A stretch of 64,000 nucleotides of DNA from Nitrospirota bacterium. GTDB taxonomy: Bacteria; Nitrospirota; Thermodesulfovibrionia; Thermodesulfovibrionales; JdFR-86. Position numbers and translations under genes: made by a program. The DNA lies in assembly GCA_963721805.1 (NCBI GenBank), contig CAVRJY010000001.1, forward strand, positions 1,312,001 to 1,376,000, in the 5' to 3' direction. This document shows positions 1-64,000 of the stretch, piece by piece. The notes under the pieces were generated by a model. The model ran no database searches. It had not been told where the DNA came from and saw only the letters and a program-made list of their open reading frames with translations. Position 1 is the stretch's first letter. Every line of letters starts with the position of its first letter.

Positions 1-8
1 TGAGTAAA

Positions 9-93
9 CGGAGAGGGTGGGATTTGAACCCACGGTGAGTTACCCCACACACGATTTCCAGTCGTGCTCCTTCGGCCGCTCGGACACCTCTCC
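9..93 (-). tRNA. tRNA-Ser(GGA)
   Basis: Reverse complement GGAGAGGTGTCCGAGCGGCCGAAGGAGCACGACTGGAAATCGTG...GGTTCAAATCCCACCCTCTCCG: acceptor stem GGAGAGG/CCTCTCC, anticodon arm CACGA-CTGGAAA-TCGTG, long variable arm, T-loop GTTCAAATC; CCA not encoded. Confidence 0.95.
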
Positions 94-131
94 AAAAAAA
101 CCTGAAAAATCAATAAAAAGCTTAGACGTGA

Positions 132-162
132 ATTATATCATTTCCGCACGATGGTTTGTCAA
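132..162 (-). promoter_or_regulatory. sigma70-like promoter of tRNA-Ser
   Basis: Minus strand TTGACA (162-157) and extended -10 TGaTATAAT (to 132); 19 bp spacer, ~40 bp upstream of tRNA. Confidence 0.55.
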
Positions 163-257
163 AACGGGCCGAAAGCGGCTGCAATTCCGGGATACTGCGT
201 CGGTGAGAAGCTTGCCTCACTCATGACCGAATTGTTTAGGTAAGCTTTCTGCCCATA

Positions 258-1025
258 TCATGTTGATCCTATCTTAATAACATTGGCACTGTTCCGCGCC
301 GAATATGCTTGGCTATGGCTATAAAATAGACCATAGAAAATATTGATATTATATCTATCAAGCAATTGTTTTTTGATTTCTCTCACATGGTAATTTCCGC
401 CTCCTGACAACATTAAAGATGGTGCAATATGATATGGTTTTGTTTTTAATGTTTGTCCATCAAATACCTTAGGTTTTAATTCATTCAGAAGCCCAATAAA
501 GCTGAACAGTAGTTCTGGAAATGGGTTTAAGTTTTTCACTTCACAAAATGATTTGAGATTACTATTGTCTACATAGCAATATTTACGACTTCCAGAGAAG
601 AAATATTTTGGATCAGTCAAATTTGTTATTGTTCCTTGGTTAATAATAGATATGTCAGGAGTAACGTAAATACCAGAAGATCGTCCTGAAGCCACCGTTA
701 AATTATGATGAATCTCGAAAATATGATTTGTTACAGTACCTTTATAAGTATATGTTTTCTGCGCGGTGAAATAGGAAAAATTACTAGGATATCCTGCTGG
801 GCTAAGTTTATATTTAAACTTACCATCAATTAGGTTGTTGATGGTTATAGAATAACCATTATTGTCATAATGCTTAACGACACTGTTATAGGCTGACATC
901 TCAAAATAGTCACTAATACGCTCGGCGTGATTTGAAATCGTTGCAGCATGTGCGCTAAGGAAATTAGAAATCTCATACTGGAGAAGGCGGATATCCTTAA
1001 ACGGGGACTTTGGCTTCCTTGCCAT
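258..1025 (-). CDS. hypothetical protein, putative PD-(D/E)xK nuclease fold
   Basis: 255 aa AT-rich ORF; TPDISII...FCEVKN resembles PD...(D/E)xK catalytic spacing. Confidence 0.55.
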   Translation of the reverse strand: MARKPKSPFKDIRLLQYEISNFLSAHAATISNHAERISDYFEMSAYNSVVKHYDNNGYSITINNLIDGKFKYKLSPAGYPSNFSYFTAQKTYTYKGTVTNHIFEIHHNLTVASGRSSGIYVTPDISIINQGTITNLTDPKYFFSGSRKYCYVDNSNLKSFCEVKNLNPFPELLFSFIGLLNELKPKVFDGQTLKTKPYHIAPSLMLSGGGNYHVREIKKQLLDRYNINIFYGLFYSHSQAYSARNSANVIKIGST

Positions 1026-1026
1026 A

Positions 1027-1440
1027 TTACGCTAACCCATCTAAAGAGGTCTTAAGCTTATAGAGAAAAGTCTTCACATCTGAATAATCAAATATGTAAA
1101 TTGGTAGTCCGAATGTCCCAAGGATCCCATAAAAATCATTCGCCATTGACTGTAACGTGTCAGCCTCTGTTTTAGTGAGTTCGTTTTGTCCAAATTTAAT
1201 AATTTGGATAGGAGGCCTATCAGTTAATGATCTTGCACCTGATTCTAAATAGGCAATTACTCTATTGTAGAAAATAGACATAGCAATAAGAAGTTCTATC
1301 GATTCACGCTTTTTTATCCATTGATATTTTCTAGGATTATTCTTTAAGAGAAACGCTAACTCCTTCATCCTAAAGTCATACTCAAATATTAGCTGCCCAC
1401 GTAAATAATATGGTAGTCCTTTACAGAATTGTCTTATCAT
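1027..1440 (-). CDS. hypothetical protein
   Basis: 137 aa AT-rich ORF with GAGG upstream; stop abuts start of the 255 aa ORF. Confidence 0.65.
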   Translation of the reverse strand: MIRQFCKGLPYYLRGQLIFEYDFRMKELAFLLKNNPRKYQWIKKRESIELLIAMSIFYNRVIAYLESGARSLTDRPPIQIIKFGQNELTKTEADTLQSMANDFYGILGTFGLPIYIFDYSDVKTFLYKLKTSLDGLA

Positions 1441-1608
1441 GTATTATTGACCTCATAATAATAATTTACTGCTAACTCAAAACGTAGTCAACTACTTACC
1501 ACTCAAGCCGTTATTGTCACTATGAATTTTCCTAATGAGAGAACTGCATTTTCAGGTTTATCTCTGGTCGCCACTTAACCATGTATAGGCGGCATACCAC
1601 ACCTCCCC

Positions 1609-1662
1609 GGAACTGGTCAATAGGAACTGGTTCCCAGGAACCAGTTCCCATGGTACAGTTCC
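1609..1662. repeat. nested palindrome (REP-like)
   Basis: ggaactg...ggaactggttcc-ca-ggaaccagttcc...cagttcc. Confidence 0.7.
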
Positions 1663-1895
1663 GACTTCTTGGTTTATCATCGCGCATGAGTAATAGCAAT
1701 ATGACACATATCATGTTAGGATTTGGCGAAAAGGGACACAATGAAGGTGAGCGCAGAACGAGGAAGGGAAGGGCGATGAAAGGAACCATGACAGAGGGGC
1801 GGGGCTACAGGCACACAATGGCTTGCGGAACTGCCTTTGGCCGCCCGGCTCCGGCATCCGAACAAAACCCCGAAAAACCGGCCAAAACATCCGAA

Positions 1896-2219
1896 CATCC
1901 GAACAGGGGGCGCGGAAAGAAATGAGTATTGTCGCAGGGTTAGCCCCGGTTTTGACCCAAACATCCGAACGGAAAATGCAAAAACGCGCGCACACGCGCG
2001 CGAAATGCGTATATATGCCTATGACTGGCCCTCAAATCATGTCGTTGACCTTGGGGGCGCGGGGGTCCAGCGGCTGGGCCGCATCTAACCCCCGAAAGCG
2101 CGAGAAATCGTGTCAGACTAGGAACGGCGAGCAGACCGCCCGGAGGTGTACTGTGATGTACATTGAGGACGAGGCTTCGAGCCGTGACAACGTATCACGC
2201 GAGTTTCGCGCGCTTTCAT
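1896..2219 (+). repeat. structured non-coding repeat, copy A
   Basis: Colinear with reverse complement of 10971-11285; 3' part bounded by inverted repeats gaaagcgcg...cgcgctttc. Confidence 0.85.
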
Positions 2220-2225
2220 TTCCAC

Positions 2226-2262
2226 TTGACAAAAGGGTCGACCTAAGTTATAATTATTACAA
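2226..2262 (+). promoter_or_regulatory. consensus sigma70 promoter overlapped by Per-box-like operator
   Basis: TTGACA 2226-2231, 17 bp, TATAAT 2249-2254; TTATAATTATTACAA 2248-2262 is one mismatch from the Bacillus Per box TTATAATnATTATAA. Confidence 0.85.
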
Positions 2263-2263
2263 G

Positions 2264-2692
2264 ATGAGAGAGCTTCTAAACAAGACCGGGATGAAGAAAA
2301 CTCCGCAAAGACTTGCGATTCTGGAGTTCCTGAAGGGTAATACCAGCCACCCTTCGGCCGAGGACATCTATGCGGCCGTGGTGGTAAAGTACCCGTCGAT
2401 GTCATTCGCGACGGTCTACAACACGCTCAACAAGCTCCGCGAGCACAGAAGCCTGCTGGAGCTGACGATAGAGCCGGGCCGCAAGCGGTTCGACCCGAAC
2501 CCGGCCCCGCACAACCACATGATCTGTACTAAATGCGGCAGGATCGAGGACATACACGAAAGCTTCTCGCTCGAGCTGCCGCGCGACGCGATGCTGGGAT
2601 TCAGGCTCACGGGGACGCACGTGGATTTCTACGGCGTATGCCCCTCATGCGACGAAAACGATACCACCAAGGGAGGCCCGATATGTGCGTAG
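2264..2692 (+). CDS. perR: Fur-family regulator, PerR-like
   Basis: TPQRLAIL, HPSAEDIY, ATVYNTL, HNHMICTKCG, GVCPSC; upstream of rubrerythrin. The ORF-track start at 1823 is too far upstream (alternative ATG at 2291). Confidence 0.88.
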   Translation: MRELLNKTGMKKTPQRLAILEFLKGNTSHPSAEDIYAAVVVKYPSMSFATVYNTLNKLREHRSLLELTIEPGRKRFDPNPAPHNHMICTKCGRIEDIHESFSLELPRDAMLGFRLTGTHVDFYGVCPSCDENDTTKGGPICA

Positions 2693-3117
2693 ACCATCGA
2701 GTGATCTGCAAGTGCGCGACGAATTCCGTGAGCTTCAACTTCCGCGACAACGTGATGCCGGAAAACGTGATCAGGGCTCTGTACTGCCCGCGCTGCTCGT
2801 CTGACCTCGCGTTTGACCCCGAGAGCATGGTGCGCGACAACACCTGGGTGATCGACTACGACATGGAGGTCGCTGAGTTCATGAAGCCCAAACTCCCGGC
2901 CGCCCGGATCACGCCGGAGTTCATATTCGACAAAGGCTATGCCACCTGGCGCGGCGTGTATCCGGGCGACGAGGTCGACTCGGCGCGCGAGCGCGAGGAG
3001 ATAGTGAAGCTCGCCAAAACCGATCCGAAGCGGTACTTCACGGAGTTTAAGACGTGGGCGGTAACCCGTATGGAACGCCTCAAGAGCGAAGGATGGAGGA
3101 AGGCGAATGAAGCTTGA
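2683..3117 (+). CDS. Cys-containing hypothetical protein
   Basis: GGAGG SD, MCVDHRVICKC...YCPRC; overlaps perR stop. Confidence 0.75.
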   Translation: MCVDHRVICKCATNSVSFNFRDNVMPENVIRALYCPRCSSDLAFDPESMVRDNTWVIDYDMEVAEFMKPKLPAARITPEFIFDKGYATWRGVYPGDEVDSAREREEIVKLAKTDPKRYFTEFKTWAVTRMERLKSEGWRKANEA

Positions 3118-3271
3118 AACCTTCGGTGAGACAGAGTTTCTCGTGCTGGTAGGCGTGGTCACGTGCCCCCGCTGCGGCGAGGACGTCGAGATCTGGAACG
3201 AGGGCTACGCGGAGGCGGTCTGCGATTATTGCGATTACAGGGTGTTCAGGAAAGAGCGCATCGTCCACTAG
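3107..3271 (+). CDS. small zinc-ribbon/rubredoxin-like protein (54 aa, not in ORF track)
   Basis: Manual translation MKLETFGETEFLVLVGVVTCPRCGEDVEIWNEGYAEAVCDYCDYRVFRKERIVH; two CxxC; GGAGGA upstream. Confidence 0.7.
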   Translation: MKLETFGETEFLVLVGVVTCPRCGEDVEIWNEGYAEAVCDYCDYRVFRKERIVH

Positions 3272-3314
3272 GCGCGCGCCTGAGAGCTAATAAATACAAG
3301 GAGGAAGCAATCAT

Positions 3315-3809
3315 ATGTCGAATTCCGAAGACGGGTTGAAGGCGGCGTTCGCCGGAGAGTCTCAGGCCAACAGGAAGTACCTCGCGTTCGCAAAACAGGC
3401 GGACAAGGAAGGCCTCAAGCAGGTCGCGAAGCTGTTCAGGGCCGCCGCGGAGGCCGAGACCGTGCACGCGAACAACCACCTCAAGGAACTCAAGGGCGTG
3501 AAGTTTACGCGCGAGAACCTCGAGGCCGCGATAGCGGGCGAGACATACGAGTTCGAGAAGATGTACCCTGCCTTCATCGAGGCCGCGCGCGCAGAGGCGA
3601 ACGAGGGCGCGCTGAGGAGCTTTAACTTCGCAAACGAGGTCGAGAAGATACATGCCGCGCTCTATAAAAAGGCGCTGGCGGAGATTGGCAAGAACGCAGA
3701 GACCGATTACTACGTCTGCCAGGTCTGCGGCAACACGGTAGAGGGCGAGGCCCCGGACGTGTGCCCCATATGCGGCGCGAAGAAACAGGCTTTTAAAAAG
3801 ATGGATTAA
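3315..3809 (+). CDS. rbr: rubrerythrin
   Basis: AFAGESQANRKY, EAETVHA, GETYE, VEKIH diiron motifs; C-terminal CQVCG...CPICG. Confidence 0.95.
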   Translation: MSNSEDGLKAAFAGESQANRKYLAFAKQADKEGLKQVAKLFRAAAEAETVHANNHLKELKGVKFTRENLEAAIAGETYEFEKMYPAFIEAARAEANEGALRSFNFANEVEKIHAALYKKALAEIGKNAETDYYVCQVCGNTVEGEAPDVCPICGAKKQAFKKMD

Positions 3810-3859
3810 GCGGCATGGGGGCGACTCCCCTCGTTCCCGGCCGTTAATCATTTCTCTAC

Positions 3860-3900
3860 ACGGGGGGAGCCTTCCCCCATCCCCAAATGGCTCCCCCCGT
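3860..3900. terminator. GC hairpin between convergent genes
   Basis: acggggggagcc...ggctccccccgt. Confidence 0.5.
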
Positions 3901-3920
3901 CCCTCCCCCCTTAGGGGGCG

Positions 3921-4460
3921 CTATCTGCCTCGATAGGAGTCTGAGTGATCCCGGTGTTTGGTCCAGTTGTCGGCGTAGAGCCGCGCGAGCCCGGCGTTTT
4001 TGATCATCAGCAGGTTCTCTGCGTTGTTCGTCTCGGCCGCGAAGGTGAAGTTGAAGCTCCCGGTTATGACCGTCAGCCGGTCGATGACCATGACCTTGTT
4101 GTGCGCGATCTCGTGGGCGTCGTCGATATACGTCCTGATCCCGGCATGGGCGAGGAAGTCCAGCGACGAGTAGCGCTCGGTCCGGTTGCTCCTGTCGAGG
4201 ATCACCTCGACACGGAGCCCTCTCTTGCGGGCGTCGGCGAGTGCCTTCGCGATCTCGCGGCTGGTGAACGAGAAGGCCTGTACCAGGACCTCCGTGCGCG
4301 CGGCCTCGATCTCATGGACGATGTATCGCGTGCACCCGCCGCCGGGGCTGAAGCACACGCGCGCAGGGGTGTTGTTGAGCGTGAGGTCAGCGGGATAGGC
4401 CGCCGGAGGAAGACAGAGAAGCAGCGACAGCAGGGCGCATGCGGATATACGGTTCAGCAC
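3921..4460 (-). CDS. phospholipase D-family nuclease (Nuc-like), exported
   Basis: Signal peptide, FSPGGGC, single HNKVMVID...TGSFNF HKD motif. Confidence 0.9.
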   Translation of the reverse strand: MLNRISACALLSLLLCLPPAAYPADLTLNNTPARVCFSPGGGCTRYIVHEIEAARTEVLVQAFSFTSREIAKALADARKRGLRVEVILDRSNRTERYSSLDFLAHAGIRTYIDDAHEIAHNKVMVIDRLTVITGSFNFTFAAETNNAENLLMIKNAGLARLYADNWTKHRDHSDSYRGR

Positions 4461-4466
4461 GGGCGC

Positions 4467-4814
4467 TTATTTCTCATCGAGGTGGAACCTGTGCAGGAAG
4501 CGGTGATATACGGGGGCGAACAGTACGCCGACGAATGTCAGGAACGCGACCCCGCTGAAGAGTGCATAGAAGGCAGCGAAGAGCTTTCCGCCCTCTGATT
4601 CCAGATGGTCCACCGGGCCCATGCCGGTCAGGATCATCGAGGCGTTCAGGAACGAGTCGGTCCAGCCGAGGCCGCCCCAGACATGATACCCGAACATCCC
4701 GAGACCGAGCGAGAACCCCAGGATGAGGCACGAGAATCCCGCGTATCTCAATTGGCGGGCGGCGAAATCCCTCTTGCTCCGAAGCGGCTGGCTATGGTGT
4801 TCGAACATGTCCAC
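4467..4814 (-). CDS. small 2-TM ion-channel-like membrane protein
   Basis: TM - WTDSFLNASMILTGMGP pore-like segment - TM. Confidence 0.7.
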   Translation of the reverse strand: MDMFEHHSQPLRSKRDFAARQLRYAGFSCLILGFSLGLGMFGYHVWGGLGWTDSFLNASMILTGMGPVDHLESEGGKLFAAFYALFSGVAFLTFVGVLFAPVYHRFLHRFHLDEK

Positions 4815-4883
4815 CTCCGCGGCAATTGTAACACGCCTGAGACCGCGAGACGCAGACTGGGAAGGGCAGGATGCGGCCGGGCG

Positions 4884-5306
4884 CTATCTGGCGTTTGCCT
4901 TGAGCGCGGCGTCGAAGGTTGTGAGCTTTCCCTTGTGGAGCTTTATGAACTCAAGCGCGCCGGAGCGGCTCGCGAACGCGACCGTGCTGATGCTGCTCAT
5001 CACGGGAGGGGCGTCGCTGCCGATGACATAGTAAGCTGTCTTTGCGTCAGTGAGATCTGCCGAGAGGTAATCGGCCACCTTGATGTCCACGGCGCCGGAG
5101 GCGTGCTCGCTAACATATTTGGAGACGCAGGCGAAGCTGCAGAATTTAAGGGTCGAGTGGTCACTGGTCTCGATCACGAGACGGGTGTGCATGTTCTGGT
5201 CTATCCACATCCCGCATACCGCGCAGTCTTCGCGCCCGGGCCCCTCGGCGGCGAGGGACCCGGCCATGAGCATTATCGTTAGCAGCGTTATGGCAATCAC
5301 GCGCAT
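4884..5306 (-). CDS. NosL-family protein
   Basis: Signal peptide, CAVCGM, FCSFAC, AYYVIGSD. Confidence 0.8.
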   Translation of the reverse strand: MRVIAITLLTIMLMAGSLAAEGPGREDCAVCGMWIDQNMHTRLVIETSDHSTLKFCSFACVSKYVSEHASGAVDIKVADYLSADLTDAKTAYYVIGSDAPPVMSSISTVAFASRSGALEFIKLHKGKLTTFDAALKANAR

Positions 5307-5337
5307 CGGGCATTGTCCTGTCAGCGGGCGGGGAGTG

Positions 5338-5793
5338 TTATTTCCCCATTTTCATGCTCTCGGGTTCTTTGGCCCTGCGCTTGAGAGCATCCTTGAAGTC
5401 GAGGACCTTGCCGCCGAAGCCCTTTACGAACTTATGCGCCTCGTCCTTTTTCGCGAATGCTATCCAGCTCGGGGCGCACGCCGGCGTGGCCGAGCTGCCC
5501 ACGACGTAGTACATCTTGGCCGGGTCCGTCCACTCGCCGCTTATGAAGTCGCGAGCGCGTGCGGATTTAATCTTGTCCTTCTGCCCGGCCTGCACCCAGA
5601 GTCCGCAGTGCGGGCAGCAGTACATCGAGACCTTGCCGTCGGTGAAGGTGATCTCATATGCGGTGTTTTGGTTCTCGTCCATGTTCATCCCGCACTGGGC
5701 GCACTTGCCCATGTCCCCGGCGGCGAAGGCCGCGGTTGCGACGAACATCAGCGACACGGCGATCAGAAATGCTACGGCTAACTTCTTTCCCAT
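5338..5793 (-). CDS. NosL-family protein
   Basis: Signal peptide, CAQCGM, YCCPHC, YYVVGS, FVKGFGG. Confidence 0.8.
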   Translation of the reverse strand: MGKKLAVAFLIAVSLMFVATAAFAAGDMGKCAQCGMNMDENQNTAYEITFTDGKVSMYCCPHCGLWVQAGQKDKIKSARARDFISGEWTDPAKMYYVVGSSATPACAPSWIAFAKKDEAHKFVKGFGGKVLDFKDALKRRAKEPESMKMGK

Positions 5794-5980
5794 ATGCCCT
5801 CCTTAAAGTTCTGGTTATAAGACTTCACCCGATGGCTCATTATAGGGGAGGTTGCATGGGCTTGCAATAAGAATTTTAGAGATGGCATTGGCGGGGTTGG
5901 CCTGTCATGCGTTGAAGGTGCATGCCAGAGGCTGTTGCCTCTTGATAGCGCCGCGCATTTGGAAGTATCATGAAGTTATT

Positions 5981-6595
5981 ATGAGTGACCGCTTGAAATC
6001 CGGCCCCGATGGATTCCGGGCTATCCACGATGAATTCCGCGGGCGTATCCATCGGTATCTGTGCCGGATGGTCGGCGAGGCCGAGGCGGAAGACCTTACA
6101 CAGGAAGTGTTCATCAAGGTCGACAAGGCATTGCCCGCATTCCGGGACGAGTCTTCGGTCTCCACGTGGCTTTACAGGATCGCGACGAATGCAGCGCACG
6201 ATCACATGCGAAGCGCCTCCAGCCGGCACGAGTCGCTGCATGCTGAGTTGTCCGATATGGACGACGCCATGGCGAGCGAAGGATATGGCGGTGGCGCGCT
6301 CCACCTGGACGCAGCGTTGATTCGCAAGGACATGAATGACTGCATACGCGGCATCGTCGACAGCCTGCCGGAACCGTACAGGACGTCGCTCGTTCTGTGC
6401 GACATCGAGGGGCTGACGAACGCCGAGGTCGCCGAGGTTACGGGCATCTCCCTGGATTCCGTCAAGATAAGGCTCCATCGGGCTCGGACAAAGCTCCGAA
6501 TAGAAATGGAAAAGAAGTGTGTCTTCTACCGCGATTCTCGAAATGAACTGGCCTGCGACCGAAAACCTGTCAAGCTGAACCTCTCAGTAAAATAA
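5981..6595 (+). CDS. ECF RNA polymerase sigma factor
   Basis: AEDLTQEVFIKV, STWLYRIATN, region 4 EVAEVTGISLDSVKIRLHRAR; C-terminal CVFYRD...ACDRK tail; likely start MSDRLK. Confidence 0.9.
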   Translation: MSDRLKSGPDGFRAIHDEFRGRIHRYLCRMVGEAEAEDLTQEVFIKVDKALPAFRDESSVSTWLYRIATNAAHDHMRSASSRHESLHAELSDMDDAMASEGYGGGALHLDAALIRKDMNDCIRGIVDSLPEPYRTSLVLCDIEGLTNAEVAEVTGISLDSVKIRLHRARTKLRIEMEKKCVFYRDSRNELACDRKPVKLNLSVK

Positions 6596-6844
6596 TTGTA
6601 TCTTTTCCCTCCCGGCTGCGTTTGCAGTGTGTCACCATTATCGCTAGGCAAGGAATTCCACGCCAGGTAGATACCAAAGACGAGCAGGCCATTCGGCACA
6701 GGGCCTGGCATCCGTAAGGGTGGACACATGGTCCGGTTTGCCGGGCTTCCATGGCATTAAACATCGTAGATAAGTCCGGACGGATTCTTTCTGTTGCTTT
6801 TATACTATATATACTCTAAAATTATTCGTTTATGAGGAAACAGT

Positions 6845-8041
6845 TTGAAATATAAATTATTCGCGGCGGTCCGTTCCCTACGCACTGTGTCCATCGCAGC
6901 CATGATCGTAATTTGCTCTCTTATTGCCGTCTCGGCCTCGGCTGCGCAGAAGAGGCCCGCTGGCACCAAAGCCCCGGCACTCCCGGCCGGGAAGGGTGAG
7001 GTCTGGACATTCGGCGTAAACGATTCGGGTCAGTACGGCGATGGCTCGACGTTGAAAAAGGACAGGTTCGTCAAGGCGCTTGGCCTCGACGGCGTGGTCG
7101 ACCTCGCTGCAGGACAGAAACATGTCCTAGCACTGAAATCCGACGGGACCGTCTGGGCATGGGGATGGAACTTCAAGGGCCAGGTCGGCGACAACTTCAA
7201 CCCTAACGCTACCGAGCCTGTGGAGGTCACGGGGCTGAAGGACGTCGTCGCGGTTACCGCCGGGATGTATCATTCCGCAGCTCTCAAAAAAGACGGCACC
7301 GTATGGTGCTGGGGCAGAAACTACTACGGACAGCTCGGCAACCGCCAGGGCGGCAGCAGCAGGATGGACGACAGCGCGCTGCCCGTACAGGTCACCGGGC
7401 TGGGCGGCGTCGTGCAGATCGCGGCAGGATGGTATCACACCCTTGCGCTGACGAGGGATGGCAAGGTCTGGGCATGGGGCTGGAACTCCAAGGGACAGAT
7501 AGGCGTGACCAACTTGTACAAGGCGTCCCAGCCTGTCGAGGTTGCCGGCCTGAGTGATGTGACAAAGGTCGCGGCCGGGATGTACCATTCGCTCGCTATC
7601 ACGAAGGGCGGACAGGTGGTCGCCTGGGGCGCCAACGACCACGGCCAGCTGGGCGACGGGACGGACATCGACAGCAGCGTACCGGTCGAGGTGGCGGGGC
7701 TGACGGACGCGGTGGACATAGCCGGGGGCGTCCACCACAGTATCGCGCTTAAGCGGGACGGTTCGGTCTGGGGCTGGGGCGGCAACGACTACGGGCAGCT
7801 CGGTCCCGGATCGCTGAACGTCGCGGACGCGCCGGTCCGAATAACGACCCTGCCGTCGGGGATAATCGCGCTTACGGCCGGTGCGCATGACTCCTCGGCG
7901 CTCACGCGCGACGGCTCGCTCTGGATGTGGGGGTTGATCAACAACGGCACTCTCAGCATATCCGCGCCCAGGCGCATCAACGCGCCAGAGGGCATAACAA
8001 AGATATCCTCGGGATTGAATTTCATAACCGTGATCAGATGA
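6845..8041 (+). CDS. exported RCC1-repeat beta-propeller protein
   Basis: Repeated AAGxxHxLALKxDGxVWAWGxNxxGQLG units after a signal peptide. Confidence 0.9.
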   Translation: MKYKLFAAVRSLRTVSIAAMIVICSLIAVSASAAQKRPAGTKAPALPAGKGEVWTFGVNDSGQYGDGSTLKKDRFVKALGLDGVVDLAAGQKHVLALKSDGTVWAWGWNFKGQVGDNFNPNATEPVEVTGLKDVVAVTAGMYHSAALKKDGTVWCWGRNYYGQLGNRQGGSSRMDDSALPVQVTGLGGVVQIAAGWYHTLALTRDGKVWAWGWNSKGQIGVTNLYKASQPVEVAGLSDVTKVAAGMYHSLAITKGGQVVAWGANDHGQLGDGTDIDSSVPVEVAGLTDAVDIAGGVHHSIALKRDGSVWGWGGNDYGQLGPGSLNVADAPVRITTLPSGIIALTAGAHDSSALTRDGSLWMWGLINNGTLSISAPRRINAPEGITKISSGLNFITVIR

Positions 8042-8062
8042 TCGGAGGTTGCGCGGGCTGAG

Positions 8063-8314
8063 TCAGTGCGCTGTGGCGAGTGTCCCGGCGCCGTATGCGT
8101 GCAGCTCAGAGAACATGCGGCTCAGGCATGCGGGGCATATGCCGTGGGTCACCGCCCCGCGGGCATCGGCCGGGCCGAATCCCCAGCTTCCGTCATCGCC
8201 CCTGGTCCGCCTGCACCACGCGCATGCGGTGATGAACTCCTCCTGCCTGTCGATGAACCCTGCTGAAGCGTTCGCTCCGGCTGCCGGTGCACCTATGTTC
8301 CCTGTCTCGATCAC
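8063..8314 (-). CDS. small CAWC...HGICPxC metal-binding protein
   Basis: ITACAWCRRTR...VTHGICPAC. Confidence 0.6.
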   Translation of the reverse strand: MIETGNIGAPAAGANASAGFIDRQEEFITACAWCRRTRGDDGSWGFGPADARGAVTHGICPACLSRMFSELHAYGAGTLATAH

Positions 8315-8396
8315 GCCTATCTAATCGGCCAGGCGTGGGGGAAACTTTAATCCGAAGCGGCCTCAGGCGGCCATTATGCGCCTGCCTCGGGCCGCT

Positions 8397-9182
8397 CTAC
8401 TTTCCGAGCACGTCGCTCAGGAACTCGCTTGCCATCTTCCACGACCTCTTGTCCGCCAGGGCGTTGTATGCGGCTCCCTTGGAGTTGTCGGTCCCGGCGC
8501 TCTCGTCAGTGAACGAATGCACCGCGCCTCCGAAGTAAACCATCTGCCAGTCGACGTGCGCGGCCCTGAGCTCGTCCTGAAACGCGGCTATGTCCTTGGG
8601 GGAATTAAACGGGTCGTCGGCCCCGTGCAGGATAAGGATTTTGGCCTTGATGTTCTTGCCGTCTTGCGGGGTGGGGCTGTCAAGCACGCCATGGAAGGTC
8701 ACGACCGCCTTCAGGTCCGCCCCGGAGCGCGTGAGTTCGAGCGCGGTCAGGCCGCCGAAGCAAAACCCGATGGCACCGATCCTTGACTTGTCCACCCCCT
8801 TGAGCGCCCCGATCACGTCGAAGGCCGCCTTCGCATGCCTTCTAAGCAGGGTGCGGTCGGCCTTGAATTTGCCCGAGATCGCCGCGGCCTCGGTGGCGTC
8901 TTTTGGCCTTATCCCATTGCCGTATATGTCAGCTACGAAAACGATGTAGCCCATCTCCGCCAATAGCTTGGCGTGTTTCATCTCGTTGTCCCCCGGGCCC
9001 ATCCATGCATGGAACACGAGCACGGCGGGCCTGCTGCCCTCAAACTTGTCGTCCTTGACGACCTTACCCTCGAACTTCTCGCCGTGGTTCAGGTACTTCA
9101 GCGGCTTTACTATAATCTCGGCAGACGCCGGGACGGCCATGGCCGCTATCAACACAAAAGCTAAGAGTATCCGCATCGTCAT
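8397..9182 (-). CDS. dienelactone hydrolase family protein
   Basis: GFCFGG nucleophile elbow, HGADD, AVHSFT; signal peptide. Confidence 0.92.
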   Translation of the reverse strand: MTMRILLAFVLIAAMAVPASAEIIVKPLKYLNHGEKFEGKVVKDDKFEGSRPAVLVFHAWMGPGDNEMKHAKLLAEMGYIVFVADIYGNGIRPKDATEAAAISGKFKADRTLLRRHAKAAFDVIGALKGVDKSRIGAIGFCFGGLTALELTRSGADLKAVVTFHGVLDSPTPQDGKNIKAKILILHGADDPFNSPKDIAAFQDELRAAHVDWQMVYFGGAVHSFTDESAGTDNSKGAAYNALADKRSWKMASEFLSDVLGK

Positions 9183-9239
9183 TTATGCCTCCTTTATTTT
9201 TAGAAGATAGCGCGGCTGCGCTGAATTGTCAATGCGCAA

Positions 9240-10928
9240 TCACGGCATGCCGGCCCACCTTGCGGCCTCGCGGTTGTGCGGGTCCATCGAGAGGGCCCTG
9301 GCGAAGGCCGCGCGGGCCATGCTCCTGAGCCCGCGCTCGTAGTAGATCTGACCGAGAGAGACGTAGTTGTCCGCGTTTTTCGGGTGCAGCTCGATACTGC
9401 GCGTGACGAGCGATTGCAGCAGTTCCCATATCGAGCTTTTCTCTATCGTCCGCCCGGCCAGGGGCGTGCGCACGAACGCGACGCTGCCGAGGTCCCAATA
9501 GACCGGGCTCCACCCGTCGTCCTTCAGCAGCGCGAGCACGATCGGCGAGACGTTGCCCTTAAACGGTAACAGGGGCCAGAAGACAACGGTGTTGACCTTG
9601 TATTTATCCAGTACGGCCTGCCAGCCGGGCGCGGCGTCGGCCACCGTGTCGTAGTCGTCAAAGGAGTTTCTGCTGTCGATGAACGCGCGGTAATGCGGGT
9701 AAAGGGCCCAGATCATGTAACCGCCCCATTCGTATGGGTGGAAGATGTTTGCGGGGGGCCTGTCCGCCAGGATGAACTCCGCGGTCTTCGAAGGGATCAG
9801 GGTCTCGGGCAGCACTGGCTGCCTGACGATGCTCCGCGGGACCAGCCACAGCGCGATCAGCGCAACGAGCCCGGCGGCGAGCGGGATATGAAGGAGCCTT
9901 GCGCGGACGCGGCCATCCCCCGGCGCGAGGTTCCCGGCAATTATGGCGGTCCCGAACAGCGACAGGAACAGGCCGGCCCTGAACGTGGTCAGGGAGGCGT
10001 ACGCCAGCCCAGCGAAGGCCACCGCATATAGCCAGTCGATGCGCCGTTTTCTTAGCGCCGCCCATACGAACGAGGCCGCGCCGAGGGCAATGAACGCGAG
10101 CATCTCGAAATAGAGGTAGTGCTGCCCGGTGAACTCCGTGAATTCTTTAAGCGGCAGTATCTCGTGGATCGTCGCATGGCCCGTGGCCGCGGTATGGAAT
10201 ATCCCGGCGGCCGTCATATAGGCGGCCGGGCCGTTGGGGTTTAGCGCCGAGCATGCGAGCGCGCCAAGCGCGGCCAGGATGAAAAACCGCTTCTCCCCGC
10301 GCGGGTGGCCGCTGAGGAAAAGCTCCCACGCGGCATAGAGGCATATGATCCCCCCTCCGCTTACGTAGCCCGGATGCATGTTCGACCAGATGAGCATCAT
10401 CGGCAGCAGCCAGAGTATCGGCCTGTACCGCCGCCCGGCGCCCGCCTCGAGCCTCCAGCTTTCGAGCAGGTACAGAGTGGCCGCGAAAAACGCGATAGAG
10501 ACCGTCTGGGGCCTGATCTCGTCAAACTCGGTGCAGATGGCGATCATCGGCAGCATCAGCAGGTAGCTCAGCGGCGGCCTCAGGCCGTGCCTGCCAATGA
10601 GGTGGTGGATGAAACAGAAGGCAGTTACGAAGATCGAGGACTTCAGCGCGATCAGGCCGTAGAAACCGAGGTAATGCTGGACCAGATAGAAGATCACCTG
10701 CGCAAGCCAGAAGGCGCGCAGGACGAATGGCGTGGGGGCGTAAAACGCTATCGAGAAATCGTCCGTCTGGGGGATCGCCATACGCTGCCAGATGAGCTCG
10801 CCGGTCTTGAGGTGCCACCAGACGTCGCCGAGTTCCATCTGGGTCAGGAACGCCAGAGATGCCGCGCTCCAGAAGATGACCGCAGAAAGGCGGGAGACAT
10901 ATGTCCAATTACGCTCGCTAATCATCAC
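9240..10928 (-). CDS. polytopic membrane protein with C-terminal TPR (GT-C-like)
   Basis: DVWWHLKTG, RPQ, WSNMHPG, YEWGGY, FIDSR motifs; many TM helices; terminal TPR. Confidence 0.75.
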   Translation of the reverse strand: MMISERNWTYVSRLSAVIFWSAASLAFLTQMELGDVWWHLKTGELIWQRMAIPQTDDFSIAFYAPTPFVLRAFWLAQVIFYLVQHYLGFYGLIALKSSIFVTAFCFIHHLIGRHGLRPPLSYLLMLPMIAICTEFDEIRPQTVSIAFFAATLYLLESWRLEAGAGRRYRPILWLLPMMLIWSNMHPGYVSGGGIICLYAAWELFLSGHPRGEKRFFILAALGALACSALNPNGPAAYMTAAGIFHTAATGHATIHEILPLKEFTEFTGQHYLYFEMLAFIALGAASFVWAALRKRRIDWLYAVAFAGLAYASLTTFRAGLFLSLFGTAIIAGNLAPGDGRVRARLLHIPLAAGLVALIALWLVPRSIVRQPVLPETLIPSKTAEFILADRPPANIFHPYEWGGYMIWALYPHYRAFIDSRNSFDDYDTVADAAPGWQAVLDKYKVNTVVFWPLLPFKGNVSPIVLALLKDDGWSPVYWDLGSVAFVRTPLAGRTIEKSSIWELLQSLVTRSIELHPKNADNYVSLGQIYYERGLRSMARAAFARALSMDPHNREAARWAGMP

Positions 10929-10970
10929 CGCAAATTATACCAATTCATACGCATTAATCTGCTCACTTTC

Positions 10971-11285
10971 ATGAAAGCGCTCCAAATCGCTTGATACGTC
11001 GTTGGGCATCGAAGACTCGCCCTCTATGTACGTCACAGTACACCATCGGGCGGTCTTCTTGCCCTGCCTTGTCTGAAGCCGATTTGGGCGCGCTTTCGGG
11101 GGGCACGAAAAAAGGTCGCCCCCCGCGCCCCACAAGGTCAACGGCATGATTAGAGGCTTAGCTATATACATAACTTACCGCGCATGCGCGCGCGTATTTT
11201 TTTAGAGAGTTCAAATGAACAAACAAAACATGTCTTAACCCTGCGGATTTCATCGCTTTTTTGGCCGCCCCAGTGTTCATGCGTT
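10971..11285 (-). repeat. structured non-coding repeat, copy B (inverted)
   Basis: Reverse complement shares ordered blocks with 1896-2219. Confidence 0.85.
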
Positions 11286-11490
11286 CAGAAACGCTTTTGA
11301 CCGCTCCATCGGCCTGCTGGCTAGCCTTCCGCGCCCTCAAAAATACCCATCCGAGCATCATGCCGTATTGAAGCACAACGATATATGAAAAAGCGATAAA
11401 CTATGGTTTATATATAAACCGAAGGCTATAGGAAAAATTCATATCCGTGCGTTTTCTACTAACTTTCGACTAACTGAAGTTAATGAACGG

Positions 11491-12417
11491 TCAGAGCCGC
11501 TTCGCATTTTTCCAGAGCATTTGCAGGTGTTTTGGAAGGGTGACGTCGTAGGTCTCATAGCTGCACTTGTAGTCCTTGCATGTGAAGGCCCACCATTTCT
11601 TGGCGCCTCCCTGCTTGTCGAAAAGCTGCAACAGGTGCGGCCCGTTCTTCGATGGCGGGAGCAGCCGGGTCTCGACCTTTGTGTTTTCGGTCAGCCCCTC
11701 GTTCGGAAACGAATATTGGATGAACGTATCGAAATCATCCGGTTTCCCGGAGTAATTGAATTCATATACGTGCTCGCCTCCGGAGAACTCTATGGGAGTC
11801 AGAAATATGTTTGGATCGCACTCGATGCAGCTTGAGTGCCTGACGAAAACGGCCTTCTTTCCCCTGTCCTCGCCGAAATCCGTGATCGCATGGACCGTGC
11901 CGTCGAGGTACGATCCCGCGTACGTGGCCTTATACCTGCCCCCGGCATATTTGAGCTCCCAGAGGCTCAGGTACGGGTATTCGTAGGTCTTGCTTATCTC
12001 GGCATACCCGACCACCAAATCCGGCACGCCGTCTCCGTCGAGGTCCGAGACGTAGAAGGCGAGGTTGTCCTGCTTGAGCGTCGGCGCAAGCCCGGCAATT
12101 GCCTGCCTCAGTTCGCCTATGGCCCTCTTGTTGCATACGTTGGAGTAGAGGTTGAACCTCCAGTCGCTCGTAGGCTTAAACGTAGGGCGGGCCTTCCATA
12201 CGAGGACCGAGCCGATGACGCACTGTTTGACCGAGGCCGTCCTCATCGCCGAGGCTGCGATGTTTCGCAGCCTCGCGTGCACAGAGGGGTCCTGGACCGT
12301 GAAGGGCGAGTTTTCCCTGTAGTTCGGCGCATCGGATAAGAGCTTCCCGATCTGCAGCGCGCCCGCGTTAGCCGGGATCAGCAGGCTGACAAGGACTATA
12401 ACCATAAAATACCGCAT
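11491..12417 (-). CDS. exported hypothetical protein
   Basis: Signal peptide; DLDGDGVPDLVVG Ca-binding-like loop; paired Cys. Confidence 0.7.
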   Translation of the reverse strand: MRYFMVIVLVSLLIPANAGALQIGKLLSDAPNYRENSPFTVQDPSVHARLRNIAASAMRTASVKQCVIGSVLVWKARPTFKPTSDWRFNLYSNVCNKRAIGELRQAIAGLAPTLKQDNLAFYVSDLDGDGVPDLVVGYAEISKTYEYPYLSLWELKYAGGRYKATYAGSYLDGTVHAITDFGEDRGKKAVFVRHSSCIECDPNIFLTPIEFSGGEHVYEFNYSGKPDDFDTFIQYSFPNEGLTENTKVETRLLPPSKNGPHLLQLFDKQGGAKKWWAFTCKDYKCSYETYDVTLPKHLQMLWKNAKRL

Positions 12418-12671
12418 TGTGCCTCCTGATTATCATGGTCAGTCGTTAATAAATTATATCACCTCCCCGATGCTTATGCGCCTATATCGACAAGTATTTT
12501 CAACCGGCCGGGGAAAATTTAAAGTAAAACATCATAAGTCAAATTAAATTACAATGAAATATATGTATTATTTCTAATCTAATGCCCCTATGTGGTCGTC
12601 CATTCGCCGTGGCGCGCCCCGCCCTTGCGCCACTAACCATAGTTATTATCCTTATGCTAGAATAACGGGTT

Positions 12672-13409
12672 ATGGAAAAACGATTACAGAAGATACTCGC
12701 GGAGATGGGCGTGGCCTCTAGGCGCCACGCGGAGGAGATTATCGAGGAAGGCCGCGTGACCGTAAACGGCGCGGTCGCCACTATCGGGATGAAGGCCGAC
12801 ACCGAGCGCGACCACATCAAGCTTGACGGAAAGCTCTTAAACAAGGTCGAGCCCAAGGTCTACTACGCTTTCCACAAGCCGGCCGGGGTCGTGACCTCGG
12901 TCTCGGACCCGGAGGGCAGGCCGACGGTCATGGACTACCTGGGCAAGATCAAATACCGCGTCTATCCGGTCGGGAGGCTCGACTTCGACTCCGAGGGTCT
13001 GCTGCTGATCACGAACGACGGCGAGTTCGCCCACGCGGTGCTGCACCCGACGCACAAGCTCCCCAAGCTCTACATGGTCAAGGTCAAGGGGCTGGTCGAG
13101 GACGATGACGTCTTAAAGCTCAGCCGGGGCATCAAGCTCGACGACGGCGTCACGGCCCCGGCCAAGGTCAAAAAGCTAAGAAAATTTCAGGAGAACTCCT
13201 GGATCGAGGTCACCCTCTATGAGGGCAAGAAACGGCAGATACGGCGAATGCTTAACAAAGTAGGCCACCCGGTCATCAGGCTCAAGCGCATTGCTGTCGG
13301 GCCGATAGCGCTCGGCGAACTCGCGCCCGGAGGGCTCCGGCCCCTGAGGGCGGAGGACGTCCGCGCGGTGCTCAAGTGGGCGGCCGCTGGCGAGAAGGAG
13401 GCTAAATGA
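12672..13409 (+). CDS. rluB: 23S rRNA pseudouridine synthase (RluB/RsuA family)
   Basis: S4 domain [32 protein letters not shown]. Confidence 0.9.
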
Positions 13410-15194
13410 GGCGCGACATGGGATGCGGCGATGTGCGTGAGACCGCGATAGGCAGGGAGCTTGCGGTCTCGGGCTGGGTGTTTCGGAGGCGCGACCACGG
13501 CGGACTGATATTCGTTGACCTCCGCGACCGGAGCGGGCTTCTGCAGGTCGTCTTCAGCCCCGATGTCTCGGCCGAGGCGCACGCGCTCGCGCATGACCTT
13601 AGATCCGAGTTCGTGATAAGCGTCATCGGCGAAGTCCGCCACCGCCCCGAGGGCACGGTGAACGCCGAGCTCCCGACCGGCGCGGTCGAACTCTACGCCA
13701 GCCAGCTAGTAGTGCTCAACCGCTCGGCCGCGCTCCCGTTCATGGTCGAGGACGCCGGGGATACCTCCGAGGCGCTTCGGCTCAAGCACCGCTACCTCGA
13801 CCTCCGCCGCCCCGAGATGCAGCACAACCTGATACTCCGCCACCGCAGCGTCAAGGCGATGCGCGACTACCTCGACGAGCGCGGGTTCATCGAGATCGAG
13901 ACCCCGATGCTCACAAAGAGCACCCCGGAGGGCGCGCGCGACTATCTCGTACCGAGCCGGCTGAACCCCGGACTGTTTTATGCGCTGCCGCAGTCCCCGC
14001 AGCTTTTCAAGCAAATTCTCATGGCCTCCGGGATCGAGAAATACGTACAGGTCGTCAAGTGCTTCCGCGACGAGGACCTCCGCGCCGACCGCCAGCCCGA
14101 GTTCACGCAGGTCGACCTCGAGATGTCGTTTATAGACCGCGAGGACATCATCACCCTGATCGAGGGGATGATGAAGGAGCTGTTCAAGCGCGTGCTCGAC
14201 GTCGATGTCGCAGACGCCGTTTCTGCGTCTTTCGCACAAAGACGCGATGGAGCGCTTTGGCTCTGACAAGCCTGACATGCGCTTCGGCATCGAGCTTTGC
14301 GAGATGGCCGATCTCGCGGCTCAGGGCACGTTCAAGGTATTCCTCGACGCTATAAACTCCGGCGGCCGCGTTAAGGCGATACTCGGAAAGGGCATGGCCG
14401 GGATGTCGCGCAAAGAGGTCGACCTGCTCACGCAGGAGGCCCAGGGCTTCGGGGCCAAGGGCCTGGCCTGGATAAAGGTCAAAGACGGCGGTTTCGACTC
14501 GCCGATAGCGAAGTTCTTCCCCCCCGAGACGCTCGGCGCGATGGCCGCGAGGCTCGACGCTAAGGACGGGGATATCATGCTCTATATAGCGGACCGCGAG
14601 GCGGTCGTGCTCGACGTCCTCGGCCGCATGAGGCTCGAGCTCGCGAAGCGCCTCAATATGGTTAGCGAGGGTTTTAATTTCCTCTGGGTCGTTGACTTCC
14701 CGCTTCTCGAGTGGGACGATGAGGAGGGCCGGTTTAACGCGATGCACCACCCCTTCACCTCCCCGCGCGACGAGGATGTGGCGGCAATGATGGCAGGTAG
14801 CGTTACCGATAAATCGGCGCTTGGCGCCCTTCAGGCCAAGGCCTATGACATCGTGCTTAACGGCTTCGAGATCGGCGGCGGGAGCATCCGCATACACCGC
14901 CCCGAGGTGCAGGAGAAGATGTTCGAGCTTCTGGGGATCGGCGAGGAGGACGCGCGCGTGAAGTTCGGGTTCCTCCTGGACGCGCTTCAGTACGGCGCTC
15001 CGCCGCACGGGGGCCTCGCGCTCGGGCTCGACAGGCTTATGATGCTCATGGTCGGGGCGCAGTCGATCCGCGACGTGATCGCGTTTCCCAAGACGCAGAA
15101 GGCCGCGTGCATGATGAGCGGCGCGCCTTCCAACGTATCCGAAAAGCAGCTGCGCGAGCTCCACATAAAGCTCGACGTGGTCACGGAGGAATAA
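13406..15194 (+). CDS. aspS: aspartate-tRNA ligase (frameshift ~14210)
   Basis: [47 protein letters not shown]; two overlapping ORFs. Confidence 0.95.
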
Positions 15195-15725
15195 TGCACG
15201 AGATCCATGGCACCACGATAGTTTGCATAAGGCGCGACGGCAAGGTCGCGATGGCCGGAGACGGCCAGGTCACGATGGGCTCGACCGTGCTTAAGCAAAA
15301 CGCGCGCAAGGTGCGCCGGATGTACAACGACAAGCTGATTGCAGGTTTCTCGGGCGCGACGGCCGACGCCTTCACGCTCTTTGAGAGGTTCGAGGCCAAG
15401 CTCGAGACGTTCAGCGGCAACATCAGGCGCGCTGCGGTGGAGCTCGCAAAGGACTGGCGCACGGACAAGATGCTCCGCAGGCTCGAGGCGCTCCTGATCA
15501 TCGCGGACGCGGAACTCACGTTCATCCTCTCCGGCACCGGGGACGTGATCGAGCCCGAGCGCGGCATCGCCGCGATAGGCTCGGGCGGGCCGTTTGCGCA
15601 GGCCGCGGCACGCGCGCTCCTGGATAACACAAACCTCTCCGCGCACGAAATCGCGCTTAAGTCCATGGAGATAGCGGCCGAGATCTGCATATATACCAAT
15701 AATTCGTTTACGGTGGAGGAGTTAG

Positions 15726-15733
<8 letters not shown>
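15194..15733 (+). CDS. hslV: HslV protease subunit
   Basis: HGTTIV, AGDGQVT, AIGSGG, ICIYTN. Confidence 0.96.
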
Positions 15734-17043
<1,310 letters not shown>

Positions 17044-17072
<29 letters not shown>

Positions 17073-17730
17073 GGCCATCCGCGCGGCGGCGGTCGCACTC
17101 TGCATCGCCGTGGCGGCGGGCTGCGCCGGCCGCCAGCGCTACGACGACTCGTGGACTAGCGGCTATATGGTCGCCTCGTGGTACGGCCCTGACTTCCACG
17201 GCAAGCTCACAGCATCGGGCGAGCGGTATGACATGGACGGCCTGACCTGCGCGCACAAGAGCTTTCCGTTCGGCACGCGGCTTAAGGTGACGAACGTCTC
17301 GACCGGGCAGTCGGCCGAGGTGATCGTGAACGACCGTGGGCCATTCGTCGGAGGCCGCGACCTGGACCTCTCGCGCGGAGCGGCCAAGGCGGTCGGGCTC
17401 TACGGGCCGGGCACCGGAAAGGTCAGCGTAGTGAGGCTCGGGCGCGACGAGCGCTACAGGAAATACCTGTCCGAGCCCGCGGGCAGGCTGGCCGGGCCGT
17501 ATACCGTGCAGGTCGGGGCGTTTGCTGATAGCGATAACGCGGTTCATTTCAGGATGAGCCTCGAACTCACGCACCAGGACGTGCATATGACAGAGAAATG
17601 GATAGGCGGAAAGAAGCTCTACAGGGTGCGAGTCGGCAGGTTCCAGAGCGAGGCCGGGGCCCGCACGCTTGCACGCTCGCTCGCTGACGAAGGCTATAAT
17701 GTAATGCTTGCTACGTATGACCCAGCTTGA
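17044..17730 (+). CDS. rlpA: RlpA lipoprotein with SPOR domain
   Basis: Lipobox AAGC, ASWYG, VNDRGPF, SPOR VQVGAF. Confidence 0.9.
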
Positions 17731-18786
17731 CCGCATAAGGAAGAAGATCGCCGCGGGCCGCAGGCTCGACGGGCAGGATGCGCTCGAGCTCTTCTCGACC
17801 GCCGACATCCATTCGCTCGGCGAGCTCGCGTCCGAGGCCGCCCGCCGCATAAACGGCAACCGCGCGTACTACGTCCGCAACCTCCACGTAAACCCCTCAA
17901 ACCTCTGCGTCAACAGGTGCAGGTTCTGCGCCTTCAGCCGCTCCGAGGGCGAGGAGGGCGCATACGAATTCGATAACAACGAAATCATAAAACGCATACG
18001 CAAGGCAGGGCCGATCTCTGAGGTCCATATCGTAGGCGGCCTGCACCCGAGCTGGCCCTTCGAGCATTATGACGAAGCTCCTAAGCCGTATCACGCAAGG
18101 CCTTCCCGGCCCTGCACATAAAGGCATTCACCGCGACAGAGATCGACTACTTCAGCCGCATAAGCGGCCTCTCGATAGAGGACGTGCTGCTGAGGCTCAA
18201 GGCCTGCGGGGCTCGATTCGATGCCCGGCGGCGGGGCCGAGATATTCTCTTTGGACGTGCGTAACGCGCTCTGTCCCGAGAAGCTCTCAAGCGAGGGCTG
18301 GCTCGCTGTGATGCGCACCGCGCACGGTCTGGGTATCAAGAGCAACGCGACGATGCTCTACGGCCATACCGAGAGCCCCAGCCACCGCGTTGAACATCTC
18401 ATGCGGCTGCGCAGCCTTGCAGGACGAGACCGGAGGGTTTCAGGCCTTCATCCCGCTTGCCTACCACCCGCATAACACCGAATTAGGAGGCTCGGTCGGC
18501 TCGCGGACTCGATGACCTGCGCACTACCGCTGTCAGCCGCCTCGTGCTGGATAATTTCAGGCACATCAAGGCCTACTGGGTGATGCTCGGCCCTAAGCTC
18601 TCTCAACTGGCTTTATTGTTCGGAGCGGACGACCTCGACGGCACGGTCATAGACGAGCGCATCACGCTCGCGGCCGGGGGCAAGAGCGGGCAGGGCATCA
18701 CGGCCGATACGCTCGTGAACCTGATCAAGCGCGCCGGGCGCAGGCCGGTCGAGCGGGACTCCTACTATAAGGCGGTGAAGCGCTGA
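17717..18786 (+). CDS. mqnE: aminofutalosine synthase, radical SAM (several frameshifts)
   Basis: CVNRCRFC, EVHIVGGLHP, PGGGAEIF, SNATMLYGH, HIKAYWVM. Confidence 0.85.
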
Positions 18787-19875
18787 TGGCATTCGGCCGC
18801 ATCGACAGGGACGACGCGCTGGAGCTGCTGAAGTACGGCGAGCTCCTGAACCTCGGCCGGGGGGCTGACCTGATGCGCCGCGCCCTGCACCCCGAGGGGA
18901 TCGTGACGTTCGTGATCGACCGCAACATCAACTATACGAACGTCTGCATCAACAAGTGCAAGTTCTGCGCGTTCTGGCGCGAGGAGGCGCAAGAGGGCGG
19001 CTACGTCCTCGGGCGCGACGAGCTGTTTAAAAAGATAGAGGAGACGATCGCGCTCGGCGGCACCCAGATACTGATGCAGGGCGGGATCAACCCCTGCGCT
19101 CGGTATCGATTATTACATCGACCTCCTGCGCTCGATCAAGGGCCGCTTCAAGATAAACATACACGGGTTCTCCCCGCCCGAGGTCGTCCATATCGCCTCA
19201 CAGCTGCCGGTCTGAGCGTGCGCGATACGATCATAGCTGAACTCAGGCGCGCCGGGCTCGACTCGATCCCCGGCGGCGGGGCCGAGCTGCTAAGCGACCG
19301 CGTGCGCAAGCGCATCAGCCCGAACAAGATACGCACCGACGAGTGGCTGGTGTCATGCGCGAGGCCCATCGTTCGGTATGCGCACGACAGCTACGATGAT
19401 GTTCGGCATAGGCGAGAAGCCCGCTGATATCATCGAGCACCTCGACCGCATACGCACGCTTCAGGACGAGACCGGCGGGTTTACGGCCTTCATCCCGTGG
19501 CCCTTCCAGCCCGGCAATACCGCATACGAGGGCAAGATCGAGACCGCGACCGCGGCCGAATACCTGCGCGTGCTCGCGGTATCGAGGCTGTATCTGGACA
19601 ACGTCCATAACGTGCAGGCCTCGTGGGTGACGCAGGGGCTGAAGGTCGCGGAGGTCGCGCTCCGCTTCGGCGCGAACGATCTGGGCTCGACTATGATAGA
19701 GGAAAACGTAGTGGCCTCCACCGGCGTCAGCAACAGCGTCACGATGGACGAGATGGTCGCCGCGATTCACGCCGCCGGCTTCCGCGCGGCCCAGCGCGAT
19801 ACGCTCTACAATCTGCTTAGGGAGTTCCTCGCAAGGAGGATGGATAGATGCCCGATACGCTTTATGACGTGGTGA
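18786..19875 (+). CDS. mqnC: cyclic dehypoxanthinyl futalosine synthase (frameshifted; end approximate)
   Basis: DRNINYTNVC...CKFC, GGTQILMQGG, TTATMMFG, NVQASWVTQG, GSTMIEENVV. Confidence 0.85.
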
Positions 19876-20809
19876 TAATCGGCGGCGGCCCGGCCGGGCT
19901 CGCGGCCGCGCAGTATGCGGCTCGCGCGAGGATGAAGACGGTCGTGCTCGACAAATCCAAAACCGCCGGGGCGCTCGCGTTCGCCGGGGAAGATCGAGAA
20001 CTACCCCGGTCTCGTCCCGCCGCTTCCGGGCAAGGAGCTGCTCGACGTGTTCCGCAGCTCAGGCCATCGAGTTCGGGGCCGAGTATGTGGACGACGCGCA
20101 GGTCGTGGGCGTGAGCGTCGAGGGCGAGGCCAAAGAGGTCTTCACGATGGCGGACTCCTATAAGGGCAAGACCCTGATTATCGCGACCGGCTCGATGGGC
20201 CGGAAGGCCACGATCAAGGGCGAGGCCGAGCTGCTTGGGCAAGGGCGTGAGCTACTGCGCGATATGCGACGCGGCGTTCTTTAGGGGCAAGACCGTATGC
20301 GTGCTCGGCGACTCGGAAGAGGCGGTCAAGGAGGCCGGGCTGCTCACGCGGTTCGCGCCTACGGTGTATCTGATTGCTCCTTCGCAGAAATTGAAAGCCC
20401 CGGAGGACCACCCCGCGCTCGAGGCCGAGAACCTCACCGTACTCTTGGGCCGCACAGTGACGCGACATCAGCGGGTGCGGACTCGGTGGAGTCGGTGCTC
20501 ACCGTGGATAAGGACGGCAACGAGGAATGCATCGAGCTCGACGGCGTGTTCGTATACATACAGGGCTCGAAGCCGATAGTGGACTATCTGGGCGAGACCG
20601 TCAAGCTCGGCGAGAGCGGCTGCATCGAGACCGACCGGTACATGGCGACCAGCGTGCCGGGCGTGTACGCGGCCGGCGACGTGACGTGCACCGAGGTCCG
20701 GCAGGTCGTGATCGCGGCGGCCGACGGTGCGATGGCCGCGCTCTCGGCCGAGAAGTTCGTCCACGGCAAGAAGCGCCTGAAGGCCGACTGGTCAAAGTCA
20801 GGCGAGTAG
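19848..20809 (+). CDS. trxB: thioredoxin reductase-like flavoprotein (frameshifted)
   Basis: GGGPAG, GVSYCAICD, TSVPGVYAAGD. Confidence 0.8.
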
Positions 20810-20830
20810 CAGGCTGAAGTTACGCGAATT

Positions 20831-20864
20831 AAAAAGGGGATGCCCTTTCGGGCATCCCCTTTTT
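20831..20864. terminator. bidirectional intrinsic terminator
   Basis: aaaaaggggatgccc-tttc-gggcatccccttttt between convergent genes. Confidence 0.9.
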
Positions 20865-20883
20865 GTTTTAGCGGGAAGCGAGC

Positions 20884-21132
20884 TTACTTCTTCTCGATGA
20901 ACAGCTCCCAATATCCCTTGTCCTCGAGCTTCTTGGACTCGAACGCGTAGCCCTGCTTCTCTGCCCAGCGCGGCAGGGAGTCCTCGGCCGAGGCCGGGGC
21001 GTCGCAGAGGACCTTCAGCATCTGACCGGAGGCCATCTTCTCCATGGTCTTTTTCGAGAGCACGAGCGGGTAGGGACAGACCCTCCCGAGTACGTCCAGC
21101 GTCTGATCCGGAGCCTTATCGCTTAATGCCAT
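20884..21132 (-). CDS. tusA: TusA-family sulfur carrier
   Basis: LDVLGRVCPYP (CPxP). Confidence 0.9.
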   Translation of the reverse strand: MALSDKAPDQTLDVLGRVCPYPLVLSKKTMEKMASGQMLKVLCDAPASAEDSLPRWAEKQGYAFESKKLEDKGYWELFIEKK

Positions 21133-21166
21133 AATTAAAAGTCCTCCCTGAGGTTTTTATTGTTTG

Positions 21167-21581
21167 CTAAAAGACCAGGACGTGCTTCGAGCCGTCCATG
21201 AGTTCCTGTATCTTCGAGAACGGGACGACGTTGATCGTCTTGTCCGCGCCCATCTCCTCGGCGCTCGGCATGGCGTCGGCCGGTATGCCGTACTTGTCGA
21301 GGTCTTCCTTGCAGACGTAGACGTCGAGGTCCACGAGCAGGGTGTTCTTCATGTGGTTCTCGGTGCTGGTGATGCCGTAGGTGCCCATCGCGTCCTGGCC
21401 CTTAGTCGAGGCCGAGCACTCCCTCGCCCATGAAGCAGAGGGCCGGGGTGACCATGTCGCCGTCTTCGAGGTATACGTCGACGGTCTGGTATGCTATGGC
21501 GTGCGTGATGGCGAGGCGCGAGGTCTCGCCCTTGTACTGCGGCTTGGTCACGAGGAACGTGAGTTTGACTTCACTTGCCAT
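21167..21581 (-). CDS. DsrF/TusC-like protein (frameshifted)
   Basis: Manual start MASEVKLTFLVTKP..., FMGEGV, VYVCKEDL. Confidence 0.65.
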
Positions 21582-21584
21582 GGG

Positions 21585-21951
21585 CTACTCGCCTCCTATA
21601 TGCAAGACACGGTCGGAACCATGGATCTTGACGAGATACCAGGTCATCGAACTCCACTGCGACGCCTTCGATCCCTTCGCCGCGCTTCTTGTCGATGCCG
21701 CGTGCGACGGTGCAGGCCTCGCAGGTGCAGATCTCCACGCCCTTCGCAAGCAGGGCCTTCAGGTGGGTCTCACCGGTGGAGTAGTCCTTCAGGTGCTTCT
21801 GCTGACTCTTAACGGAGCCGGTTGCGTTGCCCGAAAACCAGATGTTGACCTTGTGGCCCTTATCCGCGGCGGCGCCGGCGAGCTTCAGGGCGAAGTCGTA
21901 GGACATGTTGCCCACGAGGCCCGGATAGCATCCCATCGTCAATGTTCCCAT
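21585..21951 (-). CDS. DsrE/TusD-like protein (frameshift near C-terminus)
   Basis: AAADKGHKVNIWFSGNA, ICTCEACTVARG. Confidence 0.75.
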
Positions 21952-21968
21952 CTAAGATACCCCTCCTA

Positions 21969-22265
21969 TTACAGCCACGCGAGCTGTTCGTATTCGTTCA
22001 TCATTATGTCGACCACGTCTCCGTAGCTGACGACCTTAACGCGCTTGTCCACATCGCTCTCGGCAATGCCTCTTGCCTTGAGGTCGTCGCTGAGGACGTA
22101 AAGTCCCCCGGTCTTATCGAGGAGCGGACAGGGTTTGCCGTCTATCTTCAGCGTGGCGTGATAGACGCCGTTCATTACGAAGATCAATCCCAGCTTGTCG
22201 GCCTTGACCCTGTCGAGCACGTCCGTGGTTTGTGAGAAGTCGCTGACAAAAATCCCTAACTTCAT
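21969..22265 (-). CDS. DsrH/TusB-like protein
   Basis: NGVYHA, YVLSDDLKARG, VSYGDVVD. Confidence 0.8.
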   Translation of the reverse strand: MKLGIFVSDFSQTTDVLDRVKADKLGLIFVMNGVYHATLKIDGKPCPLLDKTGGLYVLSDDLKARGIAESDVDKRVKVVSYGDVVDIMMNEYEQLAWL

Positions 22266-22440
22266 GAATTCACCTCCCTTTTCGCGGTTTATACATTAGG
22301 CATAATATCGTTACGGGAATCATGTTTTATACCAATTGTATCCGGGGTTTGTCAATAACAAAGTTTGTGCTTCGGCCGCTTCCGCCGGGAGCCGGCGGGA
22401 GTGTTTTTATGTGCGGATTTAGGTTAATATATATTTCTCT

Positions 22441-23537
22441 ATGGCATGGGATTCAGATAAAGCGGTGACTAGCCGCGCCACGGTGTGCAGGATGTTCGCG
22501 ACTGTACTTTTCGCGATGGCGCTGCTGCTGTCATCCTGCGCGGGGCCGCCTCCAAAGGAAGCCGTCCCCGAGCTTTACTGGCCGTTCCCGCCCGAGAGGC
22601 CGCGCATCAAGTTCGTCGACGTCATCCTGGGCAGCCTCGACGCCACGGGCGAGAGGGCGGACAAGTTTAAGAACGTCATCTTCGGCACCGAGGGCGAGGT
22701 TCGCTTCAGCAAGCCTGAATACATTGCGGTCAAGGGCGACAAAGTATTGGTCACTGACCTCGGGCGCATCCATCTGTACGATTTCGGCAAGAAGCGCTAC
22801 AGCGCGATCGGAGTCGGCAACCTGACGAGCGCGACCGGGATAGCCATAACCTCCGAGGACTGGATCTTCGTCGGCGACGCCGCCCGGCGGCGCGTCCTTC
22901 TCTTCACCCCCGAAAGCGGAGAGCCGACCCCGTTCGGCGACCCTGAGGATTTCAGCAGGCCGTCCGGCATCGCGGTCGACGACTCCAGACGTCGGGTATT
23001 TATCGCCGACGCCCTCAAGCATATGCGTGTTGGTCTATTCATACGACGGCAAGAAGCTCTTCAGCATCGGGGGCCGCGGACCGGGAATTCGGCAAGTTCA
23101 ACTACCCCTATGCGGTCGCGATAGGCAAGGACGGCCGCATATACGTGCTCGACTCCGGTAACTTCCGCGTCCAGATATTCGACCCCGAAGGCAAGTTCAT
23201 CCGGAGCTTCGGCGGCGTCGGCTCCGAGGCCGGCACGTTCGCGCGGCCCAAGGGCATCGCCCTGGATTCCGAAGGGCACATATACGTTATCGACGCCGCG
23301 TTCGCCAACTTCCAGATCTTCGACGAGTACGGCAACTCCCTGCTGTCAGTCGGCTCAAACGGCATCGAGCCCGGTATGTTCGTCCTGCCGTTCGGCATCG
23401 CCATAGACGGCAAGGACAAGATTTACGTCGTGGACCAGATCAACAAGCGGGTACAGATTTTCCAGTACCTGAAATACGACGACGAGAAGCAGCCGACGGA
23501 TCAGACTAAAGACCAGCCAAAGGAAAAGAAAAATTGA
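22441..23537 (+). CDS. NHL-repeat beta-propeller lipoprotein (frameshifted)
   Basis: Lipobox LSSC, WPFPPERPRI, repeats FxxPxGIAxD...IYVxD. Confidence 0.85.
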
Positions 23538-25652
23538 AACCATCAATCGACAATCAAGGCTGCTTGCATCTTCCTGGCAATGGCGCTGATGGCCTTGCTC
23601 TCCTCTTCCGCCCTGGCCGCAGAATGCCAGGACTGCCATCCTGACAAGGCCAGCCAGAAAGACGTGCACCCGGCCGTGATGATGGGCTGCACCTCGTGCC
23701 ACACCGGCGTTAACTTCTCGACCTTCCCCCACAAGTTTACCCCCAAGAAGCCGGGCCTTTCGGCCGATGTCGCCCGAGCTGTGTTTCCAGTGCCACGACA
23801 AGGGCATGTTCACCAAAAAGACCGTGCATCCGCCGGTCGCGGCCGGGATGTGCACCAGCTGCCACAACCCGCACTCGACCGCGGCCCCCAAGCTCCTGAT
23901 CGCCGAGAACATCTGCCTGACATGCCACGATCAGAAGGCCTTCACCGACGGCAAGGACGTCCACCCGCCCGTCGCGGCCGGTATGTGCCCGAGCTGCCAT
24001 AACCCGCACTCGACCGATACCCAGCACCTGCTCAAGGCCGACCCGGTCTGCATGAACTGCCACGACAAGGCCATGTTCGAGGGCAAGAGCGTGCATCCGC
24101 CGGTCGCGGCCGGGATGTGCACGAGCTGCCACCAGCCGCACAAGTCCGACAACGCGAAGCTCCTGATCAAGCCCGCGGACAACGGCGAACTCTGCCTGAC
24201 GCTGCCACGACAAGTCCAAGTTCATCGACGTCAAGCACCAGCATCCGCCCGTGGCCGCCGGCATGTGCACGACCTGCCATTTCCCGCACGCGAGCAAACA
24301 GGACCACCTCCTGCGTCAGGCCGACATATGCTTTAACTGCCACGACCAGAAGAAATTCACGTCCAAAAAGGACGTGCACCCGCCCGTTGCGGCCGGGATG
24401 TGCGTCAGCTGCCATAACCCGCACGGCAGCGACAACGAGCGCATGCTCCGCAATGGCGGCGCCGAGCTCTGCTTTCACCTGCCATGACAAGACGAAGTTC
24501 GAGAACAAGAGCACTCACCCGCCAGTCGCGGCCGGGATGTGCATGAGCTGCCACAACCCGCACCAGTCCGACAACCCGAAGCTCCTGGTGGCCCAGGCCC
24601 CGGATCTGTGCTTCAACTGCCACGACAAGGGCATGTTCACGAAAAAGACCGTGCATCCGCCCGTGGCGGCCGGGATGTGCCTGAGCTGCCACGACCCTCA
24701 CGCAAGCCCGAGCAAGAAGCTCACGCTGTCTGACGACCTGTGCTTCCAGTGCCATGACAAGGGCAAGTTCATGAAGGACAACGTCCATCCGCCGGTGGCG
24801 CAGGGCAAGTGCACGGGCTGCCACGACCCGCACTCGAGCGACAACAAGCGGATGCTCCGCGCCGAGGGCGCCAACCTCTGCTTCCTGTGCCACGACAAGG
24901 GCAAGTTCACCAAGAAGTTGGTCCACCCGCCGGTCGCGGCCGGCGAGTGCTTCGACTGCCACGCACCGCATAACAGCAAGGAGAAAGAAGCTCCTGCTGT
25001 CCAAGGACATATGCTTTAACTGCCACGACTCATCGAAGTTCTCGGGCAAGCGCGTCGTGCACGCCCCGGTGGCCGCCAAGCAGTGCACCGAGTGCCACAG
25101 CCCGCACTCGTCCAACGCCAAGCGGATGCTGAACCCCGACATGCCGAACCTCTGCTTCAAGTGCCACTCGAGCGAGGAGTTCACGGACAAGGTCACGCAC
25201 GGACCGATAGAGATCGGGCAGTGCATGGGATGCCACGAGCCGCACCAGTCGGACGAGCGCAAGCTGCTTATCGCGGAGGTCCCGAAGCTATGCTACAACT
25301 GCCACCGCGAGTCGGTGTTTTCCAAGGAAAACGTCCACGCGCCCGTGGCGGCCGGGATGTGCCTCGACTGCCACAAGCCCCACGCCGGCAAGAACCGCGC
25401 GCTCACCGTGCGCCCGAAAACAAGCTGTGCCTGAAGTGCCATAACGAGTTCGGGGACAGCAAAAAGCACGCCTTCGCCGGGCTCAAGTTCAACGGGCACA
25501 AGCTCGAAGGCCCCAAGGACCCGCGCCGCAAGGGCAAGCCCTTCGGCTGTTCGAGCTGCCACAATCCGCACAGCTCGGATTCGATCAAGCTGGCCCGATA
25601 CAAGATAACCAGGGTCTTCGACCTGTGCCAGCAGTGTCATATCAATAAATAA
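23534..25652 (+). CDS. giant multiheme c-type cytochrome (~29 CxxCH; several frameshifts)
   Basis: Signal peptide then tandem HPPVAAGMCxxCHxPH...LCFxCH units across ORF pieces. Confidence 0.85.
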
Positions 25653-25694
25653 ATCTGGCTTGGCCGTATGGGCCCGGGATATATGGAGGCTGAT

Positions 25695-26731
25695 ATGAAA
25701 CGGAAATCGCTGTTACGTGTTTTTGATAATGCTGCTTGGAATCATGGCCCTGCCGCTGGCCGTCTATGCGGAGAACCCGGACTGCAAAATGTGCCACCCG
25801 GAGAAGGCCGAGGGCAAGTCCGTCCATCCGGCGGTCATGATGGGCTGCGAGTCCTGCCATACCGGCGTGGACGCCAACAACATACCGCACAAGTTCACGG
25901 GCAAAAAGGGACTGTCAGCCCAGCCTCCGGAGCTTTGCTTCAACTGCCACGACAAGGGGATGCTGCTCGGGAAGAAGTTCAAGCACTCCCCGGCTGCATC
26001 CGGGATGTGCACCACCTGCCACGACCCGCATACCAGCCCCAACGAGCACCTGCTCACTCAGCCGAACATATGCGCCATGTGCCATGAGGTGGACAAGATA
26101 AAGGGCGTCACGGGGTAACGGCAAACACGCCCGTCACACCGTGCATCCCCCGGTGGCCGCCGACATGTGCCCGTCGTGCCACAAGCCGCACAGCTCCGAC
26201 AACGACAAAATAATAGCCAAGCCTGCGCCCGATCTCTGCTTCGACTGCCATGACAAGACCAAGTTCATCGGTGCTGTCGTGCACGCCCCGGTCGGCATCG
26301 GTCTCTGCCTTTCGTGCCACAAGCCCCACAGCTCGCCCAACAAGGCAATGCTCGTGGCCCCCGGAAGCGATCTGTGCTTCGGCTGCCACGACAAGGCGGA
26401 GTTTACGAAGAAGGTAGTCCACAAGCCCGTGGCCGAGGGCAGATGCACCGCCTGCCACCTCCCGCATGCCGGTCAGAACGAGGCTATGCTCGAACGCAAG
26501 GGCAATCTGCTGTGCCGCAAGTGCCACCCCGACATCGAGCGCAAGGGCCATGCGGTCGTGGGCTTCGAATCAGCCGGACATCCGGTGCGCGGACGTGTGG
26601 ATCCCCTGAGGCCCGGGAAGGTCTTCGGATGCCTGAGCTGCCATCTGCCACATTCGTCCGACTCGATAAAGCTGTTCCGCTATCAGGCCGACAGCATGTA
26701 CGACCTCTGCCTTTATTGCCACAAGATGTAG
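25695..26731 (+). CDS. multiheme c-type cytochrome (~13 CxxCH; frameshifted)
   Basis: Same repeat and terminal modules as the upstream cytochrome. Confidence 0.85.
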
Positions 26732-26751
26732 GGGCGCAGACAGATAAAAAT

Positions 26752-26785
26752 AAAGGCCGGATGGGTCTGCCCCGTCCGGCCTTTT
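26752..26785 (+). terminator. intrinsic terminator
   Basis: aaaggccggatggg...cccgtccggcctttt. Confidence 0.75.
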
Positions 26786-26817
26786 GTTTAAGTGGGCTGT
26801 CTTGGCCGCTATCGCGC

Positions 26818-27734
26818 CTATCTCCCCCGTGATCTTGTTCAGGGTGTCGTCGAGGCGGCGCGTGTAGTATTGCGCGCAGCTTTTCGGTCAGGGCAGGGTT
26901 ATCGGTCAGCAGCTGCTGCATGGCCTCGCGCCTGAATTCCAGGAGTTCAAGCGTCGCCGACAGCCGTGACCGTGGCGGTCCTCGGCCTTCCGGTCAGGAA
27001 GGCGATCTCGCCGAATAGGTCGCCCTCGCGGAGTTCCGCGAGGTGGACGGTCTTTCCTCCCATGATAGGTCGAGACCTTCGCCCTGCCGGACATTATGAC
27101 AAACATCGAATCCCCCGGCTCGCCTTCCAGCACTACAGGCTCGCTGTCGGCGAAGACTCCTGCGCAGGCCGTTCGTCGGCAGGTACTCCCACTCGGCGTT
27201 CGAGAGCAGAGAGAACGCCTCGGGGATGCCCGGCTCGGCTGGTTTCTCAGCCGCCGGGATGAGTATGTCCGAGGCCCATGACGTGCGAGAAGTGCTCGTC
27301 GGGCGGGCACGGCTCGGTCCCGGCCTTGCATGTCGGCTGTCTCGTTCCCTCGGCGAGCTGGCGGCCGCGAGGCCGCGATGGAATGGCCCCGCTCCTGCTC
27401 GATGGCCTCGAGCAGCTCGCCGGTTTTTCCGGCGGCCTCGCGGTCATCGGGCGCGATGCGCTGGATGATCTTGTATATCGCGAGCGCCTTATGGTTGAAG
27501 CCGTCGTTGATGAGGCAGCGCGCCGACTGGTGGTATGCGGCCACCGCGTCGGCGGGCTTGCCGGTCTTCTGGAGGATGTCTCCGGCCTTGAGGTATATCT
27601 GCGGGTTATCGGGTTCGAGCTTTTTCAGGGCATCGAGCGTTGCGAGGGCCTTGGGCCATTCCTGCTTGAGCACTGGCCTTGAAAAACGACTCCCAATTCC
27701 TCTTGGCCTCAGCCGCTGTTTCCTTGCGCACCAT
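26818..27734 (-). CDS. TPR + cyclic-nucleotide-binding domain protein (frameshifted)
   Basis: N-terminal TPRs; EGEPGDSMFVIMSG, then in another frame GDLFGEIAFLTGRPRTATV. Confidence 0.75.
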
Positions 27735-27869
27735 GATCGAAATTATAGGGCAACCCGGCCCCGGTGTGCAATAACATTGTTGAACCGTTTGCCCGAACTC
27801 TGCTAATCTTTAGGTGTCGGCGCACCGGGTGCGCGTGTCGTGAAATCATCCTGAGCGAGGGGGGCCGGT

Positions 27870-28049
27870 TTGGCCAATCAAGCAAGCATGTGCGTCGTTT
27901 GCGCCTGGCGCGAGACGTGCCAGAAGAAGTTCAGTGTCTCGGGGTCGGATATAAGGTGCGCGGACTTCACCAAGGACATCAAGCGGTCGGCTGCCGGGCC
28001 GTCTGTATCCGAAAAGAACCCAGCCCCTGCCAAGGGCAAGGGGAAATGA
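27870..28049 (+). CDS. small Cys-rich protein (59 aa, not in ORF track)
   Basis: TTG start after [45 protein letters not shown]... Confidence 0.6.
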
Positions 28050-28071
28050 ACCGCGGAGGACGGGCGATACG

Positions 28072-28687
28072 ATGAAAGTGCAGATCATCTTCTACAGCAT
28101 GTACGGGCATATTTATACGATGGCCGAGGCCGTGGCCGAGGGCGTGCGCGAGGTCGAGGGCGCCGTGGCCGAGCTTTACCAGGTGCCGGAACTCGTGCCG
28201 GAGGAGATACTCAAGGCCGGCTGGGCCTTCGAGGCCAGGGCGAAGTTCGCCCACATACCGGTCGCCACGGTCGACAAGCTCGCCGAGGCCGACGCGATAA
28301 TCTTCGGCACGCCGACGCGCTATGGCAACATGTGCGCCCAGATGCGCAACTTCCTCGACCAGACCGGCGGCATATGGGTCAAGGGCTCGCTGATCGGCAA
28401 GGTCGGGAGCGTGTTTGCGTCCAGCAACACTCAGCACGGCGGGCAGGAGACCACGATCACGAGCTTCCATACCACGCTGCTGCACCACGGCATGGTCATC
28501 GTCGGCGTGCCATACTCCGAGACCCGCCAGTCGATCACGACCGAGATAACCGGCGGCTCCCCGTATGGCGCAACGACGATAGCCGGGCTCGGACGGCAAG
28601 CGCATGCCAACCGAAAACGAGCTTGCGATCGCGCGCTTCCAGGGCCGCCACGTGGCCACGATCGCGACCAAACTCACGGGCAAATAG
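28072..28687 (+). CDS. wrbA: NAD(P)H:quinone oxidoreductase WrbA (frameshift near end)
   Basis: [31 protein letters not shown]. Confidence 0.93.
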
Positions 28688-28814
28688 AACGCCGTATCCC
28701 GCATTGACGAGAGGGCGTCCCGGCGACGTGGGGCCGTGCGCCCTCTTTGCGGTCTCCCATCGGGCAGGATTTTCTAACAAATGTTATATTAAAAAATCCG
28801 CCAGGGGAGGGTAA

Positions 28815-29192
28815 GTGGAATCAACTAAGTCGGTTTTGATAGTCGAGGACTCACACGTGACCCGCTCCATGATAAGGTCCATCGTCGAGGACCTGGGCGA
28901 TGTCGTCACCACGGAGGCCTCCACCGGATTCGAGGCCCTGCGGCTGCTGCCGACGCGCGAGTTCAACCTGATAGTCACGGACATCAACATGCCGGACGTC
29001 AACGGGCTCGAACTGATAAATTTCGTCCGCAACGACGCGCGATACCGGGACATACCGGTGCTGATCGTCAGCACCGAGAAGACCGAGGAGGACCGGCGGC
29101 GCGGCCTCGCCCTGGGCGCAAACGATTACGTGACGAAGCCGTTCAGCCCGGACAGGCTGCAGGAGACCGTAAAGAGACTGCTTGAGATATGA
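28815..29192 (+). CDS. cheY: CheY-like single-domain response regulator
   Basis: VEDS, TDINMP, ST, KPF. Confidence 0.85.
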   Translation: MESTKSVLIVEDSHVTRSMIRSIVEDLGDVVTTEASTGFEALRLLPTREFNLIVTDINMPDVNGLELINFVRNDARYRDIPVLIVSTEKTEEDRRRGLALGANDYVTKPFSPDRLQETVKRLLEI

Positions 29193-31162
29193 AGTCATCT
29201 GACAAGGATTTCGTGGCCGAGGCCGAAGAACTCCTCGAAAGCGCCGGCAACATACTGGTCGAACTCCAGGAAAGCCCGTCCGACGAGCCCAACCCCGATT
29301 CGATCAACGCGCTCTTCCGCGCCATGCACACCTTAAAGGGCATGGCCGGGATCTACGGATACCACGGCATCTCGGAGATAAGCCACTCCCTTGAGAGCCT
29401 GCTTGACGACGTGCGCATGGGCAGGGCCGCGATGGGCTCGCGGGTGCTGGGCTTCCTCTTCAGACAGATCGACATACTGCGAAGCTCGCTTGAGGACGTG
29501 CTGGATGCCGCTACTCCAGAGGACCCCGAGGCCATCGCCGCGCGCAAGGGCGAGATCGAGGCCTTCCGCGAATCGCTCAAGGGCGGGGGCGATGCGGCGG
29601 CCTCGCTGGAGGGCATACCCGAGGAGCTCCTGCGCGTGCTGTCCGAGTATGAGGAGCACCGCCTCAGGCACAACATCCAGAAGGGCAATGCGATCTACCT
29701 GATCGGCCTCGTGTTTTCGATCATGGACTTCGACGTCGAACTCAAGAAGGTCACCGAGCGCCTGAAGCCCCTCGGCGAGCTCATCTCCACGATGCCGATC
29801 TCTGACAATGTGCCGCCGGGCTCGATAGGGTTCAGCCTCATGCTCGGGAGTGCGAAGTCAGAGGAAGAGATCGCGGCCGCGGCCGGCGTGGATCCAAAGC
29901 GGCTCGTCAAGGGCAGGGCGGCCGCGCAGCCGGTGATGGCCGAGGCATCGCAGGGCCAGCTGCGCTCGACCACGACGACCGTGCGCGTGAACATCGAGAA
30001 GCTCGACAAGATACTCAACACGATCAACGAGATATCGATCATCCGCTCGGCGAACCAGAATATCTGGACCGGACTCGTCGAACGCTACGGCCACACACCG
30101 CTGCTGATCGACATGTACCGCATAAACCAGAGCTTCGACCGGAGGCTCTCCGAGCTTCAGGACAACGTGCTGGGGCTGCGCATGGTCCCTATCGCGCAGA
30201 TGTTCGGCCGCCTGGCCCAGATCGTCAGGCGCTACTCCAATGACATCGACAAGAAGATCGATCTGCACACGTTCGGGGACGACACCGAGATGGACAAGTT
30301 CCTGGCTGAGGAGATCATCGACCCGCTGATGCATATCGTCCGAAACTCGATAGATCACGGCATCGAGGACTCGGACGAGCGCCTCGCGGCCGGTAAGCCC
30401 GAATCCGGCACGATCACCCTGAGCGCATACCAGCGCGGCAACAGCGTCGTGGTCGAGGTGCGCGACGACGGCCGCGGGATCGACATCGAGAGGATCAGGG
30501 AGAAGGCGCTGGAGCGCGGCCTTATAACCCCCGATATGGAACCCACCCGCCACGAACTCATCGCGATGATCTTCATGCCGAGCTTCAGCACGAAGGATTC
30601 GGTGAGCGAGGTCTCGGGCCGCGGCGTCGGGCTCGACGTCGTCAAGAGCAAACTCTCGTCGCTTGGCGCCAAGGTCGATATCGAGACCGAGACAGGCCGC
30701 GGGACTTCCTTCATACTCACGCTCCCGATAACAGTGGCGATCATCCGGAGCCTCATGGTCAAGGCCGGCGAAGAGCTGTTCGCGGTGCCGGTCTCGGCGC
30801 TTCAGGAGACGACCGCCGTGGACCCTACATACCTGAGCAGCCTCGAGGGCAAGGCGGTATACAACCTCAGGGGCGAGATGCTGCCAATCGTGGCACTTAA
30901 TGATATCTTTAACATCCCGACGATCGCCGTCGAGCGTCAGTTCGCGTTCATTGTGGGCGCGGACGAGCGCAAGCTCGGCGTGCTGGTGGATGAGATCATA
31001 GGGCAGCAGGACGTGGTCATCAAGCCCATCAGCGAATACCTGGGCAGTGTGAAGGGCTTTGCCGGTGCGGCCGAGATCAGCCGACACCGGGTCGTGCTCG
31101 TGCTCGACGTCGAGTCCCTGATCGCAGAGGCGTTCTTAAGGAGGAGGCGAGGCAGTGTTTAG
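29189..31162 (+). CDS. cheA: chemotaxis histidine kinase CheA
   Basis: FRAMHTLKG, HIVRNSIDHG, DDGRG, SGRGVGLDVV, C-terminal CheW domain. Confidence 0.95.
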   Translation: MKSSDKDFVAEAEELLESAGNILVELQESPSDEPNPDSINALFRAMHTLKGMAGIYGYHGISEISHSLESLLDDVRMGRAAMGSRVLGFLFRQIDILRSSLEDVLDAATPEDPEAIAARKGEIEAFRESLKGGGDAAASLEGIPEELLRVLSEYEEHRLRHNIQKGNAIYLIGLVFSIMDFDVELKKVTERLKPLGELISTMPISDNVPPGSIGFSLMLGSAKSEEEIAAAAGVDPKRLVKGRAAAQPVMAEASQGQLRSTTTTVRVNIEKLDKILNTINEISIIRSANQNIWTGLVERYGHTPLLIDMYRINQSFDRRLSELQDNVLGLRMVPIAQMFGRLAQIVRRYSNDIDKKIDLHTFGDDTEMDKFLAEEIIDPLMHIVRNSIDHGIEDSDERLAAGKPESGTITLSAYQRGNSVVVEVRDDGRGIDIERIREKALERGLITPDMEPTRHELIAMIFMPSFSTKDSVSEVSGRGVGLDVVKSKLSSLGAKVDIETETGRGTSFILTLPITVAIIRSLMVKAGEELFAVPVSALQETTAVDPTYLSSLEGKAVYNLRGEMLPIVALNDIFNIPTIAVERQFAFIVGADERKLGVLVDEIIGQQDVVIKPISEYLGSVKGFAGAAEISRHRVVLVLDVESLIAEAFLRRRRGSV

Positions 31163-32029
31163 GGAGTTCTACGGCCTGCGCGTTAAGCCTTTCAGCAAGA
31201 CGCCGGACCCCGCGTTCCTCTATCCTGGCAGGCGGCACGAAGAGGCGCTGGCGCGGCTTCAGTACGCGGTCGAGGAGAAGGAGCTCTGCCTGCTGACCGG
31301 CGACGTCGGCTGCGGCAAGACCACGATCACGCGCAAGCTGATGGACGTGCTCGACCCGGCGCGCCACAGGGTCGTGCTGCTGATAAACCCCCGGATTTCA
31401 GCGACACAGTTTCTGGCCGAGGTCGCCTCCAAGATGGGGATCAAGCCGCGCCGGCCGAGGCGCGACATCCTGACCGGCCTGATACAGGAGCGCGTGTACG
31501 AGGACTACCTCTCGGGGATCACGCCGGTGGTCATACTGGACGAGGCGCAGCTCATCCCCCGCCGCGAGACGTTCGAGGAGATCCGGCTTCTGACGAATTT
31601 TCAGCTCGACGACAGCTAACCTGATAAGCGTGATACTGGTCGGGCAGACCGAGCTCAGGGAACGGCTCCAGAGGCCGGTGCACGAGCCGCTGAGGCAGCG
31701 CATAGGGATGGCCTATCACCTGGGCCCGCTAGGGATCGACGAGACGCGCGCATACGTGGCCCACAGGCTATCGATTGCCGGCCGCAGCGAGGCGCTCTTT
31801 ACCGAAGGCCGCGATAGAGGCCCTCCACAGGCATTCGGGCGGGGTGCCGAGGCTCATAAACAGCATCGCCAACCTTGCGCTGCTGGCAGGAATGGGGCAT
31901 GACGCGGAGGTTATAGACGAGGGTATCGTAAATGAGGCGGCCGGGGAACTGGGGTTTACAGCAGGCCATGCCGCCCCCAGGCGCGTGGCCTCGGGGACGG
32001 CCGATAAGGCTACCGGCCGAAGAACCTGA
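31155..32029 (+). CDS. ExeA/GspA-family AAA ATPase (frameshifted)
   Basis: PFSKTPDP, GDVGCGKTT, ILDEAQ, LVGQTEL, GVPRLIN. Confidence 0.85.
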
Positions 32030-33435
32030 AGCCTTTTTTCACCGGTTCCTCTTTGTTTTTTTCCTTGAACTCCAGGACGGTGGCCGCGACGGCCCTCATC
32101 GCCTGTTCGGAGCGCTTTAAGGTCTCGACGATCACGTCCTGACGCTTCCTGGATTCCTGCAGCTCGGCTAGCACCTGCTCGAGCAACTTCGCGTTTGCAT
32201 CGCCTGACTTGCGCACCGCGAGCGTGAGCGATTCGTCGTATGCCGGCGCCGGGGCAGTCGAGGGCTGGTTCATGGCGTTGGCCTGCACGGCCGAGGCCAT
32301 CTCGCGCACCGAGGTTGTCACCTCGGCTATCGCGCCGAGGATGCTTGCCATGTTCTCCTCAGAGAGCACCGGCACGGTTACGACCTGCGGGACCATGACG
32401 GCCTCGACGGGCTGTGTCGGAGCAGGCGCAATGCCGCTGATCGGGCTTGTGGGTTTGATGGGTTCCTCGGGGGCCGGGGCTTCGGTCTCAAGGTATGCCT
32501 CGGCAGGGCCGGGGCTTGGCCATGCGTGGGGCTCTTCATGTGCGGGAGCCTCGGATACTGCGGCTCCGCCAAAGCCGCCAGCGGGCTCGAGCATGTGAGT
32601 CAGCGACGATGAATCAAACGGGGCCGGCCTCAACGGGTTCAGGGGCTGTCTTAGCGGGCTTAGCGCCTGCTGACGGCTCCATCAGGTCCTGCCATGAGAC
32701 CGGCGGCTCTTCCGGCTCGGCCGCTGAAAAGGTCGGAAGGGTGTCCTCGTCCTTTGTCCAGGAGACGATCGAGACGGTGTCGCCGCGCTGCGGCGCCGAG
32801 GCCGCCACGGTCTCCGGCACCTGCTCGTCAGAGGAATCTATCGTTACGTTGTGTTTCTTCGATATGTACTTAAGCAGCAGCTTCGTAACCAGCTTGAAGG
32901 TCTCGTCCACGCCCGTGCCGTTGATGGCCGCGCCGTTGACGACCGGATAGCCGGCGGCGTTGAGGTCCGAGTTGAGCTCTTCCGGGGAGAGGATGTTTTT
33001 CAGGTCGCGCTTGTTGTACTGGAGCACGACCGGGATCTCGTCGGGGTTGATGTTGTTCGAGACGAGGTTTTCGCGCATGTTGCGGAAGCTCTCGATGTTC
33101 TGCTCCCGCATCGCGGTCTGCGAGTCGGCCACGAAGACCACGGCGTCCGCGCCCTTCAGGACGAGCTTGCGCGTGGCGTTATACCTCACCTGGCCCGGCA
33201 CGGTGTAGAGCTGAAACCGGATCGTGAAGTCCTTGATCTTCCCGAGCGCCACGGGCAGGAAGTCGAAAAACAGCGTGCGGTCGGCCTCGGTCGAGAGCGA
33301 GAGGAGCTTGCCCTTGCGCTCCGGGGACATCGTGGCGTGCAGGCGCTGGAGGTTGGTGGTCTTGCCCGAGAGGCCGGGGCCGTAGTATACGACTTTTAGG
33401 GTGATTTCCTTGGATGCGTAATTAAATAGTGCCAT
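32010..33435 (-). CDS. mglA: MglA-family small GTPase with long C-terminal extension (probable frameshift ~32620)
   Basis: KVVYYGPGLSGKTTN, DRTLFFDF, YTVPGQ, NKRD; Pro/Ala-rich linker, coiled coil, KKGFRFFGR end. Confidence 0.85.
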
Positions 33436-33441
33436 ATAGTT

Positions 33442-34816
33442 TCAAATTATAGCATAAACGGCGTTTCGCGTCCGGCGTTTTACGCTGTACATGGCCTCGT
33501 CTGCGAGCTTCAGGAGCGCCTCCTTGGACTTGGAGCTTTCCGGGTAGGCGGCGACGCCGAAGCTCGCGGTTATCCTGAGGCGCGAGCCCCTCGGAGCGCA
33601 TGAACGTGTGCGACTCTATCGACTTGCGGATCCTCTCGGCTATGAGCATCGCGTTATGCAGCGTGGTCTGCGGCAGGACGATCACGAACTCGTCGCCGCC
33701 GTAGCGGGCGATGATGTCTATGGTGCGCAGCAGGTTCATCAGGAGTTCGCCCATCTCGACCAGCACCTTGCTGCCCACGAGATGGCCGAAGTTGTCGTTT
33801 ACGTCCTTGAAGTGGTCGACGTCCATGAATATCAGCGATACCGACGTGGAGTAGCGGTTGCTCCTCAGGATCTCGGTCTCGATGCTGCGGTTGAGGTAGC
33901 GCGAGTTAAACAGGTTCGTCAGGTCGTCGGTCACCACGAGGTCTTCGAGCCGCTGATAGAGGGCTATCTGGTCTATGGCGGCCGAGGCGTGCGCGATCAG
34001 GCGCTTAAATAGCGTGAAATCCTCTTCGTCTGAACGGCTCGCCTCCGGGCTTGTTCATGAGTTCGACCACGGCCGTCGTGCATTTGTTGCCCGACTTGAT
34101 CGGCGCGGCCATGAGCGTGCGGACCTTCCTTCGGTCCGAGGCGTCTATGCGGGCCGAGAAATCGTTTGTCTTCGGCGGCGTCCTGAACGAGTATCGGCTC
34201 GGACTTGCGCGCGACCAGCCCGGCGATGCTCTCGGCCCCCGCGAGCCTGATCCGGGCGGGTTTCTTCGGGTTGCGGTCGCCGAGCCTGTCCATATAGTCT
34301 TCCGGCCCGTTGGGGAGGCAGAACACGGACCATGCCTGAGCCTTGACCGCGGTGCAGAGTTTCCTCGCTATGGCCGAAAGCGCGGCGTGCGTGTCGCGTG
34401 AGGTGGTGAGGAGTCTGTTAATGTCGTCGATAAAGCCGATCTCGCGCCTCGTGCTCGCGTTTTCATCCCTAAGGCGCTTGTTCTCGGCCAGCATGGCGTG
34501 CTCGCTTAGGATCTTTCGGGAAAAGCGCAGCAGCTCGGATGGCGTGGGGTTCTGCAGCATGTAGGTATGCGGCCTCCCGATCCATGCGGAGAGCCCGCGC
34601 GGCCGTCCCTCAGGGCAGAGCACGAGTTTCGGGATATCCGCATAGTGCTTGGGGAGCGATGCCGGGAGCCCGTCGAAGGCGGGCTCCACTATGAGCAGAT
34701 CCGCATCGAGCGGCAGCCCCCGTCCGGGCGGGGCCGCTATCAGGCTCGCATCGAAATCCCTGGCGCCGGAGAGGGCGTCGCGGTATGCCTCCAGGCCCCG
34801 GCCCAGCAGCAGCGCC

Positions 34817-34824
<8 letters not shown>
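33442..34824 (-). CDS. GAF-GGDEF diguanylate cyclase (frameshifted)
   Basis: [26 protein letters not shown]-site, RYGGDEF. Confidence 0.85.
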
Positions 34825-37429
<2,605 letters not shown>

Positions 37430-37478
37430 AGATATTTATGATAAATGCACGGTACATAATATTTCAACGCCGCCATGT

Positions 37479-38534
37479 TCAGACGAAAATCGACGGGTCC
37501 TTTTCAAAGAGCGCCAGGAAGGCATGCGCCACGTCCGGGTCGAACTGAACCCCTGAATAGCGCTCGATCTCCCTCATCGCGTAAAGCACGCCCGGGGCCT
37601 CGCGGTAGGGCCTGCTGGAGGTCATCGCGTCGAAGGAGTCGGCGGCGTGCAGGATGCGGGCCGGAAGCGGGATCTCGTCCCCCTTGAGGCCCTCCGGGTA
37701 TCCCCTGCCGTCGAACCTTTCGTGGTGGTAGCGGACGTAGGGCACTATCCTCCTGAGCTGCTTGATGTTCTGGAGGATCAGCGCGCCCTGCGCCGGGTGC
37801 TTCTTCATGACCTCGAACTCCTCCGGGGTGAGCGGACCCGGTTTCTCCAGAAGGGCGTCGTACGTGCCGATCTTCCCGATGTCGTGCAGCAGGCCGCTTA
37901 AGTGCAGGTCGCGCACGGTCTCCTCCTCAAGGCCCATCGTGCGCGCCACGGTCTCGGTGATGCGGGCCACGCGCTCCGAGTGGCCGCGCGTCCAGGGGCT
38001 CTTGGCGTCCAGCGCCCCGACCATCGCGCGCAGCAAGCTCATGAACATGTCTTCCAGCTCGGCGTATGATTCGCTGATGTCTTCGAGCATGTTAAAGAAA
38101 GCCTCGCGCGAGTCGCGCAGCGCCTTGTCCCTCTTGAGGAGCAGGCCCTCAGTGCGTCCGGCCGCAGTCACGGCCTCGCGCATCGAGCTTACGTCCGTGA
38201 AGGTATGTATCGTTGCCATCGCACCGCCCCGGTCCACAACGGGCGAGGACATCGCGACGCAGAATATCCCGAGTTCCGGGATATGGAAATTTTTGATGTT
38301 ATCTGCGGCGCCGGAGGCGTCCGCAGGATTGCAGGCCGGGCATTTCTCCAGCCTCAGCAGTTCGGTGCAATGCATGCCGGTCGGGTCGTCCCTCAGGCGC
38401 ATCATGGCGGCAAACGCCTCGTTGGCATGCAGGAGCCTGCCGTCCGGGCCGTGGACGAACGCCGGGTTCGGCACGGCGCCCAGGATAGTCCGCCAGTCGG
38501 GGGAGCGGGAATCGGAAGCTGCGGCGTTTGACAT
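37479..38534 (-). CDS. PAS + HD-GYP phosphodiesterase
   Basis: LLHDIGK, HHERFDGRGYP, RPYR. Confidence 0.92.
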   Translation of the reverse strand: MSNAAASDSRSPDWRTILGAVPNPAFVHGPDGRLLHANEAFAAMMRLRDDPTGMHCTELLRLEKCPACNPADASGAADNIKNFHIPELGIFCVAMSSPVVDRGGAMATIHTFTDVSSMREAVTAAGRTEGLLLKRDKALRDSREAFFNMLEDISESYAELEDMFMSLLRAMVGALDAKSPWTRGHSERVARITETVARTMGLEEETVRDLHLSGLLHDIGKIGTYDALLEKPGPLTPEEFEVMKKHPAQGALILQNIKQLRRIVPYVRYHHERFDGRGYPEGLKGDEIPLPARILHAADSFDAMTSSRPYREAPGVLYAMREIERYSGVQFDPDVAHAFLALFEKDPSIFV

Positions 38535-38538
38535 GAAT

Positions 38539-39600
38539 TTAAAGGTCCAGCGGGCCGGTCTTGAGCATCTCGATCTCGTGCTCGAGTTCGGCGTTGCGCT
38601 TCTTGAGCTCGCGCATCTTAAGCTCGCGGCCGATGACCATGTTATAGAAGCGCTCGAGCTCCTCGACGCGTTCCTTCAGCTCCTTGTCGGAGCGCATGAG
38701 TTCCTTCTGCACTGTCATCAGGTCCGTGACGTCCGAGACCGTGACCACTATCTTCTCGAGCGCGCCCTGGGGGTCCTGTATCGGGTACTCGCTCATGTAC
38801 AGCCAGCGGTTGCGGGCGTCGAGCCACGAGTGCGAGACGGGCCTGCCCTCGGAGAGCTGTACAAGGTGCTTGGCGCGGTCCTTGGGCGCTATCTGCAGCA
38901 GCTCGGCGAGGTCCTTGCCCACGAGCGCCACGGGCTGCTTTTCCATGAACGCGCCGAAGCTCTGGTTGCAGCGCAGGATCCTGTAACGGTCGTCCGTGAG
39001 GATGATGAACTCCGAGACGGAATTAAAGGTGATCTCCCACTCAGCCTTCGCGTGCGAGACCTCCTCGAAGAGCTGAGTGAGGGTGCGTTCGAACTCCTTC
39101 TGCTTCGTGATGTCGCGGATAATGAGCAGAACCTCGCCGGGGCTGCACCTGCTGCACCTGAATTCGAAGAACTTGACGTTTCCGGTCTCCGCGGCGACCT
39201 CGACCTCCGAGACGTAAGCGTTATGAGACCTCATCGCCTCGCGGACGGCCTCCATCGCGAGACCGGCGATCTCGGGCGGGAACCCGTCGTCGAGCCTTGC
39301 GCAGTCCGTGCGCGCAGTGGAGAGGAACATGCCGCTTTGGTCCTGGCCGTGGCATTCGAGTATGGCCCCGCCTTCGGAGATGACGCACATGACGTCCGGG
39401 AGCGCGTCGAGCAGCGCCCGCATCCGCGCTTCGCTGCCGCACGAAGCGTCGTTCGCGCCCCCCTCATTTGAGGCTTCCGCTCTGAACGGATCGTCCATGT
39501 GCCCCTTGGCTTTCATATGCACTGTGACCTCTAATATATCACAGAAATCCCCGCCGTGACGAAACCCTTGCAATATTGCGTTTTCATGTGTGATAATCAA
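38539..39600 (-). CDS. tandem PAS-domain protein without output domain (true start likely ~39500)
   Basis: [19 protein letters not shown]-terminal [10 protein letters not shown] coiled coil. Confidence 0.8.
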
Positions 39601-39648
39601 TCGCTTTCCGCTCGAAATACCTGTTATATATCTATTTGGGGAGGACTC

Positions 39649-41640
<1,992 letters not shown>

Positions 41641-41648
41641 CCTTATCG

Positions 41649-41678
41649 CGGGAGGGGCGAAAGACTTCGCCCCTCCCG
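41649..41678 (+). terminator. hairpin after tkt
   Basis: cgggaggggcgaa-agac-ttcgcccctcccg; weak U tract. Confidence 0.6.
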
Positions 41679-41764
41679 TATGCTTAATGCCTGCCAGCCA
41701 CACTGCCGTATATACGAAATACCTTTACATTCATTCAGCCGGTATGTAACAATTTACCAAACAT

Positions 41765-42376
41765 ATGGACTTGGCCAAGATACGCAAAAAGCACAAAAAG
41801 GCCCCGGCCGTAAAGGAGAAGGCCGGTATTCCCGCGCCCGCCGCGGAGGAGCCGGCCGTGCCGCCCGTGTCCCCCAATGTACCGGTCGAGGCAGCGCCGC
41901 CGCCCGTCGGGGCATCCGAGATGCTGCCCCAAACAGCCGGGCCGGCGGACGAGGCGCTCCTGGAGTTCGTGATTTTCTCTGTGGGCGGCGAGAGGTTCGC
42001 CGTAAGGGTGGAGGACATAGTCGAGATAGTGCGCAACCAGGTTATAACGGCGGTTCCCCGGACCCATGATTTCGTGCTCGGCGTCACATCCCTCGGGGGG
42101 AAGATCATCCCGGTGATCGACCCGGCGCTGAGGCTGGGGATCCCCGGCAGCCCGGAGCAGGCGGCAAAGAAAAAACTGGTCATACTGCGGGGCCCCAAGG
42201 GCCCGGCCGGTATCATCCTCAGCGGTGCGATGGACGTCATCACGCTTCACCCCTCGATGCTGCTTGAGCCCCCGCCGCACCTCGATGCCGCGGGCAAGGT
42301 CTACGCCGGAGCGGTGCTGAAAACCGCCCACGGGTTCGTCTCGGTCATAAGCCTCGGGGAATTCCTCGATTTCTGA
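41765..42376 (+). CDS. cheW: CheW
   Basis: FSVGGERFAV, VPRTHDFVLGV..LGGKIIPVID; Pro-rich N-extension. Confidence 0.88.
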   Translation: MDLAKIRKKHKKAPAVKEKAGIPAPAAEEPAVPPVSPNVPVEAAPPPVGASEMLPQTAGPADEALLEFVIFSVGGERFAVRVEDIVEIVRNQVITAVPRTHDFVLGVTSLGGKIIPVIDPALRLGIPGSPEQAAKKKLVILRGPKGPAGIILSGAMDVITLHPSMLLEPPPHLDAAGKVYAGAVLKTAHGFVSVISLGEFLDF

Positions 42377-42388
42377 TATGGAGGGGTA

Positions 42389-45245
42389 ATGAAACAAAAA
42401 CTCGAACTGAAGGTCGTCGGCCTGTGCTTCGTCATACTCGTGGCCGGGGTCGCGGCCATCTGCCTCTCGGTCATCAACAAGGAGAAAAGCGGGATAAACG
42501 AGGTCTCGAGCCGCAGGGTGCAGGACACCGCGAAGGTCATCACGCAGGCCCTGGAGATCACGATGCTCGAAGGCAGGGCCGAGGTCACGAAGGAGCTGTC
42601 GGAGAACCTGAAGTTCGCAAGCGGCTTCGAGGGCATAGAGGTCCTGAACTGGGAGGGCCGCGAGGCGTTCAAGCCCAAGGCCCCGACGCTCGAACTCGCA
42701 GCGATTGACAGGCTCGGCCGCGACCGCGACGGCTTCACCGTTGCGGACAAGCAGTCGCTCAAGGTATACATGCCGCTTCAGAACAAGCAGAGCTGCAAGG
42801 CCTGCCACAGCAAGGAGACTTCCGACCTGCTCGGCGCGGTCAAGGTCTCTGTCTCGCTCGAAAAGGAATACGACAGCATCAACTCCTTCATCTTCTATCT
42901 CGTGGTCGGCTGCATCGTGGGCGTGCTGTTCATAGGCGGCCTGATGTGGCTCATCATGAGCAGGATCGTCATCCAGCCGATCAAGGCCCTGGAGCTCGCG
43001 GCAGGGCGCATGGCCATCGGGGACCTTTCGTTCCGCACAGGCATCACCTCCGTGGACGAACTCGGCCGCCTGAACTCCTCTATCGAGAGCGCGCTTAACT
43101 CCGTGGGCGGCATCCTCAGGCGCGTCAAGGACGTCTCGTCGCGCATCGCGCGCGCCACAGATATTGTCGAGCAGGACTCCAACAAGGTCGCCGAACGCAC
43201 GATTGTCGAAGGCGAGGCGGTATCTGAGATCTCGAGCTACGTCGAGGAGCTTAACGCCGCCATTGCCGAGATAGCCGAAAACACCGAGGGGCTGGCCAAG
43301 TCCGTCGAGGTCACGGCCTCCTCTATCGAGGAGATGTCGGCGAGCATCACCGAGATAACCAACCTCACGCACGACGTATCGGAGGGCGTGGACTCGACGT
43401 CTTCGTCCATCGAGCAGCTCTCGGCAGCTATAAAGCAAGTCGCCGAGAGCGCCGGGGATTTCACTAAGGTAGCCGACGACACGATGTCAGCGGTCGATGA
43501 GATCATGGCCTCGGTGCGCGAGGTCGAGCACCGCGCCAAGGAGTCCGCCTCGATGTCCCAGAAGGTCATGAACGACGCGATGGGCTCGGGGATGAAATCC
43601 GTAAACATGGCCATCGAGGGCATGGAGAACATCCGCGGCTCGGTGACCAAGGCCGGCAACGCCATAGAGAAACTCGGCACGCGCTCCGAGGAGATCGGCT
43701 CGATCATCAACCTGATAGACGAGATCGCGGACCAGACGACGCTCCTGGCCCTTAACGCTGCCATCCTCGCGGCGCAGGCCGGGGAGCACGGCAAGGGCTT
43801 CTCCGTCGTGGCCAACGAGATCAAGGACCTGGCCGAGCGCACCGCGTTCTCCACAAAGGAGATCGACGGCCTGATACAGGCCGTGCGCAAGGAAGTTACG
43901 GACGCGGTAGTGGCGATGGACGAAGGCATAACGTCGGTGGAGGAAGGCATAAAGCGCTCCAAGGACGTATCCTCGACCTTCAGGATGATACTGGACAGCT
44001 CGAAGATCTCTGCCGAGATGTCCGCGCAGATCGAGCGCACGACGGAAGAACAGTCGCGCTCCGCGATGTACGTCTCCGAGGCGATGGAGAACGTCCGCAC
44101 GATGGTCGGGGAGATAGCCAAGGCGACCGCCGAGCAGTCAAAGGGCGTGGGCCTGATCATGGCCGCGACCGAGAGGATCCGCGACGCCTCGCGGCAGGCT
44201 GACAACGCCACCCGGCAGCAGGCCGAGGGGAGCCGCCACGTATCGTTCGAGATCGAGCGCATATCCGACCGCAGCAGGCAGATATCGCGCGCCATCCGCG
44301 AGCAGCGCACCGGGGCCAACCAGATATGGCTCTCGATAGAGAGGATTAAAGAGCTGCCCAAGGACAACAGGGAACTCTCGTTCCGCATAAACCGCTCTGT
44401 GCAGAAGCTGCTGAAAGACTCGGAGCTTGTGCTGACCGAGCTCGAGCGCTTCAGGTTCCAGAGCGCGGCCGAGTCCGACGTCATAGGGTTCGGAGTGGTG
44501 CCGTTCGAGGCCCCAGCCGAGATTATACAGGCGGTTTACCCCGCTCGTGGAGTACCTCAGCAGGGTGACGGGACACCGCTTCGAGCTTCGCGTACCCCTG
44601 GATTTCGAGAGCGTGGGCAGGGACATGCTCAGCGGCGAGACCCAGCTTTGCTATATGACGCCGGTAGTATACGTCAAGGCCCGGCAGGGCGCCAACATCA
44701 AGCCGCTGGCGAAGTCGCTGCTCGACGGCAAGGGCGTGATGCGTTCGGTGATAGTGGCGCCGGAGGGCACGGACCTCAAGGGCCTCCGCGATCTGGCCGG
44801 CCGCTCCATGGCCTTCGTGGACGAGGACTCCGCGACCGGCTTCATCATGCCTGTCTCGATGCTCATTGACGAGGGCGTCAGCCTGAAGGACCTCTCGAGG
44901 CAGGACTTCCTCGGCACGCACGACGACGTTATGAAGGCCGTGGTGAAGGGCGACTTCGACGCCGGGGCGGTGATGGAGAGCGCGGCGCTCAGGTATAAAG
45001 ACCGCGGCATAAAGATCCTGGCCGTATCACGCGACATGCCCGCCTTCAACATCAGCGCATCCCCGGCCGTGTCGGAGGAGCTCAGGGAAGCCGTCAAAAA
45101 CGCGGTCATGATGCTCAAGGACGATAACCCGGAGGGCCTCAGGGTGCTCCGCGGCATCGACAGGACGCTCAATGGCTTTGCGCCCGTTTCCGACGACGAA
45201 TACGAAGGGGTTCGCGAGGTTTTGGAGAAGGTGAAAAGGGCATGA
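42389..45245 (+). CDS. MCP with heme-c sensor and probable C-terminal PhnD-like domain (frameshift ~44525)
   Basis: TM-CKACH-TM-HAMP, QTTLLALNAAILAAQAGEHGKGFSVVA; then FGVVP..., AFVDEDSATGF, GTHDDV. Confidence 0.8.
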
Positions 45246-47272
45246 CGCGCGTCCGCTCCACAGCGTTCGACTTCATGGCCGCGGTCGTGATCACGCTCGT
45301 GATAGGGCAGCTTGTCCTTGCCATTTGGTTCCTGATCTATGAAAAGGAGACCTACAGGAAGGCGCGCGAGACGAGTTCCGCTATGGAGGCGAAGTTTCTG
45401 GCTGAATACTCGGCCGAGTACCTCAGCAGCGGCGAGCGCTCAAGCCTCGACAGCTTCGTAGCCACCCTGAGGGCCGACAGCGATATCCTCTCGATCCAGA
45501 TCAGGCGCTCAGACGGCCTCGTGGTGCTCAGCGAAAGGCTCGGCGAGGAGCAGGAACCAAGCTCGCTCGCCCCGTTTTATATCCCCACGCGCAACTCCGT
45601 GCACGCCCCGATACGTTCCGGCGGAGCGGTCACCGGAGAGGTCGAGCTCGAATACAGCGGCGCGTCCGTAAACGGGCAGATCAAGCGGCTGATGACGATG
45701 TTCCCGTCTGCTGCAGGGCGTCGTCTTCCTGCTGGCCGCCGCCGTCATATACATCCTGTTTCGCGTTCAGATCAGCAGGCCGCTCAGGCAGCTGGGGCAC
45801 GATATCTCGCGGATAAACGACGGCGACCTGACGGTCGCGATCCCGCAGGACTACGCGCTGGAGATCGCCGTCGTGGCCAAGGGCATGCAGACGCTCGTCG
45901 ACCGGTTCTCATACGCTGTATCGCGGCTGGACGCGGCCTCTGACAAGGTCTCCCGCACCTCCAGAAGGGTGCTCGCCTCCACCCGCACCCTGGCCGAGTC
46001 CGCCCAGAGGCAGAACGAGACTACCGAGGCGATGGCGATGATACTCAAGGGGGCGACCGAGACCCACAGGCAGCTTATCAGCATCACGGAGGACGTCGCG
46101 GCCCTTTCGTCCGAGAACGTCTCGTCGTTGCTGGAGGTCAAGGCGATGGGCGACGAGATAGTCACCGGCATGGAGACCCTTTTCAGGGCCACCGAGATAT
46201 CGCTTTCGAACGTGGCCCAGATGACGCAGACATCAAAGACCATGGCGGCGGGCTCTGGCGAGGCCCTCGAACGGGTCGAGAGCATATCCGCCTCCGTCGA
46301 GGAGGTCACGGCATCGGTCAAGGAGGTGGAGCGAAACGCCAGGAGCTCGGCCGAGCTTGCCGAAGCGGTCCGCTCCTCCGCGGCCAAGGAGGGCGTCGAG
46401 GTCGTGGCCGTCGCTATCGAGGGCATGGGCAGGATCAGCAATGTCGTATCGATCACGGTCGATCAGGTAAAGCGGCTGCACGACAGTTCGCTGGACATAC
46501 AGCGGATACTCTCGGTCATCCGCGAGATAACCGAACAGACGAACCTGCTGAGCCTCAACGCCTCTATCCTGGCCGAGAAGGCCGGAGAGCACGGCAAGGG
46601 GTTTTCGGTCGTCGCCGAGGAGATGCGCTCGCTGAGCGGCCGCACGGCCTCTTACACGAGGGAGATCTCCGGCATCGTCAAGTCCATCCTGGGCGGGATA
46701 GAGGACACGGTCGAGATGATAAACGCCAGCGCCAAGATGGTCGGCGCCGAGAGCGATAAGGTCTATAACGTCGGCGAGACCGTAAGCGGCATACTCGAGG
46801 CCGCGCATAATTCCGCTTCGATGGCCCAAAGCATCGAGCATGCCACGGTGGAGCAGGCCAGGGCGCCTGCAGCTCGTCGCCAATTCGATGCTCGACGTAA
46901 ACCTCATGGCCATGCAGATGAAAAAAGCCATGGACGAGCAGATGACCGCGACCTCGCAGGTGCTGGAGCAGGTCGGCGAGGTCAGGGAGATCGCCGACAG
47001 CACCAAGAGGGGCGTAAACGAGCAGGACTCCGGCATCCGCGACATCGCCAAGAACATGGAGTCCGCCAACGAGATGGTATCGAACGTCAAGGGCTCGATC
47101 CTCACAGCAGCAGAGGATCACCGAGGAGATCGGTATATCGCTCAGCGACATGCACTCCACCGGTCTTGGCAGCATCAAGGACATCGAGAACCTGACCGAG
47201 GCTCTCGAGAACCTCCAGCGCGACATCGCGCAGATCAGGGCCGAGATGGGCTCGCTCCGCGGAAGGCCATGA
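45242..47272 (+). CDS. methyl-accepting chemotaxis protein (frameshifted)
   Basis: TM, HAMP, EQTNLLSLNASILAEKAGEHGKGFSVVA. Confidence 0.85.
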
Positions 47273-47742
47273 GGCAGTTTCTGATCTTCACGGTCTCGGG
47301 GGCGGCGTTCGGGCTTGCGGTCGAGCGTGCGGTCGAGATCTGCCGCGCCGGCGCCGTGCAACCCGTGCCTGACATGCCTGATTACATCGCCGGCATCCTG
47401 ACGCTCAGGCGCGAGGTCATCCCGATCATAGACATGCGTGGCCGCTTCGGGCTCCCGCGGCTGGCGTCCTCAAAAAAGCTCAGGATCGTTATGGTCCGTT
47501 ACCGAAACGAGTTAAACGGCCTGCTGGTCGACACGGTCGAGGGCATAGTGAAGCTCCAGGACGAGCAGGTAGCGCCCTCTCCGGCGGTCTTCATGGGGCT
47601 CAAGGCTGATTTCATCGAGGGCCTGTACAGGGAGACCGGCCGCGTGGTGATAATCCTCAGGCTCGACGCCCTGCTGACCTCCGGCGAGAGAATAACCCTC
47701 GATGAGACCCGCATGCGGCACCCGCAGGGGGATGCTGCATGA
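47269..47742 (+). CDS. cheW: CheW
   Basis: MRQFLIF, VPDMPDYIAGILTLR, GLLVD. Confidence 0.9.
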   Translation: MRQFLIFTVSGAAFGLAVERAVEICRAGAVQPVPDMPDYIAGILTLRREVIPIIDMRGRFGLPRLASSKKLRIVMVRYRNELNGLLVDTVEGIVKLQDEQVAPSPAVFMGLKADFIEGLYRETGRVVIILRLDALLTSGERITLDETRMRHPQGDAA

Positions 47743-49736
47743 TTGAGAAGATCTCGAAGCTCCTGGAGGATGGGGACGTAGAACTCAGGCGTCAGGCCGT
47801 GATCGATCTGCGCTCGCTCAAGGATAAGGTCCCGGCCGAAGATGCCGTGAGGCTTCTGCTGAGGGCCATGCAGGACCCCAACTGGCGCGTGCGCAAGACC
47901 GCGATCGAGATGCTCTCGGCCGATTATCCCCCTGAGAGCTACCTCAAGGGGCTGCTGAACCTGCTTCAGATGGAAGGCAACGCCGGGGCGCGCAGTGGCG
48001 CCATGGAGGCCTTTGTCCGGCTCGGCAAGGGCGCCACCGGGTTCCTGATGCGCGAGTTCGAAACCCCGGACGCCGATACCAGAAAATTCATCATAGATAT
48101 CCTGGGGCAGATTAACGACCGAAAAGCCCTGCCCCTGCTGCTCGGGGCCTTAAACGACCGGGACGAAAACGTGCGCGCGGCCGCTGTGGAATACCTCGGC
48201 TGCCTGCGCGAGGCCACGGTAGTCGAGAGGCTGATCGAGATCATGCGGAGCGGGGATCTCTGGACCGCGTATCCTGCGGTCGAAGCCTTGGGGAAAATAG
48301 GCGACCCCGCGGCTGTCCCGGCGTTAGAGGAGTGCCTCGCGAAGGGACCGCTCAAAGAGGTCGCCCTCAGGGCGCTGGCCGAGATCGGCGACACGCGCTC
48401 CATAGACACTATTGTCCCGCTCGTAGAGGACAGGTCAAAGTCGGTCCAGCACGAGGCGCTCGTAGCTATATCGACGATGTACCACGGCGGCGTCTCGGAG
48501 GAGGCCATAATCGCCGGGCTCCGCAAGCACCTCGGCGAGAGGGCGGTCTCGGTGCTCCTGAACCACGCATGGAGCAGCAGGCACGATGTCCGCGTGGCGG
48601 CCATCCTGTTCCTCGGCATGCTCAGGGACCTCAGCGCGCTTGAGCCGCTGATGGAACTCTCGCAGGAGGAGGAATACCGCGACGACGTCAAGCGCGCTCT
48701 CGTATTCATCGGCCGCGAGCAGCCGGAAGCCCTGATGCCGCTTTTTAAGATGCGCGGCGATTACCACGCGCGGGTTATTTCCTCAGTCGCGGCCGAGATC
48801 GCGGTGAAGGATTATTTCGAGCCCCTGATCGACATGCTTGCGGGCGAAGACGGACACGTGAGGTCTAACGCCATGTACGGCCTTATGAGGATCGGGGACG
48901 AGCGCGCGATCACGCCGATCCTGGGGATGCTCACAGACCCTTACGTGGATGTCCAGGAGATGGCGGTCGAATGCCTGGCGAGATTCCACGACTGGCTGGA
49001 CCTGGACGGGCTGGCGCGTATGCTGCACGACCCTGACCCGGTCCGGAGGAAGAACGTGGCGGCCCTGCTTGGCAAGCTCGGGCGTCCGTCGATGGCCGAG
49101 GACCTCAGCTTCGCGATGCAGGACGAAAACGCCCACGTCCGCAGGGCGGCCATCAACGCCATGGCAAACATCCCCTCCCCAAAGACTGTCGAATACCTCA
49201 TGGCCGCGATCACGGACGAGGACACCGACAACCGCATATCGGCCATCCTGGGGCTCGGGGCGATAGCAGGAGAGCAGGCCGTTGAGCCTCTGCTGCTGGT
49301 GTTCGGCGATGACGACGACATGCTCAAGGTATACGCCATCAAGGCGCTCGGCATGATAGGCAGCCCCAAGGCCATGCCCGACCTCATCAAGCAGTTCGAC
49401 AACCCCAACGGGTTTGTCGTGAGTGCGGCCATCGAGGCGGTCTCGAAGATCGGCGGCGCGGTCGCGGTCGATGCGTTACGGCGGCTGCTGCCGTCGCGCG
49501 ACGACGAGATCAGGCGCACGGCGATACGTGCACTGGGCGGGTTTATAGACACCGAGGAGTTGATCTACCCGTTTCTGGAAGACTCGGACTGGGCCACGAG
49601 GGCCGCGGCCGTGGAGTCGCTGGCCCCCAAGGGCGACGGCGAGGTGCTCCGCCGCCTGGAGCGCTCGCTTGAGAGGGAAGAGGACAGTGTAGTAAGGGTC
49701 ATGCTGGAGAAGGCGATAAATGATCGACAGAGATGA
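47739..49736 (+). CDS. HEAT/PBS-lyase repeat protein
   Basis: Many D...VRxxAxxALG repeats. Confidence 0.9.
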   Translation: MIEKISKLLEDGDVELRRQAVIDLRSLKDKVPAEDAVRLLLRAMQDPNWRVRKTAIEMLSADYPPESYLKGLLNLLQMEGNAGARSGAMEAFVRLGKGATGFLMREFETPDADTRKFIIDILGQINDRKALPLLLGALNDRDENVRAAAVEYLGCLREATVVERLIEIMRSGDLWTAYPAVEALGKIGDPAAVPALEECLAKGPLKEVALRALAEIGDTRSIDTIVPLVEDRSKSVQHEALVAISTMYHGGVSEEAIIAGLRKHLGERAVSVLLNHAWSSRHDVRVAAILFLGMLRDLSALEPLMELSQEEEYRDDVKRALVFIGREQPEALMPLFKMRGDYHARVISSVAAEIAVKDYFEPLIDMLAGEDGHVRSNAMYGLMRIGDERAITPILGMLTDPYVDVQEMAVECLARFHDWLDLDGLARMLHDPDPVRRKNVAALLGKLGRPSMAEDLSFAMQDENAHVRRAAINAMANIPSPKTVEYLMAAITDEDTDNRISAILGLGAIAGEQAVEPLLLVFGDDDDMLKVYAIKALGMIGSPKAMPDLIKQFDNPNGFVVSAAIEAVSKIGGAVAVDALRRLLPSRDDEIRRTAIRALGGFIDTEELIYPFLEDSDWATRAAAVESLAPKGDGEVLRRLERSLEREEDSVVRVMLEKAINDRQR

Positions 49737-50622
49737 GACCTTCCATCTGCCGCTCGACGTCTTCAAGCTTCTGCGGGACCTGATCTCCGAGTACTGCGGG
49801 ATATACTTTGACGATTCGTCGAGGCATCTGGTCGAGAAGCGCCTGAGCCGCCGCGTCTTGCTCAACAGGCTCGACGACTTCCGCGATTACTACAGGCTCC
49901 TGCTCTACGACAAGCGGCGCGAAGAGGAACTTGCCGCCATAGTGGACATCATCACCGTCAATGAGACCTATTTCTTCAGGGAGCAAAACCAGCTCAAGGC
50001 GTTCGTCGAGGAGGTCTGCGCCGAACTCAAGGCGACACGCAACGAGACGCGCAGGCTGCGCATATGGTCGGCCGGCTGCTCCTCGGGCGAGGAGCCCTAC
50101 ACGATCGCGATGCTGCTGCTGGAGAACCGCTGGCTCTTCGACGGATGGAACATCGAGATCGTCGCGAGCGACATAAACCGGCGCGTGCTGCATCAGGCCC
50201 GGCGCGGCGTATACAGAAAACCCTCCTTCCGGAGCACTGACGAGAAGATCGTCAAAAAGTATTTCACGGTGCAGGACGGCGAATACGTGCTCAATGACGA
50301 GGTAAAGAGGCTGGTGACGTTCAGCAACCTGAACCTTCTGGATGCGGTAAAGACGCGGTTCGTTGGCACGATGGACGTGATATTCTGCAGAAACGTGCTC
50401 ATATACTTCAACCCGGAGGCGAAAAAGAAAGTGATAGATATTTTCTTCAACAGGCTCAACGACGGGGGCTACATGCTGCTCGGTCATGCCGAGTCGCTCA
50501 TAAACCTTTCGACCGCGTTCGCGTTGAAACATCTGAAAAACGACATGGTGTACCAGAAACCTCGAAAGGCCCCCGTATCGATCTCTGATGAAAACCTCTA
50601 CAAGATGGTCTGGGGGAAGTAA
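49720..50622 (+). CDS. cheR: CheR methyltransferase
   Basis: NETYFFRE, WSAGCSSGEEPY, FCRNVLIYF. Confidence 0.96.
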   Translation: MIDRDETFHLPLDVFKLLRDLISEYCGIYFDDSSRHLVEKRLSRRVLLNRLDDFRDYYRLLLYDKRREEELAAIVDIITVNETYFFREQNQLKAFVEEVCAELKATRNETRRLRIWSAGCSSGEEPYTIAMLLLENRWLFDGWNIEIVASDINRRVLHQARRGVYRKPSFRSTDEKIVKKYFTVQDGEYVLNDEVKRLVTFSNLNLLDAVKTRFVGTMDVIFCRNVLIYFNPEAKKKVIDIFFNRLNDGGYMLLGHAESLINLSTAFALKHLKNDMVYQKPRKAPVSISDENLYKMVWGK

Positions 50623-50625
50623 GGC

Positions 50626-51681
50626 ATGAAGATCAAAGTCCTCGTAGTGGACGACTCCGCCTTCAGCCGCCAGACGATAAAGGAGATGCTCAGGGCCATA
50701 AGCGACGTCGAGGTCGTGGGCACCGCCACGGACGGCATCGACGCGATGACCAAGACGCTGAAGCTCAAACCCGACCTGATCACGCTCGATATCGAGATGC
50801 CGCGCATGGACGGTTTCAGCTTCCTAAGGTGGCTGATGCACGAGCGGCCGGTGCCTGTGCTGGTCGTGAGTTCCCAGTCGGACAAAAAAACCGTGTTCAA
50901 GGCGCTCGAGCTCGGGGCCGTCGACTTCATCTCGAAACCGTCCAAGCGGGCCTCGGTCGAACTGCGCGCCATCCAGAAGGACCTGATAGCCAAGGTGCAC
51001 GGCATCGCCGGCATGAATATGAAGGTCCTGAACAATACTCTCCGCCTGATCGCGTCCTCTGACGAGGAGGCGGTCGAGGTCAAGCCTATCAAGTCCCATA
51101 CCGAACTCGTCGCTATCGGCTCGTCCACGGGCGGCCCGACGGCCCTGCAGGTCATGCTCACGAGGATCCCCAAGGACTTCCCCTGCGGCATCGTCATAAG
51201 CCAGCACATGCCGCGCGGGTTCACGAAGTCCCTGGCCGACAGGCTCAACTCGATCTGCGGCCTGTACGTTAAGGAGGCGGAGGAGGACGACGAGGTCCGG
51301 CCCGGCGTGGCCCTGATATCTCCGGGCGGCAGCCATTTGACGTTCAAAAAAAACCACACCGGCGTCAAGGTAGCGCTCGTAAGCCCCACCGAAGACGACA
51401 AGTACACCCCATCGGTGGACCGCATGCTGCTTTCGGCCCTGGGCATTTATGGCGACAGGATGCTGGGGGTGGTCGTAACCGGGATGGGCAACGACGGCAA
51501 GGAGGGCATGACCGCGCTGCATGGAAAAGGCGGATATACGGTAGCCGAGAGCGAGGAAACCGCGGTGGTCTACGGCATGCCGGCCGAGGTCATAAACGCG
51601 GGGGCCGCATCGCGAGTGCTGCCTCTCGATAAGATCCCCGGAGAGGTCATCCGCGTGGTCATGGGCGAGCGCAGGTTATGA
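50626..51681 (+). CDS. cheB: CheB methylesterase
   Basis: Receiver + GSSTGG, QHMP, TGMGNDG, YGMP. Confidence 0.96.
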   Translation: MKIKVLVVDDSAFSRQTIKEMLRAISDVEVVGTATDGIDAMTKTLKLKPDLITLDIEMPRMDGFSFLRWLMHERPVPVLVVSSQSDKKTVFKALELGAVDFISKPSKRASVELRAIQKDLIAKVHGIAGMNMKVLNNTLRLIASSDEEAVEVKPIKSHTELVAIGSSTGGPTALQVMLTRIPKDFPCGIVISQHMPRGFTKSLADRLNSICGLYVKEAEEDDEVRPGVALISPGGSHLTFKKNHTGVKVALVSPTEDDKYTPSVDRMLLSALGIYGDRMLGVVVTGMGNDGKEGMTALHGKGGYTVAESEETAVVYGMPAEVINAGAASRVLPLDKIPGEVIRVVMGERRL

Positions 51682-52544
51682 GCCCGGGCAAATACCCGCG
51701 CCTGCCGGAGTGGATCACAGCCCGGCACGAGCACCGCGAGCTCAGCGCGACGAAGCGCCGGCTCCGCAGCCACGGCGTGGCCACGGTCTGCGAGGAGGCG
51801 CGCTGCCCCAACAAGGGCGAGTGCTTCAAGCGGCCGACCGCGACGTTCATGATCCTCGGCACCCGCTGCACGCGGGGCTGCGGGTTTTGCTCTGTGACGC
51901 CCGGCGATCCGATGCCCCTTGATCCGGACGAGCCGTTGAAGGTCGCGGAGGCTGCGGCCGAGATGGGGTTGAAGTACGTAGTAGTCACCTCGGTCACGAG
52001 GGACGACCTCCCGGACGGCGGCGCACAACACTTTGCGGCGACCATCCGCGCGATCCGAAACTTGCTGCCCGGGGCGAGGGTCGAGGTGCTGACCCCGGAT
52101 TTCCAGGGTGATACGGGCGCGGTCGATACCGTGTTAGATGCCAAGCCCGACGTATTCAACCATAATGTCGAGACCGTGCCAGCGCTTTATGGCAGGGTCA
52201 GGCCGCGCGCGGACTACCAGAGATCTCTGGATGTGCTCCGCCACGCAAAGCTCCGTGCACCCTCCAAGCTGACCAAGTCCGGGTTGATGCTCGGCCTTGG
52301 CGAGGCGATGGATGAAGTGCGCCGTGTGCTGTTGGACTTGAGGGGCGCGGGATGTGATATGCTAACAGTTGGCCAGTATCTCAGGCCGTCCAGGACGGGT
52401 CTGCCTGTCGTGGAATATGTGAAGCCTGAGGTCTTCGAGGCGCTCGGCCTGGAAGCTCGCGAGATGGGTTTTAGATATGTGGCCTCCTCGCCTCTGGTGA
52501 GGAGTTCGATGAACGCGGAAGAGTTGTTCATGACGGAGGACTGA
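51678..52544 (+). CDS. lipA: lipoyl synthase
   Basis: CEEARCPNKGEC, CTRGCGFC, VRSS. Confidence 0.95.
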   Translation: MSPGKYPRLPEWITARHEHRELSATKRRLRSHGVATVCEEARCPNKGECFKRPTATFMILGTRCTRGCGFCSVTPGDPMPLDPDEPLKVAEAAAEMGLKYVVVTSVTRDDLPDGGAQHFAATIRAIRNLLPGARVEVLTPDFQGDTGAVDTVLDAKPDVFNHNVETVPALYGRVRPRADYQRSLDVLRHAKLRAPSKLTKSGLMLGLGEAMDEVRRVLLDLRGAGCDMLTVGQYLRPSRTGLPVVEYVKPEVFEALGLEAREMGFRYVASSPLVRSSMNAEELFMTED

Positions 52545-52550
52545 AGATAG

Positions 52551-53738
52551 ATGTTTGATTTCGGACGGATAAAGAGGCTGCCGCCATATGTATTTGCCAT
52601 AGTAAATAACCTCAAGATGGAGGCCCGCCACAAGGGCGAGGATATCATCGACCTGGGCATGGGAAACCCTGATCTCCCGGCGCCCAAGCACATAGTCGAC
52701 AAACTCTGCGAGGCCGCCAACAACCCCAAAAACCACCGCTACTCGGCCTCGAAGGGGATCACGCAGCTCCGCATGGCGGTCGCCGAGCGGTACAAGCGCA
52801 TGTATGACGTGGACCTCGACCCTGAGCACGAGACAGTGGTCACGATAGGGTCGAAGGAAGGCCTCTCGCACCTCGCGCTCGCAGCGATACAGCCCGGCGA
52901 CGTGGTCATCACGCCCACGCCCGCCTACCCGATCCACCCCTATAGCGCGATCATAGCCGGCGGTGACGTCCAGTACGCGCCGATCGGGCCTGGCGTGGAT
53001 TTTTTTTACGAGATCGAGAAGGCATACAAGAAGTCCTGGCCCCGCGCCAAGGTGCTTATGATAAACTTCCCCCACAACCCCACTACCGAGGTCGTCGAGG
53101 GGCTGGATTTCTTCACGAAGGTCGTGGACTTCGCCCGCGAAAACAAGATCATGGTCCTGCACGACAACGCATACGCGGACCTCACCTTCGACGGCTACAA
53201 GGCGCCGAGCTTTCTGCAGGCCCCCGGGGCCAAGGAGGTCGGCGTGGAGTTCTACTCGCTCACGAAGAGCTACTCCATGGCCGGATGGAGAGTAGGATTT
53301 TGCGTCGGCAACCGCGAGATCGTCGGAGCGCTAATCAAGATCAAGAGCTACCTGGACTACGGGATGTTCCAGCCGATACAGATCGCCAGCATCGTCGCGC
53401 TGCGCGGCCCTCAGGAGTGCGTGGCCGAGCACGTGAAGATTTACCGTTCCCGCCGCAACGAGCTCATAAAGGGGCTTCACCGCGCCGGGTGGGAGGTGCC
53501 CTCGCCCAAGGCCACGATGTTCGTATGGGCCCCAATACCGGCCGAGTTTAGGCATATGGGCTCGCTCGACTTCTGCAAATACCTGATCAACGAGGCCGGA
53601 GTCGCGGTATCGCCGGGCATAGGGTTCGGGGAGGGCGGGGACGAATACGTCCGGTTTGCGCTCGTAGAGAACGAGCACCGCATCCGCCAGGCCGCTAAGG
53701 GCATCAAGAAGGCGCTGAGCAAAACACCTCCGAAATAG
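52551..53738 (+). CDS. class I/II PLP aminotransferase (AlaC-like)
   Basis: [31 protein letters not shown]. Confidence 0.88.
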
Positions 53739-53855
53739 TAGGGTAAGGCATCTATAATAAGCTCCCAGCGAAAGCAGCTCGATTTCAGCTTGGAGCTTAT
53801 TGTATTTGTTTGGTATCAACCTCCAGGGCCCTTATCGGCATCCTGCGATTTCGGA

Positions 53856-55784
53856 TTAATAATCCTCACCCCGGCCGGGTTTAGCTTCCCAGTAGCCGCC
53901 ATTCCATTGCAGGTGATAGTGTGTGCCGTTGACTTCCCCGAGGTCCGGGTTATCATACCTCTGATTTGAACCATCGGACCCCCGATAGTTAACGATGGCC
54001 ACAAACGCGGGTGTCAGCTCGCGCACAGTGCCGCTTTCAAGCTGATCTTTGATCTCCGGGGGAAAGTACAAGAGGGACCCCTTCGCGCCTCCCTGTCCAA
54101 GGACATAGAATTCCCGTCCTCCTATGTTTGTCTTGCCGCCGGCATATACCGCCTGGCTGGCGAGTTCCTTCAGCAGAAAGAGCAGGCTTGTCTGAATAGA
54201 AGCAGATGCGTTATTTGTCGGCCGGATGGTAATTTTGGCGTCTCCGTCGCCATATGAGGTCACTGTAAGCGTCATCAAGTCCCGATTGGGATCCCGGTCA
54301 TCCAGCCAAAAGGTCTGAGTGCCCCTCCAATCTACGCTGAACTTTTGACCGAAAACATCGTTACTCGAGGTAAGGTCGAATACTTGAAAATAGGTGTGCA
54401 AGTATCCGTTTTCCTTGCGTGTAGCTATTTTTAGAGATATGGTGCGCTCGTTGCCACTGGAGTCAAAACTCATGTTTTGGACCACAGCCCCGTAACGGTA
54501 TAGGGCGTCAAAGTTATAACCCTCACCCTGTCCGCCACCATACTTGGCCTTTATCGCGGCCTCGCGCTTTTCTTTAAGTTCTTGTTGCGCCTCGATCTCA
54601 TATATCTTATTCTGGGCCTGATCTTTGTCGGCCTCGCTTGGGTTTGTTAAAAGATACAGGTTGATGGACTCCTTCGCATCGTCATACCATCCTGCTCCCG
54701 CAAGGGCAATACCCAAATTGTAATATGCGTTGCCCCACCAGGGAGCTTCGAACAGGGCCTCCTCGTATGCGTCTATGGTGTATTTATAGTCCGAAGAGTT
54801 TTTTGCGTCCTTTAGGAACGTGTTAGCCTTTACGAAGTTACGCTTCGCTCCCTCAGGTATTGCCGGTGCGGGCTTCATGGTGGATGCGTATTTGACGATA
54901 TCCCCCAGGAGAGCGGTATCAACAAACCAGCCGCTGCTCACTGTTTTCTTGCGGGTACCACCATAATCCAAATCCGGAATATCTTTGGTGACAGGGCCGC
55001 TGAAAAGGTTAGCCCTTCTTGATTTAAGGCTGGACAGCAATCCTTCGAATTTCCAATGTTCAATTTTTTCAGCCAGATTCGGGTCCGGTGGACTTACCGC
55101 TTTTTCAGCCAGATTCGGGTCCGGTGGACTTACCGCATATCCTGGCATGGTGGCGCCATTAGGCCCATCCTTTATTTGCGCGAACGAGGAAATCATCTGC
55201 TCGTAATATTGATTGTACCTCTCATAGCTGTCGTCCGGAACAAAATACGCAAATACATAAAACCCTGAAGGCGCAGGCACAACGGTCCAGACCTGTCTTC
55301 CGCCGTTGCGCGCAGCTTCGTCGATCCCAACCAGCCCTCCCAATCGAGCACGCCTGTTATCGGGATCAGTGCTTTGCTGGAGCCTATCGAGCCGTCCCGC
55401 AAACCGTTGTGCTTTCCTGTCCCCTATGCTTATTTCGTGTGCCTGCTCGGTTACGAGCCCGGTTCCGTACCAATTACTGAATTGATTGGCAAAATCCTCC
55501 GGGCCTGAATACAGCTCAAGCGTGCCGTCCACCTGCCTGTGGGTGGAATAGCGCGTATACCAACGGATTTGCAGGATAGCATCGGGTTCGAAACCCTTGA
55601 AGGATGTGTTGGTATAATGTGTTCCTTCGGCGTCTATGTTCGCATTCCACCCCTCGGGCACGGCTATCTTGAAGTCGCCCCACGTCGAAGTGTAAGGCGT
55701 AGTGCGCAGCTCGTCAGCCTGAGCCTGCAAGGCGGACATCATTAATAATAACAGCGCAGACGCTATAAGGCTTATCCTTTTCAT
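53856..55784 (-). CDS. exported TPR-containing hypothetical protein
   Basis: Signal peptide; APWWGNAYYNLG TPR; lower GC than flanks. Confidence 0.75.
   Translation of the reverse strand: MKRISLIASALLLLMMSALQAQADELRTTPYTSTWGDFKIAVPEGWNANIDAEGTHYTNTSFKGFEPDAILQIRWYTRYSTHRQVDGTLELYSGPEDFANQFSNWYGTGLVTEQAHEISIGDRKAQRFAGRLDRLQQSTDPDNRRARLGGLVGIDEAARNGGRQVWTVVPAPSGFYVFAYFVPDDSYERYNQYYEQMISSFAQIKDGPNGATMPGYAVSPPDPNLAEKAVSPPDPNLAEKIEHWKFEGLLSSLKSRRANLFSGPVTKDIPDLDYGGTRKKTVSSGWFVDTALLGDIVKYASTMKPAPAIPEGAKRNFVKANTFLKDAKNSSDYKYTIDAYEEALFEAPWWGNAYYNLGIALAGAGWYDDAKESINLYLLTNPSEADKDQAQNKIYEIEAQQELKEKREAAIKAKYGGGQGEGYNFDALYRYGAVVQNMSFDSSGNERTISLKIATRKENGYLHTYFQVFDLTSSNDVFGQKFSVDWRGTQTFWLDDRDPNRDLMTLTVTSYGDGDAKITIRPTNNASASIQTSLLFLLKELASQAVYAGGKTNIGGREFYVLGQGGAKGSLLYFPPEIKDQLESGTVRELTPAFVAIVNYRGSDGSNQRYDNPDLGEVNGTHYHLQWNGGYWEAKPGRGEDY
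55065..55136. repeat. exact 2 x 36 bp in-frame tandem duplication
   Basis: tttttcagccagattcgggtccggtggacttaccgc twice (AVSPPDPNLAEK x2). Confidence 0.95.
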
Positions 55785-57013
55785 TGCTCCTCGCCTTTCT
55801 TAAGCTCGGGATGATTATCAACAAACTTGCCGACCTCTACGGAGAACTTTTTAAGGGAACTCTGCCGCACCTTTACGGCGGCCTCATCCACTTTGTTCGA
55901 GTAATCGTCCACTATGGCCTGCATCTTCTGGCGGTATGCTGGATCTTCATGATCTTTCTTCTTGTATTCGTTAAAATCCCTCACGCCGTATCTCTTATTC
56001 AGCTCCTCAAACTGTTTAGTCGCTTGGGTTCGGAGCTTGTCAGTCGCCCTGTATATCTCGGTCTCTTCCTCTTTGACTATCCGATCGCGCGCCTTTGTGA
56101 GTCCGGGGTCATCGGCCAGCTTCTTTATGACCTCTTCCGCCCGGTGCTTCCGGGTCTGAGTCTCGATATTTTTCTTCGCGGCCTCCTCGAAGGCCTTCCA
56201 TTTATCCGGCTCGCGCAGGGGGTTTATAAGCGGCTTATCAGGGTTTTTGGGGAACAGGCTTCTGTGCGCATCGGCAGGGAAAAGAAACTCTTTCACGTCG
56301 TCCATCCCCGCTGGCTCTCCGGGGAATAGGAACTCTTTCACATCGTCCGTCGTGGCACGCCTCGCCGGTTCGCCCGGAAAAAGAAACTCGCTGACCGGGT
56401 CAACCGAGGCACGCTGAGAGCCTGACGAGGGGGGTAACGCATGTGGCGTCTGGGATTTCTGCGTCTCGCCCTTAACCACACCGGGGTCAACGATATAAGG
56501 TGCCTTCTTGTCGCGCAGGTCAACTACGTTAGAATCCGTGACAGGCATCTCTCTAAGTCCAGGATTACCAGTATCGCTAAGGCCTTTTAAGCCTGAACCA
56601 CCGGCATCAGTGCCCTTGAGACCGAGTTCACCCTCTGTGATGCCCTTCATGCTCCTTAGGACGTTCTCTTTGTTTCTATCGAATTGCGCCTGTCTCTCCC
56701 GTGCTTCTTCCGCTTCATGTTTAAGCTGTTCCTCGATTTCTTGCTGCCTCTGCCTGTCTGCCTCTATCTGGCGCTGGCGTTCGGCCTCCTGACGCTGACG
56801 TTCGGCCTCGTAGTCATAGGGCTCGCCGCTTTCGCCACTGCCGCCGGACGGCGCGGTCCATCCGCATGCTTGTTTGCAGGCCTCGTCACCACCTGAAGGC
56901 ACGAATACTCCGCAATAGCAGGTGCCACCGCCCGTCGGCCCAGCAAAGCAAAGATTTGGTAATGCAAGGAAAGCGAGTGAAATGATGGCTAAAAGCCTTA
57001 ATGTATTTTGCAT
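55781..57013 (-). CDS. exported hypothetical protein
   Basis: Likely start MQNTLRLL (signal peptide); CYC...CKQAC, coiled coil, 3x EFLFP repeats. Confidence 0.7.
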   Translation of the reverse strand: MQNTLRLLAIISLAFLALPNLCFAGPTGGGTCYCGVFVPSGGDEACKQACGWTAPSGGSGESGEPYDYEAERQRQEAERQRQIEADRQRQQEIEEQLKHEAEEARERQAQFDRNKENVLRSMKGITEGELGLKGTDAGGSGLKGLSDTGNPGLREMPVTDSNVVDLRDKKAPYIVDPGVVKGETQKSQTPHALPPSSGSQRASVDPVSEFLFPGEPARRATTDDVKEFLFPGEPAGMDDVKEFLFPADAHRSLFPKNPDKPLINPLREPDKWKAFEEAAKKNIETQTRKHRAEEVIKKLADDPGLTKARDRIVKEEETEIYRATDKLRTQATKQFEELNKRYGVRDFNEYKKKDHEDPAYRQKMQAIVDDYSNKVDEAAVKVRQSSLKKFSVEVGKFVDNHPELKKGEEQ

Positions 57014-57265
57014 GACCCCGCCTGATAAGGGTTGCCCGTGAGGGTTTAAACAGGTTCGTTTGATTGAAGTATAGATGTAAATCTGCTCATTTTTCAAGAG
57101 ATATATTCTAACTATAACTTCATCCCTCTCCGCTAAACCTCTATTATTCTGACCATACAATATTGTCTTGACTGGCCTTACTCAAAGTGATATTAGTTAG
57201 ATAGTCTCTCAAATTCAGACTTTAGCCTCAGGGGGTACTGTCTCTATACCGAAAGGAGGGTGTAG

Positions 57266-58894
57266 ATGCAAAGAAGAAATGTTTTAGCAGCACTGGTGTG
57301 TTTTGCGGTGGTGGCTGCTTTTGGCACGGCATACGGCGCCCCGGCGGGTCCCGACAAGGCCACGTGCTACAAGTGCCACGACCAGATCAAGGAATTCCAT
57401 ATGCGCGGCAAGCACAAGAATGTCGAATGCTCTACCTGCCATGAGGGGCTCAAGGAGCACCTCTCGAACTCTGCGATAATGCCGGTTACGCGTACAGGCC
57501 ACGAGGTGTGCGGCGGCTGTCACAAGGACCAGTACGAATCGCTCATATCTTTCAACGAGGACGCAAAGGCCAAGGTCGAGAAGGCCACGTTCAGGGGCCG
57601 CTCACCGATGTTCGACAAGCTTATCATGCCCTACGGGTTTTCGAAGGAACATAACAGCCCCCGCAGCCACGTCTTCATGCTCCTGGACCACCTGATAGTG
57701 GACCGCGCCTACGGCGGCCGCTTCCAGCTTAAGTCCTGGACCGAGATCATCAACGCCAAGGGTGCGGACAAGGACGTATGGGACCTCCTCATTGACAGGG
57801 AGCCCTCGACCTCTGAGCAGAAGGCCTTCATGCCGCAGGTCTACATGTCCGCAAACCCGGTCTGCCTCCAGTGCAAGAGCCAGGACCAGATCCTTAAATG
57901 GAAGTACATGGGCGACAAGGACCCCAAGGCCGTATTCGACAGGACTTCTAATGTGGTTGAAGAGGCGCGCAGCCTCAAGCACGCGATAAACTGTTTTATG
58001 TGCCACGACCCTCACTCGGCCGAACCGCGCGTGGTGCGCGACGCGCAGATACAGGCTGTCGTGGACCGCGGCGAGGGCACCTATCCCTATGACAAGGAAA
58101 AGAGCGCCAAGATCACGATGAAGAAGGTCGTGTTCCGAGACTTCAGGGCGATAGGGCTTCTGAGCCAACCGGACTCCACTCTGATGTGCGGCCAGTGCCA
58201 CGTCGAGTACGTCTGCAACCCGGGCTTCAGCCTCAAGACCGGCGAGCCGATTATGATGTCCGACCCGCGCACGAACTACTTCCCGTGGGTCAGCGTGCTT
58301 GACCTCAAGAAGAAGTACGAGGCCCTGGACTTCAAGGACTTCAGGCACACCGTTACGGGGGCCCTGCTGACGAAGCTCCAGCACCCCGAGACCGAGACCT
58401 TCTGGGGCAGCAAGCACGAGCGCGCCGGCCTCACCTGCGCCGACTGCCACATGCCCAAGCTAAAAGACAAGTCCGGCAAGACGTATACCTCGCATGCCCA
58501 GCGCAGTCCGCGGCTTATGCTCAAGGAGACCTGCCTGAAGTGCCACTCGTACTGGACGCCGAAGGAGGCCGAATACGAGATCGACGCGATCCAGGGCTAC
58601 ACCAGGGGCAAGATCACCAAGGCCGAGTTCTGGCTAAGCCAGCTCATAGACAAGTACGAGGAGGCCAGGATGGCCGGGGTCTCTGAGGATGTCCTTAAGC
58701 AGGCGCGCGCGTATCACGACACCGCGCACATAATGTGGGAGTGGTGGACCGCCGAGAACTCCGACGGGTTCCATAATCCCGAACTCGCAAGAGAGAGCCT
58801 GACGCGCTCTATCACCGCGTCTCAGGACGGTATCGCGCTGCTTACGAAGGCCATGGTGCCACCCGCCGCCGCGGCCCCAGCAGCGGCTCACTGA
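57266..58894 (+). CDS. nrfA: octaheme cytochrome c nitrite reductase (NrfA/ONR family)
   Basis: 7 CxxCH plus active-site CLQCK; KLQHPE, AENSDGFHNP. Confidence 0.92.
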   Translation: MQRRNVLAALVCFAVVAAFGTAYGAPAGPDKATCYKCHDQIKEFHMRGKHKNVECSTCHEGLKEHLSNSAIMPVTRTGHEVCGGCHKDQYESLISFNEDAKAKVEKATFRGRSPMFDKLIMPYGFSKEHNSPRSHVFMLLDHLIVDRAYGGRFQLKSWTEIINAKGADKDVWDLLIDREPSTSEQKAFMPQVYMSANPVCLQCKSQDQILKWKYMGDKDPKAVFDRTSNVVEEARSLKHAINCFMCHDPHSAEPRVVRDAQIQAVVDRGEGTYPYDKEKSAKITMKKVVFRDFRAIGLLSQPDSTLMCGQCHVEYVCNPGFSLKTGEPIMMSDPRTNYFPWVSVLDLKKKYEALDFKDFRHTVTGALLTKLQHPETETFWGSKHERAGLTCADCHMPKLKDKSGKTYTSHAQRSPRLMLKETCLKCHSYWTPKEAEYEIDAIQGYTRGKITKAEFWLSQLIDKYEEARMAGVSEDVLKQARAYHDTAHIMWEWWTAENSDGFHNPELARESLTRSITASQDGIALLTKAMVPPAAAAPAAAH

Positions 58895-58900
58895 TTAAAA

Positions 58901-58935
58901 AAAGAGGGGAGGGCCTTGACGGCCTTCCCCTCTTT
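58901..58935. terminator. bidirectional terminator
   Basis: aaagaggggagggcc-ttgac-ggccttcccctcttt. Confidence 0.85.
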
Positions 58936-58957
58936 GTATTTGTTTGTCGCTTGCCGA

Positions 58958-60911
58958 TTATGCTAATCCTAGCGCTGTTCTCTTTGTCTCTATATGCTTT
59001 TCAAGCATGTCCGCCACAGCTATCGGGTCATCGCCAACCATAAACCTTGCACCAAGCAGCCCTTCGAGATCCTCGGTGAGCAGTTTCGTCATCAAGCTGC
59101 TTCCTTTTATCCGGGGCACGGGGTTCACATGCGTGGTCACGCCCAGCGAGACCGCCCATGTGCCTATCGATAACGCCTTTTCAGTAGTCGCCTCAGGCGC
59201 ACTGGCCGCGACAGGCAGGCTGTGGATCGGCACATTGAGTCTCTCAGCCAGCGCCTTCAACAGCACGCCTATCCTAGAGTTATCCACGCATGAGCCGAAG
59301 TGAAGCACGGGGGGAAGGGCCTCTATCCCCGCGGCCTGACCAACCACCTTAAGGACACCCTGAAGCTTGCTGCCCGCTTTCTTGTAGCCCTCGGGCGACA
59401 TCAGCCCGGACTTTGCATGTGCGATGGCCGCGCATCCGGTGGCGATTACGAGGATATTTCTCTTTACTAGTTCCTCGGCGATCTTCACGTGCATGAAATC
59501 ATGCTTGACCTTGGGGTTGTTGCAGCCTACGATAGCGACGACGCCTTTTATGTTGCCGTTCGCTATGTTGTCGATAAGCGGTTTAAGCGGGTCTTTTGGA
59601 TCGAGCTTTGATAATGTACCCACTATGGCCTCAACGGAAAATCCCACGATTGCCTTTTCTTTTATGGCCGGGATTTCCACCTTGGAGTTATCCCGGTTTT
59701 TATAATTCTCTATGGCGATCCTTACTATCTTCTTTGCTATCTCGTCGGCCTGGGATTCGACGAACTCGATGTGCTCCGCCCCGGGGATCTTGGCAATCGG
59801 CGACGTCGTGATTACCTTTCGTGTGATACGATTCCGCCACCCTTACGACAGCGGGATAGATGCACTGCACGTCGACGACCATGGCCTCGAGCGCGCCCGT
59901 TACGATAGCGAGCTCGGAATTAAGCTCGTTGCCCGCGATCGGCACGCCCTGGCGCATCAGCAGCTCGTTGCCAGTGCAGCATATCCCGACCAGATTTATT
60001 CCCTTGGCGCCTGATTTCCTCGATTCAGCCTGAAGCGCGTCGACGGCCTCCACTATTTTCTCGCTCAGTATCGGCACGTGCCCATGGACCGCAATGTTGA
60101 TGTAGTCCTTGTCGATGACGCCCAGGCTGGCTTCTATTACCTTTGGGCTTGGAGTGCCGAACAATACATCCTGGATATCCGTGGCCATGTGCAAGCCGCC
60201 ATAACCGTCAATTATGCCCGCCTTCAGGGTCCCCAGCGAGATATTGACCGGGTCCGCGTCGACTCCCATATGCGAGCGGTGCATCCCTTCTGTTATTGTC
60301 ATGTCAGCGCCAACAGGCATTACGCCCAGTTTCTCCCATGTTTCCATTCGTTCCTTGGTGGCGTGCATCCGAAGCCACGACATGACGCCCTTTTTTTGTT
60401 TGCCGAGATCATCGAGCGCGATATTGGCCACCTGCTTTGCGAGCTCGTTTACGTCCATCTTGGCGGCATTTACAATCGCCAGGTTTTCGGCTATGTTCCT
60501 CAGCTTTGCCTCGTCCTTGATTTTGTATGGGACTGTGTCTTCCGAAGCCTCCAGTAATGTCAGGACGGCATGCCTGGCATGGTCTATGTGCGCGGAAGCC
60601 CCTCCCAGGACATTTCGCAAGAGTCCCCTCGCGACCATCGTGTGAGCGCTGGCGCCGCATACCCCTGTCATCTTCGGGTCTTTCCCCGAGAGCCTGCACG
60701 GTCCCATAAGGCAGTTCCTGCAGGAGACGCCATTTTCGCAGTACACGCAGTGCGGGTGCTGGTCATCGCTTCTTTTGAAAACAGTGCGTATATCCTCTCT
60801 ATCGGCCTTCTCCAGCATCTGGGCATTGGCCGGGTCAATGGTTCTTTCTTCCCAGTATCTTGGGGATTTCTTGTGCAGCATCTCCGAGAGTTTGGAGATT
60901 TTATCGTCCAT
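58958..60911 (-). CDS. cooS: anaerobic Ni,Fe carbon-monoxide dehydrogenase (frameshift ~59815)
   Basis: CRNCLMGPC B-cluster; HGH, CCTGNE, DVQC, GCNN, GCAA, GSCVDN C-cluster ligands; HIDH; EKA. Confidence 0.95.
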
Positions 60912-60974
60912 GGCGCGTTCCTTTCCGGGCTGTTCACGGCTGGCATTGCAGTCCCAAGCACTCTGCTTAACATC

Positions 60975-61003
60975 AGCGTACGCCAATATTTGAGAGGTGT
61001 CAA
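60975..61003 (-). promoter_or_regulatory. candidate sigma70 promoter of cooS
   Basis: Minus strand TTGACA-17 bp-TACGCT. Confidence 0.55.
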
Positions 61004-61022
61004 TTTGCATGGCCGGTCAATA

Positions 61023-61058
61023 AAAGAGGGGAAGGCCGTCTCGGGCCTTCCCCTCTTT
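61023..61058. terminator. intrinsic terminator
   Basis: aaagaggggaaggcc-gtctcg-ggccttcccctcttt. Confidence 0.8.
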
Positions 61059-61113
61059 AACGTTCCGCTATCCACTCAAAATTCGAGAGCAACGGGAATT
61101 TTGAGTGAGCTAT

Positions 61114-63160
61114 CTATGCGTCCTGGGCCTTGAGCGTGGCGGCGAGCTTGCGCTCCGCCTCCTTGAGCCACATCAGCCGCGCCGAACTCAGCAGCGACTC
61201 GTTTACCGCGTCTGTGATGAGCACTGGCTGGACGTCTAGGCCCTCGCGCCTCGTAAACGGCAGCAGCGCCTTCTTGGGGGCCTTCTTGAGCTTGGTCTTG
61301 ATCTCTGCCTCTGTCGGCTTCTTGAGCGGCTTGCCGAGGGCCTTTGCGATCTTCACGAAGATATCCCTGTGGGGCTTGGCGTTACCCGTGGCCTCGACCA
61401 TGATCGGGATGAACTTCGTGCGGCCCTTGAAGTCCACGATAGTGCCGTGGGACTCGAGGTAAGTGAGCGAGGGCAGGAACACGTCGGCCTGCTTCGCGAT
61501 CTCGGTCATGTGCGAGTCCTCGACGATCAGGAACTCGGTATCCGGCCTCCGGGTCATCGGCACCGAGCCGACGGCGTAAAGCACCTTGGAGCCGCTCGAT
61601 ACCATGTCCTTGAAGCTCTTGCCTTCGCTTATCAGGCCCATAAGCGCCACGCCCTTTGCGTTGCTCTCGTAGGTGACGGTGATTACGTTGCCCTTAAGAA
61701 GCGAGAGGTTCGACGAGGGGTTAAAAAAAGTAGCCGAGGTGTATATGATCGGGTTTTTGGCGGCGGCAAACAGCTCTGCCGCGAGCGCGGCCTCCTCCGA
61801 AGCGGTCGCGCCCTTGAGCTCGGCGCGCGAGCTTCTTGTCCACTTGCATGCCCTTGTCTGACGCGGCCTTTATCAACGACTTCAGGGACTCTACCTCATC
61901 GCCCCCGAGCCTCACCGCGGCTATCTTGTCGAGCTTGGTCTTCTCTGAGTTGACGACGATGAGCTTGGCCCCGCCGCGCACGACCCTGCGGCGCGTAGCC
62001 ACGTTCAGCATCGGGAGGATGCGGAGCCTCTGCGAGGGGTTGATCCCGACCATCACGATCAGGTCGGCGTCGTTGATCGAGGCGTTTTCGGAGTTGATCA
62101 GCGTATCGGGCTCGGCGTAGAGGCTCAGCGAGCTGTCGTAGTTTTTGGTCTTCAGCACGTCGTGGGCGAAGTTTTTAAGCGTTAGGGCGTCCTCGTTGAC
62201 GATGCTCGCGGTGCTGACCACGCCGACGTCCTTGCCGCCCTTTTTGAGCTGCTCGGCCACTACCTTGATGGCGTTGTCCCAGGTCGTCTCCTTGAGTTCG
62301 TCGTTGACCCTCACCATCGGCGTCGTGATGCGAGTCTCGGAGTCCACGTAGTCGTAGCCGAAGCGGCCGTAGGCGCAGATGTACTTCATGGCCGAGCCCT
62401 TCTCGGCGCCGGTATTGATCTTTTTGACCTTGCCGTCCTGCGTGCTGACGACGATGTCACAGGCATTGCCGCAGAGCATGCAGACCGCGTTGTTCTTCTC
62501 GTGCTCCCACTCGCGGCCGCCCTTGAAGCGGTCGTACTCCATGATCGCGTTGACCGGGCAGGCGTCGATGCAAGATCCGCAGAACGTGCAGTTGCTCTCG
62601 TGCAGCGAGCGGTCCACGACGGTCGTCACCTTAGCCCCGACTCCTCGGCCCATGAAATCAAGGACGTTCGTGTCCTGTTCCTTGCAGACGCGGATGCAGC
62701 GGCCGCAGAGGATGCAGTAGTCCGGCGACATCTTGATGAAGGGGTTGCCGACGTCCACGGGGTGGCCGAAGCTCTTCATCGTGAAGGAGGTCTTCTTCAT
62801 CCCGAAGTCGTGGGTGTATTTCTGGAGGTTGCAGACGCCGGCCTTCTTGCAGGTCATGCAGTCCAGCGGGTGCATCGAGAGTATCAGGTCGATGACGAAC
62901 TTGCGCTGCTCGCGGATGGGCTCGGTGTCGGTGCGCACCACCATGCCCTCCTTGACCTTCGTCGTGCAGGCAATGAGCGGGTTTCTGGAGCCCTCGACCT
63001 CGACCATGCAGAGCCTGCAGGCGCCGACGCCCTTCATGCCCTTGAGGTAGCAGAGGTTCGGGATGTGGATGCCCGCGAGTTCGGCCGCGTCTATGAGGTT
63101 CATATCGGCAGGCGCGCGGAATGTGATTCCGTCTATCGTAAGGCTAACGGTCTTGGACAT
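61114..63160 (-). CDS. NuoG/FdhA-like Fe-S protein (frameshifted)
   Basis: 2Fe-2S GACRLC, HPLDCMTC..C, CILCGRC, CTFCGSC, CMLCGNAC; degenerate molybdopterin domain. Confidence 0.85.
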
Positions 63161-63179
63161 TATACTGGTTCCCTCCATC

Positions 63180-63752
63180 TTATGTCGTCACTGGTTTTTT
63201 AGTGTCTATGTTTACGATGCGGATGGCGCCGGTCGGGCAGGCCTTTATGCATTCGCCGCACTTGACGCATCTTTTTTGTCTTATCTCAAACGGCAGGAAG
63301 CAGCACTTGACCGACTTTTTCTTCTCGCCGAGTATCGCGTCATACCTGCACACGTCCTGGCAGTCGCCGCAGAGTATGCATTCCCCTGGAGTTATACGAT
63401 ACTCGATCAGGTCCGGGCATTCCTTCGAGGGGCAAACGCCGGAGGCGTGCTCGTCGAAGCCGTCTTCCTTGAGAGCGGCAAGGAGGTATGCGGCCACGTC
63501 CTTGCCTTTTTTGCACAGCGACATCACCTGCATCATCGACGCTATTTTCCCGATCGCTGCGATGTCCTCGGCCGAGGCCTCGCCGCCGGCGAGCGCCTCA
63601 AGTCTCAGGCGCGCCTCGAAGCTGCCCATCGAGCACGGGAAACACCTGCCGCACATCGGCTCGGCCAGAAACTCCCTGACCACGTATGCCGAGCGCCTCA
63701 CCGGACAGCGCGTGCCCTCGGTTTCCTTTATGATGTCCTCAACGGTCTTCAT
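63180..63752 (-). CDS. NuoF C-terminal-like 4Fe-4S protein with ferredoxin domain
   Basis: GGAGG SD, MCGRCFPC...SLC, CILCGDC, CVKCGEC. Confidence 0.8.
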   Translation of the reverse strand: MKTVEDIIKETEGTRCPVRRSAYVVREFLAEPMCGRCFPCSMGSFEARLRLEALAGGEASAEDIAAIGKIASMMQVMSLCKKGKDVAAYLLAALKEDGFDEHASGVCPSKECPDLIEYRITPGECILCGDCQDVCRYDAILGEKKKSVKCCFLPFEIRQKRCVKCGECIKACPTGAIRIVNIDTKKPVTT

Positions 63753-63775
63753 CTTTCCTCCGGCTGTGGGGTTGG

Positions 63776-64000
63776 TCATTTTCTCTTCGCCCCGGCGCTG
63801 GCCACGTCTTTCTGCTTTAGGATCGAGATCGCCTTCTCGGGGCATACGTCGTAGCATGCCCTGCACTTCGTGCAGTAATCGGTGTCGATGAAATAGCTGG
63901 TGCGGGTCTCCTTGACCGCGTCGAAGGCGCAGGCCTTCATGCACTGGCCGCAGAGGGTGCACTTCTCGTCATTGATGACGTATGTGCCGAGGCCCTTGCA
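63776..64000 (-). CDS. 3' end of NuoF/HydB-like or ferredoxin-domain protein (partial)
   Basis: Manual translation ...CTLCGQCMKAC...CTKCRACYDVCP...; runs off window. Confidence 0.7.
   Translation of the reverse strand, partial: CKGLGTYVINDEKCTLCGQCMKACAFDAVKETRTSYFIDTDYCTKCRACYDVCPEKAISILKQKDVASAGAKRK

Follow-up and report, generated by a model that had tools for sequence, protein, structure and literature searches.

Two diverged inverted elements, copies A and B, in the window (the whole 64-kb stretch of DNA analyzed here) are probably members of a lineage-restricted family of non-coding interspersed repeats of the MITE/REP kind and not the ends of the block that they enclose. Blastn of copy A against the window yielded copy B as its single non-self match (1980-2219 on the plus strand versus 11199-10971 on the minus strand, 72.8% identity over 243 nt, E = 3.4e-31), all others having E values of at least 0.07. 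An nhmmer profile of both copies found just these two places in the 64 kb (next match, E = 3.1), and a repeat search of the window reported inverted arms of 93 nt (80%) and 44 nt (77%). Judged by their sequences, copies A and B are homologous. The initial annotation had described two look-alike stretches here, and all ten of its ordered sequence blocks are seen, as are the inward orientation, the TATAAT boxes, and the start codons where it had placed them. Over the distal part (1896-1975 and 11205-11285), A and B match one another less well, and homology was confirmed there through translations of other members, which match the window at 1790-2239 and 11346-10926 by tblastn.

The unit is about 410 to 520 nt in size (Table 1). 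Translations of P0015, P0013, and P0008 map onto copy A at 1790-2227, 1799-2203, and 1833-2239, respectively, and its left limit is a minimum, with weak similarity possibly reaching to about 1705. The distal edge of copy B was placed by the translation VLQYGM, common to P0008. Both copies point inward, with the hairpin end facing a perR-like gene in copy A and a TPR membrane-protein gene in copy B.

Table 1. Features of the two repeat copies and of the adjoining promoters, in window coordinates
Feature	Position	Strand	Evidence or remark
Copy A of the repeat unit	1790..2219	+	blastn of A versus B; tblastn of other copies' translations
Copy B of the repeat unit	10971..11378 (distal edge approximate)	-	blastn; P0014 matches 11346-10926
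Four exact CATCCGAAC motifs, distal part of copy A	1855..1970	+	window motif search; all 4 exact matches lie here
GC hairpin (7 G-C pairs) then TTTTTGCATT, copy A	1975..2002	-	terminator scan; terminator-like, outward strand only
GC hairpin then TATTTTTTT, copy B	11179..11204	+	terminator scan; terminator-like, outward strand only
G5...C5 hairpin, variable apex, copy A	2061..2093		folds
G6C...GC6 hairpin, variable apex, copy B	11098..11124		folds
Terminal long imperfect hairpin, copy A, about 124 nt, GAAAGCGCG...CGCGCTTTC	2094..2217		folds, both strands
Terminal long imperfect hairpin, copy B, about 125 nt	10973..11097		folds, both strands
Apex palindrome TGTAC-N6-GTACA, copy A	2147..2162		window pattern search
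Apex palindrome TGTAC-N6-GTACA, copy B	11027..11042		window pattern search
Sigma-70 consensus promoter TTGACA-17-TATAAT, outside the repeat	2226..2262	+	serves Fur/PerR-family gene, ATG 2264
Extended -10 TGgTATAAT with GTG/ATG start, outside the repeat	10925..10942	-	562-aa TPR membrane-protein gene (9240-10928); sequence, ORF, Pfam

Homologous translations place many copies of the unit at unrelated loci. The chance ORF of copy B (78 aa) has six other predicted "proteins" at 71 to 81% identity in predicted-protein collections. A profile searched exhaustively against 1.84 billion representatives gave 23 matches at E ≤ 1e-3, 19 of which read as element translations, and an alignment-based search gave 25 matches including the window's own ORF, i.e., 24 further spurious ORFs over homologous elements; members beyond A and B are known from such translations, not from DNA. 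Ten of the 25 matches, the window's own ORF among them, are on a 1,547,165-bp contig, presumed to be that of the window, and the remainder are on contigs of 655,836, 352,515, 148,608, 97,308, and 13,697 bp and on smaller ones. The presumed window contig therefore holds at least 11 loci, namely, the nine further ORFs, copy B, and copy A, which has no called ORF in the list. A 19-nt core had just seven chance matches in 185,579 species-representative genomes, so either the family is rare in those genomes or the host genome is absent from the set. At the translated level, copy B is 79 to 84% identical to P0010, P0008, and P0002, copy A is 67% identical to P0020 and 52% to P0013, and A and B are only 43% identical to one another. 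The two copies thus appear to be independent members of different subtypes, each with closer relatives elsewhere than the other, and the range of 43 to 84% points to old copies.

The annotation had raised the possibility that the inverted copies delimit a composite transposon or an inverting segment with stress or metal cargo, a reading that is now highly unlikely and close to refuted. It would suit two inverted copies 8.7 kb apart, the PerR-like gene, rubrerythrin, NosL, and ECF sigma factor that the block carries, and the low-G+C island and tRNA-Ser gene directly left of copy A. However, the copies are many and scattered, an outcome that the annotation itself had named as counting against its reading, with at least nine more outside the window on its presumed 1.55-Mb contig, and 11 random sites on 1.55 Mb are expected to include a pair within 9.4 kb about half the time. 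A and B are 73% identical, belong to different subtypes, and share identical runs of no more than 14 nt, too short for efficient homologous inversion. The G+C content of the block (0.55 to 0.66) equals that of the rest of the window, and no flanking direct repeats were seen. The annotation's statement that the window lacks a transposase or recombinase agrees with the Pfam scan of 23 + 48 ORFs (greedy non-overlapping ORFs of at least 80 aa plus some alternatives), in which no transposase, integrase, recombinase, or invertase domain was found.

Conservation in the family is at the DNA and not the protein level, since one segment, CCCCCGAAAGCGCGCCCAAATCGG..., is used in three reading frames among the copies: P0001 and most others have PPKARPNRLQ there, P0023 and P0016 have PRKRAQIVFR or PIKRAQIVFR, and P0018 has PPESAPKSSSDKAG. 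Between A and B, 11 of 16 indels are not multiples of 3, and our hand count over 30 gap-free codons gave 3 synonymous versus 13 non-synonymous changes. Six of the 10 ORFs on the presumed window contig do stay open for 160 to 177 codons across the whole unit, as expected if the family encoded small basic proteins of about 160 to 177 aa (P0008, P0012, P0013, P0015, P0026, and P0028), with A and B as frameshifted pseudogenes. Such a protein family is very improbable given the use of three frames, the N- and C-terminal tails, which are unrelated and vary in length, the neutral look of the A/B substitutions in our count, and the absence of any Pfam domain from the 11 longest element ORFs; moreover, ORF-based detection favors copies in which a frame is open, and such a frame is inherited among related copies.

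A hairpin architecture is common to the copies, and its gene-proximal boundary is sharp. From the distal end toward the gene, the unit comprises a GAAC-motif region, an A-run with a GC hairpin, a short hairpin (AATCATGYCGTTGACCTT), a G5/C5 hairpin, and a hairpin of about 125 nt. The distal region holds repeated (C/T)(C/T)GAAC motifs; copy B has CTGAAC, TGAAC, and TTGAAC at places matching the CATCCGAAC motifs of copy A, and the translations IRTSEQ and TSEQ of this region recur among other copies. The terminator-like hairpins with T-runs occupy homologous places in A and B, and other copies retain both the A-run and the GC hairpin, as the translations QKRARTRAEC and LKKYARACAVS show. At the apex of the G5/C5 hairpin, the sequences of A and B are unrelated. 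The terminal hairpin has predicted folding energies of -47.4 kcal/mol outward and -52.3 inward in copy A and of -66.6 outward and -64.8 inward in copy B, and the fold z-scores of the whole elements range from -2.8 to -5.9 (-5.9 and -5.4 for copy B), in keeping with the structured character proposed in the annotation. TGTAC-N6-GTACA occurs twice in the window, once per copy, versus 0.41 expected; among other copies, the apex loop varies and the stem codons are constant (CTVTY, CTETY, CTWAY, and CTEMY). The unit ends sharply at the base of this hairpin, GCGCTTT, and all translations part ways immediately after the corresponding ...L[EAV]RF. Neither strand is favored by hairpin energies or G-U counts, and mapping the fold of A onto B gave 3 compensatory changes kept versus 12 broken, a count from two DNA copies only.

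At all three loci with a known downstream gene, on which the account of ends, orientation, and neighbors is based, the hairpin end lies 42 to 48 nt upstream of the start codon and abuts the sigma-70-type promoter of an essentially leaderless gene. Copy A ends 47 nt from the ATG of the perR-like gene, whose TTGACA-17-TATAAT spans 2226-2254. Downstream of copy B, TGgTATAAT ends at 10934, and the GTG at 10928 and ATG at 10925, followed by a further ATG at 10900, give spacings of 45 or 48 nt. In the third case, the fused ORF P0029, 14 codons (42 nt) separate the end of the element from the MVIGVPKEIK sequence of an alanine-dehydrogenase-family protein. A 7-1-7 site at 2248-2262, with one mismatch to the PerR/Fur box consensus and the sole such site in the window, overlaps the perR-like promoter.

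A fixed position and orientation relative to the start codon in three of three known cases would also be expected of a reiterated cis-regulatory DNA module co-regulating the genes downstream of every copy. Its palindrome, which lies about 106 nt ahead of the predicted start sites, and the more distant GAAC repeats would then be transcription-factor sites or -35-like elements for an ECF-type sigma factor; alternatively, the module could hold an inward promoter making a long structured leader. The palindrome half-sites are kept among copies with a variable 6-nt spacer, an ECF sigma-factor gene lies inside the block (5852-6595), and the GAAC-N16-CGCGC spacing is identical in A and B and, by translation, in P0005, although the equal A/B spacing follows from homology and so is not independent evidence. 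We nevertheless consider this module improbable. The palindrome is only the tip of a longer hairpin, about 125 nt in all, that is kept whole, which is unexpected for an operator; the downstream genes (PerR-like regulator, TPR membrane protein, and alanine-dehydrogenase-family enzyme) are functionally unrelated; no GAAC-N16-CG motif was seen upstream of the ECF sigma gene itself; and neither a terminator nor a sigma-70 promoter is predicted in the inward direction within the unit.

Paralogous small-RNA genes are possible, if unlikely. Each copy would specify a structured RNA of about 230 to 260 nt, transcribed outward (minus strand in A and plus strand in B), divergently from the neighboring gene, and ending at the GC hairpin and U-run. 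This would account for a terminator-like hairpin and T-run found at homologous positions on the outward strand only, where there is no gene to terminate, for the strong folds, and for a variable-apex hairpin on a conserved G5/C5 base. In copy A, an outward promoter-like site (TTTAGA-16-AATAAT with TG, 2280-2253, 9/12 match) overlaps the PerR-box-like site, through which such an RNA could be co-regulated. The oxyS and oxyR genes are arranged divergently, and copy A resembles them in standing back-to-back with a peroxide-regulator-like gene, in its outward terminator, and in a possible outward promoter overlapping the operator-like site of the regulator. Unlike that pair, the element adjoins unrelated genes at other loci, and unlike OxyS it lacks a conserved promoter and is much longer. 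Conservation ends right at the base of the hairpin, the place that an outward promoter would need to occupy, and no promoter region is common to the copies; in copy B, no sigma-70-type promoter of the element's own is predicted on either strand. About 200 nt past the terminator are also conserved, which a small-RNA gene leaves unexplained, no Rfam family matches, and the outward strand is not favored by G-U counts or fold energies.

The preferred interspersed-repeat reading finds partial parallels in known families. ERIC elements are roughly 127 bp long, a size matched by the hairpin of about 125 nt. The family resembles ERIC and REP/BIME (PMC2817692) elements in consisting of dispersed imperfect palindromes in intergenic DNA. 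Unlike these, the unit is 3 to 4 times longer and asymmetric, with one flank of about 300 nt that is conserved but not palindromic, copy number is seemingly lower, and no RAYT-type transposase was seen here. The review PMC10969869 portrays bacterial MITEs, such as the Correia element (Neisseria), QMITE1 (Coxiella), and Chunjie (Geobacter), as non-coding, under or near 500 bp, present in tens of copies, intergenic, often immediately upstream of genes, variable in size and sequence, and giving transcripts predicted to form very stable stem-loops, all of which fits the present family. The same review describes the pneumococcal SPRITE as Rho-independent-terminator-like, and a built-in terminator-like hairpin is present in our unit as well. 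Unlike MITEs as portrayed there, the family has no detected terminal inverted repeats (the best end-to-end alignment was reached by 10 of 500 shuffles for B and 328 of 500 for A) and no target-site duplication seen at the copies, is not AT-rich (G+C about 0.5 to 0.55), has its palindrome confined to one end and not spanning the unit, and has no known related IS or transposase, a cognate one not having been found in the window.

The annotation had proposed an undescribed non-autonomous mobile element or structured RNA family; the many copies, the structure, and the search of Rfam 15, in which no family matches the element, fit this proposal. Mobility itself we infer from the dispersal and the sharp boundary; the age of the copies and the failure to find terminal inverted repeats, a target-site duplication, or, in the window, a cognate transposase count against it. 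The family may have spread as a non-autonomous mobile or duplicative element of the MITE, REP, or ERIC kind, settling beside promoters, and once placed, a copy would act mainly through its structure. Divergent transcription starting in the AT-rich DNA of the promoter region would stop at the outward GC hairpin and T-run, leaving a highly structured RNA of about 240 to 260 nt, and read-through from upstream would be blocked or processed at the long hairpin. The 8.7 kb between copies A and B would then be ordinary chromosome lying between two insertions that face two convergently arranged promoters.

The window carries two inverted members of one repeat unit, copy A on the plus strand and copy B on the minus strand, each reading inward toward the gene that it faces. 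The similarity of the two stretches reported in the initial annotation was recovered: all ten ordered sequence blocks are present in 1700 to 2400 (+) and 11500 to 10800 (-), and MAFFT places them in the same order. In a blastn search of copy A against the whole window, the only non-self match joins 1980 to 2219 with 11199 to 10971 (72.8% identity over 243 nt, E = 3.4e-31); all other matches within the window have E ≥ 0.07, with no third copy. A repeat search of the window found inverted arms of 93 nt (80%) and 44 nt (77%) between the copies, an nhmmer profile of both copies run over the 64 kb recovered the A and B sites and no third one, and element translations match the window only at A and B by tblastn. 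Both copies are intergenic, with an identity of 73% in the aligned part and a longest identical run of 14 nt.

Translations of other copies cover 1790 to 2239 in A and 11346 to 10926 in B (tblastn), and the string VLQYGM, shared with the database protein P0008, puts the distal edge of B, the one far from the gene, near 11378. The unit measures ~408 nt in B; in A it spans 430 nt or more, including extra sequence with CATCCGAAC. Its proximal end is sharp, all translations diverging right after ...L[EAV]RF, which corresponds to GCGCTTT at the base of a long hairpin. Whole-element folds are more stable than those of shuffled sequences on both strands (z of -2.8 to -5.9). Rfam 15 at gathering thresholds returned only tRNA-Ser for the whole window, and permissive scans of 1700 to 2400 and 10800 to 11500 gave only subthreshold chance matches (best E = 0.39). 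The parts of the unit, listed from the distal to the proximal side, and the neighboring features are collected in the table.

Coordinates of the repeat copies, their parts and the surrounding features in the window
Feature	Position	Strand	Remark
Copy A	~1790-2219	+	
Copy B	10971-~11378	-	
Distal GAAC-motif region	1855-1970 (A)		four exact CATCCGAAC in A
A-run, then GC hairpin			next toward the proximal side
Less conserved stretch with TATATA			proximal to GC hairpin
AATCATGYCGTTGACCTTG			between TATATA stretch and G5/C5 hairpin
G5/C5 hairpin			apex unrelated in A and B
Imperfect ~125-nt hairpin	2094-2217 (A); 10973-11097 (B)		apex TGTAC-N6-GTACA
Terminator-like site, A	2002-1975	-	seven G-C pairs, then TTTTTGCATT
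Terminator-like site, B	11179-11204	+	five to six G-C pairs, then TATTTTTTT
Chance ORF in B	10938-11171	-	78 codons, inward strand
tRNA-Ser(GGA)	8-94	-	
Low-G+C island gene	258-1025	-	255 aa
Low-G+C island gene	1027-1440	-	137 aa
Inverted repeat	1608-1663		27+27 nt, near perfect
Fur/PerR-box-like site	2248-2262		TTATAATTATTACAA
PerR-like gene; conserved hypothetical gene; small zinc-ribbon ORF			block genes
Rubrerythrin	3315-3809		
Two ORFs without family			in block, listed between rubrerythrin and NosL
NosL	5338-5793	-	
ECF sigma factor	5852-6595		
RCC1-repeat protein	6845-8041		398 aa
Dienelactone hydrolase	8397-9182	-	
TPR protein			last block gene, facing B
Split-gene region	13406-15194		aspartyl-tRNA synthetase, 13406-14266 + 14205-15194
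Split-gene region	18544-19875		
Split-gene region	58958-61010	-	
Split-gene region	61114-63178	-	

The inverted repeat to the left of copy A has a 24-nt perfect palindromic core (GGAACTGGTTCC/GGAACCAGTTCC) and carries six GGAAC/GTTCC motifs. A stretch with the same translation (TPPRNWSIGTGSQEPVPMVQFRL...) also precedes the element copy in the database protein P0014. The inverted repeat could be an additional module of a longer repeat form or a second repeat family.

How widespread is this unit? Since gene callers tend to annotate chance ORFs such as the one in copy B, its translation was used as a query against protein sets. Among 5.8 billion proteins, it matched six other "proteins" of 63 to 113 aa (71 to 81% identity, E of 1e-21 to 1e-28). 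A profile of these "proteins" plus an in-frame piece of copy A, searched exhaustively against 1.84 billion cluster representatives, gave 23 matches at E ≤ 1e-3; 19 are clearly the same translated element, and the remaining 4 are proteins of 939 to 4339 aa in which several stretches match weakly. When 20 element translations were aligned and used as the query of a word-indexed search, 25 proteins were listed with their contigs. Ten of these, including the window's own ORF, lie on one contig of 1,547,165 bp, taken from its identical length as that of the window; of the others, contigs of 655,836, 352,515, and 97,308 bp have two each, those of 148,608 and 13,697 bp have a single one, and the rest are on contigs below 7 kb. 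Copy A is absent from the list because its frame runs on into perR. From these matches, the window's contig appears to carry at least 11 repeat loci, a lower bound because only copies with a called ORF in one frame are visible. One of the listed proteins, P0019, contains two partial 3' arms of the element in tandem. A subfamily (P0012, P0017, P0018, and P0023) has ~8 extra codons (...GRLALSSGEVPVAPRWC in place of ...QGEKTARWC) that are confined to the 5' arm of the long hairpin, which points to a side branch or bulge in that arm.

Other searches for relatives were negative. The second inward frame of copy B gave no candidates in the protein search, and blastn in distant mode found no match to copy A in plasmid and phage collections. 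The 19-nt core of the hairpin apex, ATGTACNTCACAGTACACC, was found in 185,579 species-representative genomes at only seven loci (L001 to L007) in unrelated taxa, where similarity stops at the seed, so these are chance matches. Literature searches found no description of such an element, which is a weak negative.

The detection of copies through ORFs raises the question of whether the repeat encodes a small protein. A protein-coding gene family, with one frame under purifying selection, was rejected: depending on the copy, one DNA segment appears in any of three reading frames (PPKARPNRLQTRQ in most, PRKRAQIVFR/PIKRAQIVFR in P0023 and P0016, and PPESAPKSSSDKAG in P0018), 11 of 16 indels between A and B are not multiples of three, and no Pfam domain was found in the 11 longest element ORFs. 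P0013 shows a local frame switch, the N- and C-terminal tails of the element ORFs are unrelated, and a hand count over 30 gap-free codons between A and B gave 3 synonymous versus 13 nonsynonymous changes. Six copies on the window's contig stay open for 160 to 177 codons, and such long frames are explained by descent from an open master copy together with detection through ORFs. The small protein family is close to excluded, and the element is noncoding. At least 24 database "proteins" of 63 to 434 aa (P0002 to P0020, P0023, and P0026 to P0029) are translations of this noncoding repeat; among them, P0029 is a protein of the alanine dehydrogenase family whose first 70 residues are a spurious extension translated from the element.

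The two copies do not resemble each other most closely within this family. By tblastn, copy B groups with P0010, P0008, and P0002 (81 to 84%), the hairpin of copy A groups with P0020 (67%) and P0016 (56%), and the distal part of A groups with P0013 (52% over 139 aa); judged by these translations, the repeat family is a mosaic. Because A and B group with different members and share only 43% translated identity, they are separate members of the family rather than a local inverted duplication.

This bears on the ~8.7-kb block between the copies, which the initial annotation proposed to be a composite or invertible unit delimited by the pair. As that annotation also stated, the window lacks a transposase or recombinase: no transposase, integrase, or invertase domain occurs in the 23 ORFs of one scan or the 48 of another. 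A composite transposon has its cargo between two IS copies, of which one or both encode a transposase; such a unit is contradicted by noncoding copies and by a block with no transposase domain. An invertible segment has inverted repeats with a site-specific recombinase close by, or repeats long and similar enough for homologous inversion; this is contradicted by the lack of a recombinase domain, the 73% identity, and the 14-nt limit on identical runs. In G+C content, the block (0.55 to 0.66) equals the 9 kb that follow. For at least 11 loci spread over 1.55 Mb, 0.67 pairs no more than 9.4 kb apart are expected, and one or more such pairs would occur with a probability of ~0.49. Given this pair frequency, the different subtypes, the short identical runs, the native G+C content, and the missing recombinase, nothing links A with B or either copy with the intervening genes, and the composite or invertible block can be regarded as close to excluded. 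Each copy has simply docked at the promoter of the gene that it faces.

Foreign composition is limited to one stretch, at 100 to 1500, to the left of copy A and beside tRNA-Ser(GGA), with a G+C content of 0.34 to 0.41 versus about 0.60. Its two ORFs have no Pfam, NCBIfam, or PADLOC match, and by composition this island looks like a horizontally acquired insert. PADLOC also found nothing among eight unknown proteins of the region. Within the block, the ECF sigma factor gene is followed by the gene of an RCC1-repeat (beta-propeller) protein (5852 to 8041), with nosL divergent upstream; the RCC1-repeat protein is an unusual occupant of this place, in which an anti-sigma factor is the expected neighbor. 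Elsewhere in the window, some genes that look essential seem to be broken up into ORFs that adjoin or overlap. They encode aspartyl-tRNA synthetase, an MqnC/CofH-like radical-SAM enzyme (in three pieces), the hybrid-cluster protein (two pieces), and a molybdopterin oxidoreductase (two pieces, possibly with an in-frame TGA for selenocysteine). These could be assembly indel errors, pseudogenes, or recoding. If they are assembly indel errors, some small indels between A and B could be artifacts as well, with the main conclusions unaffected.

The most unusual feature that we found is the constant placement of the repeat relative to genes. Copy A ends at 2219, followed by a perfect TTGACA-17-TATAAT at 2226 to 2254 and the ATG at 2264 of a gene of the Fur/PerR family (Pfam FUR, E = 2e-28; the best NCBIfam match is PerR, below its cutoff). 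Copy B ends at 10971, followed by TGgTATAAT (ending at 10934) and a GTG at 10928 or ATG at 10925 of the gene for a 562-aa membrane protein with C-terminal TPR. Promoter and start codon thus stand ahead of the inward end of each copy, where the initial annotation had placed them. Counted from the final T of GCGCTTT, the distance to the start codon is 47 nt for the perR-like gene (ATG) and, for the TPR gene, 45 nt (GTG) or 48 nt (ATG); in the fused ORF P0029, it is 42 nt (14 codons) to MVIGVPKEIK of an alanine dehydrogenase/PNT-family protein. The hairpin end points toward the gene and abuts a minimal promoter at all three known loci, which are too few for statistics. In many other element ORFs, the tails are AT and TA rich 12 to 17 codons past the end of the element; these are compatible with -10 boxes and prove nothing. 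Since the -10 box ends only 9 nt (A) and 5 to 8 nt (B) before the start codon, both neighboring genes look leaderless.

Could the two copies share a regulator? The sequence overlapping the -10 box of the perR-like gene is one base off the 7-1-7 Fur/PerR-box consensus, and the window has no second site of this kind; it is probably the autoregulation site of the PerR-like gene. Common PerR control of both copies is unsupported, the box-like site being present at the perR promoter and absent at B.

Which strand, if any, of the repeat is transcribed? Inside the units, no sigma-70 promoter or terminator was predicted on the inward strand. The outward strand of both copies, and only that strand, carries a terminator-like site, and there is no gene there to terminate, which favors a predicted outward transcript of ~240 to 260 nt. 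The same sites would suit a family of outward sRNA genes, each with its intrinsic terminator. However, similarity among copies stops at the base of the hairpin, where the promoter of such genes should be, and no promoter is conserved; an outward promoter was predicted only in A (a 9-of-12 match at 2280 to 2253) and none in B, and conservation extends for ~200 nt past the terminator. Another rival explanation is a reiterated regulatory DNA module. Here GAAC-N16-CGCGC might represent an ECF-type promoter, although homology by itself accounts for the identical spacing in A and B. Structural comparisons gave no clear preference for either strand, hairpin energies and G-U counts being symmetric between them. 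When the fold of A was imposed on B and vice versa, changed pairs were kept in 5 and broken in 12 cases, and kept in 3 and broken in 10, in a two-sequence alignment where part of the changes are register shifts; two DNA copies offer too few compensatory changes for testing. Bases of other copies inferred from translations by parsimony to B favored the inward strand, with 33 kept and 42 broken among changed cells versus 5 and 70 outward, a biased result that we discounted because third codon positions are invisible and hidden compensatory changes are scored as G-U.

The evidence best fits a lineage-specific interspersed repeat of the bacterial MITE/REP/ERIC kind. Such elements are characterized as short, noncoding, multicopy, intergenic, gene-proximal, and very stably folded (PMC10969869). 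The unit shares all of these traits, its folds being predicted ones, and is like MITEs, which typically stay below 500 bp, in being short (~408 nt in B to at least 430 nt in A), noncoding, multicopy (25 ORF-detected copies), and intergenic. MITEs have terminal inverted repeats of ~4 to 30 bp (PMC10969869), whereas none were found in A or B by local alignment of the left end with the reverse complement of the right end, with approximate distal ends: the score of 12 in B was equaled in 10 of 500 shuffles and comes from internal sequence of the unit rather than from its termini, and the score of 8 in A was reached by 328 of 500. Target site duplications, which flank at least young MITE copies, were not seen by eye at A or B, which are old and have an imprecise distal boundary. 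MITEs also rely on the transposase of an autonomous IS relative, and no transposase was found in the 64 kb. REP/REPIN sequences are ~20- to 40-nt GC-rich palindromes, often paired, of high copy number and associated with RAYT, whereas the unit described here exceeds 400 nt with a single ~125-nt hairpin, and no Y1-transposase domain was found in the window. By analogy, the unit would work like MITE/REP/ERIC elements; since terminal inverted repeats are lacking and no target site duplication was seen, we claim no membership in a named family. We infer mobility from the dispersal of the copies and their sharp boundary.

For such an interspersed repeat, the likely local effect would be structural: the outward terminator would end divergent transcription near the neighboring promoter, and the long hairpin would block or process read-through. 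A more elaborate scheme would make these repeats an undescribed promoter-docking class: noncoding, promoterless modules ~45 nt upstream of leaderless genes, with divergent transcription from the symmetric -10 region yielding a ~250-nt structured RNA ended by the module's own terminator. The module would then act as a hitch-hiking sRNA or a mobile insulator, and the copy at perR would be co-controlled by the peroxide regulator. We consider this scheme improbable.

The analysis removes a false lead, in that mobility or inversion of the perR-rubrerythrin-NosL-ECF block is not supported. It is also of value for annotation, as the repeat is absent from Rfam and is miscalled as hypothetical proteins of 60 to 290 aa. 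For interspersed repeats, it is unusual that the hairpin end stands at a constant 42 to 48 nt from the start codons of genes that seem to lack a leader. Should this placement prove general across the genome, it would open a way to study how these repeats select or mold promoter regions in an anaerobe whose transcripts have seldom been mapped by experiment.
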